Below are positions 1 to 64,000 of a DNA stretch of 64,000 bases, piece by piece. This stretch comes from Flaccisagitta enflata. Lineage: Eukaryota. The notes beneath the pieces are model-generated. The model saw only the letters and a list, made by a program, of their open reading frames with translations, was not told where the DNA came from and searched no databases. Made by a program: the position numbers and the translations under genes. Numbering within the stretch: the first letter of the stretch is position 1; every line of letters begins with the position of its first letter. Where the stretch lies: assembly GCA_965153355.1 (NCBI GenBank), contig OZ231126.1:32178001-32242000 (forward strand), written 5' to 3'.

Positions 1-272
1 GTGAGTCCGGTGGCACCTATCAAGTTGGGTCTTGAAATGTGCGCATTACCTTGGGGAATACTAATCCGGGCTTGTTAGACCCAATATCAGGTGCGTGTTC
101 GAATGTCTCAAAAAAAAGTGCCCAAAATGGCCGTTTTTGGCGTTTTTTGGCCTAAAACCCATCTTAAACTTAGAAATAAGCCTTGAAATTTCACATGCAA
201 ATGTATTGGAGCCTAATTAAGCTGTATGTAAAAAATTATGAGTCTGTGAAAATCTTAAGGTACCTACAGTAC

Positions 273-901
273 CAGCGCCGTATGGGAGGCTATGACTCTG
301 GGGGGTCCACTCCCACTTTGTGTCACGACAACATCTTAGTGTCCCAACTAACTATGATCTTTTGTCTCTATATGTATTGAGAACATTAATTTTTCTCACA
401 TATCAGTAAAAGAAAGCTTGTTTTAAATGTAAGAACAGTAGAAGATTTTTTTTTAAAAATGAAGACACTTGGTTGTGAGCTCTTTTACTATTGCCATGGG
501 TGGCGTTTTTCCTGCACTTAACAATGTAAGGTGAACATTGTGCTTTACGACATTTAGGAGAGAACCGAAATCACTGTCCAGCAGACATCTTTGGAAGAAA
601 AGATTTAGATGATACCAGTTTTTCATGATGGAGTAAATGGGTACAATGAAAAAAGGTTCAGAAATGAAGAAACACGCAAAATGATCGGTTTGAGTATTGC
701 CACCTAAACTATGAGAGCCCGTATTTGTGAATGGCACAGTGGTGGCAGTCAATTCCACTAATCCCCTTTGTATTGGATTCAAAACAATCCCTCTTTCTCC
801 CCCCCTCCTCGGTCTTTCTCTCTTCCTCTCCTCTTCCGCTCGGTCTTTCTCTCTCTCTCTCCTCTACCGCTCGGTCTTTCTCTCTCTCTCTCCTCTGCCG
901 C

Positions 902-948
<47 letters not shown>

Positions 949-1001
949 CCCGACAAGGTGCCGCCATGGCGGCCCTGGCGGCCCCTTGCCATACGGCCCT
1001 G
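273..1001. mobile_element. hAT-type MITE
   Basis: Termini CAGCGCCGTATGG / CCATACGGCCCTG and exact 8-bp TSD TACAGTAC at 265-272 and 1002-1009. Internal (CT)n. Confidence 0.85.
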
Positions 1002-1168
1002 TACAGTACCATAGGAGCAATGAGAACCTCAGATGGAGGGTCATTTCCTGCTTCACTATTCTAATGAAGTAGCTTCAATTATGGTTTTTCTGAAAGCTGA
1101 TGAGCAAGAGCTTTGAGTGAATATAGTTTTATTCCTCTAGCTCTAACTGCTGACCAAAAAGAAAAAAA

Positions 1169-1260
1169 GTGCAGCACCACTCGGGATTTGAACCTGTGAC
1201 ACTGAAGAGGGAGAAATTATCTTTCTCAAGTTCATCACTCTATCAACAGAGCTATCACGC
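1169..1260 (-). ncRNA. tRNA-derived Pol III-type cassette (pseudo-tRNA / SINE head) inside a MITE
   Basis: On the minus strand: A-box-like TAGCTCTGTTGA (1243-1254), B-box GGTTCAAATCC (1184-1194), then an oligo-T run (1156-1168). No canonical cloverleaf. Confidence 0.5.
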
Positions 1261-2586
1261 CACATGCAATTTGAAGACATCAATTGGCGGTTTTGTTATG
1301 AATCACTTGGTTTGGAATTTTGTGTTCACTCAATACCTTGAACCATCAGCTTTCAGAAAAACCAAAGCTTTAGGTTCTTCCTTTAAACAGTGAGAATATA
1401 GAGGGCCCTCTTTCTACTGCTCTTATTGCTCCCATCGTACTGTAAATTTTGAAAAAACAGTTTTTTTGTGATTTTTTTTTAAATGTCGTTACCCCCCCCC
1501 AACAGTTGACCGATTTGGACAAAATTTTTACTACTGAAGGTATTTCATTTTGTGGACTACTTCCATGTAGAATTTCATCAAAATCGGAGCACTTTAGGCA
1601 CCAAAAATTGTGTTCGAAAATCCAAAATTCTGGGAAAAAAAAACCAAAAATCGTCTTTGAGCCTGAGACATTGCCATAATATGGCAGGCACCTATCAGAA
1701 CCAACACAAAATTTTTTAGGGGACTCTTGGTGATGCCCAAAAAAATTTGGTATCCCTGAGAGCCTTTTTTGGGTGTCAAATAACAATTTAGTGAAGACCG
1801 TAAAACCAAAAATCGCGAAAATGGCCTATTTTTGGCTTTTTTTCAACCTGTAACCTAAAAAGAAGGTGAAATATGGCCCTGAAATTTGAAATGCACATGA
1901 ATTAGACCGTACTGAATCTTTTTCTGTAAAAAGAATTTTGTTTTTGAAAATTTTAAGGTACCTTAATTTTGAAAAAACGGCTATTTTGCAATTTTTTTAA
2001 AGAAAAAAAATGTTGTTACCCCTCTCAGGTAAATTAACTGACCGATTTGGACAAATGCACCGAGGTACTTCACATTATGAACTGATCTCATGTAAAATTT
2101 CATCAAAATCGGAGCACTTTAAGTACCAAAAAATTGCGTTCGAAAATCCAATTCCTGGAAAACAAAATCGTCTTTGAGCCTGAGATATTGCTTTCATAAT
2201 ATGGCAGGCACTCTATGAAACTACTGGGCCAAAATTCCTTTAGAAGACTCTTGGTGATGCCCAGAAAAAATTTGGTGGCCCTGAGAGCCTTTTTTGGGTG
2301 TCAAATAACAATTTAGGGAAGACCGTAAAACCAAAGATTGCAAAAATGGCCAATACGCTTAGAAGCCATGGACCAAAGTCAAAGAACCGCTCATCACAGT
2401 ATGCTAGAATGTGTATATACGTGGCAGAGGCCCAGGAAAAAAGTTTCATAAGCATCAGAGACCTTGAACCATCGGCAGCGAGCATATTTATGATAAAAAT
2501 GAAATTAAATACTAACTTATTTACATTCAATTAACTTTTTTTGCATTTTTTATCTAACATTTATTCTTCACGTTTCAGCTAAGCGT

Positions 2587-2786
2587 TTTTAGACATGTGT
2601 TACTCGACTCTTCACCCCGCTTTGTCCATCTGTTGGTCGGTTGGTCGGTCGGTTGGTACCTTTTTTACTTTTTCGGCGTTTTTTAGCATTTTGAGCTAAC
2701 TGCTCCTGCCCAAATGCCCCGGTAACCTTATCTATCAATGCGCCTGCCCACCTGCACGTGACTAGGGTAGCTGTGTGTCCGGCTGT
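2587..2786 (+). mobile_element. Helentron/DINE-1-like short element, family A (degenerate)
   Basis: (GGTC/GGTT)n tract, GCTCCTGCCCAAATG core and 3' GACTAGGGTAGCTGTGTGTCCGGC. Confidence 0.55.
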
Positions 2787-3221
2787 AACTGCACCACCAT
2801 GAGAAGAACTGTCAGTGCATCCGTCCGTTTGACCTTTGCTTTGTTAATCTAAAGTGAAAAAATCAATGAAATCGACCAAAATCACTTGAAATATCTCATG
2901 CGGGAAATTCAAATCATAATTCATTCATCTCACTCATTCATTCATTCATTCTTTTATTCATTTGACAACATTCATCATTCATTGCCTTCATACATTCATC
3001 ATGGTAATTGATTCATAACATTCCAACTATCCACACTTATTCATTCTTAATTCATTATTCATAAATTCTCATTCATTGTTAATTGATTCATGCATTCATT
3101 ACACGTGTACTTCATCAATGCAGTTGTCCACTGACCTGAGATACACTGTTTGATCGAAAAACTTAACTTACTTTCCCAATCTTCCTTCAATCATTTTATT
3201 CCTCTTCCCTGTTTTGGATGG

Positions 3222-3590
3222 TGGTATGCCAAAACCACCCATAGTGTTGGTGATTTAGGTGTTTGAGTGGTTTTTTGGTGTCGGTGATGGTGGCTTGGGG
3301 GTTTTGGGTGGTGGTTGGGTATATAACGCCTCTAGTATGCCAAAACCACCCATAGTGAGTGGTGATTCAGGTGTTTGGGTGATCTGCTGGGCAAGTCGTT
3401 GATGGTGATTTAGGTTTTGAAGTTGTGGTTAAGTATATAACGGATATTAGTATGCCAAAACCACCCATAGTGTTGGTGATTTAGGTGTTTGGTGGTTTTA
3501 AGGGTGTTTGTGTCGGTGATGATGATTTGGGGGTTTTGGGTGGAGGTTGGGTATGTAATGTCTCTAGTATGCCAAACTCACCCATAGTGC
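3222..3590. repeat. ~115-bp tandem repeat, about 3 copies
   Basis: TATGCCAAAACCACCCATAGTG recurs at ~3225, 3336, 3451 and 3568. Confidence 0.8.
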
Positions 3591-3734
3591 GAATCGACCG
3601 ACAGACATAGCAGGCTTTAGAGTCGCGTGCACGCGACTAAAGAGTAACAACTATATTTGGCAGTTCACAGATCATTTTTTCTTTGCTTGACCCAGATACA
3701 CGTTAATCTATGCACCTTTGAGGATTAAACCTCA

Positions 3735-4021
3735 TTTTTAGTCGCATGCATGCGACCTAATAACCCGCTATGTCGGTTGTTCCTTTTCTCAGTTTCTCCA
3801 TCTGCCCGTTCTGTCCATCCGTTTGGCCGGCCGGCCGCTCATCCCTCCATCTGTCCGTCCATCTGTCAGTCCATCTGTCCTTCCTTCCGTCCATCACCAG
3901 CAGCTTTTTCGGCGTTTAGGAGCGGTTTTTGCATTACTACTCCTGCCCAATAGCTTGGGTTAGCCTTTTCATCACTGCCCCTGCCTCACCCACACACGCC
4001 TACTTCGATAGCTGACGGCCC
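3735..4021 (+). mobile_element. Helentron/DINE-1-like short element, family A
   Basis: 5' TTTTTAGTCGCATGCATGCGAC palindrome, (GTCC)-like tract and CTCCTGCCCAA core. Confidence 0.6.
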
Positions 4022-4614
4022 GAAAGAAGTTGCGGACATGCAATTAGATGTCGAGACTCATAATGTCCAATGGCCTGTCAGTCCGTAACGCACAAGTCAA
4101 AAAGTCGGAAAATGAATGTTTCATAGGTTTTTTTATTGGTGTGTATAAGTTAAAGGAAGTAGGCGCGGGGTGTTGATTGGGGTCAGGTGCCCCTGCACAC
4201 CTACCTGTAACAATAATGTAATCCCATGTCACTTGTTTACTGTTTTGAAGAACTTTATGATTGTAATTAGAAAAAAATGACCAGGGAAAAAGTTGTTCTG
4301 CATGTTTTTGACCTTGATAAGCCCAAGGTCAGATGGCTTTTGGTCACTGAGGGTCATGTGAAACTTTGCATTTGTTTTAATCTTTTACACATATCAACAT
4401 GCGCTCATACTAAGTGATTGGGGGTCTGACAATCTTGTCAATTCCTACATGTGCGTACGATAATTTTAGGCCTTTTTTCAACCTGTAACCTAAAAAAAAG
4501 TTGAAATATGGCTCTGAAATTTCAAAAGCACATGTATTAGACCCTACTGATGCTTTTTTGTGAAAAAATTTTAGTTTTTGAAAATTTTAAGGTACCTTTA
4601 TTTTGAAAAAACGG

Positions 4615-4670
<56 letters not shown>

Positions 4671-5178
4671 CAGAGAGTGGGAGAGAGCCACTGACAGTCG
4701 TCACAATCGGAAAAACGTTTGGTTGGTGATTAGAGACGCCTCTTGCATTTGCCATCGCTTTCGCCTTCAGTTTTGCCACCCATTCTAAAACGGAAGGGGT
4801 ACATGGTGCAATGGCAACAGAAGGGGAAGGGTTACATGGTGCGGTGGCAGGGGGAGGAGGGGGAGGGAGAAGGGTTATTCACTGGAACTTTGATGATGAA
4901 GACGAATGCATGAAATGCAGGTGTGTTTCATCTAGAAACCTGTCTTCAATGACAACAAGCATTTCTGATTCGATCCCAGGCTAGATCACGATCTTCAATT
5001 CTTTTTTTGAGGGAAATGATTTTCCACTTTAAGGCTTGTAAACCAGTTTGGTAACATAAATCCATTCTTGAAAATGAAATGGAGTTCGGTTTAGAAAAGA
5101 TATAAGGTTCTTGAAATATAGGCACAGAATGGGACGGTTACACCAGGAGGCAGGAGATATGACGACGCTACCAGACCG

Positions 5179-5215
<37 letters not shown>

Positions 5216-5436
5216 ACAGAGACAAAGACAGAGACACAGTAAGGCTTGAATGTCTCAAATTTGAATTTGTTTTCGATCGTTTTCAATTTCATTTTCGCGG
5301 ATGCAAAGAATGAAAGGCGTCCTCATCAATTCTAAACGATTCTCAGACATCTCAAAAGCAAATTCTATGTTGGGTTTTTCCATTTACAAGATCACATTGG
5401 ATTGAATTGGATTACATTCTATACGCAAAAAAGCCG

Positions 5437-5817
5437 GTAAGTATTTTCAGTCGCGAGCTACGCGAGTCTACACCCCGCTTTGTCGGTCCGTCGGTCCGTC
5501 GGTCCGTCGGTTCATTGGTGCGTCGGTCCGTAACACTTTGCTTATTTGGCGATTTCGGCTTTGCATAACCGCTCCTGCCCAAATGCTTGGTTAGCCTTTT
5601 TTATCACCCCCCCTGCCCACCCGCATGCAACTTCGGTAGCCTTGTAGTATACGGCCTTGTTTTTTTCTATATGACGTTCAAGTTTTGCTCTGATTTCGTG
5701 AGGTTTTACTCCCAACTCGTGCGGGCAAGAAAACCATGACCATTTAATATATCAACGATTTCCATGTCATTTGACTTATTTTTACCATGATTTTACTCCC
5801 AATGTGATGAACTTTAG
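5437..5817 (+). other. Putative 5'-UTR intron of the XK-like gene
   Basis: Consensus donor G|GTAAGT at 5437 and acceptor TTTAG| at 5817, 15 nt before the ATG. It contains a Helentron-like short insertion. No transcript evidence. Confidence 0.4.
5444..5662 (+). mobile_element. Helentron/DINE-1-like short element, family A
   Basis: 5' AGTCGCG..CGCGA palindrome, (GTCGGTCC)n, 3' GGTAGCC...GGCCTTGTT end, and T-rich flanks. Confidence 0.7.
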
Positions 5818-5832
5818 AATAATCACGCAAAA

Positions 5833-7446
5833 ATGGCGGACGCGGTGAGCGATCCTAGAAGAATCGTCACTCTCGATTTCGCCATGGAGACTGGGAAAAA
5901 CGACAACGATGACACAGAGGACGGTAAAGACAACGACAAAGCGAAGTTCAAGGCCAGGATCCAACCTCTCATTAATTTCTGGCTATGCTATCGGCTATCG
6001 CTTACGATCATTTTTGCGATTTTGGGCGTTTACTGTGAGTTCAATCTCATCGCTACTCTAGCCAGAGAGGGCAAGATGAAAATTGCCGCCATGATGCTGA
6101 TCGTAGTACTGGTGTCTCGAATCACTTGCGCTTTTCACGTCCATTTTTCCCGCGTCCGTCGCTATTTTGGCCTTTGGTCAGCCGAAGCTAAATTGAGGGC
6201 CCGGGCCGTGGAAAGCAATGAAACCAAAGTCAAAGCCGAACTTGAAGCGATTGGCAATGGCAGTGAAAAGATACATTTTTTTGATAACTCACTTCCCTCT
6301 TACTTTAGGGTACCGATAATTCTCTTTTACGCTCAAGGTATAGGACATGTAGTCCCCTTTTTGATTGATTTTAGATACCAGTATATGGAGTTGAAAAGTA
6401 TCCTCAGCAAAACTAGATTACGCTTCCTTTACGAGAAAGAAGGTGTTGACGATCTCCGATTTAAAACGAGGCTTCTTTTCACCTTACTAAATCGCTTTCC
6501 ACTCGTCATTTATTATCCCTACGTTATTTTCCGTGAGAAGGAGGTGCCGCTTGTTTTTGTCATAAGTTGGGTATTTATCCTTATTCAGATTTCCTTATTA
6601 TTATTTCAAAAAGTCAGTTCTGATAAACATGAAGTACCCAAAATGCTTACAATGTCATACTTGGTGAGCTTCATTAGCTTTAACTACTGTCTAGCATCTT
6701 TAACTTTCGCAGCCCCAATTGTCGCCTATTTGATGAGTTGCTCAAAAGAAGCAGGTCAAAATACGATTCCTTACTTGCTGCTGGGCTCATGCGTACTATT
6801 GTTTCTACGCGTTTTAGATCCTAGATATTTGATGAAAAACTACTGGAGAAACCGACTGACCTACCTGCTCTCATTTGCGGTCATTCTTATTCTACCAAAT
6901 GTACTGCTCGTTTTTGTTCATGATAAGATGGGCTCAACCTTGAAAAACTGTAGCATTTTCCAGGAAGCTGCTTATCACAACTTTAGTTACTTGATGGAGG
7001 AATCAAAAATGAATTTAAATGCGACAGGGAAATTGGGTCTTGCATGGGCTTCATTAACATCACCAAACAATATAAGCTATGTCTTGTTCAGCCAATTATA
7101 TGCACATCAGGGGACAACTTTTGGCGGATTTCACCCGGCATTATGTCTCAGTTGTCTTCCCGCCATCATAATGGGTCTGATGTGGATTTATGAAATGGCA
7201 AGGCTCATCATTGAAAAAATTGACAAACTGAAAACGTTACATGCTTGTATAAGATACGGTTGTTTGTTGAACATAGCCATGTGGATATTTGATGTTGGAA
7301 CAGACATAGAAACAGGTTTTGTCCATCGTGAAAACAAGGACAGCGCTTGGAGTAGTTTGACGTTTCTCTTTGTAGTGCTCCCATTGTTGCTCAATGCAAT
7401 GCAATTTCCGGTTTTTTTTATCTCAAAAGGCAAGCAACGGGTTTGA
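5833..7446 (+). CDS. XK-related (Xkr/CED-8-like) multi-pass membrane protein, 5' part: a divergent first XK unit plus the start of the second
   Basis: 537-aa ATG ORF in non-repetitive sequence with many hydrophobic segments. Near its end it has WIFDVGTDIETG...WSSLTFLFVVLP, matching the XK-family TM1-TM2 pattern (D-x-x-T-D ... W-x-x-L-T-x-x-F-x-x-L-P). It appears to continue into the 7443-9248 ORF via a -1 shift near 7412-7419. Confidence 0.8.
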   Translation: MADAVSDPRRIVTLDFAMETGKNDNDDTEDGKDNDKAKFKARIQPLINFWLCYRLSLTIIFAILGVYCEFNLIATLAREGKMKIAAMMLIVVLVSRITCAFHVHFSRVRRYFGLWSAEAKLRARAVESNETKVKAELEAIGNGSEKIHFFDNSLPSYFRVPIILFYAQGIGHVVPFLIDFRYQYMELKSILSKTRLRFLYEKEGVDDLRFKTRLLFTLLNRFPLVIYYPYVIFREKEVPLVFVISWVFILIQISLLLFQKVSSDKHEVPKMLTMSYLVSFISFNYCLASLTFAAPIVAYLMSCSKEAGQNTIPYLLLGSCVLLFLRVLDPRYLMKNYWRNRLTYLLSFAVILILPNVLLVFVHDKMGSTLKNCSIFQEAAYHNFSYLMEESKMNLNATGKLGLAWASLTSPNNISYVLFSQLYAHQGTTFGGFHPALCLSCLPAIIMGLMWIYEMARLIIEKIDKLKTLHACIRYGCLLNIAMWIFDVGTDIETGFVHRENKDSAWSSLTFLFVVLPLLLNAMQFPVFFISKGKQRV

Positions 7447-9248
7447 TTTTTTTGTTGCACATGATTGGATTAGCAGAGGTCAATTGGGTTTTGGATGATT
7501 TTCTCTGTTATTTTTATGATTACCACCGGGGAATTGAGGATTCCGAAGAGGAAAGGACTGACCAAATAGCGTTCTTTGGTTTGACAAACCTTTTTTTTGA
7601 GGACCTGCCTCAAGCCTGCCTACAAATATTCATCATCTTCCATACGAGGAAATCAGAAATTACAATTACTCAAGCGTTGAGTATCTTTTCATCTCTTTTT
7701 TCTGCCGCTAAAACTTTGGTGACAAGGGGAAATTATTTCATCGCAAAAAAATTTCATCTTAAGATAAACGCTAAAGCCGACGCTGATGAGGTCACTTACG
7801 TAGCAAAAAAGACTATGAAACCCAGGCTAGTGGTGGAATTTAGGGGCGAAGGGTCATATAAAAAATTCAATAGACGATCATATGAACCCAAATTCAAGAG
7901 AAAGATCGAAAAGGATGAAGAGAGCTTTATTGAGAAAGTAAAAAGATTTTTCACATGCAGATGGGTGAGCGAAATTCGGACAAAAGATTTGATCGAATTG
8001 ATCATATTAATTGTCCCAACCTTAGCTATTTTCATAAACATCTTTTTTGCAATTTGTGGCGCAGCGTATTTGAGTGAGTGTAACCAAGATGGTCAAAGTC
8101 GTCTGATCTATGTGGCTTTCCCCATCATGATTCTACTTCGAATTGCATTTCCAACTAATTTCTTCATCAGCAAAATTTCCGATTTGGGGCAGATTAAGTC
8201 TACTACTTTGGTATCACTTTTCATGCTCTGTTTGCCTCTGTTCCTTCACGCTGGGTTAGCGAGTCGCTCCGACAATTGCTACGTCTTCAGATTAGAAGAC
8301 GTGCAGTTTCACAATCAAACTTGTCGCTGGACAAGTAGTTTTTACTGTTTCATGATCATGTCGGGTGCTGACTCTAGCGTGGTAACATTTTTTGTTGGAT
8401 CCGTGCTGGTGGGGTTTTGGTTGTGGGTGTTGATGTTCTCGGACATGAAAAAGATGTGCGATGATAAAGGTGAGCATGTTGAAAATTGCCACTGTGAACC
8501 TAATGCTCTTCTCTCAGCAGTCATAGAGCTCATTGATAGTATACTAGATAACACAGATGGAGATGGTACGGGTGAAGTAGACAACAGAATTCAAGACTTG
8601 AAGAAAATCCTTTCCAGGAAGGATCTTGTTCAAAATCATGAACTCAAAGAATTATTAAAAAGCCGTGAAGTCATTAAGCGCTGTTGTAAAAAGGCACAAA
8701 CAAATGACGTCAATAATCAAGTATCGTTGGAGAACGATCAATCAGTATTAAAATTACGCATTGTTGCTGAACTGTTAGAAAACCGAGTCATTGAATATGA
8801 CGATGAACCAATTGATGATGATGACCAGGGTTTGCAACCCGAGCATAAGTCTGTGGACCTTCTAACCGATGATGAGGTAAAGGACATTTGCGAGTTGATC
8901 AAGAAAAGTTTAATCGAGGCTCAAACAGAGGGCCAAAAGAGTCAAGATGTTTGGAAAGACAAAGTGAAAGAGATTTTCACCAACCATCCACGAATAAGGG
9001 ATGAGATTACGGAAGAGCATAAAACCGACCACGTACATGAAATTGAGTGTGAAAATGATGAGGGCAAAAGCAAAGGGGAGACGAATGACATGACTAAGAA
9101 AGCAGAATACAAGTGGTATGACCTGCGGCTCTTTCCAGAACCCGAAGAGAGTTGTCCCATGATTGAGGAAAAAGTGGAGAAAGCGGTAAGTTATCTGGAA
9201 AACTCCCTCCAAAAGAACGAGTCACCATTGGGGCAATCTTCAGTATGA
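7443..9248 (+). CDS. XK-related membrane protein, 3' part: rest of the second XK unit plus an acidic cytoplasmic tail
   Basis: 601-aa ORF with LLHMIGL, FFEDLPQACLQIFII (XK signature E-x-x-P-Q-x-x-L-Q) and QALSIFSSLFSAA. The frame is open upstream through 7410 (GFFYLKRQATGLIFLLH) and joins ORF1 at the T8 run, giving one ~1138-aa protein. Confidence 0.8.
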   Translation: MIFLLHMIGLAEVNWVLDDFLCYFYDYHRGIEDSEEERTDQIAFFGLTNLFFEDLPQACLQIFIIFHTRKSEITITQALSIFSSLFSAAKTLVTRGNYFIAKKFHLKINAKADADEVTYVAKKTMKPRLVVEFRGEGSYKKFNRRSYEPKFKRKIEKDEESFIEKVKRFFTCRWVSEIRTKDLIELIILIVPTLAIFINIFFAICGAAYLSECNQDGQSRLIYVAFPIMILLRIAFPTNFFISKISDLGQIKSTTLVSLFMLCLPLFLHAGLASRSDNCYVFRLEDVQFHNQTCRWTSSFYCFMIMSGADSSVVTFFVGSVLVGFWLWVLMFSDMKKMCDDKGEHVENCHCEPNALLSAVIELIDSILDNTDGDGTGEVDNRIQDLKKILSRKDLVQNHELKELLKSREVIKRCCKKAQTNDVNNQVSLENDQSVLKLRIVAELLENRVIEYDDEPIDDDDQGLQPEHKSVDLLTDDEVKDICELIKKSLIEAQTEGQKSQDVWKDKVKEIFTNHPRIRDEITEEHKTDHVHEIECENDEGKSKGETNDMTKKAEYKWYDLRLFPEPEESCPMIEEKVEKAVSYLENSLQKNESPLGQSSV

Positions 9249-9407
9249 AAAGCTCAAAACTCTCGAAACTCTCAAATTCTCAAAACTATCAAAACTCTAA
9301 AAGCTTCAATTAGTCACGCATGCGCCACATTTAGGCGGAAAAACATATCAGTATCAAAACCATCAAAACCATATACCTTCATCTAGTCGGACTATTACAG
9401 CGTGTTG

Positions 9408-10172
9408 GAATTACCGACAACCTGGGTCAAAAAGAGGCTGTGGGCAATGCTTTTTCCTTCATAATTCCCAGGTAATGCTCAGGTTACGCTCAGGTTATTC
9501 TCAGGTTATTCTCAGGTTATTCTCAACTTTTCTTTGGCTGCCAAAACCGACACCGACGACGATGCAAACTGTTCTGTCCTTTTTTTGCATTTTTATGCTG
9601 ACGTTGTTGTTGAAAACAAGCTCATTTCTTCCATTTTTCTTTTTGCCGATGCCGTCACCGATGACGACGTAGACTTCTAAGAAGGTGTTTCGCTGTTCTT
9701 TTTTCTTTGGTATTCTTTTGTCATTGTCATTATCAAAAACATTTTCTTTTTAAAGAAAATTTTGCTGCCGATGACGACAACGACGTTAGCTGTTTTCGTG
9801 TTGTTTATCTATTCTTTTTCCCTTCTGATGACTCCCAATGAGTTGCCGATGCCGACGTCAATGTCGACTGTTTCTTCTTCCTTGGCATTCCTATCTGGTG
9901 CCAACGTTGACGACGATAGCAACTAAGACATTGCTTATACTGTGAGCAATTTTTTTGTGACACAAGATGTCTCCCAATGGGTTGCCGAAGGCGATGTCGA
10001 TGTCGACTAATGTGTTCCTTTTTTCACATTTTTCTCTGGTGCCGCCGCCGCCGATGATGACCGACATTGCTTGTAATATTGTAGAGAGCTACCGGTCTTT
10101 TGCTTTTGCCGATGCCGACACCGATGTCGACAAGAATAGACTATTTTCCAGTGACAGCGAGGGCGACGGCGA
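9408..10172 (+). repeat. Dispersed repeat rich in GCCGA(T/C)G; a second, interrupted copy lies at 31798-32131 + 35259-35509
   Basis: Near-identical blocks such as TTACCGACAACCT.GGTCA.AAAGAGGCTGTGGGCAATGC and CGATAGCAACTAAGACATTGCTTATACTGTGAGC. Confidence 0.85.
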
Positions 10173-10838
10173 TTATGTAATAAAAGTTCAGTAAGCCAAC
10201 AGTCGCATGCTCCATTTTACAGCTACACATACAACAATATAAACACAAACCCCTTTCTTCCTTTGATCCTTCCTTACTCCCTTTCTCTCTACCTCCTTTC
10301 ACCCCTTCCTTCCTCCCTCCCTACTTTCCTGCCATTCCTTCTTTCCTACCTTCCTTACCTGCTTCCTTTGTTCCTTCCAATCTTCCCTCCTTCCTTCTAA
10401 CCTTTAGACCAAGAGACTAAAAATGAAAAAATTTGTTTGAGAAACAACATGGATTACATCGATATACCTCAAAAAGTCTAAAATTCATAAATTTGTTGAT
10501 GGATGGACGGTTAGAAAGATGGATAAAAGACCGACAGAGCAACATGGAGTCACATGCACGCAAATAAAAATGTATCATCAACTACCATCACACCCATTTA
10601 CAGAAAATCAAGGATGAAATTGAAAGTGTTTTTGGTAGCTAAAACCAAATTTTACTGTAACTTTTTGTTTCGTGTTAGTCAAGATGTTCTGTCGGAAGAT
10701 TTTACAAAAAAAAAAAGTTAAAAAAAAAAAAAAAAATTACTAAGTCATTGAATCAAAATTTCGGGGTCAAAATGAAAATATTGGTCTCATCGTCAATTAA
10801 AAGTTTTTGGGCCCCTCGATAGTTAGTGGTAAAACTAA

Positions 10839-11423
10839 CCATAAGTGCAATAAAAATGGCCGATTTTTGAAAGGTCTGTAAAGGATCAAAAATTCATCTG
10901 AACATAGCAAAATTCATGACACCTTGAAAGCCCTTCAAAAGATCTTTCATTTGAAACTTTTGTGGGACCACTAACTCGATGAATATGCAAATGAGAGTAA
11001 GATTAGCAAAACCGCTTAATTTTGAAACTGCCCATGGTGTCTTTACAAAGTTCCATGAAAAATCACAGAAGACGTTGTCCGATATTGATAAAAATTGAAT
11101 TGATATTGGGGCAAATACAGGTCAACTAGCCCCTAAAATTTCATCAAAATCGATTAAGATCTTCTATCATTTTCGCGTCTAAAAAATTTGAAAATCCAAG
11201 TTCTGACTCAGCCACTTTTTCATGAAGGTGGCGAAATTTAATTTGTGTATGTCTGTCATATTTTCTAAAAGAATTTAGAAAAAATTTGCTGCATGGACTC
11301 AAATGAAAGATAATTTTGATATGTTTCTACAATGCATGAATTTTAGGATGGTCCCAAGAATCTTTTGACCAAAACCTGTGCTCAAAGCTGTTGAAAAATC
11401 GGCCATTTTTATTGCACTCATGG
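10839..11423. mobile_element. MITE, possibly piggyBac-type
   Basis: ~30-bp TIR CCAT(A/G)AGTGCAATAAAAATGGCCGATTTTT; flanks CTAA / TTAA. Confidence 0.6.
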
Positions 11424-13189
11424 TTAAGCCAATAAAGAGACCTAGCATCAGTATATTTAAAATCCTTGCCACTTTTCCCAATGATATTGTTGAGCCTGAT
11501 AAATGAATATTGATCAAAACTGGAAGTGTTATATGGCGATCAAATTTTCAAGCCAGCTCTATCAAATTCTGCAGTAAAATATTTCAACCTTTTTGCTGAT
11601 AAGAGCTTTTTTGTTTAAATTACTGAAAATGCCCACATTCGTTCTTGATTTATGGAGAGCCATTAAAAAACTGGAGATCAAAAATCCTATTTTCCTATTT
11701 CTTTTCTTCTTGATTGATGATGCAGCTCAAATTTAATTTTTCTTGAACAACCGGATTAAACGTAAGAAATGTGTATTGTGCCATTGAAGGAATTAGTCCT
11801 TTATCATGCTTGTTGTGGTCCTTGGGAACAAAATCAATTGTCCATTCAAACGATTGAAGCAATGCAAGACTGACACAAATTCGCTTTTTTTGCTCTTTTG
11901 ATAATCTGTGCGATTTATAAACATACTGTATCACATATGTGTATTTTTCGTTATTGTACAGTGTCAATTAAGCACGATTATTACCCCCTTCCTTATCACC
12001 CATATTCATCCTTTTATCCTTTCATAAACAGCTTCTTATTTGCCTTCTGGATTGCGAGAGTTAATTTCTCAATCTGAGCTAATTTTGCTCGGGAGTAACC
12101 GTTTTGGTGCGTGTTTCCCACTTTAGTGGAGAAGTATAGCACTGAAGTGGGAGTTCACATATTACTGGATTAGTAATAATGTGTCCTCATTTTGATTCCC
12201 ACTTCAGTTGTTCTGAATGAAAAGAGAAAGCCATCATGATCTTGTCCGATTTCCACCAACCCCCCCCCCCCACCTAAAGTTGCCTTTTTCCCCGTTCCCG
12301 GATGGTAAAAACAAGGCCAACACCTATAAGTCGCGTGGGGGACATTAATAGCTAAAGATGACCTAAATTGACTCAAAATAGCTTAAGATGACTTAAATTG
12401 ACTTAATGACTTAATGACTTAAAGTGACTTAAAACAATTTTAATGACTAAATTGACCTGATTGAGTTAAGTGACTTAGTATGACTTAACATGACATAAAA
12501 TGACTTAGAATGACTTAGAATGACTTAGAATGGTATTTAGAAAGGAGCTGTGAGCCCAAAAAGCTTAAAAACGAATAAGTAAAAATGGGACCGACCGACA
12601 GAACAACCGACCGACCAACCGTCGGACCGACAAAGCTATCTCCTTGCGGTGCCTGAACTACCTAATCGCGACGCCCTTTCCCGGTGCCAGACTGCGAATC
12701 TGTTTTCACTTTGGGGTAAAAACTCTTTTCCTCATTTTTCTTCATTTTCTTTGATACCCGCTTTAAACATCGACTTGATTCCTTTTAGATCTGCATCTTA
12801 GTTCCAGTTGCTGGGAAACAATCTCTCTTTTCCCATATCTTGTTTCCCATCAGATTGTATGGCTTTTCGGGTTTCTCTCTGATCTATTTTTAGATCTATT
12901 TCTCAGTTGTAGCAGCAGTGAACTATGAGTGAACTATCTCTTATCCTCGTATTGTGTAAACTGTAAAAAAATCACATTGAATTGTCTTTCTGTCTCTCGG
13001 CGTATCTTACTTACAATGAACAAATTTAGTAATAATGCCTGATCCAATATTCAATCTTGTTGAGTTGATTCCATCTCAGGTTTTGATTTGTGTTTCTGAT
13101 TGCCGCGCCAGCTTTGTCTTTCAAGATATATCGACTTATTGACTATATCAGTTGTCCGTCAATAATGAACACGTTTCTCCACCTACGGT

Positions 13190-13520
13190 GGGGTTCATGG
13201 AATAACAGCCTAAACTGGAGGAAGGTGTCTTAATTTCATTTGTCAAACTTGATATTTGAAATGTAAGTTGATCAATTGATGCTTTTGTCTCTGAGTTTTT
13301 TGGTTGCTATAGAAACCAAAATTATCTTTTTGAACACTAATAACTACTAGAATATCACTATTTTGACAAATATTATTAGGGAACATTGCTCAGAATCAAA
13401 TTTGCTACAACTTTCCCACTGTATGTTCTGTAAGAAAATTGCTCGTTTGGCCGTTGCTAGGGAGCCTCATTTAGCGGTTGCTAGGTGTGATGCCCCCTAG
13501 CTAGCCAGGGGGAGTGAAAA
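13190..13520 (+). repeat. Dispersed repeat; an inverted copy at 21768-22586 is interrupted by a MITE
   Basis: Reverse-complement similarity over ~300 bp, e.g. TTTTGACAAATATTATTAGGGAACATTGCTCAGAATC. Confidence 0.8.
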
Positions 13521-13877
13521 TCTAAATATCGGCAAAAAGTTTTGTTCTTGGTCCTAATGTATATTTATATGTTTGGTTAGATTATTTAACAAAGATTTGA
13601 CCCATTGGCTGGCCTTAGAGGGGCGTAAACATCATCAAATTTAGCCCTAGTCCACATGAAAAGTTTTGTCAGCTGATCTTTTCCATTCAAACGATTATAG
13701 CCAAGTCATTTTTTGATGGATTTAGGAAAAATTGGTGACCAAAATGTAGACTTTTTCAAGGGGCGTCCATCCTTTTTTTGCGCGACCAAATCGGTCAAAC
13801 CGTTCAAAAGTTATGACCGCTCAAAGATAGGTGAGCGAGAAAAAAATCCAAAAAATATGAAAAATCTCATTTCTATT

Positions 13878-14835
13878 CACAATTTTTGGTACTTAAAATG
13901 CTCCGATTTTGATGAAATTTTACATGGTGGTAGTCCATAATGTGAAGTACCTCCAATAAAAATTTTGTTCAAATCGGTCAACTTTTAGGGGGGCAACGGC
14001 ATTTTTTTTTCTTTTAAAAAATCGCGAAATAGCCGTTTTTTCAAAATTAAGGTACCTTAAAATTTTCAAAAACTAAATTTTTTTTGCAAAAAAGCATCAG
14101 TAGGGTCTAATACATGTGCTTTTGAAATTTCAGGGCCATATTTCAACTTTTCTTAGGTTACAAATTGAAATAAGGCCAAAAATTGGCCATTTTCGCGATT
14201 TTTGGTTTTATGGTCTTTGCTAAATTGTTATTTGACACCCAAAAAAGGCTCTCAGGGCCGCAAAATTTTGGGCATCACCAAGAGTCTTCTAAAGGAATTT
14301 TGGCCCATGGTTCATTGGTGCCTGCCATATTATGGCAATGTCTCAGGCTCAAAGACAATTTTTAGTTTTCCAGAATTTTGGATTTTCGAACTATTTTTGG
14401 TACTTGAAGTGCTCCGATTTTGATGAAATTTCACATGGAGGTAGTCCATAATGTGAAATACCTCCAGTAAAAATTTTGTCCAATTCGGTCAACTTTTAGG
14501 GGGGTAACGACATTTAAAAAAAAAAATCGCGAAAAAGCTGTTTTTTCAAAATTTAGGTACCTTAGAATTTTTACAGCCTCATAATTTTTTACATACAGCT
14601 TAATTTGGCTCCAACACATGTGCATGTGAAATTTCAAGGCTTATTTCCAAGTTTAAGATGGGTTTTAGGCCAAAAAAAAACCGCCAAAAACGGCTATTTT
14701 GAGCACTTTTTTTTAGACATTCGAACACGCACCTTATATTGGGTCAAGCAAGCCTGGATTAGTATTCCCCAAGGTAATGCGCACATTTCAAGACCCAACA
14801 TGATAGGCGCCACCGGACTCGCCTTTTTGACCCCC
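13878..14835 (-). repeat. Inverted copy of the repeat at 1-2352
   Basis: For example, GTGAGTCCGGTGGCACCTATCAAGTTGGGTCTTGAAATGTGCGCATTACC at 1-50 corresponds to GGTAATGCGCACATTTCAAGACCCAACATGATAGGCGCCACCGGACTCGC at ~14773-14822. Confidence 0.85.
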
Positions 14836-14888
14836 CTTTCCTTTGAGCTAGAAATCCTTATTCCTCAGACGGGATGAACCTCCTTTTT

Positions 14889-15543
14889 GGGCAGCGGCCC
14901 CAAAGGGCCGATGTCCTGTAGGACACAGGGTTGAATTTCCAGACGTCCGTACGTCCCTACGTCCGTCTACGTCCGTCGTCCCCTGAGGCCCCCCTCTGGC
15001 TAAATCAGGCCTCTGGCCCAAAATTGGCCTCTGAAACCCAAAATCAGCCCTCTCAGGCCCAAAACTCAACCCTCTCAGGCCCATAATCAGCCCTCTCAGG
15101 CCCAAAATCAGCCTCCTCAGACCAAAAAAAGTCCCAAAATCAGCCCCTCAGCTCCAAAATTAGCTCTCTTATACCCATCAATCAGCCTTGTCAGGCTAAA
15201 AATCAGCATTTCAGGCCTGAAACCAGCCCTATAAAACCTAGATCTGATCACTTGTGTCTCAATTCAGCCCTCAAAATAACCTCTCAGGTCTCTAATCTTC
15301 CTCATCCTTGATGCTTTTCAACCCTTGACCCCCAAATCAACCCATGTGCTCATTACTGTGCTTCAATTGATCTAATCAGCCCTTTAATGTGCCTTCTTAG
15401 GACCTCTGGAAATTCACCCCTGTGTCCTACAGGACATCGGCCTTTTGGGGCCGCTGCCCTGCTATCACTCCACTTCTTCAGTTAATCACTCCAAGCAGGG
15501 CATCGGGTACCGCTGACCATGTGCAATCCTTGGATGACCAGTT
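14889..15543 (+). mobile_element. Helentron/DINE-1-like element, family C, with internal ~21-bp minisatellite
   Basis: ~50-bp subterminal IR GGGCAGCGGCCCCAAAGGGCCGATGTCCTGTAGGACACAGGG, (GTCC)-like tract, CAGCCCTCTCAGGCC repeats and an asymmetric 3' tail GCAGGGCATCGGGTACCGCTGACC...GTT. Confidence 0.7.
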
Positions 15544-16379
15544 TTTCTTTCTTGTTTTTGATGGATTTATGAAAAATCGGTGACCAAAATGTAGAGTTTT
15601 TCAAACGTATCGATTGACAATAATGGCACGACTAGGCACCTGAAATTTTTAAATCGATATACGGCAACATCTGTTGGATTTGGTGGCGAAAATGATACGC
15701 AGATGCGATACAACGAATTGGAGAGAAAGTACGAGAAAGCGTACATACAATTGAACAAACAACTTTATAGTTTCGTTTTTGGTCTTAATGTATATTTATA
15801 CGTTTGGTAAGATTATTTAACAAAGATTTGACCCATTGGCTGGCCTTAGAGGGGCGTTAACATCATCAATTTGAGCCCTAGTCCACATGAAAAGTTTTGT
15901 CAGCTGATCTTTTCCATTCAAACGATTATAGACTACTTTTTTCTTTGATTTTGTTTTTTGAAGTCATTTAAAGCCATTTAAGAGTATACTGAATCATTCT
16001 TAATCATTGTAAGTCATTTCAAGTCATTGTAAGTCAATCTGAAAATCTCACACGCGACTCACTGGTGCACCATCCGATTATAATATCTTTTATTTGTCAT
16101 TTCATTGAGAAATTGATGAGAGTCGCGCGTTGAATCGTTTTTAGGTGCGCCATAGCACCTCTATAGGCATTGTCCATTGGTTGGTTGGTTGGTCGGTCAG
16201 TCACGCTCGAGTGAAAAATCGCTGAAAACGAATAAAATCGTATGAGAACTCATCATGTTCATCATTCATGTTACTAGTCATTTCATTCATGATCATATTC
16301 ATCTACGGTTAGGTCAACACACATTCTCACACACACATTCACTGAGAATGTGTGTGTGCGCGATTTTGTGTGTGAGCGA

Positions 16380-16466
<87 letters not shown>

Positions 16467-16619
16467 CTGAGTGTGTGTGGGACAGTGGGAATGTGTCCAC
16501 GAACGTGACTGTTGAGAGGTGAAATAAGAAGATTCGAAGGAAGTTTCGAAAGCGAAAAAGCTCCGTTTTTCTGCTCACTCATCTGACAAATATCGGAATC
16601 AGAGTTACAATTACAACAG

Positions 16620-16689
<70 letters not shown>

Positions 16690-17047
16690 GCTCTCTCTCT
16701 CTCTCCTCTCTCTCTCGCTCTCTCGCACGATATCATCTTTTTCATCTTTTCAGTCGCGTGCGACGCGACCCTACAACCCGCTTTGTTGGTCCGTCCGTCC
16801 ATATGTCAGTCCGTCACACTTTTTTTTTTTTTTTTTGCGGTCTTTGGCCTCACCACTCCTGCCCAAATGATGAAGCAACCTCAAATATGGCTTTGTCGGT
16901 CCGTCGGTCCGTGTGTGGGGGTTTGGGTGTGGATGCGGGTTGGATGCCCACTATGTTTGTTCGCTCCCACTACTCACTCGCTTTTGCAGCGGTCTGCTTG
17001 GCTACACTCGCTTTGTTCCTTGCTCCATTCACCGGCTCGCTTGCTCA

Positions 17048-20000
17048 CTCGATATCCGAGTCTGTGGTCTCGATATCCGAGTCTGTGGTCTCAATGTCCG
17101 AGTCTTTGGTCTCGATATCCGAGTCTTTGGTCTCGATATCCGTGTCGGTAGTCTCGATATCTGAGTCTGTGGTCTCGATATCCGAGTCTGTGGTCTCAAT
17201 ATCCGAGTCTGTGGTCTCGATATCCGAGTCTGTGGTCTCAATATCCGAGTCTGTGGTCTCGATATCCGAGTCTGTGGTCTCAATATCCGAGTCTGTTGTC
17301 TCAATATCCGAGTCTGCTGTCTCGATATCCGAGTCTGTGGTCTCAATATCCGAGTCTGTGGTCTCGATATCCGAGTCTGTGGTCTTGATATCCCAGTCTG
17401 TTTCTCAATTTCCGAGTCTGTTTCTCAATTTCCGAGTCTGTGGTCTCGATTTCCGAGTCTATGGTCTTAATTTCCGAGTCTGTGGTCTCGATTTCCGAGT
17501 TTGTGGTCTCGATTTCCCGAGTCTGTGGTCTCAATTTCCGAGTCTGTGGTCTCAATTTCCGAGTCTGTGGTCTCGATTTCCGTGTCTGTGGTCTCGATTT
17601 CCGGGTCTGTGGTCTCGATTTCTGAGTCTGTGGTCTCGATTTCCGAGTCTGTGGTCTCGATTTCCGAGTCTGTGGTCTCAATTTCCGAGTCTCTAGTCTT
17701 GATTTCCGAGTCTCTAGTCTTGATTTCCGAGTCTGTGGTCTCGATTTCCGAGTCTGTAGTCTTGATTTCCGAGTCTGTAGTCTTGATTTCCGAGTCTGTG
17801 GTTGATTTCCGAGTCTGTGGTTGATTTCCGAGTCTGTGGTCTCGATTTCCGAGTCTGTGGTCTCGATTTCCGAGTCTGTGGTCTCGATTTCCGAGTCTGT
17901 GGTCTCGATTTCCGAGTCTGTGGCCTCGATTTCCGAGTCTGTGGCCTCAATTTCCGACTCTGTGGTCTCGGTTTCCAAGTCTGTGGTTTCAATTTCTGAG
18001 TCTGTGGTCTCGATATCAGAGTTGGTGGTTGCAATTTCAGAGTCAGTGAACGCGATTTCAGAGTCGATGAACACAGTTTCCGAGTCTGTGGGCGCGATTT
18101 CCGAGTCTGTGGACGCAATTTCCAAATCTGTGGGCGCAATTTTTGAGTCTGTGGGCGCGATTTTTAAGTCTGTGGTCGCAATTGCCGAGTTTTTGGTCGC
18201 GATTTTTGTGTCTGTGGTCGCGATTTCCAAGTATGGGGCGCGATTTCCGAGTCTGTGGTCTCGTTTTCCGAGTCTGTGGTCTCGTTTTCCGAGTCTGTGG
18301 TCTCGTTTTCCGAGTCTGTGGTCTCGTTTTCCGAGTCTGTGGTCTCGATTTTCGAGTCTTTGGTCTCGATTTCCGAGTCTGAGGTCTCGATTTCCGAGTC
18401 TGTGGTCTCGATTTCCGAGTCTGTGGTCTCGATTTCCGAGTCTGTGGTCTCGATTTCCGAGTCTGTGGTCTCGATTTCCGAGTCTGTGGTCTCGATTTCC
18501 AAGTCTGTGGTCTCAATTTCCAAGTCTGTGGTCTCTATTTCCAAGTCTGTGGGCGCAATTTTCGAGTCCGTTGGCGCGATTTTCGAGTCTGTGGGCGCGG
18601 TTTTCGAGTCTCTGGTCACAATAACCACAGCTTTCCGAGAAAATAATATGCATTATGATTTTCATAATCTTCATGAAAAGAGGATTCGAATGATATGCTG
18701 AAACATATACTTTAACAAAAATTATCTAAAAAAATGGCGCAGGAAGAAAAAATCTCCCTCCGATCCGTATTCGTAACAGCCGCAACTTCGTGGCGCCTAA
18801 ACAAAGACAACAACCTTGATGATTTTTCGCCGATTAAATTTTTTTAACTTATGCGAGGCTGGCGGCGCCGATCGGGTGAGCCGATTTGGACGCGGCCAAC
18901 GGCGTTCGGTCTCGATTTCTGAGTCTGTGGTCTCGATTTCCGAGTCTGTGGTCTCAATTTCCGAGTCTCTAGTCTTGATTTCCGAGTCTCTAGTCTTGAT
19001 TTCCGAGTCTGTAGTCTTGATTTCCGAGTCTGTAGTCTTGATTTCCGAGTCTGTAGTCTTGATTTCCGAGTCTGTGGTTTCGATTTCCGAGTCTGTGGTT
19101 TCGATTTCCGAGTCTGTGGTCTCGATTTCCGAGTCTGTGGTCTCGATTTCCGAGTCTGTGGTCTCGATTTCCGAGTCTGTGGCCTCGATTTCCGAGTCTG
19201 TGGCCTCGATTTCCGAGTCTGTGGCCTCAATTTCCGACTCTGTGGTCTCGGTTTCCAAGTCTGTGGTTTCAATTTCTGAGTCTGTGGTCTCGATATCAGA
19301 GTTGGTGGTTGCAATTTCAGAGTCAGTGAACGCGATTTCAGAGTCGATGAACACAGTTTCCGAGTCTGTGGGCGCGATTTCCGAGTCTGTGGACGCAATT
19401 TCCAAATCTGTGGGCGCTATTTTTGAGTCTGTGGACGCGATTTTTAAGTCTGTGGTCGCAATTGCCGAGTTTTTGGTCGCGATTTTTGTGTCTGTGGTCG
19501 CGATTTCCAAGTATGGGGGCGCGATTTCCGAGTCTGTGGTCTCGTTTTCCGAGTCTGTGGTCTCGTTTTCCGAGTCTGTGGTCTCGTTTTCCGAGTCTGT
19601 GGTCTCGTTTTCCGAGTCTGTGGTCTCGATTTTCGAGTCTTTGGTCTCGATTTCCGAGTCTGAGGTCTCGATTTCCGAGTCTGTGGTCTCGATTTCCGAG
19701 TCTGTGGTCTCGATTTCCGAGTCTGTGGTCTCGATTTCCGAGTCTGTGGTCTCGATTTCCGAGTCTGTGGTCTCGATTTCCAAGTCTGTGGTCTCAATTT
19801 CCAAGTCTGTGGTCTCTATTTCCAAGTCTGTGGGCGCAATTTTCGAGTCCGTTGGCGCGATTTTCGAGTCTGTGGGCGCGGTTTTCGAGTCTCTGGTCAC
19901 AATAACCACAGCTTTCCGAGAAAATAATATCCATTATGATTTTCATAATCTTCATGAAAAGAGGATTCGAATGATATGCTGAAACATATACTTTAACAAA

Positions 20001-21467
20001 AATTATCTAAAAAAATGGCGCAGGAAGAAAAAATCTCCCTCCGATCCGTATTCGTAACAGCCGCAACTTCGTGGCGCCTAAACAAAGACAACAACCTTGA
20101 TGATTTTTCGCCGATTAAATTTTTTAACTTATGCGAGGCTGGCGGCGCCGATCGGGTGAGCCGATTTGGACGCGCGGCGTTCGGTCTCGATTTCTGAGTC
20201 TGTGGTCTCGATTTCCGAGTCTGTGGTCTCAATTTCCGAGTCTCTAGTCTTGATTTCCGAGTCTCTAGTCTTGATTTCCGAGTCTGTAGTCTTGATTTCC
20301 GAGTCTGTAGTCTTGATTTCCGAGTCTGTAGTCTTGATTTCCGAGTCTGTGGTTTCGATTTCCGAGTCTGTGGTTTCGATTTCCGAGTCTGTGGTCTCGA
20401 TTTCCGAGTCTGTGGTCTCGATTTCCGAGTCTGTGGTCTCGATTTCCGAGTCTGTGGCCTCGATTTCCGAGTCTGTGGCCTCGATTTCCGAGTCTGTGGC
20501 CTCAATTTCCGACTCTGTGGTCTCGGTTTCCAAGTCTGTGGTTTCAATTTCTGAGTCTGTGGTCTCGATATCAGAGTTGGTGGTTGCAATTTCAGAGTCA
20601 GTGAACGCGATTTCAGAGTCGATGAACACAGTTTCCGAGTCTGTGGGCGCGATTTCCGAGTCTGTGGACGCAATTTCCAAATCTGTGGGCGCTATTTTTG
20701 AGTCTGTGGACGCGATTTTTAAGTCTGTGGTCGCAATTGCCGAGTTTTTGGTCGCGATTTTTGTGTCTGTGGTCGCGATTTCCAAGTATGGGGGCGCGAT
20801 TTCCGAGTCTGTGGTCTCGTTTTCCGAGTCTGTGGTCTTGTTTTCCGAGTCTGTGGTCTCGATTTCCGAGTCTGTGGTCTCGATTTCCGAGTCTGTGGTC
20901 TCGATTTCCGAGTCTGTGGTCTCGATTTCCGAGTCTGTGGTCTCGATTTCCGAGTCTGTGGTCTCGATTTCCGAGTCTGTGGTCTCGATTTCCGAGTCTG
21001 TGGTCTCGATTTCCGAGTCTGTGGTCTCGATTTCCGAGTCTGTGGTCTCGATTTCCAAGTCTGTGGTCTCAATTTCCAAGTCTGTGGTCTCTATTTCCAA
21101 GTCTGTGGGCGCAATTTTCGAGTCCGTGGGCGCGATTTTCGAGTCTGTGGGCGCGGTTTTCGAGTCTCTGGTCACAATAACCACAGCTTTCCGAGAAAAT
21201 AATATCCATTATGATTTTCATAATCTTCATGAAAAGAGGATTCGAATGATATGCTGAAACATATACTTTAACAAAAATTATCTAAAAAAATGGCGCAGGA
21301 AGAAAAAATCTCCCTCCGATCCGTATTCGTAACAGCCGCAACTTCGTGGCGCCTAAACAAAGACAACAACCTTGATGATTTTTCGCCGATTAAATTTTTT
21401 TAACTTATGCGAGGCTGGCGGCGCCGATCGGGTGAGCCGATTTGGACGCGGCCAACGGCGTTCGGTC
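17048..21467. repeat. 21-bp satellite (GATTTCCGAGTCTGTGGTCTC) in ~1.28-kb higher-order units, each with a ~290-bp non-satellite segment
   Basis: The segment ACAATAACCACAGC...GGCGTTCGGTC starts at ~18618, 19899 and 21174. The same ordered series of monomer variants recurs in each unit. Confidence 0.95.
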
Positions 21468-22029
21468 ACAAATTTTACAAAGTTTTTCCTATAAAAAGTT
21501 ATAAATCATAACGCCATATTATGAGGCGTTTTTATTTGTTCGTAATTAACTAAATATGATGAAATTGGCATAGCTGATATATACTGTTTGAACACCGCTA
21601 TTTCACGATAGTTATTGGCCTCTCCGTGATCTATATGAATAGATAGTAATTGATATAGGATAATTTAATCATATATATGACATAAACCAATTATTTTGTG
21701 TTCCATATACATAAGAAAATATAAAACTAAGCGATTTTTGACAAAAAATAAATTTGACGTTGTCGGTTTCACTCTCCCTCGCTACCCTAGCAACAGCCAA
21801 ACGAGCAATATTCTTACAGAACATACTGTGGGAAGGTTTTAGCAAATCAGATTCTGAGCAATGTTCCCTAATAATATTTGTCAAAATATTGATATTCGAG
21901 TAATTATAAATGTTTGAAAAAATTATTTTGGTTTCTATAGCAACTAAAAAACTCATAGACAAAAGCATCGATTGAATAACTTATATTTCAAATATCAAAT
22001 TTGTAAAATGAAAAAAAGACACTTAAATG

Positions 22030-22545
22030 CAGTAGATTCCGTCTAGACTTGAGATAATGGGGGCAAGTATTATGGAAAGACAAATGAAGCCAGAGGAATG
22101 ATATTTTGAATATAGACTAATAAAAGGACGCTTTATTACCCATGATAGCTGGTTGCCATGGAAACACATTTCCATGTATACTCGCAAAAATATCAGTATT
22201 TTGAGAAATTTTCAGGAACATTGTTAAATCAAATTTGCAACTTTTCCCACGTGTATCTGTAAGAATATCGCTGATTGGCTGTTGCTAGAACTATAGCGTA
22301 GCAGCTGACGCAACGGCAATGCGATATTCTTACCATCTTTTAGAAAATATTAAAAATTTGTTAACAATTTCCAAAATATTGATATTTTTGCGAGAATATA
22401 TAGAAATGTGTTTCCATGGCAACCAGCTATCATGGGGAACAAAGCATCCTTTTATTAATCTATATTCCAAATATCACTCTCCTGACTTCAGTTGTCTTTC
22501 CTCAATGCTTGCCCCCATTATCACAAGCCTAGATGGAATCTACTG
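22030..22545. mobile_element. Foldback-like MITE (Tc1/mariner-type ends)
   Basis: TIR CAGTAGATTCC.TCTAG / CTAGATGGAATCTACTG extends ~180 bp imperfectly; flanks TG / TA. Confidence 0.8.
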
Positions 22546-22847
22546 TACCTTACTCCGGTTTAGGCTGCCATTCCACGAACCCCACTTTACTTATCTATTA
22601 ATCTTTCAAGCTATCAATCTACATCGGAGCACTGCTAGAACCACCTAAAGGAAAAAAACTTGTTATTCCATGAATGATTGGCGTGATTTAGCTTATTCCC
22701 TTGACAAGCGCTCCAGTGCACTTAAACTGTATCTAGGTATCGACGCATCTAGCTAGCTATCTATCCAGCTATCTGTTTACTTAGTAGAATGTCAAAGAAT
22801 ACCTTCGGCTTTTTAATACCTGCGGAAGAATTTGGTTTTCCCTTTTC

Positions 22848-23986
22848 GGGCAGCGGCCCCGAAGGGGACGAAGTCCTGTAGAACACAGGGGGACTTTCGT
22901 TTGTCCGTTTGTCCGTTTGTCCGTTTGTTCGTACGTACGTTTGTCCCCCCTCATCAAGCCCCTCAGGCCTCAGCTATGGCCTCTGAGACCTCTAATCTGG
23001 CCTCTCAGGCCTAAAATCTGGCATCTTAAGGCCTCAAATCCAGCCTCTTTGGCCTCAAATCCGGCCTCTTGTGCCTCTCAGGCCTCAATTCTAGCCTCTC
23101 AGACCTCAAATCCAGCCTCACAGGCCTCAAATCTGGCCTCTCAGGCCTCAAATCCAGTCTTTCAGGCCTCAAATCCAGCCTCTTGGGCCTCAAATCCAGC
23201 CTCTCAGGCCTCAAATCCAGCCTCTCAGGCATCAAATCCGGCCTCTCAGGCCTCAAATCCAACCCTTCAGACATCAAACCTGGCCTCTCAGGCCTCAAAT
23301 CTGGCCTCTCGGGCCTCTCAGGCCTCAATTCTAGCCTCTCAGACCTCAAATCCAGCCTCACTGGCCTCAAATCTGGCCTCTCAGGCCTCAAATCCAGCCT
23401 CTCAGGCCTCAAATCCAGCCTCTCAGGCCTCAAATCCAGCCTCTCAGGCCTCAAATCTGTCCATTCAGGCCTCAAATCCAGCCTCTCAGGCCTCAAATCC
23501 GGCCTCTCAGGCCTCAAATCCAGATTATCAGGCCTCAAACCTGGCCTCTCAGGCCTCAAATTAGGCTTCTCAGGCCTCAAATCCAGATTATCAGGCTACA
23601 AACCTGGCCTCTCAGGCCTCAAATTAGGCCTCTCAGGCTTCAAATTAGCTATCTAAGCCTCAACTTATTGCTCTCAGGCTTCAACTCAGTCCTCTGACCT
23701 TTCAAGCCTTAATCCAGCACTCTCAAGCCTCAAGTCAGCCCTCTCAAGCTTCAGATTGGCATTTTCAGGCCTTACATCAGCCTTCTTGGACCTCAGTTTA
23801 GGCTCTTGAAGGCCTGTATAGCATCTCATCCACTTCTTCATGCAGGACGAACGAAAGTCCCCCTGTGTTCTACAGGACTTTGTCCCCTTTGGGGCCGCTG
23901 CCCTACTTCCCTTCACTCCAATTCACAATCACTAAAAGCAGGGCAACGGGTATCGCTGACCACATATTGCCCTTGGGCGACCTGTT
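22848..23986 (+). mobile_element. Helentron/DINE-1-like element, family B, with an expanded 21-bp minisatellite (CAGGCCTCAAATCCAGCCTCT)
   Basis: Subterminal IR GGGCAGCGGCCCCGAAGGGGACGAAGTCCTGTAGAACACAGGGGGACTTTCG with its inverse at ~23850-23903; 3' tail GCAGGGCAACGGGTATCGCTGACC...GCGACCTGTT. Confidence 0.75.
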
Positions 23987-24318
23987 CTCAGAGTGGTTTG
24001 GGAAAGTTGATAAGCTTTTCGGGCCAAACGAGCCTAGGCATGAAATTAACAGCTAGAAAGAGCAAATCCTCCCCTTTCAAATGACGCCGAGCAGAATTCT
24101 GTGCGACTGATAGTTATGGAGCTACGATCTTTTAAATGTTTTTTTTATTTATTCGCTTTATCTTTTTTTCCCCAAAGATCAATATTTTTAATTGATCTTA
24201 ATTTTGGGCTCTATGTAACATGAAGAAAAGAGTTATTTTGACTCTAGCTTTTGAATCACTTACATTTTACCTTGCTTGCTCATACTCTCTCGGGTTCTGT
24301 CTCTCTGTCTCTCTTTTT

Positions 24319-24980
24319 GGGCAGCGGCCCCGAAGGGGACGAAGTCCTGTAGAACACAGGGGGACTTTCGTTCGTCCATTCGTCCGTCATTCCGTTCGTC
24401 CCCCCTCAGGCCTCAAATCTGGCCTCTGAGACCTCAAATATGACCTCTCAGGCCTCAAAACCAGCCTATCAAGCCTCAAATCCAGCCTCTCAGGCCTCAA
24501 ATCCAGCCTCTCAGGCCTCAAATCTAACCTCTCAGGCCTCAAGTTAGGCTTCTCAGGCCTCATATCCTAATTCTGGGGCCTTAAACCTGGCCTCTCAGGC
24601 CTCAAATTAGACTACTCCGGCCTCAAATCAGCTATCTTAGTCGCAATTGCTCAAATGCTCTTAGGCTTCAAATCAGTCCTCTGACCTTTCAAGCCTTAAT
24701 CCAGCTCTCTCAAGCCTCAACTCCGCCCTCTCAAGCCTCCGATTGGCATTCTCAAGCCTTACATCAGCCTCCTTAGACCTCAGTTAAGGCTCTTGAAGGC
24801 CTTCAGTCAGCCCTCCATAGCATCTTATCAACTTCAGGCAGGACGAACGAAAGTCCCACTGTGTTCTACAGGACTTCGTCCCCTTCGGGGCCGCTGCCCT
24901 GCTTCCCCTCACTCACTCACAATCACTCAAAGCAGGGCAACGGGTATCGCTGACCACATATTGCCCTTGGGCGACCTGTT
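24319..24980 (+). mobile_element. Helentron/DINE-1-like element, family B
   Basis: Same ends and internal 21-mer as 22848-23986, with a shorter array. Confidence 0.75.
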
Positions 24981-24990
24981 ATCTCTCTCT

Positions 24991-25080
<90 letters not shown>

Positions 25081-25197
25081 TTCTTTTTCTCTCTCTCTCT
25101 TTCTTTCTCCCTCTCTCTTTCTTTCTCTCTTTCGCTTTCTCTTTTTTTCTTTTTCTCTTCTCTTTTCTCCCAGGATTTACGACTTTTTTCCTATCTA

Positions 25198-25268
<71 letters not shown>

Positions 25269-25290
25269 ATCTATCTATCTATCTATCTAT
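24981..25290. repeat. (CT)n and (ATCT)n microsatellites
   Basis: Directly visible. Confidence 0.95.
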
Positions 25291-25594
25291 ATTTCTATGC
25301 CTTTGAATCAGCTCAGCCAGTCTGTTCATCGTCCTTCTATCTGAAATCTGTTTACCTGAGTCAGTGTCTGTCTCTTTGTCTGACAAAATCATTTGGTGTA
25401 AAAAGTTGGTACGATGTTCCTCTCTATCATTGCAATTAAGTATGAAATCTAAACGAGCGTTGCCTGTTTATTCAATTCCAATTTGTTAGTTTTCCTTCTC
25501 CATATGACAGCGGGCCCACGAAGCCAACATTTAGGGTATCAAAATGGGTCAAAATAGAAAACATACATCAGTGAAAATAGAAAATCTAGTGAAT

Positions 25595-25730
25595 AACAAG
25601 GCCGGATACACGGCAAGACAGTCGCGGACGGTTGGGCAGGAGCAGTAATGCAAAAACCGCCCGGATTTCAAAAATGTGACGGACCGACCCACCAACCTAC
25701 CGACCGTGTCCGCGTGTCCGCGACTAAAAA
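25595..25730 (-). mobile_element. Helentron/DINE-1-like short element, family A
   Basis: AACAAGGCCGGATACACGG ... CGCGTGTCCGCGACTAAAAA. A related minus-strand copy lies at ~28354-28490. Confidence 0.7.
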
Positions 25731-26684
25731 TAATTGAGATAAGACATGCATGATATTTGAAAGCAAAATTTGCATTCACTCAGCAAGAGACTAAGATTCA
25801 GCCTATGTAATTGAGGAAAATTAACTGAAAATTTCTACAAATATCTTTTTTGTCACTGACAAGGGGTTGGTCGAAATTATAAGTTTGCATAGAAAATGAA
25901 AAAATGAAAAAACAAAGAACATAGTTCTCTTCCCAAATCGTTTTTAGAGAGAACTATGTTTTTGAAAATGCAAAATTTTTTCGGTTGTGGCTTTCTTCTA
26001 ATTTCAACCTCAGAAAATAGAAAAAATTGTCAACGAAATTTACTAAAAATCTTCATTTTCTTGGCATTTGCCGTGAGAATTGCTTATCAAAAGGCAACTT
26101 AGAGTGTAAAATATGAAACAGACATACATAACAAGTGTATCCAGTGACAACTTGAGCAATGAAAATATTTATAGAAAGATAATTAGTCCATTATTGATGC
26201 AAAAGCGGGGTGAAGCACTTCATTTTTCCCTGGCAGATTTGACGTCATATCCATTAGTTTCTTTCTTTCACAAATGATGCAACTTCTTTACATCGTTTCT
26301 CAAATTGAATCTTTGGAAACATCTATGGTAAGATCTACAGAAACATCTATGGTAAGATCTAAAGAGAGGATCTCCGGGAAGATCTATTGTTTTGCCTTTC
26401 CTCCCTCATTTACCAATGCCACTTTGTTTTACATTTATGTTTTTCTTTTCGCCGTTTGTGCATCAAACTCTTTCCTTTTTTATTTCTTCTCTCATAACTT
26501 TTGTTTGTCTGCTCTCGTGTTTGTTTGCTTCAAGTTTCCGTTTCAGGTTATTTACTTTCTTTTTCTTTTCAGCGTCTATCCACTGTCTGTCTTTCTTACA
26601 GTCCTTCCGTCAGTTTTTTGAACTCGCTCTGATCCCTCTACTTGTCTTTCTCTGTCTGACGCTGTTTGTCTTCCCATATCTTGC

Positions 26685-26783
<99 letters not shown>

Positions 26784-27341
26784 CCCTCTGCTGTCATTAA
26801 CTTGCTTAGCCTGGAGTCCATGTCATGTCCTCATCTCAACAATGTTTCTCAGCTTTTTCTTTTCTGCTATTTCTTGTTTTCCTCCTTTATTTTCATCTTG
26901 ATTTTATTGTGTTTTTCTTTTTGCACTCTTTATGGTGAAACAGTTCCTTTGCAAGCTCGGTCTATAACAAATCAGAATGGAGGAATGGCCTACACCGTCT
27001 TCGGTTGGAACTGTAAAATGCAAAACCTTTATAGCTCTTAAACCACCAAGAATTTTGAAGTAAACAATATCTATTTTAAAACCCATGACAAGTACACAGT
27101 TGCAAAGAATGTGAAACATATCAAAGTGGGCAGGTTAGGGAGGGGAAGAAACACGGGTTCTTTTACATTCTTCTCGTCTGTCACATGACAGTTACAACAA
27201 AGGCGTCTGTCAAATGACAGTTAAGACAGAGGCGTAGTACGGCTCCGCTTTTAACAAACCACCAGGAAAAAAATCATGAAATTTTGAGTGAATATTGGTG
27301 ACATGTGATGGTTTTAGCATGTTAAAGCTCAGATCAAAGTA

Positions 27342-27717
27342 CACTCATTTGTTTTTATAAGAACACGTTATTTTTTTCTGAGGCTCAGTGTTCTTATTTC
27401 TTGGGCGGTTTTAGGCTCAAATTGTTCTGAGATTGTTCTTATTTTTTCAATCGTTAGCTCATACAAGAATGTTCTTTTATCTGGTTACTTAACTAATTCA
27501 AACCAAAATATTATCTATAACTAAATCTAATTTCAATGAAAGTGATTTAAGTCAACCATTCTTTCTGATTTTCATAGTTCCTAAAGTAAATGAAATATGA
27601 ATGTTCTTATATTCCCCTTTAGTGAGGCTGACAATGTTCTTGCGATTGTTCTTATTTTTTTCCAGATCTGAGCCTCAATGTTCTTATAAACAAGGTTCTT
27701 GGTCAAAGAAATGAGTG
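27342..27717. mobile_element. MITE with TA TSD
   Basis: TA|CACTCATTT ... AAATGAGTG|TA, with internal repeated TGTTCTTAT motifs. Related to 48214-48653. Confidence 0.75.
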
Positions 27718-27981
27718 TATAGAAAAGGTAAGGGGAAAACAAAGTATTGAGCTTTGACATGCAAAAAGTGTCACATGTTACTAATGTTCATTGAAAATTT
27801 CAAGATTTTTTCCCTAGTGGTTTAGGAGCTATAAAGGTCTCGCATTTTACAGTTCCAACCAAACACAGTGTAAAACAATGAATCCATGTTTACAGTTACA
27901 TATCTACGAATTTTATCAACATCATCTCAGTCAAAAATTTACTCACCTGCAATTCCAGATCAGAGTCCGCATGAAAATAAA

Positions 27982-28316
<335 letters not shown>

Positions 28317-28882
28317 AAAAAGTTGTCCAACAGGATTCTGATAAAAAGAAAAAAACAAGGCATCCAGTCGCGGACGGTTGGGCGGGAGCAGTAATGCGGA
28401 AACCGCTCGGAATTCATGTTACGGACAGATCTACCGACCTACAGACCGACCAACACGGCAAGGTCTAGAGTCGCGTGTCCTCGACCAGAAAGTCTCTCTT
28501 TTAATCTATCAGATTTTTCATGTGTTTTCTTTTTTTTTCATTTTCTTTACATGACCATGTAAGAAATATTCCGCCCTCGCATTCTATAACTTCTCTTATA
28601 AGGAAAAGCTTTTAGTGTCCAGAAGTTAAGAATGAATCTGCGTTTCATAAATTCTATTCCACAGATGGTAAAAAAAGGAAGAAATATGAGACACAATAGC
28701 AGAAATCAAGAGGAAATGTAAGAGACAAGGTTGCTGTTCCATTTTCTCTGAATTGTATTTCGGGATGACAGACAAACTTTGACAAGAGTTGGAAGTTTGG
28801 AGCCTCCAAAATTGGATGGGAAAGAAATACACAAAATTTGGTTTCTCATCAACAGAAACAACGACAGCAGCAGCGTTAGTGA

Positions 28883-30473
<1,591 letters not shown>

Positions 30474-30553
30474 AGTAATTGGATGCCCCACCAGCGGGGT
30501 GCTTCACTATACTTTTTTGAGAACATTTAAAAACATTCATGCCACAAACAACT

Positions 30554-31332
30554 AACAGGTCGCCCAAGGGCAATATGTGGTCAGCGATACCCGTTGCCCT
30601 GCTTTGAGTGATTGTGAATTGGAGTGAGGGGAAGCAGGGCAGCGGCCCCGAAGGGGACAAAGTCCTGTAGAACACAGGGGGACTTCCGTTTGTCCTGCCT
30701 GAAGAAGTGGATGAGATGCCATAGAGGGCTGACTGAAGGCCTTTGAGAGCCTAAACTGAGGTCTAAGAAGGCTGATATAAGGGCTGAGAATGTCAATTGG
30801 AAGCTTGAGAGGGCTGACTTGAGGCTGGATTAAGGCTTGAAAGGTCAGAGGACTGAGAGCAATAAATTGAGGCTGAGACAGCTGATTTGAAGCCTGAGAG
30901 GCCTAATTTGAGGCCTGAGAGGCCAGGTTTGAGGCCTGAGAATTTGGATTTTAGGCCTGAGAAGCCTGATTTGAGGCCTGAGAGGTTGGATATGAAGTCT
31001 GAGAGGCTAGATTTGAGGCCTGTGAAGCTGGATTTGAAGCCTGAGAGGCTGAATTTGAGGCCTGAAAGGCCAGATTTGAGGTCTCAGAAGCCAGATTTGA
31101 GGCCTGAAGGGCCTGATTAGGCGGCTGGAGGGGGGACGGATAAACGAACGAACGAACAAACGAACAAACGAACGAACGAACAAACGAACGAACAAACGAA
31201 CGAACGAACGAACGAACGAACGAACGAACGAACGAACGAACGAACGAATGAACGAAAGAACGAACGAACGAACGAACAAACGAAAGTCTCCTTGTGTTCG
31301 ATAGGACTTTGTCCCCTTCGGGACCGCTGCCC
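30554..31332 (-). mobile_element. Helentron/DINE-1-like element, family B (minus strand), with (GAAC)n
   Basis: Reverse complement of the family-B ends and 21-mer array. Confidence 0.75.
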
Positions 31333-33212
31333 AAAGAGTCAAGAATACTGGAGGCATGCCCAAACATTGACGTTCTTATGCAGATGGTGTTTCTTTTCTG
31401 AAGTCTTGATACATTGTATTCTATTCTTATCTTCATCTTCGTTATTGAGAGAGAAAAAAAATTGAAAGTTTTTCAGCTTCAATCTGACTAGTCTGTAAAC
31501 AGTTTCAGACATGGTCTCAGGTATCTTACATGATATAGGAAGGTGAACTCGTTTTCACATGATTTTAATGTGTTTTTTAGTCGCGTGCTACGCGACTCCA
31601 CACCCGCTTTGTCGGTCGGTCCATCCGTCAGTTTATCTATCAGTCGGTTTGTCACTCTTTACTTCTTGGGCAGCGGCTACAAAGGGCCGATGTACTGTAG
31701 GGCACAGGGGTGAATTTCCAGACGTCCATACGTCCGACCGTATGTCCGTACGTACGTACGTACGTCCCCCCCCCAAAGCTTCTCAAGCCTCAATTCGAAT
31801 TACCGACAACCTAGGTCATAAAGAGGCTGTGGGCAATGCTTTTTCCTTCATAATTCCCAGGTAATGCTCAGGTTACGCTCAGGTTATTCTCAGGTTATTC
31901 TCAAGTTATTCTCAACTTTTCTTTTGCTGCCAAAACCGACACCGACGACGACGCAAACTGTTCCAAGGTGGATTTTTGTCCTTTTTTTGCATCTTTATGC
32001 AGACGTTGTTGTTAAAAACATGTTCATTTCTTCCATTTTTCTTTTTGCCGATGCCGACACCGACGACGACGACGTACGCTGTTATTTTTTTTTATTTGGT
32101 ATTCTTTTGTCATTGTCATTGCCAAAAACATATCGGGTATGAAAACCTCAAAATTCTTTGAAAATTAAAGCAAGATAAGTAATCATTTTTTTTTACTAAA
32201 CAACAATTTGACATACTTTTCATAGCATTTTTTTTAGTTTATGATATGTTAAGGGGACTAGATTTTTCAAAAAAATCACGATGATAAATCATCATAAAAT
32301 GCCAAACCATTACCTAAAAAAAGCTTTTTTCAGAATTGAATTATCTCTATTACTTCCGGAATTATGCCGTCGTATAATGTTCCAAACGAGTTGAATCATA
32401 CTGTATCTATATCTCAAAGTACAGTGAAAAGCATTTTTCCATATGTTTGATCCATCCCTTGTTTTGAGGCGCATATCTTTTAAACAATTTGGAGAAAATA
32501 TTTTTGGCTAGTCTCATCAAAAAGGGCATTGAAAAATCTTTCAGAAGCTCATGAATTTCGTCCATTTTCATTCAATAATGGCAATACAGTGATATCTCAA
32601 AGGTACAGTAAAAGTGAATGTTTTCGGTATTAGACTCATCCCCTTTTGTCCAGCTATATCTTTTGAGACAGAAAAAATCTGTCGGTGTCAATTTCAAATC
32701 CCAATTAACTGTTTAGGCAGCGATTTTGAAAATTTTCCCATGTGAACAAATTGATTGATAATTTCAGGATTCTGGCCCTCAACAACCCAAAGCACGGGCA
32801 AAGTTTTTTGCAAACATCTTCGATGCAAAGACCAGATGTAAAATGCAAGCCAAGAGGCCAAAAGTGGAGTAGCTTAAAGATAATATGGATGAGGATCGTG
32901 TTTCATTTTGTATTTTAAGTATTGATAGTTTTAAGCTGGTTAAGAGCACCTTTCAATTTCTGTTAAAACCTGAAATTTCTTGAATTGCCATGTAAAGTGA
33001 TGTATTTCTTTAAAAGTCAAAAAATGGTGATTCAATCTTGTCTTTGATTACTCATGGATCCGTTATAACAGTATTTGTGATTTCTGAGCATAACAGCCCC
33101 TGCCCACCCAAAATTTAGCCCCTGCCCAATGATTGACTGCCCCTGCTCCTGAGTGTACTGCCCCTGCCCACCCACCAGCGACTGCTTATTGGCCTCGTTT
33201 CCAGCCTTGTTT

Positions 33213-34870
33213 GAATGAGACTGGCCAAAAATATTTTCTCCCAACTGTGTAAAAGATAGGAGCTTTCCAAGTTGAATGGTTAAAACCCCAAAATCACCAA
33301 CAACCACCTCAACTGTAATTTGGCATTTTTCAACCAAAACTCCAATTCACTTCTGTTTTTTTGGCTATTATCATTAAGCTGCAACTCATTTGACCAAAAA
33401 ATTTGACATTTCGATTTTTATCTCCATTTCCTTAAAAGAAATAGCTCAACAAAATGAGATTGTTCAAACACCTGAAAAACACAATTTTCACTATACTCTG
33501 AGAGATTACTGTAGCGCCATTTCTGAAAGAAACTGGAAAAAAATTTATGAGATTCTGAAAGATTATTTCATGCTTTTTTGGATGAGACCGGCCAAAAATA
33601 TTTTCTCCCTACTGTGTAAAAGATATAAGCTTTCAAATTTGAATGGTTAAAACCCCAAAATCACCAACAACCACCACAACTGTAATTTGGCATTTTTCCA
33701 CCAAAATTCCAATTCACTTCTAGTTTTTTGGCTATTATCATTAATTGCAACATAATTTGATCAAAAAATTTGATATTTAGATTTTTATCTCCATTTCCTT
33801 GGAAGAAATAGCTCAACAAAATGAGATTGTTCAAACACATGAAATACACAATTTTTACTGTACTTTGAGAGATCACTGTAGCGCCATTTCTGAATGAAAC
33901 TGGACAAAATTTATGAGATTCTGAAAGATTTTTTTATGCTTTTTTGAATGGGACCGGCCAAAAATATTTTCTCCCAACAGTGTATAAGATATGAGCTTTC
34001 AAAGTTGAATGGTTAAAACCCCAAAATCACCAACAACCACCACAACTGTAATTTGGCATTTTTCAACCAAAATTCCAATTCACTTCTGGTTTTTTGGCTA
34101 TTATCATTGAGTTGCAACATAATTTGATCAAAAAATTTGATATTTCGATTTTTATCTCCATTTCCTTAAAAGAAATAGCTCAACAAAATGAGATTGTTCA
34201 AACACCTGAAAAACACAATTTTCACTATACTCTGAGAGATTACTGTAGCGCCATTTCTGAAAGAAACTGGAAAAAAATTTATGAGATTCTGAAAGATTAT
34301 TTCATGCTTTTTTGGATGAGACCGGCCAAAAATATTTTCTCCCTACTGTGTAAAAGATATAAGCTTTCAAATTTGAATGGTTAAAACCCCAAAATCACCA
34401 ACAACCACCACAACTGTAATTTGGCATTTTTCCACCAAAATTCCAATTCACTTCTAGTTTTTTGGCTTTTATCATTAATTGCAACATAATTTGATCAAAA
34501 AATTTGATATTTCGATTTTTATCTCCATTTCCTTGGAAGAAATAGCTCAACGAAATGAGATTGTTCAAACACATGAAATACACAATTTTTACTGTACTTT
34601 GAGAGATCACTGTAGCGCCATTTCTGAATGAAACTGGACAAAATTTATGAGATTCTGAAAGATTTTTTTATGCTTTTTTGAATGGGACCGGCCAAAAATA
34701 TTTTCTCCCAACAGTGTAAAAGATATGAGCTTTCAAAGTTGAATGGTTAAAACCCCATAATCACCAACAACCACCACAACTGTAATTTGGCATTTTTCAA
34801 CCAAAATTCTAATTTAGATTTGGTTTTTTGGCTAAAACCATCAAGTTACAACATTATTTGACCAAAAAAA
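33213..34870. repeat. ~367-bp tandem repeat (about 4.5 copies) with A-B-A-B dimeric 734-bp higher order
   Basis: GGCCAAAAATATTTTCTCCC recurs at ~33222, 33590, 33956, 34324 and 34690. Units 1 and 3, and units 2 and 4, share diagnostic variants. Confidence 0.92.
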
Positions 34871-35570
34871 TTGATATTTTGAATTTTCATCATTTTTTAC
34901 GACCACCTCCATCAGGACCTGAATTTTGGCCAATTTGACCCCCTTGCCCCCACCCCATGGGGCACCCCCCTCACCCACTCATCCCACTACCCTCTTATAT
35001 GTTTTTGCTCCCCAATGATTCCAAAAAATGAGCTTATTCATCAAAAACAGGCTAACAAAAAAAATTTTGAAGTTGACAAGTCACCACCAGCTTTGGCTCA
35101 TTTTGGGGCCATTTTTTCAACCTTTTAAGTGGTGGACTACTCACAGGACCACTTTGGGAAGCCCCCCAAGGGTACTTTCGTGTTCTACCACACCCACCCC
35201 GTGCCCAAAACCGCGGCACAGACGATCTGAAGCCTAGAGGCCGTTTTGATACACCTCAACGATAGCAACTAAGACATTGCTTATACTGTGAGCAATTTTT
35301 TTGTGACACAAGATGGGTTGCCGAAGGCGATGTCGATGTCGACTGATGTGTTCCTTTTTTGACATTTTTCTCTGGTGCCGCCGCCGCCGATGATGACCGA
35401 CATTGCTTGTAATATTGTAGAGAGCTACCGGTCTTTTGCTTTTGCCGATGCCGACACCGATGTCGACAAGAATAGACTATTTTCCAGTGACAGCGAGGGC
35501 GACGGCGACGGCGACGGCAATGTATAGCAACAATTATGTGTTTGGATGAAGATGTTGATGCCGTGCTGTT

Positions 35571-35616
<46 letters not shown>

Positions 35617-35716
35617 TCGTGTCGTCGTCGTCGTCGTCGTCGTCGTTGTTGGTGCTGTCGTTGTCGTTGTTGTTTATAGCATCGTATTCAGCATAAATAC
35701 AAAAAATAGGCTATTT

Positions 35717-35748
<32 letters not shown>

Positions 35749-36079
35749 TAGACTAATGAAACCTTTCCACCTTTCCTTGTTGACAACTCCTGCCGCCGCC
35801 GACATTGTTGCCGATTCTCAGGTTAAATACCATTTGTCCCAGGCTGACTTAATATGCTCAATTCCCATCGAATAACATGGGAAATTGACAAAACACAAAT
35901 TTCCCATTGAATAACATAGAAAATTACAAAAAAGTAAAAAAAAATGCATGATTCACATTGAATAACATAGCAAATAATGAAAATTGAGAAAAATGTAAAA
36001 TTCCCATTGAATAACATGGTAAATTGACAAGAAATTGAAAAAATGCAAAATTCCTATTGAATAGCATGGAAAGTTGCAT

Positions 36080-36440
36080 GGAAATTCACCCCTGTTTCCT
36101 ACAGGACATCGGCCCTTTGGGGCCGCTGCCCTGCTCTCACTCCAATTCTTCAGCTAATCACTCCATGCAGGGCGTCGGGTACCGCTGACCATGTGCGATA
36201 CTTGGATGACTTTTCTTTTTTTTTTGCGGTATTTGGCCTCACTGCTCCTGCCCAAATGATCAAGTGGTCTCAAATACAGTCCCTGCCCACCCGCATGTGG
36301 CTGGGGTAGCCGTGTATCCAGCCTTGTTACATCTTATATTTATGTGATAACAAGGCTGGATACACGGTCGCGCGCGGGTGGGCAGGGGACGTATTTAAGG
36401 TCACTTCTTCATTTTGGCAGGAGCAGTGAGGCCAGAGACC

Positions 36441-36471
<31 letters not shown>

Positions 36472-36600
36472 CAAACAAAAAAGTAAAGTGTGATGGACGG
36501 ACCGATGGACGGACCGACGGACCGACAGACCGACAGACCGACAGACCGACAGACCAACGGACCGACGGAAGGACCGACAAAGCGGGGTGTAGAGTCGCGT
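36080..36600. mobile_element. Cluster of Helentron-like fragments: family C 3' end, family A 3' half (+) and family A copy (-)
   Basis: Family-specific ends at 36080-36210, 36220-36328 and 36349-36600. Confidence 0.65.
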
Positions 36601-36789
36601 AGATTGATATACCGAGTATTGATTCTCTTCAAAATTTTCAATTTTCCCCAATTCGATATTTCGAGGAGATGTTTTTTTTTGGAGCGCGAGAAAATCTCGT
36701 TAAATTTTTGACAAAAACAGAAAAAATCAAAAAATCGGAAAATTGTTTGATACAAGATATCGCCACAGGGTATTTTTCATCTTTTTTTC

Positions 36790-38262
<1,473 letters not shown>

Positions 38263-39954
38263 TCACACTTTCCTTGTCCTTTTTTTTCCTACCTTGTCCT
38301 TTTTGCTTCACTCCTCCTTGATCTTCTCACATCAACACTGAGTCTTGATTAGCCATTTCCTCTCTCACGGCTCAAACTAAGACACAGGGGGAAGGAGAAA
38401 CAAAGACACAGACAGACTCACAGAGAGACAGTAACAGAAACAATCAGATCCCATTAGACACAGACAGAGACAGAGAAACAGACACGGACAGACCCAGATA
38501 GGTACAGATGGAACAAAGACAGTCATAAGCGGCACAGAAAGACAGACACAGATTTAGAGAATTGAAGAGACAACAGACAATAAGATACAGACACTGGAGA
38601 GATAGTTGTCCCAACGGGACAGTCAGTAAAACAAAGAGAGCTGTAGAAACAGCAGGAAGTTAGAGAGAGACAGACAGACAATAGTGGTCCAATGGGAACA
38701 GTTAGAGATACTAAGAGAACTAAAGCAACAACTGAAAGTTAGAGACAGACAGACACGCTAGTCAGAGAGACAAAGAGAACAGAAGAAATAAGTCAGAGAC
38801 AGACCCTGAACAGATAGTAGCCTAAAGGGGAAAGGCCATTGCAAAGCCTTTTTTGGAAAGCGTCAGAGTTTTATCTCGTTCTAATGTAGAGTTGGAGTTC
38901 ACACCTTTGCCCATGTGCTCGCGTGTACCGAATCAACCCATGTTTGAGTGAGAAGGTGCATCAGCATTGGTTAAGACGGCAAATTTTTGAAGGAAAATAA
39001 AGTGTTTTACCATACTTTTTGCATTATTATCAGGACAATAGTTAGGCTGGAATGCTTCAAGTGGACAAATTTTCTCTAAAGATACTTGGTGCATACAATT
39101 ACTATCTTGCTAATATGTATATCGACAAGCCTAATGGGACATAACTACCAGAAAAATAATGCAAACATAGAAAAATCGGTGACGCCTGGAAACTTCATCG
39201 AATTTCTGATTGAATGGCGCAAACCGCATTGTTCTAAGTTTGTTCGTTTAGAAATGACAAGCAAAACAAAGTTACTACTTCAAGTGCAAAATGGCGAAAA
39301 AATTGCATTTTAGAATTTAGTAGATTGTGGAAGACACCAATTGAGGGAGAGTGATACTCTGGCGCACCACACCCTGAAAGCGAAGCATTCACTATAGCGT
39401 CAAGATGTTTCCAGACCTCAAAAGTGAAGAATTTTTGTGAATTGATAACAAGAAGTTGCAGAATTATGAATGCGCCATATGGAAGGCCAAGCTGAAAAGT
39501 ATCGCTCACTAGATTTGGGAGAACACCACACCATCATACCTTCAAATGCTTTACAAAAGCATACCAAGGCACATGAAAGCTTAAGATGATACCTAGGAAG
39601 GTCTAACAAAGTGAAAGTCGTATCTTACAAATGTTCTATGCATTAATTGATAAAAAGTTGAACTGTATTGTATCTTGTCGATATACTTTTTAGCAAGATA
39701 GTATATCAAATTTTGAACTAAAATTTAATTTGAACTATGCAGTTCACATGAAAACAAGGAGGAAAATGATGACTTTTAGTTCATTTCTGCTTAAAATTTT
39801 TTTTTTTCTTAGGTCGAAATTCTAAGAAAGCCACACACAGAGAAATTTTGCATTTTAAAAAACATAGTTCTCTCTGTAATCGATTTGGGAAAAGAACTAT
39901 GTTCTTGTTTTTTGCATTTTTTCAATCTCTATTAGCGATGCGAATATGTCTCAT

Positions 39955-42266
39955 GTTTTTCATCAAAAGCCCTCTGTCAAAAGTGTGCCTTTGAACTGTC
40001 ATGGTGACACCCATTGCAGACAAAGATTGTGAAACTATGGGGAAGAGATAGACGTCGTTATCAATTTTTTATGATAGCTTGAGTATTTTTCCTTCCCGGG
40101 AGTCACTATGACGATTCCTTCCTCGATGTGTCCTTTATATGATACAATGTTAAGCAAGGTGTCAGCCTGAATATTTACCGCATCTATCTCCTTCATAAAC
40201 TGTGCTTAAATCTACGGGGCCCTGTCCCGAGCATTTTTGTCCGCATGGCTGTGGCCCAGTAGTGAACTTAAGACCGGCGCCAGGAAGTTACAGGAATTTA
40301 GAAGTTTTCTTCAGATTTCCGTTTCCTTCGTAAATGCAATAAATTGAATTAGCTAATTGACGGACCTATGAATTGGATATTCTTTACCCAGTTTGGACGT
40401 ATGCATGCTTGATGAGTCAGCAGACAACAGGAAAACATTGAATGTCCTCATGTAATAAATGCCATGAGCCATGCTACTCTCTATGCAAATTCAGAATTTC
40501 GACCAGTCCCCTATCAGTGACCAAAAATTCAAAAAGTAGAAATGTTCAACATTTTTTTTTAAGTTTCATTGGCTAAACTTGGTCCTCTTGCTAAATTAAT
40601 GCAAATTTTTTTTTGAATGCTATATCTGACCCATCTCATTTACTTTTATTCACTTGTTTATGCATTTTCATTCATTTTTTCTGTTTTGACCTTCTTTGAA
40701 ACACAAATGTTGGCTTTGGAGGGACGCCGTCTTAAGGTTGTATTATACTGTTTGCCTATATGTCTAAAACTGAATCAACAAATATGTGTGTATGGTGGTG
40801 CATAACCATTGGTTGGGGCGGAATTGATCGAGTTTAAAATGATCGTCTCCATGTCCAAGTGAACTGGATTAACCCATGTGTGCGTTTGCAGGTGCATCAG
40901 CATTTAAGGTAGTATTGATTGAACTGTAACTTATCGCTCACGTGTTTGTGTGAACTGAATCAACCCATGTGTGCATGTGCAAGATCCAGTTTCGGCAAAG
41001 AGGGAATGAGGCGCACGGCATGGGTATTTGGTGACTCTACAGCCTGATTTGTCCATCGGTCAGTCGGTCGGTCACATATGACTTTCTTATGATTTCATTT
41101 TTTTGAACTCTCTGCTCCTGCCCAAATGGTCTAGTGACCTCAAATATGGCCCCTGCCCACCCGCATGCTACTTCGGTAGCCGTGTATCCGGCCTTGTTTT
41201 CATGCTTCTTACAATTTCTTTCATCAGAATTGGTTGCTACGAATATTTTATGTGCTAAAATGTTCAACAAAATGCTACCATGTGCTACAATATGACTAAG
41301 TGGGCTATAGTGTAGTATCACTTGGTGCCATAAGTGTTTAGTAGAGATAGAGGAATAAAGTCAATTTAGTTTAAAAAGAACCTATGCATAATTGCAAAGT
41401 AAAGTCAAATGAGCACAATATTCAAAATTTGTAGGCCAGAAGCGAAATCAGAACTGTATCCCATGTAAAGAAACAAAGAGAGATAAATGGACGCCAAGTG
41501 GCATTTATGATGGAAGACTGCAAGAGTACAAGACTGCCACTCAGTTGCAGATTGCCACTAACTGAGATTGATAATGGATCATAATCAACTGACCTCGTCC
41601 ATCCCATCAGAAGCCTGCCTGTCTCAAAACTACTAACAGAGCAGGGGAAAACGTTGGTGAGTGAGCTTGGGTGCCATTCTCCATCTGTTTGTTGTTTGGG
41701 AGTTTTGGTCATCCAATGTTGGAAAATTACCGTCATCCACTTAAATAGCATGGCTCATGGCATTTATTATATGAGGACATTCAATGTTTTCCCGTTGTCT
41801 GCTGACTCATCAAGCATGCATACGTCCAAACTGGGTAAAGAATACCCAATTCATATGTCCCTCAATTAGCTAAGTTCAATTTTCTGCATTTACGGAAGGA
41901 AACGGAAATCTGAAGAAAACTTCTCCATTCCTGTAATTTCCTGGCGCCGGTCTTAAGTTCCCTACTGTGCCACAGCCATGCGGACAAAAATGCTCGGGGC
42001 AGGGCCCCGTAGATTTAAGCATAGTTTCTGAAAAGATAAATGCGGTAAAAATTTGGGCTGACACCTCATATGAAATTGTATCATATAAAGCACACAATGA
42101 AGAAGGAATCGTCATAGTGACTCCCGGGAAGGAAAGATACTCAAGCTATCATTAAAAATCGATGACAACGTCTATCTCTTCCCCATAGTTTCACGATCTT
42201 TGTCTGCAATGGGTGTCACCATGACAGTGCAAAGCACACTTTTGACAGAGGGCTTTTGATGAAAAA
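39955..42266. repeat. Pair of ~520-bp diverged inverted repeats (39955-40476 and 41746-42266)
   Basis: CATCAAAAGCCCTCTGTCAAAAGTGTG ... GCCATGAGCCATGCTA matches the reverse complement of the second arm. Confidence 0.85.
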
Positions 42267-43076
42267 AACAAAAGACAAAATCGCATCCCTAACTTGAACC
42301 ATTTTCATCCGTAATTCATCAACACTGCATCAAGAAGAAGGACACATAACTTCCACCCTAAAACCTCATCAGGACTGTATCAAGATCACATCCAGACAAC
42401 ATCGAGACAACAACAGAACAGAATCAGGACCAAATCAAGACCACTTTCAGACAACATCAAGACCTCATCTAGACAACATCAAGACCACATCTACGTAACA
42501 TCGAGACAACAGCAACAAAATTGCATTAGGACCAAATTAGGATCATACAAAGTACAAAATAAGCAAACAAGGTAAAGATGCACCGTGTGGATCGTTCGCG
42601 TGACGGACAGACCAATCTACTGAGCGACCAACGGACAGACACAACCGGTTACAGAGTTGTGGTGGCGCATCTAAAATTGCAAAAGAAAGGAAATATAAAA
42701 GAATATATAAAAAGTGCCTCATACAGACGGTTATCCGAAAGCATCAATGATTCTCATTCTAAACGATGCGCCATGAAAACGCCACGAGATCGACCAACGA
42801 ACTGTACATACGTTGATACAACTTGTACCTTGTTTTCATACAAGGGCCAAGAGGACTTTTCATGTAGCCCTTCCTTGGCAGTTATAGAAATCAAAAAGAA
42901 AGGAAAGAAAGAAAAAACCGATAGAGAAAAAGTCAAGTTTTCAAAGTCTTGAAGAGAGTTGAAAGGAAATATTTTTGAATTTGGTGGAGGATTATTAATT
43001 TTTTTTATCCTTTTCCGCAGTGACAAAAACCCAACCAGTGACACGCCTAGAGGGAAATCAAAGAGACTATGAAGTA

Positions 43077-43138
<62 letters not shown>

Positions 43139-43302
43139 AAGAAAAAGAAAGAGAAAGAGAGACAGACAGACAGACAAAAAAAGAAAAAAAAGAGAGACCT
43201 AACCATTCCTGGCATTCCAAAAAGAAGACACACACGCAGACGCAGACACACAGAAACACACACAGAGACACACACAGACACACAGACACAAAGACACACA
43301 CA

Positions 43303-43413
<111 letters not shown>

Positions 43414-44392
43414 GCACACACACCTCGAACAAGGCAAGGTAGAGCCGAGAGAGACAGATACTAAAGATTGGGAAAAGAAATGGGAAATGAAGAGAGTAAA
43501 GGAATAACTGTGAGACAAAGTGGATTCTCCCAGGAAAGATGAATGAAGTTGAACTTGACGAGAAGAAATTGAACTCATTCTCCTTCCTCCTTACCGGTTG
43601 GCCTCTCATTCCGCACTAACATCCGGTCTCTTTTGAGGTACTCCTCAACCTCCTTACCGGTTTGCCCTCCACCCCGTGCTCACTCTCGACCTCTTTTGAA
43701 GGGCTCCTCTACCTCTTTGTCTATGTCCTTACCGGTTCGCCCACTATCACATGATCCCCCCCCCCCCTTCTCTTTATAGTTGCTACCCCGACCATCCATC
43801 ACCTGTTTGTCTGCCTTCCCACCAGTTCGCCTCCTGTCCTGCGTTCCCCCCTCTCTTCATTCGGCCCCTTAATCCATTTTGCATTTTCCGTAATTACCTC
43901 CCTTCATCTTTGTCTGAGGCTCCGTGCAGATACCCTCTTTCGTTACTTCCAAACTGCCATGGCTCTTCGTTTGTTTGTCAGTCAGTCAGTCAGTCAGTCA
44001 GTCAGTCAGTCAGTCAGTCAGTCAGTCAGTCAGTCAGTCAGTCAGTCATTTCAAGAAACGAGCTTGCAAAGACACGTATCGCAAAATAATAACGCAGGCA
44101 AATATTTTTGACAGGACATCATCAATGTTAACGGAGTTTTGTAGTGATTTGCATAGTTACCATTCGAGGGGCCTGTCATTTGGTTGGTCAGGGACTCGGT
44201 TTGTCATTCCTGTCAACAGTCCAACTGAAAGTCTGTAGTCTATAGTCTGTACAGTTGGCCTTGAACTTGGTTTCGTGTTTCTCGTGACTTTGACTTTCGT
44301 CTTTGAATGGCGATGGGAAAAAATACTGAAAGCAAAAATGCAAAGAAAAACCATAACGATAAAAATGAGAATGTGAATAGGAAGGAGGTACG

Positions 44393-44450
<58 letters not shown>

Positions 44451-44770
44451 CAGATAGACAGAGCGACAGAAACATCATAACAGAGAGAAAGAAACAGAAA
44501 CACAGAGAGACAGAGGGAGACAAATATTGGGATAGACAGAGAGACAAACACCGAGAGAGCAGAACGTCATACTGGGTTGCCACCGACTTTTCTTGAAGAC
44601 CCGATCAGAAAGAAAGAAAGAAAGAAAGAAAGAAAGTAAGAAAGAAAGAAAGAAGGAATGTAAGAATAGAAAGATAGAAAGAAAGAAAGATATGAAAGCC
44701 ATCAAAGGCAAAAGAATGAAGATAAATGGAAAGTAATGTGAAGGAGAAAACTAGGTCATGTAATCGTTGT

Positions 44771-44883
44771 GACTACTGTACGGCTTCAGAAACATGCTTA
44801 GGGCATTGGCCGAGCTATTAATATCAAGAATTCGTTAACATGTGAAAGTAATAGGCCTTCGTTTCTGAAGCCGTACAGTAGTC
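44771..44883. mobile_element. Tiny MITE or hairpin with a 23-bp perfect inverted repeat
   Basis: GACTACTGTACGGCTTCAGAAAC ... GTTTCTGAAGCCGTACAGTAGTC. Confidence 0.7.
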
Positions 44884-44994
44884 TCAACAAGAGTTTTGTC
44901 ATCAAACTGACGGCATCGATTCAGGATCTTTGATAAGAGTTGACTGATTATATCTATAGGTTATTGTGACGGTTCTTCTATTGGTCTGATTATC

Positions 44995-45561
44995 AACTAG
45001 TCATCCAAGGATCGCACACGGTCAGCGGTACCCTATGCCCTGCTTGGAGTAATCAAGTGAAGTAGTGGAGTGAGAGGAGGGCAGCGGCCCCAAAGGGCCA
45101 ATGTCCTGTAGGGCACAGGGGTGAATTTCCAGACATCCTGAGGCGGAATTGAAGTCGGGACAGCAGAATTGAGTCCAACAGAGCAGATTCAAGGTTTTGG
45201 GGGCATGCTTGAGGCCTAGAGGACAAACTTGAGGCCTGAAGAGTTGATTTGAGGCCTCGAGGGCGGTTATGAGCTCTGGAGGGCTGATTTGAGGTCTTGA
45301 GGGCAGATATATGGTCTGGAGAGCATATTTGAGCTCTCCAGGGCTAAATAGAGGCCTGAAAGGGCTAATTTGAGGGCTCAGAGGGCCAAAATCAGGCCTG
45401 AGACTGCAGACTTGAGGCTCCGATGGCCAAGGGGGGGGGACGGATGGATGGATGGAAGGACGGACGGACGGATGGATGGAAGGATGGACAGATGGAAGGA
45501 CGGACATCGCCAAATTCCCCCCTGTGTCCCACAGGACATCGGCCCTTTGGGGCCGCTGCCC
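44995..45561 (-). mobile_element. Helentron/DINE-1-like element, family C (minus strand)
   Basis: Reverse complement of the ends of 14889-15543, with (GGAT/GGAC)n. Confidence 0.7.
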
Positions 45562-46196
45562 AAAAAGCAGAAAACAAGACTATTCCGGCTTGTCTGACGG
45601 TCGGTTAGTTGGCCTAATGAAAAATGCAGCCTTCGCGTCACTGTCCCTGCCCATCAACATGCGACTGGGGTAACAGTGCAGTGTAGCCCTCCACTTTCCC
45701 CTTCACGTAGGTTTCTCTCGTTCTCATACTTGATCATTCTTCTTCCTATCCAATTTCCAATTATTTCGATACAATTTCGACTCGATTTGCCCTTCTTCCT
45801 TTTTTTTTTCATTCTTTTTTTTCTCTCTTTTCTCTTCTCTCCTTTCTTTTTTTTCCTCTCTTTCTCCCCCATGCTAGTTCATCAATTACGTCCAACCGCG
45901 CTTGCGCTGCGGGGAGACTCAAACCTCCCTCAAGACACTCGCTTTTTCAGTGCTCTTCCACCAGCTTTTCTGTCTTTTTCTGCTTGGGCTCTTAATTTCT
46001 AATCGCGTGCACGCGACTCTACACCCAACTTTGTCCGTCCGTCCATCCGTCCGTTGGTCGGTCGGTCTGTATGTCAATCCCTCACGCTTTTAGATTTTTT
46101 TATAAATCTTATTTCCTTCAGTTATTTCAAGTCATTTAAGAGTATATTCAGTCATTTTAAGTCATTCCAAGGCATTTTGTAAGTCTCGCACGCGAC

Positions 46197-47200
<1,004 letters not shown>

Positions 47201-48213
47201 CGAGCAAGAAAGAGAGCTAGAGAGAGCTGGAGAGACAGAAAGCCAGTGACAGAGAGACGAAGACAGAGACAGAGAGCAAGTCCGACAGATAGACCGAGAT
47301 GAAATTAGATAAAGAGAGAGAGAAGAGAGAGAGAGAGAGCGAGAGAAAGCTAAGAGAGTGGGAGGAAAAGGCGTCTATAAACAAAATTAGTTTTGAGCTC
47401 TGAAAAGCAAAGTGGCTTTCAGAAAATGATACTCCCTCGGTTGAAAGCCATCCTCACAACATAGGAAGCACCATCAGCTTCATCTCAAAAATGAATTGGA
47501 GAAAAATATGAAGATATAATTTAGTGTTGACTGCAAATAGGGTAGTTTGGGAGAATTAAAAAAAAAAGAGTGGCGTTGGTGCATTTGGATGGTTGAGCTG
47601 GTTCTCGGATGGAAGTCGAGCCGAGGTGGGATGCAAAAATTCTATCGCTTGTATTAGGAGAGAAAATGACCACGTTTTGTTCTGATTCCTTTGAAAATGC
47701 AAAACTGTCTCTCCCTCACAGAAGCCTAGATTATGGAGGCTTGCGCTTAGACGCAAAATTTGCATCAGAGTAATGCAAAAACTTCTTATAACGCTATGAA
47801 ACTTATCAAGGAATTAGCCACCCAACCTGCTCGTAGAATAATTATTATTTAATCAATGGAATCTTCCTGTTTGAGATAAAAAGACATACAACAAAAAAAA
47901 CTGAGTTTGCATGGGCAGATATTTTGAGGGAGAAATGTGTCTTAAAACTACAATGGTAATGAGTGAATTGGGTGATAAATGATAGAATTTCGGTGATGTG
48001 ATGGTTTGGTCATTTGCATTTGCTCATTAGAAATATTAAATTTGCATTGAAAATTGGATGACCAAAAAAACAAGAACATAGCGCGCTCAGGAACACCAAA
48101 AGTCCTTGAAAATGTCAGTTTCAGCTCCAATTTGCAGATTTAGAATGTCCAACCGAGTGGACTTGAATTTATTGTTCAAAGAAACAACTTGTTTCTAACT
48201 TCATTTCTGCGTA

Positions 48214-48653
48214 CACTTTTTTTTTTTTATAAGAACATCATTTTTTTTTTCGAAGGCTTCATGTTCTTATTTTTGAGGCCAAATGAAGCCTTTAACATTC
48301 TTAGAGCGTTCTTAATCTAAAGTACTATATTAACTATAAGGAACCTTATAATATACTATTATTTGATTATATCAAATATATTTTTATTGAATACTATTAA
48401 AACAAATGCTAAACATTAATGTATGGGGATATTTTCTTGATTTTTATATAAGAAATTAAAGAATTTTATCTTAATTATTCTAAAATGTTAGTGTTTTGTT
48501 AATGTTTGTTAAATGTTACTTTAAACGAAATTTTTTTCTTAAGATTTCAAGCCTTTGTATGTTCTTAAGATGTTCTTAATTTTGGGGCCATTCGAAGCCT
48601 TGATGTTCTTATAAACTAGGTTCTTATAAACTAGGTTCTTATAAAAAAAAGTG
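48214..48653. mobile_element. MITE with TA TSD
   Basis: TA|CACTTTTTT..TATAAGAAC ... GTTCTTATAAAAAAAAGTG|TA. Confidence 0.75.
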
Positions 48654-48819
48654 TATTTGATCTGTGAAATATCAGGTATACCAGTAACGGTGGCTGTCGC
48701 CGTGAGGAAAAAAGTCGTAAGCATTGGTCACTTTTCACCAAGCTTTTATCTTCAGTCCCTGTCCTTTTTTTATTTGTTAGGTCAAATCAAGAGCAATTGT
48801 ATGTGTTGTATGTATGTAA

Positions 48820-48850
<31 letters not shown>

Positions 48851-50169
48851 TGTATGTATGTATGTATGTATGTATGTATTTATGTATTGTATGAATGAAA
48901 AATGGAACTTAGGCAAATGAGCTAGATAAGCTGAAATACTCAAAATCACTCAAACAGACAACCAGCTATGCTCACTGAAATGTTTTCTGTATTTGCATGC
49001 TCAATCAAAACATTTATTCATCCTGTTTGAAATCAGAAAAAAACTATATTAAATGAGCTAGATGAGCTAAATGAGCTGGAATACTTTAAAACACCCTCAC
49101 AGATGAGCAGCTCCGCTCACTGACATGCTTTCTTATATCTGCTTGCTTAAACATGTATCAAAATATCTATTCATTTGTTGCACTTAAAAAAAAAAAAGAT
49201 TTGAGCTAAATGAGCTAAATGAGCTAAATTGCTCAACACCCTCACAGATGAGCAGCTATGTTCATAAATATGTTTTCTTGTATTTGCATGCGCTAACAAA
49301 CATAAATACACTCCTTTATTGATCCTACTTAAAATTATAAAAATTTAAAAAAATTCAATTTACATTTGTACATTAATCCTTAAAAATTCATAGCAAAAAA
49401 AATATTTGTTGTAGAGCATTCTGCTTTGCTCCAGATAAAAGAGAACTATCAAATTTACTATCCCTATCAATTTCGTTTGAGGGACCAATCAGCCCTAGAA
49501 GATGCCCAACTGTCTCATAAGAAAATGAAAACCCTGTTTCTCTCAAATATGTCAAAAAGTCAAAGACTGACTTCGACTTTTTTCCCGACAAAATAGTTTC
49601 TAACATAAACCATGGGGGAAGAGGAGAAAGAGGTCAAAATCCTTTGGAAAGGGTGGATGTCCTGTCGGACTCAGGGGTGAATTTCCAAACGTCCCCCCGT
49701 TGGCCATAAGGGCCTCAAATCCAAAGAACATATAGAATCTGATTCAATCAACACAATTTGCCCTGAGCCGTTCCCCGTACTTCCAGAACTGGTTTCTTTT
49801 TTTTTTCAAAATCGTTTTATCAAGAATGATTTTAAACTTTGAGGGAGCAGAAAACAGGTTATTCATTGAATAGCTCAATTTCTTTTTTTATACATCTCAT
49901 TCCCTTCTTCCCTCGGCCACGTGATCTTCCTCCTCTTCCCTCTCCTCCTCCTCCTATCTCTCCTGTATATTCCTTTAACTCTTCCTCTATCTTTCTAGGC
50001 AGCAGCCCAAAGGGCTGATGACCTGTAAAACACAAGGGCAAATTTCATATGTACATCCTTACTACAACTGTCTGTCTTCTCTGACTCAGACACCCCTCCT
50101 ACCTTTTCCTTGGCTGTGAAGAAATTTACACTGTGTTTTACAAGACATAAGCCCTTTGAGGTTGCTGCC

Positions 50170-50786
50170 CACTGTGCTTTTAAAACAATTCTGAGTGAAA
50201 AGTCATATAACTGTGGGTTTTTCTGCATTTTTGAGCAGTATTAGGGTGTAAGAGCATGTAACTAGCAAAAACAAAATCATTCCCTGAGCGCTTTTTGAGT
50301 GATCTTCAAAATCAGAAAAAAATAGACCTATTTTCAATGCATATTCTTCTGGGATGTGTTGACTAAATTCCTGAAATACATATTGTTAATCTATGCAAAA
50401 TTCCCTTTCATTTGATAGGTCGCACTCTATATTTTTGCAAAAAATTGAAATTTTCATTTTTTGAGTTACCGTTACAAAAAAGTAACGGTGGCTCAAAATA
50501 TGAAAACCTAATATCTATATAAAACCATATAGTGTGACCTATCAAATGAAAGGAAATTTTGTATAGAATAAAAATATGGAATCAAAAAATGAGTCAATAC
50601 AATTCATTAGAATTTGCATTAAAGATAGGTTTAATTTTTTTTTATTTTGAAGATAATTCAAAAAGCGCTCGGGGAATGATTTTGTTTTTGCTAGTTACAT
50701 GCTCATACACCCCAATACTGCTCCAAAAGGCAGAAAAACCCACAGTTATATGACTTTCCACTGAGAATTTTTTTAAAAGCACAGTG
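50170..50786. mobile_element. Transib-like foldback MITE inserted in a degenerate family-C element (49998-50855)
   Basis: Termini CACTGTGCTTTTAAAA / TTTTAAAAGCACAGTG with long imperfect TIRs. GC-rich duplication TGCC(C) on both sides. Confidence 0.75.
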
Positions 50787-51179
50787 TGCCCTGCTCGCAT
50801 CCAACCTCTTCTGCTGATATACCTCAGGCAGGGCATCGGGTACTGCTGACCATGTTCAATCCATCACACAAAATTTTTATCGGACTTGAGAAAGTCGGTT
50901 TAAATGAATCATTTATCCGCGAGCATCATTTTACTGCAAAGATTCAGTTCGGAATTTCAATTTTTTTCTTTTTATTTCCTCAATTTCTTTACTATTACGA
51001 GTTTTAAGGGAAGAACACTTGTAAGTCGAGGAGAAAGATGTTAGCTACAAATGGACACCGCGTGAACCAGGTGAGATGAATATTGAACAATTCCAAGAGT
51101 TCAGCAAATGATATTCCAAACAAACAAAATGGATATCCACTTAAAAAAGGTATAATTTGATGTTTATCTTAGATGAAAA

Positions 51180-51960
51180 CGACAATAATGAGGGAGAAGA
51201 ACGACAACGATGAGGGAGAAGAACAACAACGATGAAGGAGAAGAGTGATGGCGATGAAGGAGATGAGTGTCGGCGATGAAGGAGAAGAACGACGACGATG
51301 AAAGGGAACAACAACGATGATAAAGGAGAAGAACAACGACAAAGGGGAAGAACGACGACGATGAGGGAGAAGAACGACGACGACGAGGGAGAAGAACAAC
51401 AATGAGGGAGAAGAACAACGATGACGAGGGAGAAGAACAACGACGACGAGGGAGAAGAACGATGACGACGAGAGAGAAGAACAACGACGACGAGGGAGAG
51501 GGAGAAGAACGACGACGATGAGGGAGAAGAACAACGATGATGGAGAAGAACCACGACAATGACGGAGAAGAACCACAACAACGAAGGGGAAGAACGAAGA
51601 CTGTGAAGGGGAAAAACGACAACAATGTAGGCGAAGAACAACGATGACAAAGGAAAATAACACTGATGAAGTTGAAGAACAACAGCGATGAAAGGGAAAA
51701 ACAATGACAATGAAGGGAAAATACGATGGTGAAGGAGAACGACAACAATGAAACGATGGAGAAGAACAATGATGATGAAGAAGAAGAACAATGAAGATGA
51801 AGGAGAAGAACAATGAAGATGAAGGAGACAAACAATGTAGATGAAGGAGACAAACAACGAAAAGAGGAACAAAAAAGGAAAAGAAAAAAGACAATGACGA
51901 AAAATAATGATAATAGAGCAGAAGGACGATGATGGAGACGAACTCAGCACAACAAGAAGT
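51180..51960. repeat. Degenerate purine-rich minisatellite (GAGAAGAACAACGACGATGAGG-like)
   Basis: Directly visible low-complexity repeats. Confidence 0.85.
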
Positions 51961-52269
51961 GCAACAACAATAGAAAAAAAATGATCAAATGAAACCTGAT
52001 ATTTATACTTAAACATTTTTTTTTCAAATTATTGTAAAAACTTGGTTTCTTGTACATGGATGTCAAATTTAAAAAACTTATCTTATGAATCTTATCTTCT
52101 CAAATGCTTCATCTTTTTTTGTTTAACGCCTTTAGCTGAGGCCCTTACGCCATGCCATGACTAAGTTAAAAAGGTCAGTTTGCGACTGCTTTGAGCAGTT
52201 AGGTTGATGTGACCGTCATTAGGTTGATGAGACCACACCTTGGTTACGGGAGTCACGAATAGGTCTCCT

Positions 52270-52905
52270 AGGCCAAGATTTGGTCGCTCAGGGCCCGATT
52301 AGGTCGCTCAGGCCCCGATTAGGTCGCTCAGGCCACTATAAGGTCACTCAGGCCGCAATTAGGTCTCAAAAAGACGCTTAGGTCTCAATATGCTCGCTGA
52401 GGTCGGACTAGGTCGTTGAGGCTGGGATTAGGTCGTTGAGGCCAGAATTAGGTCGTTGAGGCTGGGATTAGATTGTTGAGGCTGGGATTAGGTCGTTGAG
52501 GCTGGGATTAGGTCGTTGAGGCTGGGATTAGGTCGTTGAGGCCGGGATTAGGTTGTTGAGGCCGGGATTAGGTTGTTGAGGCCGGGATTAGGTTGTTGAG
52601 GCCGGGATTAGGTTGTTGAGGCCGAGATTAGTTTGTTGAGGCCGGGATTAGGTCGTTGAGGCCGGGATTAGGTCGTTGACGCCGGGATTAGATTGTTGAG
52701 ATCAAAATTAGGGCGTTTTGACCAGGATTAGGTTGTTGAGGCAGGGATTAGGTGGTTGAGACCCCTATAGGTCGTTTAGGCCGGGATTAGGTCGTTTAGG
52801 CAAAGATTAGGTCATGGAGGTTGGAATTAGGTCATCGAGGCCGGGATTAGGTCATTGGGGCCGTGATTAGGTTGTTTAGGCCGGGATTTGGACCTTCGAG
52901 GCCGT
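52270..52905. repeat. 20-bp minisatellite (GAGGCCGGGATTAGGTCGTT)
   Basis: About 30 tandem copies, homogeneous in the centre and degenerate at the edges. Confidence 0.92.
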
Positions 52906-53410
52906 GACATGTGGCGATAATGTGATACGTGTGGCTGTAACACATCAAACACCATTGTAATTCAAAAACGTTAAAAGATCAAATTTTCATTCTATAAAAA
53001 AATGTTCAATGTGATTATCGCCAAAGTTATTGCTTGATCGCTGTACAACTAACTCAGGATAAGTCAAGGAGTTGGATGGTCATTCAAGCAAAATTTCAGA
53101 ATATTTCATAGAATATTATCAAAACTGTACTAGTTCGAAATATTTTGGTGGGTGACTGGTAGGGCTGGTCTGACTTCTTAAAAGTTTCTGAAATTTCAGA
53201 TTATAGAAGACAAGGTCAAATGATGTTACCATGCAAAAAATCAAGTCAATCGGTCAATGCGTCTCTGAGTTGTGGCCTTTCAAAGTATAGATGAAATACG
53301 TCACGATGCTTTCAATTCTAATCAGCGGGCAGGACGATCGGCGCGTTTTAGATCTGAAACTTGATCATTAAGAATCAATAAGCTTTTACATCGTCAACTT
53401 GTCAGACTGG

Positions 53411-53488
53411 CACCTTGGCCTATTGGTTAAGACACAAGACTTGCTTTAACGCGGTCACCAGTTCGAATCCGAGAAAGGTCCCCTTTTT
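53411..53488 (+). ncRNA. tRNA-like Pol III cassette (pseudo-tRNA / SINE head)
   Basis: A-box TGGCCTATTGG (53416-53426), B-box AGTTCGAATCC (53460-53470), flanking ACCTT/AAGGT stem and TTTTT at 53484-53488. The anticodon arm does not pair. Confidence 0.5.
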
Positions 53489-55420
53489 GAAATCAAAGGT
53501 TTCAGTTGAAGTGGATAAGAAAGGGTGAAGGGGAGCCACGTGACAGGAAAAAGGTGGCAACAAGGGTGCGCAAATATCAAAGAACGGTAAAGGAACAATA
53601 ATTAAAGGCATATTTGCCTTAATGAATTTGATTCAAATTCTGAACCCGGCAAATGAAATTACCAATGCTTTAGATGACTCGTTTTCTTTTGACTTCTCTT
53701 TCACTCAATGCTCTGTTGCATATTGACCTTCTTTTCTGTTATACCACTTGGATAAAAAAAAAAGACGCACCTATTCATTGATTGATAAAATAGATATAAC
53801 AAATGATTCTAACTATTTCTAAAAAAATATTTTGAAAATTTCTGAATAATCTTTCAATTTAGCTTTATCCCAGGTCTGTATCTCAAACGGTTTAGAAGCT
53901 AGAGCCCTGCAAAGAGAAGCACCAATTTGTGAAATTGCATTGTTACACAGGGTTTACGAAATGTTTTCACGCAAACTGATGCCATTTCTGAACGAAAAAA
54001 GATAGCAATACCAGATTAGTGCCCAATGAAATTAATTTCAAAGGGCTTTCAAATAATCTAAGATTTTACTTAGTTTCATTGAAAATCATAGGCAAAATTA
54101 GCCTATTCAAAATACCGTCTTTTTTTTTATCCACGTGGTAAGTTATTCATATAAAGACGCATATATATTTCTGGCTGGCACTGACGGGAGGTTGGCGGGA
54201 CCATCAATAGTCTGTACGCGAATCGCCCGACGCGTGATGCATCTAATGACCCAATTGGCTTGCTCAGAACAACGTGCCAGAAATCCTGACTCAGGATTCC
54301 ATCTTCCGGTATTGGCCTTATTCATACGTAGCGCATTACTTTGATCAACGACAACATTTTCGACAGATATTTAAGTGTCTGAAGTTGGAACAAATCGTTG
54401 ATTGTTGGAGCAAAAAAAAGAAAAAAAAAAAACAAACCAAAAACAAAAACCAAAAACAAAAACGACATAACTGAATATTCTTCAAAGGCTCTTATTTTAG
54501 CCTGGTAGGTGTTGGGTAATGGGTAATGTGTAATAGAGGGGGTCATAGAGTGATGTTTTTGGAAAATCATCACAGAACTCCGGATTCTGAGGGTTTATTA
54601 AATGTGCAAAAGAGGGAAAAAAATTTTAAGCCCATAGGTATTGAGGAATAATCCTCCAAAATGCGTCAAAGTTGAGGTGTCAAACCCGCAAAAATCGCCA
54701 AAATCGCCAAAATCGCCAAAATTACATGTTTTACTATTGTTTGTAAATTGAGTTTAATGGTAGTATTGACATTGGAATCATTCATAACATACCTCCTCTT
54801 ACTCTTATTTTATCATAGAATAGTTCAGTTTATCATATTCTCCCATTTAGATAGCTAAAAAGTAGGTCCAATTACTACCAAAGATAGGCGAAAATCATCA
54901 AAATTGTCAAATAACCAGATTCTCGCATTTTTACTTTAGATTATCAAATGAAGTAAGTCCTCAGAATCTTAATACAATCATTCTTTTCTAACAGGATACC
55001 TTTGATAAAATGATTACTTGGTGTCTTTTCATGTTCATATCCCCAAAGTAGAGTATTACCATGTCCATTAAATTCAACAGATTATACAAAGCTTTTCTCA
55101 CTTCAGTGCTCAATCTTCCGCCTCCAGGACTTGCAACCTGGCATAGGTTTTTTACTAAAGTTTTTTTTTGTTTTTTTTATTTGTTTTTTTTAAATTTTTT
55201 TTTTCTTTTTTTTGTTTTTGTTTTTGTTTGTTTTTTAATCAAATTTCCACAAAAATGTGGCGGAATTGGGCCAAACTGATAAAATGTTTGGCGAAGCAAC
55301 TGATTTTTAACCACTTAGGAACAGAAGACAGAATAAATTTCATAGAACAATTGGGCAAATTGTAAAACATTAAACTTTTTTTTGGGGGGGGGGTTGGGTT
55401 TTTTTTTCTTTTTTTATCTT

Positions 55421-55597
55421 TTTTAGTCGCGGACAAGCGACTCTATAAGAGGCTTTGTCCGTCCGTCCGTCCGTCCGTCCGTTGGTCCGTCGGTCCGTCG
55501 GTCCGTCGGTGAGCACGAGTCGAAAAGTGGGAAAACGCGCATTTTCGCCCCTGCCCACCCGTCCGCGACTGGTATTGGCCGTGTATCCGGCCTTGTT
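55421..55597 (+). mobile_element. Helentron/DINE-1-like family A element inserted in the left TIR of the Tpt1-carrying transposon
   Basis: TTTTAGTCGCGGACAAGCGACT, (GTCC)n, CGCGACTGGTATTGGCCGTGTATCCGGCCTTGTT. Absent from the right TIR. Confidence 0.8.
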
Positions 55598-55905
55598 AAT
55601 CTAATTTCCACAAAAATGTGGCGAAATTGAGCCAAACTGACAAAATGTTTGGCAAAGCGGCTGATTTTTAACCACTAAGGAACAGTTGAATCATATTGAA
55701 TAATTGAAACATTTTGCTTTGAAAAGAGTTGTAATTTGAGAAGTCAAAAAAAGACTGCAGTAAAAAAGAAGTATCAATAAAAGAGATATAGTAACTGAGT
55801 GGGACCTGTGCAAGATCACCAAAACATCAGTTACTGAAATGGATGAAATGGCAATTGGGCAGAGTGTTGCATTGAATAATCAATTAATTTGCAAAACGAT
55901 CTGCA

Positions 55906-56665
55906 TTGAAAGGATGCAAATTTGAACTTCAAAAGGAGTTAGATCAGCTTCGTAGCTCTGGCCCAGAAGCTGGATCAGTCCAAGAGCTTAGTCTGTGGCT
56001 TCAAAGCTGCTCGATCTTCCCCCAACCTCCTCAGGTCTCACTGATTAAAAAGGTTAGCCAAGATTTGGAAAAAGTGTTGGCCTTTAAGAGGCTAAGGGAA
56101 GATGAAAAAGATCCACTGGCCCGGCTGCCAATTGCTGAAGGCATGCAGATCTCAAAGAAAATGGCGTTCTTTTCACGGCACAATATGCCTGAGGGGAAAT
56201 ACCCAAGGCAAGATGGGTCAGTACCAATCTCAGCTCTTGAGGTATCACTTGGTGTACCCAGCATAAAAATTTTGCGAGCAGTGAGCCCTGAGTATGATAT
56301 GGAAAAGAAGAGGCGCTATGTGGTGCTTGAATATTTACATCCCAACACCACCGTGACTGTCAGAGTTACCGCTCTTGGAGGTCACAGCATCAAAATACTG
56401 GCACGTCCTGGCCACTTCCTCCTGGGAAAAGAGCTTTGCCCTCTTCAACGACATCAAGAAACATGGATTCATCTCTCAGCAGGGGAGGAAAGGTGGGATC
56501 AATTTTTGCCCTAAGGAAAACAAGTATCGCCTTGGTTCAACTCATTCAGTCATACTTGATGGTCTTGGTTACCAGTTCTTTGGTAATCGCTTCTCTGATG
56601 TTGTTTATGGCGTGGGAAAGTGGGAAGGCGACACATGGTCATGTCAAATCCCAGCAAATTCCTGA
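55906..56665 (+). pseudogene. Degraded, divergent Tpt1/KptA (RNA 2'-phosphotransferase)-like coding sequence
   Basis: Ordered motifs in the first frame: ISKKMAFFSRH, DGSVPI, KKRRY, VRVTALGGHS. After a frameshift at ~56430-56445: DIKKHGFISQQGRKGGINF, R...VILD, GYQFF...DVVYG...IP. These parallel Tpt1 motifs SK-x-LS-x-x-LRH, DG-x-V, K-x-RF, IRA-x-QGHS, I-x-x-x-GL-x-x-x-x-R-x-x-(V/I)H, G-x-x-F...V-x-L. The HGT motif segment is missing at the frameshift. Confidence 0.65.
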
Positions 56666-58734
56666 AATTCACCTTGAAAAGACTTTGAGAAATCTCCAAT
56701 AAAAATCTTTGCAAGGCATTTTTGAAAAATGATTTTTGGATATGAAATTTTTTCAACTTTGTCAAAGGCTTTTATCGGGTAACTTGATTTTATTTTGAAG
56801 ATGGTAGTTGAGGTCTTAGTGGTTAAAAATCAGCCGCTTTGCCAAACATTTTGTCAGTTTGGCCCAATTTCGCCATGTTTTTATGAATATTTGATTAAAA
56901 AAGAAAAAAAAAAGAACCAAAAAAAAACAAAAAACAAAAAAACAAAAAAAAATTTACTGTTTAATGCTTTACAATTTGCCCAATTGTTCTATGAAATTTA
57001 TTCTGTCTTCTGTTCCTTAGTGATTAAAAATCAGCTGCTTTGCCAAACATTTTATCAGTTTGGCCCAATTCCGTCACATTTTTGTGGAAATTTGATTAAA
57101 AAAAAAAACAAAAAAAAAAACAAAAAAAAAAAAAAAAAACAAAAAAAAAAACAAACCAAAAGAAAAAAAATAAAAAAAATAAAAAAAACAAGTAAAAAAA
57201 ACTTTAGTAAAACACCTATGCCTATGCCAAGTCCTGGAGGCGGAAGATTGAGCACTGAAGTGATAAAAGCTTTGTATAATCTGTTGAATTTAATGGACAT
57301 TGTAGTACTCTACTGTGGAGATATGAACCTGAAAAGACACAAAGTAATCATTTTATCAAAGGTATCCTGTTAGAAAAGCATGATCGTATAAAGATTCTAG
57401 GACTTACTTCATTTGATAATTTAAAGTAAAACATGCGAGAATCTGGTTATTTGACAATTTTGATGATTTTCGCCTATTTTTGGTAGTAATTGGACCTACT
57501 TTTTAGCTATCTACATGGGAGAATATGATAAACTGAACTATTCTATGATAAAATAAGAGTAAGAGGAGGTATGTTATGAATGATTCCAATGTCAATACTA
57601 CCATTAAACTCAATCTACAAACAATAGTAAAACATGTAATTTTGGCGATTTTTCGCGATTTTTGCGATTTTCGCGGGTTTGACACCTCAACTTTGACGCA
57701 TTTTGGAGGATTATTCCTCAATACCTATGGGCTCGAAATTTTTTTCCCTCTTTTATACATTTAATAAACCCTCAGAATCCGGAGTTCTGTGATGATTTTC
57801 CAAAAATATCACTCTATGACCCCCTCTAATGTGTAATCAACTAGAAAAGTATTCGTAGTTAGGTGAAGGTATGTGAAAATTACTTTGGTTGATTCCAGTT
57901 GGGACACAGATTTGGGATTGCAAAGCCAAACACCGTGGATCTAATACGCCGCTGTATTCTTTCAAATGCGGCCAAGCAGGGGTCAGTAGCTCAATTATGT
58001 TAGGAGCAGCAATTTCCCAAAATTGATGCTTATTTCTTTATTTCTTATTTCGATGATATTTCTAAGTGTAGGTGTACTTATTTCCAAGATTATATAGTGG
58101 AAAACACGATAACCTCATGCAAGACTTTTGAATAACTGATTTCCTACCCGTTTTTTCTGTTTCATTATACCACAAAGATGAGTGTCACTGCCACAGACAA
58201 AGATGATTTACTGATCAATATGGAACCGCTTCTTTTGAAAGATCCGCAAGCAAACAGCGCTGGCGATGTTAACGAAACTGCTGTTGAACAAAAGTCGGAC
58301 CAATTTCAAGGTGGACCTGACGACTCTTAACGCAAAAGAAAAAAGAAAAACAAGGCCAAGTAGGCCGATAAGGTGCGACGTGTGGATCGTTGAACGAATG
58401 CGTTACCCGACCGACCAACAGACCAACCGACCAACCAACCGACCGACGGACACAGCCAGTTATAGAGGTGCTTTGTCGCACCTTAAAAAAAACTCATTCG
58501 GAATAAGCGTTTTTTCATTCATTGAAGTTAAAATTTTCTTTCTCTCAATACCGCAACAGTGGCTGATATCATCCGGTATTAAGCCATGAAGCTAATCATT
58601 GAAAACTTTTCTGCTCTTATTGCCCTCACTCATTAAGAGTCAATATGCAAATTAGCATGAACCGACAACATCCAGTGGGCAGGTGTATAACAAACAATCT
58701 ATTTTTCTACTTTAATCCATGGATAGTTTGTATT

Positions 58735-59241
58735 TTTAGTCGCGTGAACGCGACTCTAGAAGCCGCTGTGTCGGTCGGTCGGTCGGTCGGTCCGTAACGT
58801 AACTTTTTTGAAATATGGCTCTAATCTTCATTTTAAAGTTACTTTAGGGTACTTAAGGGTACCTAAGGGTACTTAAGGGTACTTTAGGGTACTTAAGGGT
58901 ACTATAGGTATTTAAGGTTACTTTAGGTACTTTTGGGTACTTTAGGGTCCTTAAGGGTCCTATAGTGTACTTAGGTTACATTAGGTACTTTTAGAGTACT
59001 TTAGGGTTGTTTAGGGTACTTAAGGGTACTCTAGGGTACTTTAAGTACTTAAGGTACCTTTAACTTCATTACCTTTACCTATATTACCTTAATTACCTTT
59101 ATTTCCATTATCAACGTTATCAACGTTATCAACTTTATTACCTTTATTACCTTTATTACCTTTATTACCTTTATTACCTTAATTACCCTAATTACCCTAA
59201 TTACCCTTATTACCACGCGACTAAGGTTTGTTGACCTTGTT
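58735..59241 (+). mobile_element. Helentron/DINE-1-like family A variant with internal 10-bp and 9-bp tandem repeats
   Basis: 5' TAGTCGCGTGAACGCGACT, (GTCG)n, (AAGGGTACTT)n, (TTATTACCT)n, and 3' CACGCGACTAAGGT..ACCTTGTT. Confidence 0.7.
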
Positions 59242-59329
59242 TCGGTTGCGCCCGCTTTCAAACCCAAATTATCTCTTTGTACTTCTCTATCTCTGTCTGT
59301 CTATCTATGTCTGTGTGTCTATCTATTTG

Positions 59330-59454
<125 letters not shown>

Positions 59455-59709
59455 AACTTACCCGCGAGCAGCAAAAAGCCGCTGTATTTTGTTACATATC
59501 TTAAATGCACGATGGTTAACATATCGCTTTGCAGGTGATGGATACTTTTTTTAAATGGCGATTTCATGTAATTCATTCATTGATGTATACAATTGTTGTT
59601 TCTCCGCTTCTGTACTATTTCAGAGTAAAACTTACCTGTCGTTGCAGATGGCGGTAAGAAGGGGAGAAGGAATGAAACAGAGAGATAGAGAGAAAATGAG
59701 TTGAGATTG

Positions 59710-60010
59710 TTTATTGCTACATTGGCAATATGCAACAAAAGATGGATACAACAGAAACCCAGTCGCAAGAGCGTTTCAAAATTTGAACAAATATTTGTGT
59801 GATGTTTTAATGACAATGTTTCAATTTGGTGTTTCCCGTTCACTGTCTAGTTGTTTGTCAAAGGCATTCAACAGTTGCATACTTATTTTCAGCATGCTCC
59901 ATCCATCGTACACTTGTGCCGGTGTATTTTGGTATTCTGTTTCCAAAGGGACAAGGGCAGCATCATCACCATTGGCTGTCATGATGTTCTGGTCATCTAG
60001 CAATGTTTTC
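59710..60010 (-). pseudogene. Possible decayed hAT-like DDE transposase fragment
   Basis: Minus-strand frames give QVYDGWSM...LLNAFDKQL, then after a frameshift LLRLGFCCIHLLLHIA. This resembles the D-G ... L-L-x-L-G-x-C-x-x-H-x-x-H segment of hAT-like transposases. Confidence 0.35.
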
Positions 60011-60021
60011 AGAATACACTG

Positions 60022-60425
60022 GAATCTGTCCTCTCAAGACTGAAATCTGCCCTCTCAGACCTCAAATCTGTCCTCTCAGGCTGTAAATCTGCCCACTCAG
60101 ATTCAAGGCCTGTGCGGGCAGATTTCAGACCTGAGAGGGCAGATTTCAGGCCTGAGATGGCCAGGGGGGGGGCGAACAGACAAACGGGCGAAAGGACGGA
60201 TGAATGAAAGTACCCCTGTGTTCTACAGGACTTTTTCCCCTCCTCTCACTCCCATTCACAATCATTCAAAGCAGGGCAACGGGTATCGCTGACTACATAT
60301 TGCCCTTGGGCGACCTGTTGATCTTTTTGAGCTCACTGCTCCTGCCCAAATACCCATGTGACCTTTTCTATCACTACCCCTACCCACCCGCACGCGACTA
60401 GGGTAGCCGTGTATCCGGCCTTGTT
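60022..60425 (+). mobile_element. 5'-truncated family B element followed by a family A 3' half
   Basis: 21-mer remnants and the family-B tail to 60319, then CTCCTGCCCAAAT...GGGTAGCCGTGTATCCGGCCTTGTT. Confidence 0.65.
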
Positions 60426-60542
60426 TTTCTTTCCCCTCTTCCTTTCGCACGCAGACCTCTAACAATAACAATGTTTTTCAGCCGTTTTCCGTCCATTTAA
60501 TGAACTTTAACTATCAACGGTTGTTCTGCTTTTCTAGCGCGC

Positions 60543-60663
<121 letters not shown>

Positions 60664-61804
60664 GCATTGTGCTTTGTGATCTTCATCGAATCCTTGCTAA
60701 TGGCTTTGTGCTTCAATGTTCGGCGTTCATCGACATTTTACTCCTCCTCTTCCTGCTCATTCTCCTCATCCTCCTTTCCTTCATCGACACTCTAATGGAC
60801 AAGATGCAGCTTCAGGTAAAAACACCAGGAAGGAGGTATTAAGGGAGAAGGAAGGGTAAGAAAAGAGTGGGAGGGATGAGCAGGGTGAGCAGAAGGACAA
60901 GATTGGGGACAAGGGAAACAAGATGGAGATGAGGGAGGGGACAGAAATAGTGATAGGGATGAGCGGGGTGAGCGGAAGAACAAGGGACAAGGGAAATGAG
61001 GTTTAGAAGAGGAAGGTGACAAAATGAGATATAAAGATGGGTATGGTGAGCAGAGGGATATGAGTGAGGACAGGGAAGTAAGACGGAGATGAGGAGGGGG
61101 ACGAAAAGTGTGAGTACGGTGAGCAGAGGGAGGACATGAAAATTGAGATATAAAGGAGAAATAAGAAGGAGAAAAGGAATGTTAGGAGGAGTGAGGAGAG
61201 GACCAAACAGATAAGGAAGGAAAACGGAGGATATAAGGGGTAAAGCTGCGAAGGAAGGAATCTCAGGGAATTGAGAACAAGGGAAGAGAACTCGGAGAAA
61301 AAAGAGAGGCGGACAGAGTTTAAACAAAGTTTAAACAGTTTAAATAGTTTAAACAAAGTAAAAAATGAGTTGGCATCTGAGTGGGGAAACGAAAGAAAGC
61401 CTCAAAAGAGAAAACAGCGAAAAAAAAGGAGGTTGAAAACAAAATGTCCAATAGATTTGACAAAGTTTTGAGGAGACCATCCAAACACTGTTCTAAACGG
61501 ATCATATCCGTTGATGTATGGATCAAACATGAGGATTGGTTCGTTTTGAATATTCAATTTACACTGGCAGCAATGATACAAAAGAACTGATCCATACAGG
61601 GCTGGAAAGGTTCATTTTCAAGTGGTATTGAGAAAATGGGGTTTGATGGACAAAAAAAAAGTGTCTTTCAAACTATTCTAGTGGATTTTCTTCAATTTCA
61701 TGTCAGTAGAACTTTCCTGCTAAAGGATATCAAAATGTGCTGTTTTACTGGTTGAAATTCTGTAAAATGAAAATGATTGAAAAACAAGGATTTATGCTTG
61801 AGAC

Positions 61805-62480
61805 TAGAGTTGAGAGTGACTCGGGTTTTCAATCACCACCGATTTTCAGGGATTTTCCCTTTCCACCACCGTTTTTCGGTTTTTTTTAGTGATTTTTATT
61901 CTGCATCTGCTTATGGGGTTGTTCAGATGCATCATGCTGCAAAAACCTTGTGCACAATTAATCATCAGAACTTTGTAATGAGAAAAGAAGTGCTAAATTG
62001 GATAGTTTTTTTTTTAATTGAGCAACAGACCAGAATGAAGATCAACATTGATGCAGGGTCACAAATATTGTTGCGGACGGGTGGGCATGGGTATCCAACC
62101 CAACTCGTGCCGACAGATGGACCAACAGACCGATGGGGGGACAAAGCTTCTTATAGAGTTGCGTCTGCAACTTTTTAAAAATGTGCATGGTAAAACTTGT
62201 CAATCATTGATTTTTGTCTGAATGTTTACCCATGAAAAAGTAAACATCGCAGTCTCTTCTTTGAGGTGGATAGGTTAAGTTTTTTGCACTTTTCTATTTC
62301 TTGAGTTTGCTATATGACCTTTGTTCCTGGTGCTACCAAACAGAGGAAAATCCCATATATCCTGTTCTTATACAGATTTAGTGTGAGATGGCATTCTTGA
62401 TGCCACAGTCAAAAAGATGATTCACACCTTTGAATGAAAAAAGGTGTTTTCTTATCTCAGTCAGTTTGCTACTTTCATTT

Positions 62481-62558
<78 letters not shown>

Positions 62559-63006
62559 GTCTTTTTTCTCTCTCTCTTGCACTTCTTCTGTCTTTCATTA
62601 TTGGACTTTATTTTTTTTTCTTAACAGAATTGACAGTATTGACACGCTCAATGAATACAAATAGTGAGGGAAAACATAATATCTTGAGCTAAAGATTTTT
62701 TTGCTATTTCTCAAGCTAGAAAAAACAAAAACTAGCTGAGTAAAACTGGTATCAGACACTGTTTCCTTGTCACCATGGTAACTGTAGAACAAGGGATTTA
62801 GATGATATCAGTTTTTTTTCCTGCAAATTTCAATGATTAACATGCGCACTTTCTTGAATATGATAGCAATTTCAGCTTAGTGAAGGGGCAGTTGGGGAAG
62901 GGAGATAAAAACGGTGAAAAACCGAAAATCCAAATCACTGAATCAGTGAAACTTGGCATTCACTCCACCGTTTTTTCCGTTTGTGAATCACCGAATCTCA
63001 AACCTA
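61805..63006. mobile_element. Non-autonomous hAT element
   Basis: Termini TAGAGTTGAGA / TCTCAAACCTA, exact 8-bp TSD CTTGAGAC (61797-61804 and 63007-63014), and subterminal CACCG/CGGTG motif clusters. Confidence 0.85.
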
Positions 63007-63062
63007 CTTGAGACGAACTAGGAGAGTCCACTTGAAAAAATTATGCATTCTAATAGCTTATG

Positions 63063-63584
63063 ACACCTGTCGAACATTTAGGCGGACTAGCATTGCTGTC
63101 AAATGTCCAAAAACTTCTCCAAGTGAACATAGGAGATTTGATTCATGAATTAGGAATATCAAATTCCATGGTCACGGCTTTTACTGTCCTGGGGTCGTCC
63201 CTGGATGGGGGCTGCAATTTCAGAGCATAATTTTTTCACCATTTTGTTGAACTTCATATCATCCAAAATTTCCCATCCTATTCGCCAAAAATTGCACACT
63301 TCCCCACAAAAATCATTTTTTGATACTTCAAAAACATCTGTTATTTTTGCAATAAAGGGCAATTCCTGAAAACGTGAACCTGGGAAAAAAAGTAACATTT
63401 CAACATTGCAATTAGGATATCATGACTGATTTTCGCATCATGTGAAATGATACAACATAAAATCTTCTTACCACACAAAAATACTAGCAATTTGCTATCT
63501 TCAGTACAAATCTCATGCCACTGAAGCTATATTTACTATGCAACCCATAGCTATACATTTTCTGCCTAAATGTTCGACAGGTGT
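63063..63584. mobile_element. MITE with ~24-bp TIR
   Basis: ACACCTGTCGAACATTTAGGC(G/A)GA at both ends; TSD ambiguous (TG/TA). Confidence 0.75.
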
Positions 63585-63697
63585 TACAACTAATTGGGAA
63601 CGGCAGGGAGGCTACAAACTATATTTTAGTTTCATTGGCTATCTAGAAGTATGGTAAATGTGCAAATATGTTTTTCCAAAGAGAGAAGGGGGGAGGG

Positions 63698-63973
63698 GTG
63701 TTAGCCACTGCGTGTCTGTCTAATCATGTGAGTATGCATGTACGCGTATGAGCATGCGTGTTAGCCACTGCGTGTTTATCTAATCATGTGAGTGTGCGTG
63801 TACGCGTATGAGCACGCCTGTTGGCCACTGCATGTCTGTCTAGTCATGTGAGTGTGCGTGTACGCGTATGAGCACGCGTGTTACCCACTGCATGTCTGTC
63901 TAATCATGTGAGTATGCGTGTACGCGTATGAGCATGCATGTTAGCCACTGCATGTTTGTCTAGTCATGTGAGT
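63698..63973. repeat. 60-bp tandem repeat, about 4.5 copies
   Basis: GTGTTAGCCACTGCGTGTCTGTCTAATCATGTGAGTATGCGTGTACGCGTATGAGCATGC consensus with an exact 60-nt period. Confidence 0.95.
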
Positions 63974-64000
63974 TACAGGGGCGTAGGAGAGTTAAATCTT

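Follow-up and report, generated by a model that had tools for sequence, protein, structure and literature searches.

Pack-MULEs are the classic carriers of gene fragments, which they hold between long terminal inverted repeats (TIRs), and Foldback/Galileo-type elements have long, internally repetitive inverted arms round a short unique core. The TIRs of hAT elements usually measure tens of bp. Typical hAT elements have an 8-bp target-site duplication (TSD) and YARNG termini (PMC3014272), and the TSD consensus nTnnnnAn is reported for Hermes (PMC2803484). Gene capture by this superfamily has a precedent in a hAT element described with a captured histone H3 (PMC6710886). On the enzyme side, Tpt1 is described as having a catalytic Arg-His-Arg-Arg tetrad, whose His contacts the junction 3'-PO4, and an HGT motif that contacts the NAD+ adenosine ribose (PMC6333775). 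For taxa without a yeast-type tRNA ligase, the role of the enzyme is given as unknown (PMC6333775, PMC6573784), and what TRPT1/Tpt1 does in animals is an open question.

Here we analyse an element of about 3.3 kb at positions 54534-57828 of the window, by which we mean the whole 64-kb stretch of DNA under analysis. Inverted arms, each about 1 kb long, form its two ends. We think it fairly probable that it is an old, immobile, non-autonomous DNA transposon, most likely a hAT, with an acquired and since decayed copy of a cellular Tpt1-like gene.

Results

Inverted arms, termini and target-site duplication

The arms and flanks include the following features.

54526..54533, no strand: left TSD, ATGTGTAA, inside a (TGGGTAA)x3 mini-repeat at 54513-54534
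54534..55375, plus strand: left inverted arm, main block, with the TAGAG... terminus (repeat search, blastn)
54687-54722: subterminal 9-mer CGCCAAAAT, four times, in the left arm
55147-55236: T-rich internal array of the left arm
55376..55592, no strand: stretch present in the left arm only, holding a nested SINE/MITE-like repeat
about 55420-55605: the nested SINE/MITE-like repeat with its (GTCC)n tail, left arm only
55593..55685, plus strand: inner unit of the left arm, a duplicate of 55232-55324, pairing with 56815-56901 and 57010-57102
56815..56952, minus strand: inner unit of the right arm, a duplicate of 57016-57151
56959..57828, minus strand: right inverted arm, main block, with the terminus ...CTCTA (repeat search, blastn)
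57098-57202: A-rich array of the right arm
57639-57675: mirrored subterminal 9-mer array of the right arm
57829..57836, no strand: right TSD, ATGTGTAA

Compared by blastn, the two arms give a single alignment (54534-55375 versus 56959-57828) of 872 columns, with 41 mismatches and 32 gap columns in 7 gap openings. The repeat search of the window resolves them into the collinear pairs 54534-54712/57650-57828 (96%), 54709-54932/57429-57652 (98%), 54963-55133/57228-57398 (94%) and 55148-55375/56959-57186 (87%). An extra inner unit, in which 55593-55685 pairs with 56815-56901, extends the arms to about 1.0-1.15 kb, and the unique core between them is 1.13 kb long (55686-56814). No second copy of the arms or termini is found elsewhere in the 64-kb window, and the metagenome scans give no match to them either. 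The nested (GTCC)n repeat has relatives at five other sites in the window.

A sequence-only reading of this DNA had proposed a transposase-free TIR element flanked by a TSD, and the present analysis bears it out. An exact 8-bp TSD, ATGTGTAA, abuts both termini, in the form TAGAGGGGGTCATAGAGTGAT(G/A). Both ends of the element read TAGAG, which is the YARNG motif of hAT, and the TSD, whose second and seventh letters are T and A, fits nTnnnnAn. There is no transposase in the element and no transposase-like ORF in 54400-57900, and a Pfam search with the 10 longest ORFs from arms and core flank identifies no family with E below 0.009.

We find it very improbable that this is no transposon at all, that is, a local duplication in inverted orientation, or a palindrome made by the assembly, round a pseudogene with flanks that agree by chance. 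A single copy has been seen, as such an origin would have it, and the left flank lies within a 7-mer mini-repeat, which slightly raises the odds of a chance match. However, when the same spacing is slid along the window, 8/8 flank matches occur at only 5 of 60,687 positions, the real site counted, and the duplication here directly abuts both ends of the inverted repeat. Transposon-like features are also seen in the termini and the subterminal repeats. The arms have diverged by mismatches and indels and just one of them holds the nested repeat, so the element is neither an assembly palindrome nor young.

The TAGAG ends, the length and pattern of the TSD and the mirrored subterminal 9-mers all fit a non-autonomous hAT-type transposon. 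The element is non-autonomous at best, and its superfamily is called from its ends. The mobility of the family, and the superfamily that would have supplied the transposase, we infer from this single copy. A hAT element would not typically have arms of about 1 kb; with their internal repeats these come closer to foldback-type elements and MULEs, and the flanks also match over 10 bp (AATGTGTAAT). A Mutator-like or Pack-MULE-type element with this 10-bp TSD would moreover belong to the group best known for carrying gene fragments, and a P/Foldback-like long-TIR element is a further candidate. The longer TSD, however, costs the inverted repeat its complementary T/A end pair, whereas the 8-bp TSD yields TAGAG...CTCTA and so the YARNG ends, and itself follows nTnnnnAn. 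Transposase remnants of any kind that might decide the matter are absent. We regard a superfamily other than hAT as distinctly improbable.

A Tpt1-like pseudogene in the core

The unique core divides into the following parts.

55686..55917, plus strand: 5' part, in which no match to the first 40 codons of the intact relatives is detectable
55918..56688, plus strand: intronless Tpt1-like pseudogene, from codon 37 to codon 311 of the 311-aa relatives, TGA stop kept
about 56433/56434: 4-codon in-frame deletion in the pseudogene
56445-56447: frameshifting deletion in the pseudogene, residues 217-223 lost, including the HNT motif (the HGT equivalent)
near 56555: 8-codon in-frame deletion in the pseudogene
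near 56657: 1-nt frameshift in the pseudogene
56689..56814, plus strand: 3' part, with AATAAA at 56698-56703 soon after the stop

The core can be read against P0001, an intact relative of 311 aa that occurs in many public contigs of 1-5 kb. In tblastn, codons 37-311 of P0001 are collinear with the core apart from four indels, two of which are frameshifts, and the amino-acid identity is about 92% over 255 comparable residues. The peptide strings quoted in the sequence-only reading are all present, in frames 55888-56514 and 56357-56665, and the loss of the HGT equivalent that it had noticed corresponds to the frameshifting deletion at 56445-56447. Other parts of that reading have to be revised. 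With such a close intact gene on public contigs, the core is not an orphan, nor is its N-terminus complete, as codons 1-36 of those 311-aa genes are missing from it. It had also been judged too divergent for a recent capture of TRPT1; the source does belong to a divergent Tpt1-like family and not to canonical TRPT1, but at this level of protein identity the copy is fairly recent.

When the N-terminal 40 residues of five relatives are aligned to 55600-55960 in all three frames, the scores stay within those of shuffles. The 5' part of the core could be a capture breakpoint, a deletion breakpoint or former intron sequence. At the other end, no poly(A) tract follows the AATAAA. Codons for all four tetrad residues (Arg-His-Arg-Arg) are kept, and private changes are found at conserved sites (L122S, P199R, G297C, F170Y). 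As encoded, the window copy does not have the two-lobe fold, since the frameshifts cut off the NAD+ lobe. Having no start, a deleted H-x-T NAD-contact motif and two frameshifts, it cannot make an enzyme. The core is not a working gene, and the locus is a dead relic, for which we expect no function. At most, read-through transcription might produce a long hairpin RNA.

Intact relatives and the Tpt1 fold

A Pfam search with the window pieces alone gives no match at E<=10, and the proposed Tpt1/KptA/TRPT1 homology, which we confirm, is seen only by way of the intact relatives. PF01885 matches P0001 with E 1.8e-4 and 22 bits (the gathering score is 26), and it matches 15 of 23 family members at E<=0.01, the best at 1e-14. 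In the other direction, a profile of the family finds yeast Tpt1 (PDB sequence 7yw4) with E 4.1e-13 and T. kodakarensis KptA with E 0.73. The AlphaFold (AF2) model of P0001 has pLDDT 89 and pTM 0.71, and the first 20 ranks of a Foldseek search with it are all Tpt1/KptA/TRPT1 structures, 19 of them at E<=0.001. For model residues 107-311, VIA gives Z 18.1 to mouse TRPT1 (7yw2) and 17.5 to human TRPT1 (7yw3), and the next unrelated chains have Z<=6.4. P0001 is thus predicted to have the two-lobe fold, with a winged-helix RNA lobe and an ADP-ribosyltransferase NAD+ lobe. In the model, about 105 additional residues form a basic, helical region at the N-terminus.

The four tetrad candidates pointed out from the sequence do align with the Arg-His, Arg and Arg positions of yeast Tpt1, as R123, H124, R169 and R237 of P0001. 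Within the family, R123, K167 and R169 are invariant (23/23 each), as are H218 and T220, the H and T of the H-x-T motif (23/23), and R237 is found in 21 of 22 members. The tetrad His (H124) is present in 10 of 22 members only and is otherwise W, D or K. A full tetrad is thus found in the P0001 lineage, not to the family as a whole, and because the variable His is the one that contacts the junction 3'-PO4, substrate recognition is probably unlike that of canonical Tpt1. The strand that is canonically V-H-L has Asn for His in 20 of 22 members, preceded by a G-G pair, so that NAD+ use is not assured. PPGH is a motif specific to the family, with P199 in 21/23 members and G201 in 23/23. Judging by the fold and the conserved residues, the intact proteins probably use NAD+ to ADP-ribosylate an RNA or DNA phosphate, in 2'-PO4 removal or 5'-phosphate capping.

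Searched with no length limit, the relatives fall into 100 clusters at 50% identity, all of them <=365 aa and none fused to a transposase; the earlier suggestion of a fusion with a longer reading frame finds no support in them. The closely related proteins form at least three lineages, 86-92% identical, namely the P0001 type, the P0002 type and the window copy. Clusters of 45 and 6 members at 90% identity hold many truncated or frameshifted variants, and such variants also appear among the 100 representative matches (P0031 and P0057 are examples). None of the records examined (40/45 and 6/6 members of these clusters, 10 further clusters and 26 profile matches) has an NCBI or UniRef origin or a functional name. 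All the family members seen come from marine assemblies, phage records and IMG/VR contigs gave no relative, and a prokaryotic or viral origin is not indicated. The catalytic residues are deeply conserved across members at 25-60% identity. This is a sizeable Tpt1-like enzyme family, without a name in any record examined.

Discussion

Captured fragment or cargo

The most likely explanation is the capture of a gene fragment. The element would be a copy of a cut-and-paste DNA transposon with unusually long, foldback-like arms, in which the TAGAG termini and the subterminal 9-mers served as recognition sites for a transposase acting in trans, and the insertion it carried out produced the 8-bp duplication. 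The core would be an acquired, 5'-truncated and later frameshifted copy of a cellular gene, the source being a 311-aa divergent, eukaryote-type Tpt1/TRPT1 paralogue that begins with the basic helical extension (about 105 residues). Only codons 37-311 are present in the element, the intact 311-aa proteins being on public contigs, and the absence of codons 1-36 makes the core look like a fragment capture or an internal deletion and not like a cargo gene.

The intact 311-aa genes could nevertheless lie inside elements of the same family, in which case the gene would be true cargo. Intact members of a long-TIR family would then carry the whole 311-codon gene, the enzyme would serve the element, for example by ADP-ribosylating DNA/RNA ends in transposition or in conflict with host silencing, and the window copy would descend from such a member by internal deletion and decay. 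We consider this possible but somewhat doubtful. The three or more close lineages together with the truncated variants hint at several genomic copies, unlike a plain single host gene, and are the pattern of an amplified family; the examined cluster members and the 26 profile matches are all outside NCBI/UniRef and functionally unnamed, and the core has kept its stop codon and AATAAA. However, the sole copy seen in DNA has neither codons 1-36 nor any promoter-proximal part, and no relative is fused or longer than 365 aa. The variants may just as well be alleles and fragmentary assemblies of numerous samples, and the deep conservation of the catalytic residues is what an ordinary host gene family would show.

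A more specific version is, in our estimate, unlikely. Long-TIR hAT-like transposons of a marine animal lineage would have picked up and amplified a divergent nuclear TRPT1-like family. Where the elements still carry an intact copy, it would be expressed and its enzyme would act on the ends of DNA/RNA in the conflict between transposon and host, capping with ADP-ribose, say, the 5'-phosphates of silencing RNAs or those at excision breaks. The window copy would be a decayed member of that mobile family.

The locus exposes a family of at least 100 clusters (50% identity) of Tpt1-fold proteins with an added N-terminal module. Their invariant H-x-T, three conserved arginines and variable tetrad His form a natural series on substrate choice, between 2'-PO4 and terminal phosphates. 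In animals, a gene or part of a gene enclosed by TIRs of kilobase length is rare, and this transposon adds one example. Should the intact copies turn out to be element-borne, nucleic-acid ADP-ribosylation would be tied to transposon biology.

Comparison with known systems

Like Foldback/Galileo-type elements and Pack-MULEs, the element has long, internally repetitive inverted arms and a short unique core; in those groups, TSD lengths and termini other than its 8 bp and TAGAG are generally reported.

The archaeal and bacterial KptA/Tpt1 enzymes (9ld6 from T. kodakarensis, 8tg3/8tg4 from A. pernix, 8tfi from P. horikoshii, and 6e3a) share the fold predicted for P0001. Their ligand-bound or closed structures reach Z 13.4-15.2 against the P0001 model, and they are structurally more distant from it than the mammalian enzymes. 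With TRPT1/Tpt1 (PF01885; mouse 7yw2, human 7yw3, yeast 7yw4), the intact relative shares the whole two-lobe fold, as modelled, and a complete Arg-His-Arg-Arg set. Mouse and human TRPT1 superpose with rmsd 2.4 and 2.7 Å over 184 and 183 aligned residues (Z 18.1 and 17.5), and the L-R-H, K-x-R, G-H-S, H-x-T and R-containing motifs align with yeast Tpt1. The identity of P0001 to these enzymes is only about 24-25%, and its PF01885 score is 22 bits against a gathering score of 26. The family differs by its N-terminal region of about 105 residues, its variable tetrad His, the Asn in the V-H-L strand and PPGH, and the window copy is a pseudogene.

Judged by titles and abstract openings, none of the few papers that turned up on Tpt1/KptA or TRPT1 together with transposons concerns an element that captured a Tpt1-like ADP-ribosyltransferase. 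A further close match is with non-autonomous hAT elements and hAT transduplication, as described for histone H3 in Pseudocercospora (PMC6710886), with which the element shares the 8-bp nTnnnnAn TSD and YARNG ends. It also shares the subterminal short repeats, the absent transposase and a decayed insert derived from a host gene. Unlike the tens of bp usual in hAT, its arms are about 1 kb long. It also stands apart in being seen as one copy, and in that the captured gene is a Tpt1-like ADP-ribosyltransferase.

Inverted arms, termini and target site

The repeat search of the window returned four collinear arm pairs with 87-98% complementarity. In blastn, the left arm (54534-55375) and the reverse complement of the right (56959-57828) form one 872-column alignment that contains 41 mismatches and 7 gap openings totalling 32 columns. 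The doubling of a ~93-nt unit within each arm sets the arm length at ~1.0-1.15 kb and delimits the unique core. The parts of the element are:

54534-57828: element, long inverted arms at both bounds (repeat search and blastn)
55232-55324 and 55593-55685: ~93-nt duplicated unit, left arm (repeat search)
57010-57102 and 56815-56901: ~93-nt duplicated unit, right arm (repeat search)
55376-55592: extra stretch, left arm only, containing a small repeat that carries a (GTCC)n tail
55686-56814: unique core

This (GTCC)n repeat sits within the left arm alone, so it was inserted after the arms formed, and it has relatives at five other sites in the window. Dispersed repeats with (GTCC)n/(GTCG)n tails were observed at 55420-55605, and also at 25591-25651, 33160-33211, 36281-36337, 41149-41198, 58733-58795 and 60377-60425. 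The 41 arm substitutions, the indels and the nested repeat present in one arm only rule out an assembly palindrome, and for the same reasons this copy of the element is not young.

The element termini are TAGAGGGGG. Read on either strand, the ends are TAGAGGGGGTCATAGAGTGAT(G/A), a pattern that is unique in the window and was matched in none of 100 shuffles. Directly abutting the element on both sides is ATGTGTAA, a target-site duplication (TSD) of 8 bp; when the same spacing is slid along the whole window, an 8/8 flank match occurs at 5 of 60,687 positions, the real one included. Inverted arms with an exact TSD were what the sequence-only reading had proposed, and the repeat search, blastn and this flank-slide control bear it out. 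The insertion site is a (TGGGTAA)x3 mini-repeat (54513-54534), whose final, variant unit forms the left TSD. Four copies of the 9-mer CGCCAAAAT make up an array that starts ~155 nt in from the left end and is mirrored in the right arm. Folded as DNA, the left terminus shows nothing above shuffles (z -0.85), and Rfam has no match in the window.

Transposon type

hAT arms are usually tens of bp long and those of this element are far longer; foldback-type elements have internally repetitive arms, as this element does. Excerpts of the hAT literature describe an 8-bp TSD and YARNG termini as the typical structure (PMC3014272), ascribe subterminal repeats of this kind to hAT elements (PMC4763223, PMC3260210), and report nTnnnnAn as the TSD pattern of Hermes integrations (PMC2803484). 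The TAGAG termini of the element fit YARNG, and its TSD, ATGTGTAA, fits nTnnnnAn. There is no transposase in the element, the arms are without a long ORF, and the ten longest ORFs of arms and flanks hit no Pfam family below E 0.009. A protein search with a 73-aa ORF encoded by the arms found no candidates in public assemblies, where gene callers may have skipped such ORFs. Because of the TSD, the termini, the subterminal 9-mers, the missing transposase and the long repetitive arms, we classify this as a non-autonomous, hAT-like long-TIR element, an assignment to superfamily that we regard as likely.

A decayed gene copy in the core

Every peptide string quoted in the sequence-only reading is found in the frames of the window. 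The window ORF pieces alone have no useful match in Pfam or NCBIfam; the sole one, to a tRNA-intron lyase, is at chance level (E 0.056). Likewise, phmmer searches of PDB sequences, with the window pieces and with the relative P0001 described next, give chance matches only (E of at least 0.28). Close relatives were found by a word-indexed protein search. P0001 is an intact protein of 311 aa and stands for a 90% cluster of 45 sequences; P0002 (303 aa) stands for a cluster of 6. The cluster members read all come from ENA or Logan assemblies, in contigs of ~1-5 kb, and none is named. Aligned to the window by tblastn, P0001 reveals one gene copy with four lesions (residue numbers follow P0001):

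55918-56685: gene copy, codons 37-311 of P0001, one collinear piece
lesion 1: 4-codon in-frame deletion
lesion 2, 56445-56447: frameshifting deletion, residues 217-223 lost, including H-N-T
lesion 3: 8-codon in-frame deletion
lesion 4, near 56657: 1-nt frameshift
56686-88: retained stop TGA, then AATAAA at 56698-703

When the window copy is translated across its breaks, each filled with X, its identity is ~92% with the P0001 group (255 residues) and 86-87% with the P0002 group (247 residues). It carries private changes at sites conserved in the family (L122S, P199R, G297C and F170Y). The first 36 codons have no tblastn match anywhere in the element, and when the N-terminal 40 residues from five relatives are aligned locally to the three frames of 55600-55960, the scores stay within those of shuffles. 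The frame 55764-55925, which by eye resembles an N-terminus, is a chance likeness when scored against shuffles. The core gene copy is a pseudogene, lacking a start and unable to encode the NAD+ lobe, and the element as a whole is a dead relic.

The gene family is Tpt1-like

By itself, P0001 matches the Pfam family PF01885 with E 1.8e-4 and 22 bits, against a gathering score of 26. Run exhaustively over 1.84 billion representatives, phmmer puts 100 clusters in the family at E<=1e-3, none longer than 365 aa; 60 of them reach <=1e-10 and 13 reach <=1e-30. We aligned P0001, P0002 and 21 of the longer members among the 100 hits into a family alignment of 23 sequences, 15 of which match PF01885 at E<=0.01, the best at 1e-14. 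The profile of this alignment finds yeast Tpt1 (7yw4) with E 4.1e-13; its E values for the mouse and human TRPT1 sequences are 4.3e-4 and 1.5e-3. In the alignment to yeast Tpt1, P0001 residues R123-H124, R169 and R237 fall on the Arg-His-Arg-Arg tetrad, and the HGT motif, which contacts NAD+, has its equivalent in H218-N-T220; excerpts of PMC6333775 describe what these residues do.

The single-sequence AF2 fold of P0001 is unusable (pLDDT 35). With a second alignment of 79 rows (P0001, P0002 and 77 of the 100 hits, picked by hand), the AlphaFold model reaches pLDDT 89 and pTM 0.71. Foldseek against PDB ranks Tpt1/KptA/TRPT1 chains at all of positions 1-20 (19 chains shown), with human 7yw3 as the best (E 2.7e-9). 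In VIA-align, model residues 107-311 match mouse TRPT1 with Z 18.1 (rmsd 2.4 A over 184 residues), human TRPT1 with Z 17.5, and ligand-bound archaeal and bacterial structures with Z 13.4-15.2; the next unrelated chains have Z<=6.4 and match the winged helix only. The ESM Atlas gives no usable feature match and one structural row, PF01885 at TM 0.38, which is below the bar. At the level of family, the gene in the core is Tpt1-like. The call of a Tpt1-like gene from sequence was right, and the profile, AlphaFold and Foldseek checks match it once intact relatives are used.

Mammalian enzymes are nearest by structure (VIA-align) and the yeast enzyme is nearest by sequence (family profile). P0001 has no tblastn match in phage records and no relative among IMG/VR viral contigs. 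Given these neighbors, and nothing related in phage records or IMG/VR, a eukaryotic origin of the family is the simplest reading. Scans of JGI metagenome contigs with P0001 and with a further family member, P0133, returned no relative.

Captured fragment or cargo gene

How the gene came to be in the element has two readings. We lean towards a captured fragment or a deletion relic, since the sole copy seen in DNA is decayed and lacks its 5' end, the catalytic sites are deeply conserved, as in cellular gene families, and no family member is fused to a transposase; transduplication of host genes by hAT elements is known as well (PMC6710886, in excerpt). That the gene is true cargo of the element is rather improbable. 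In its favor, at least three lineages occur at 86-92% identity, the clusters include numerous truncated or frameshifted variants, and neither NCBI nor UniRef contributes a record to the cluster members read or to the 26 profile hits. A cargo with a role in transposition is less likely than capture, and unproven. Judged by titles and abstract openings, none of the papers found in literature searches describes a transposon with a Tpt1-like gene. What is worth pursuing is the divergent TRPT1-like family to which the relic points, unnamed in every record examined.

Surroundings in the window

The window is repeat-rich eukaryotic DNA and is for the most part low-complexity. One probable host gene stands out:

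5818-9248, + strand: two long overlapping ORFs, 542 and 630 aa stop to stop, multi-pass membrane protein

Against PF09815, the XK-related family, an animal family, these ORFs score weak to borderline (E 5.2e-4 and 5.4e-6), the second with 26 bits, just over the gathering score of 24.8. They probably belong to a single host gene that a frameshift or a short intron interrupts. The region ~16500-21250 is a multi-kilobase satellite-like tandem array, with both-strand ORFs of short repeated peptide units (SESVVSI... / ETTDSEI...), a higher-order repeat of ~1.3 kb and a strong AT skew (-0.35 to -0.39). The stretches 22800-31500, 37300-38350 and 42750-47400 contain numerous long microsatellites (poly-purine runs, (CAG)n, (CT)n and (CA)n) and 'ASNPASQ'-type repeats with a coding look. 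Of the sampled sequence words, two 'organism A' sequencing runs contain fractions of 0.36 and 0.34, marine metagenomes 0.10-0.26 and four marine metatranscriptomes 0.08-0.12; these fractions serve as a label and say nothing on habitat, copy number or expression.

Comparison with canonical Tpt1 enzymes

In the 23-sequence alignment, R123, K167, R169, H218 and T220 are invariant (23/23), and R237 is kept in 21 of 22 members. The tetrad His position is variable: 10 of 22 members keep His, and the others have W (9), D (2) or K (1). PPGH is a motif of the Tpt1-like family. In Tpt1 the tetrad His contacts the junction 3'-PO4 (PMC6333775, in excerpt). Members lacking it may have lost the reading of an internal phosphate at a splice junction and may favor phosphates elsewhere. 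5'-phosphate ADP-ribosylation by Tpt1 enzymes is known (PMC6182162, PMC12678800, both in excerpt). Unlike canonical Tpt1, the family has ~105 added N-terminal residues, which the AlphaFold model shows as a basic stretch, a long helix (10-49) and then two shorter helices, with pLDDT mostly 84-91 over residues 21-50. From its basic N-terminus the protein is predicted to be nuclear. In 20 of 22 family members, Asn replaces the His that canonical Tpt1 carries in its V-H-L strand, and G-G stands just before it. The family offers a natural series of active-site variants, with Trp for the tetrad His in about half of its full-length members and Asn for the V-H-L His in nearly all.
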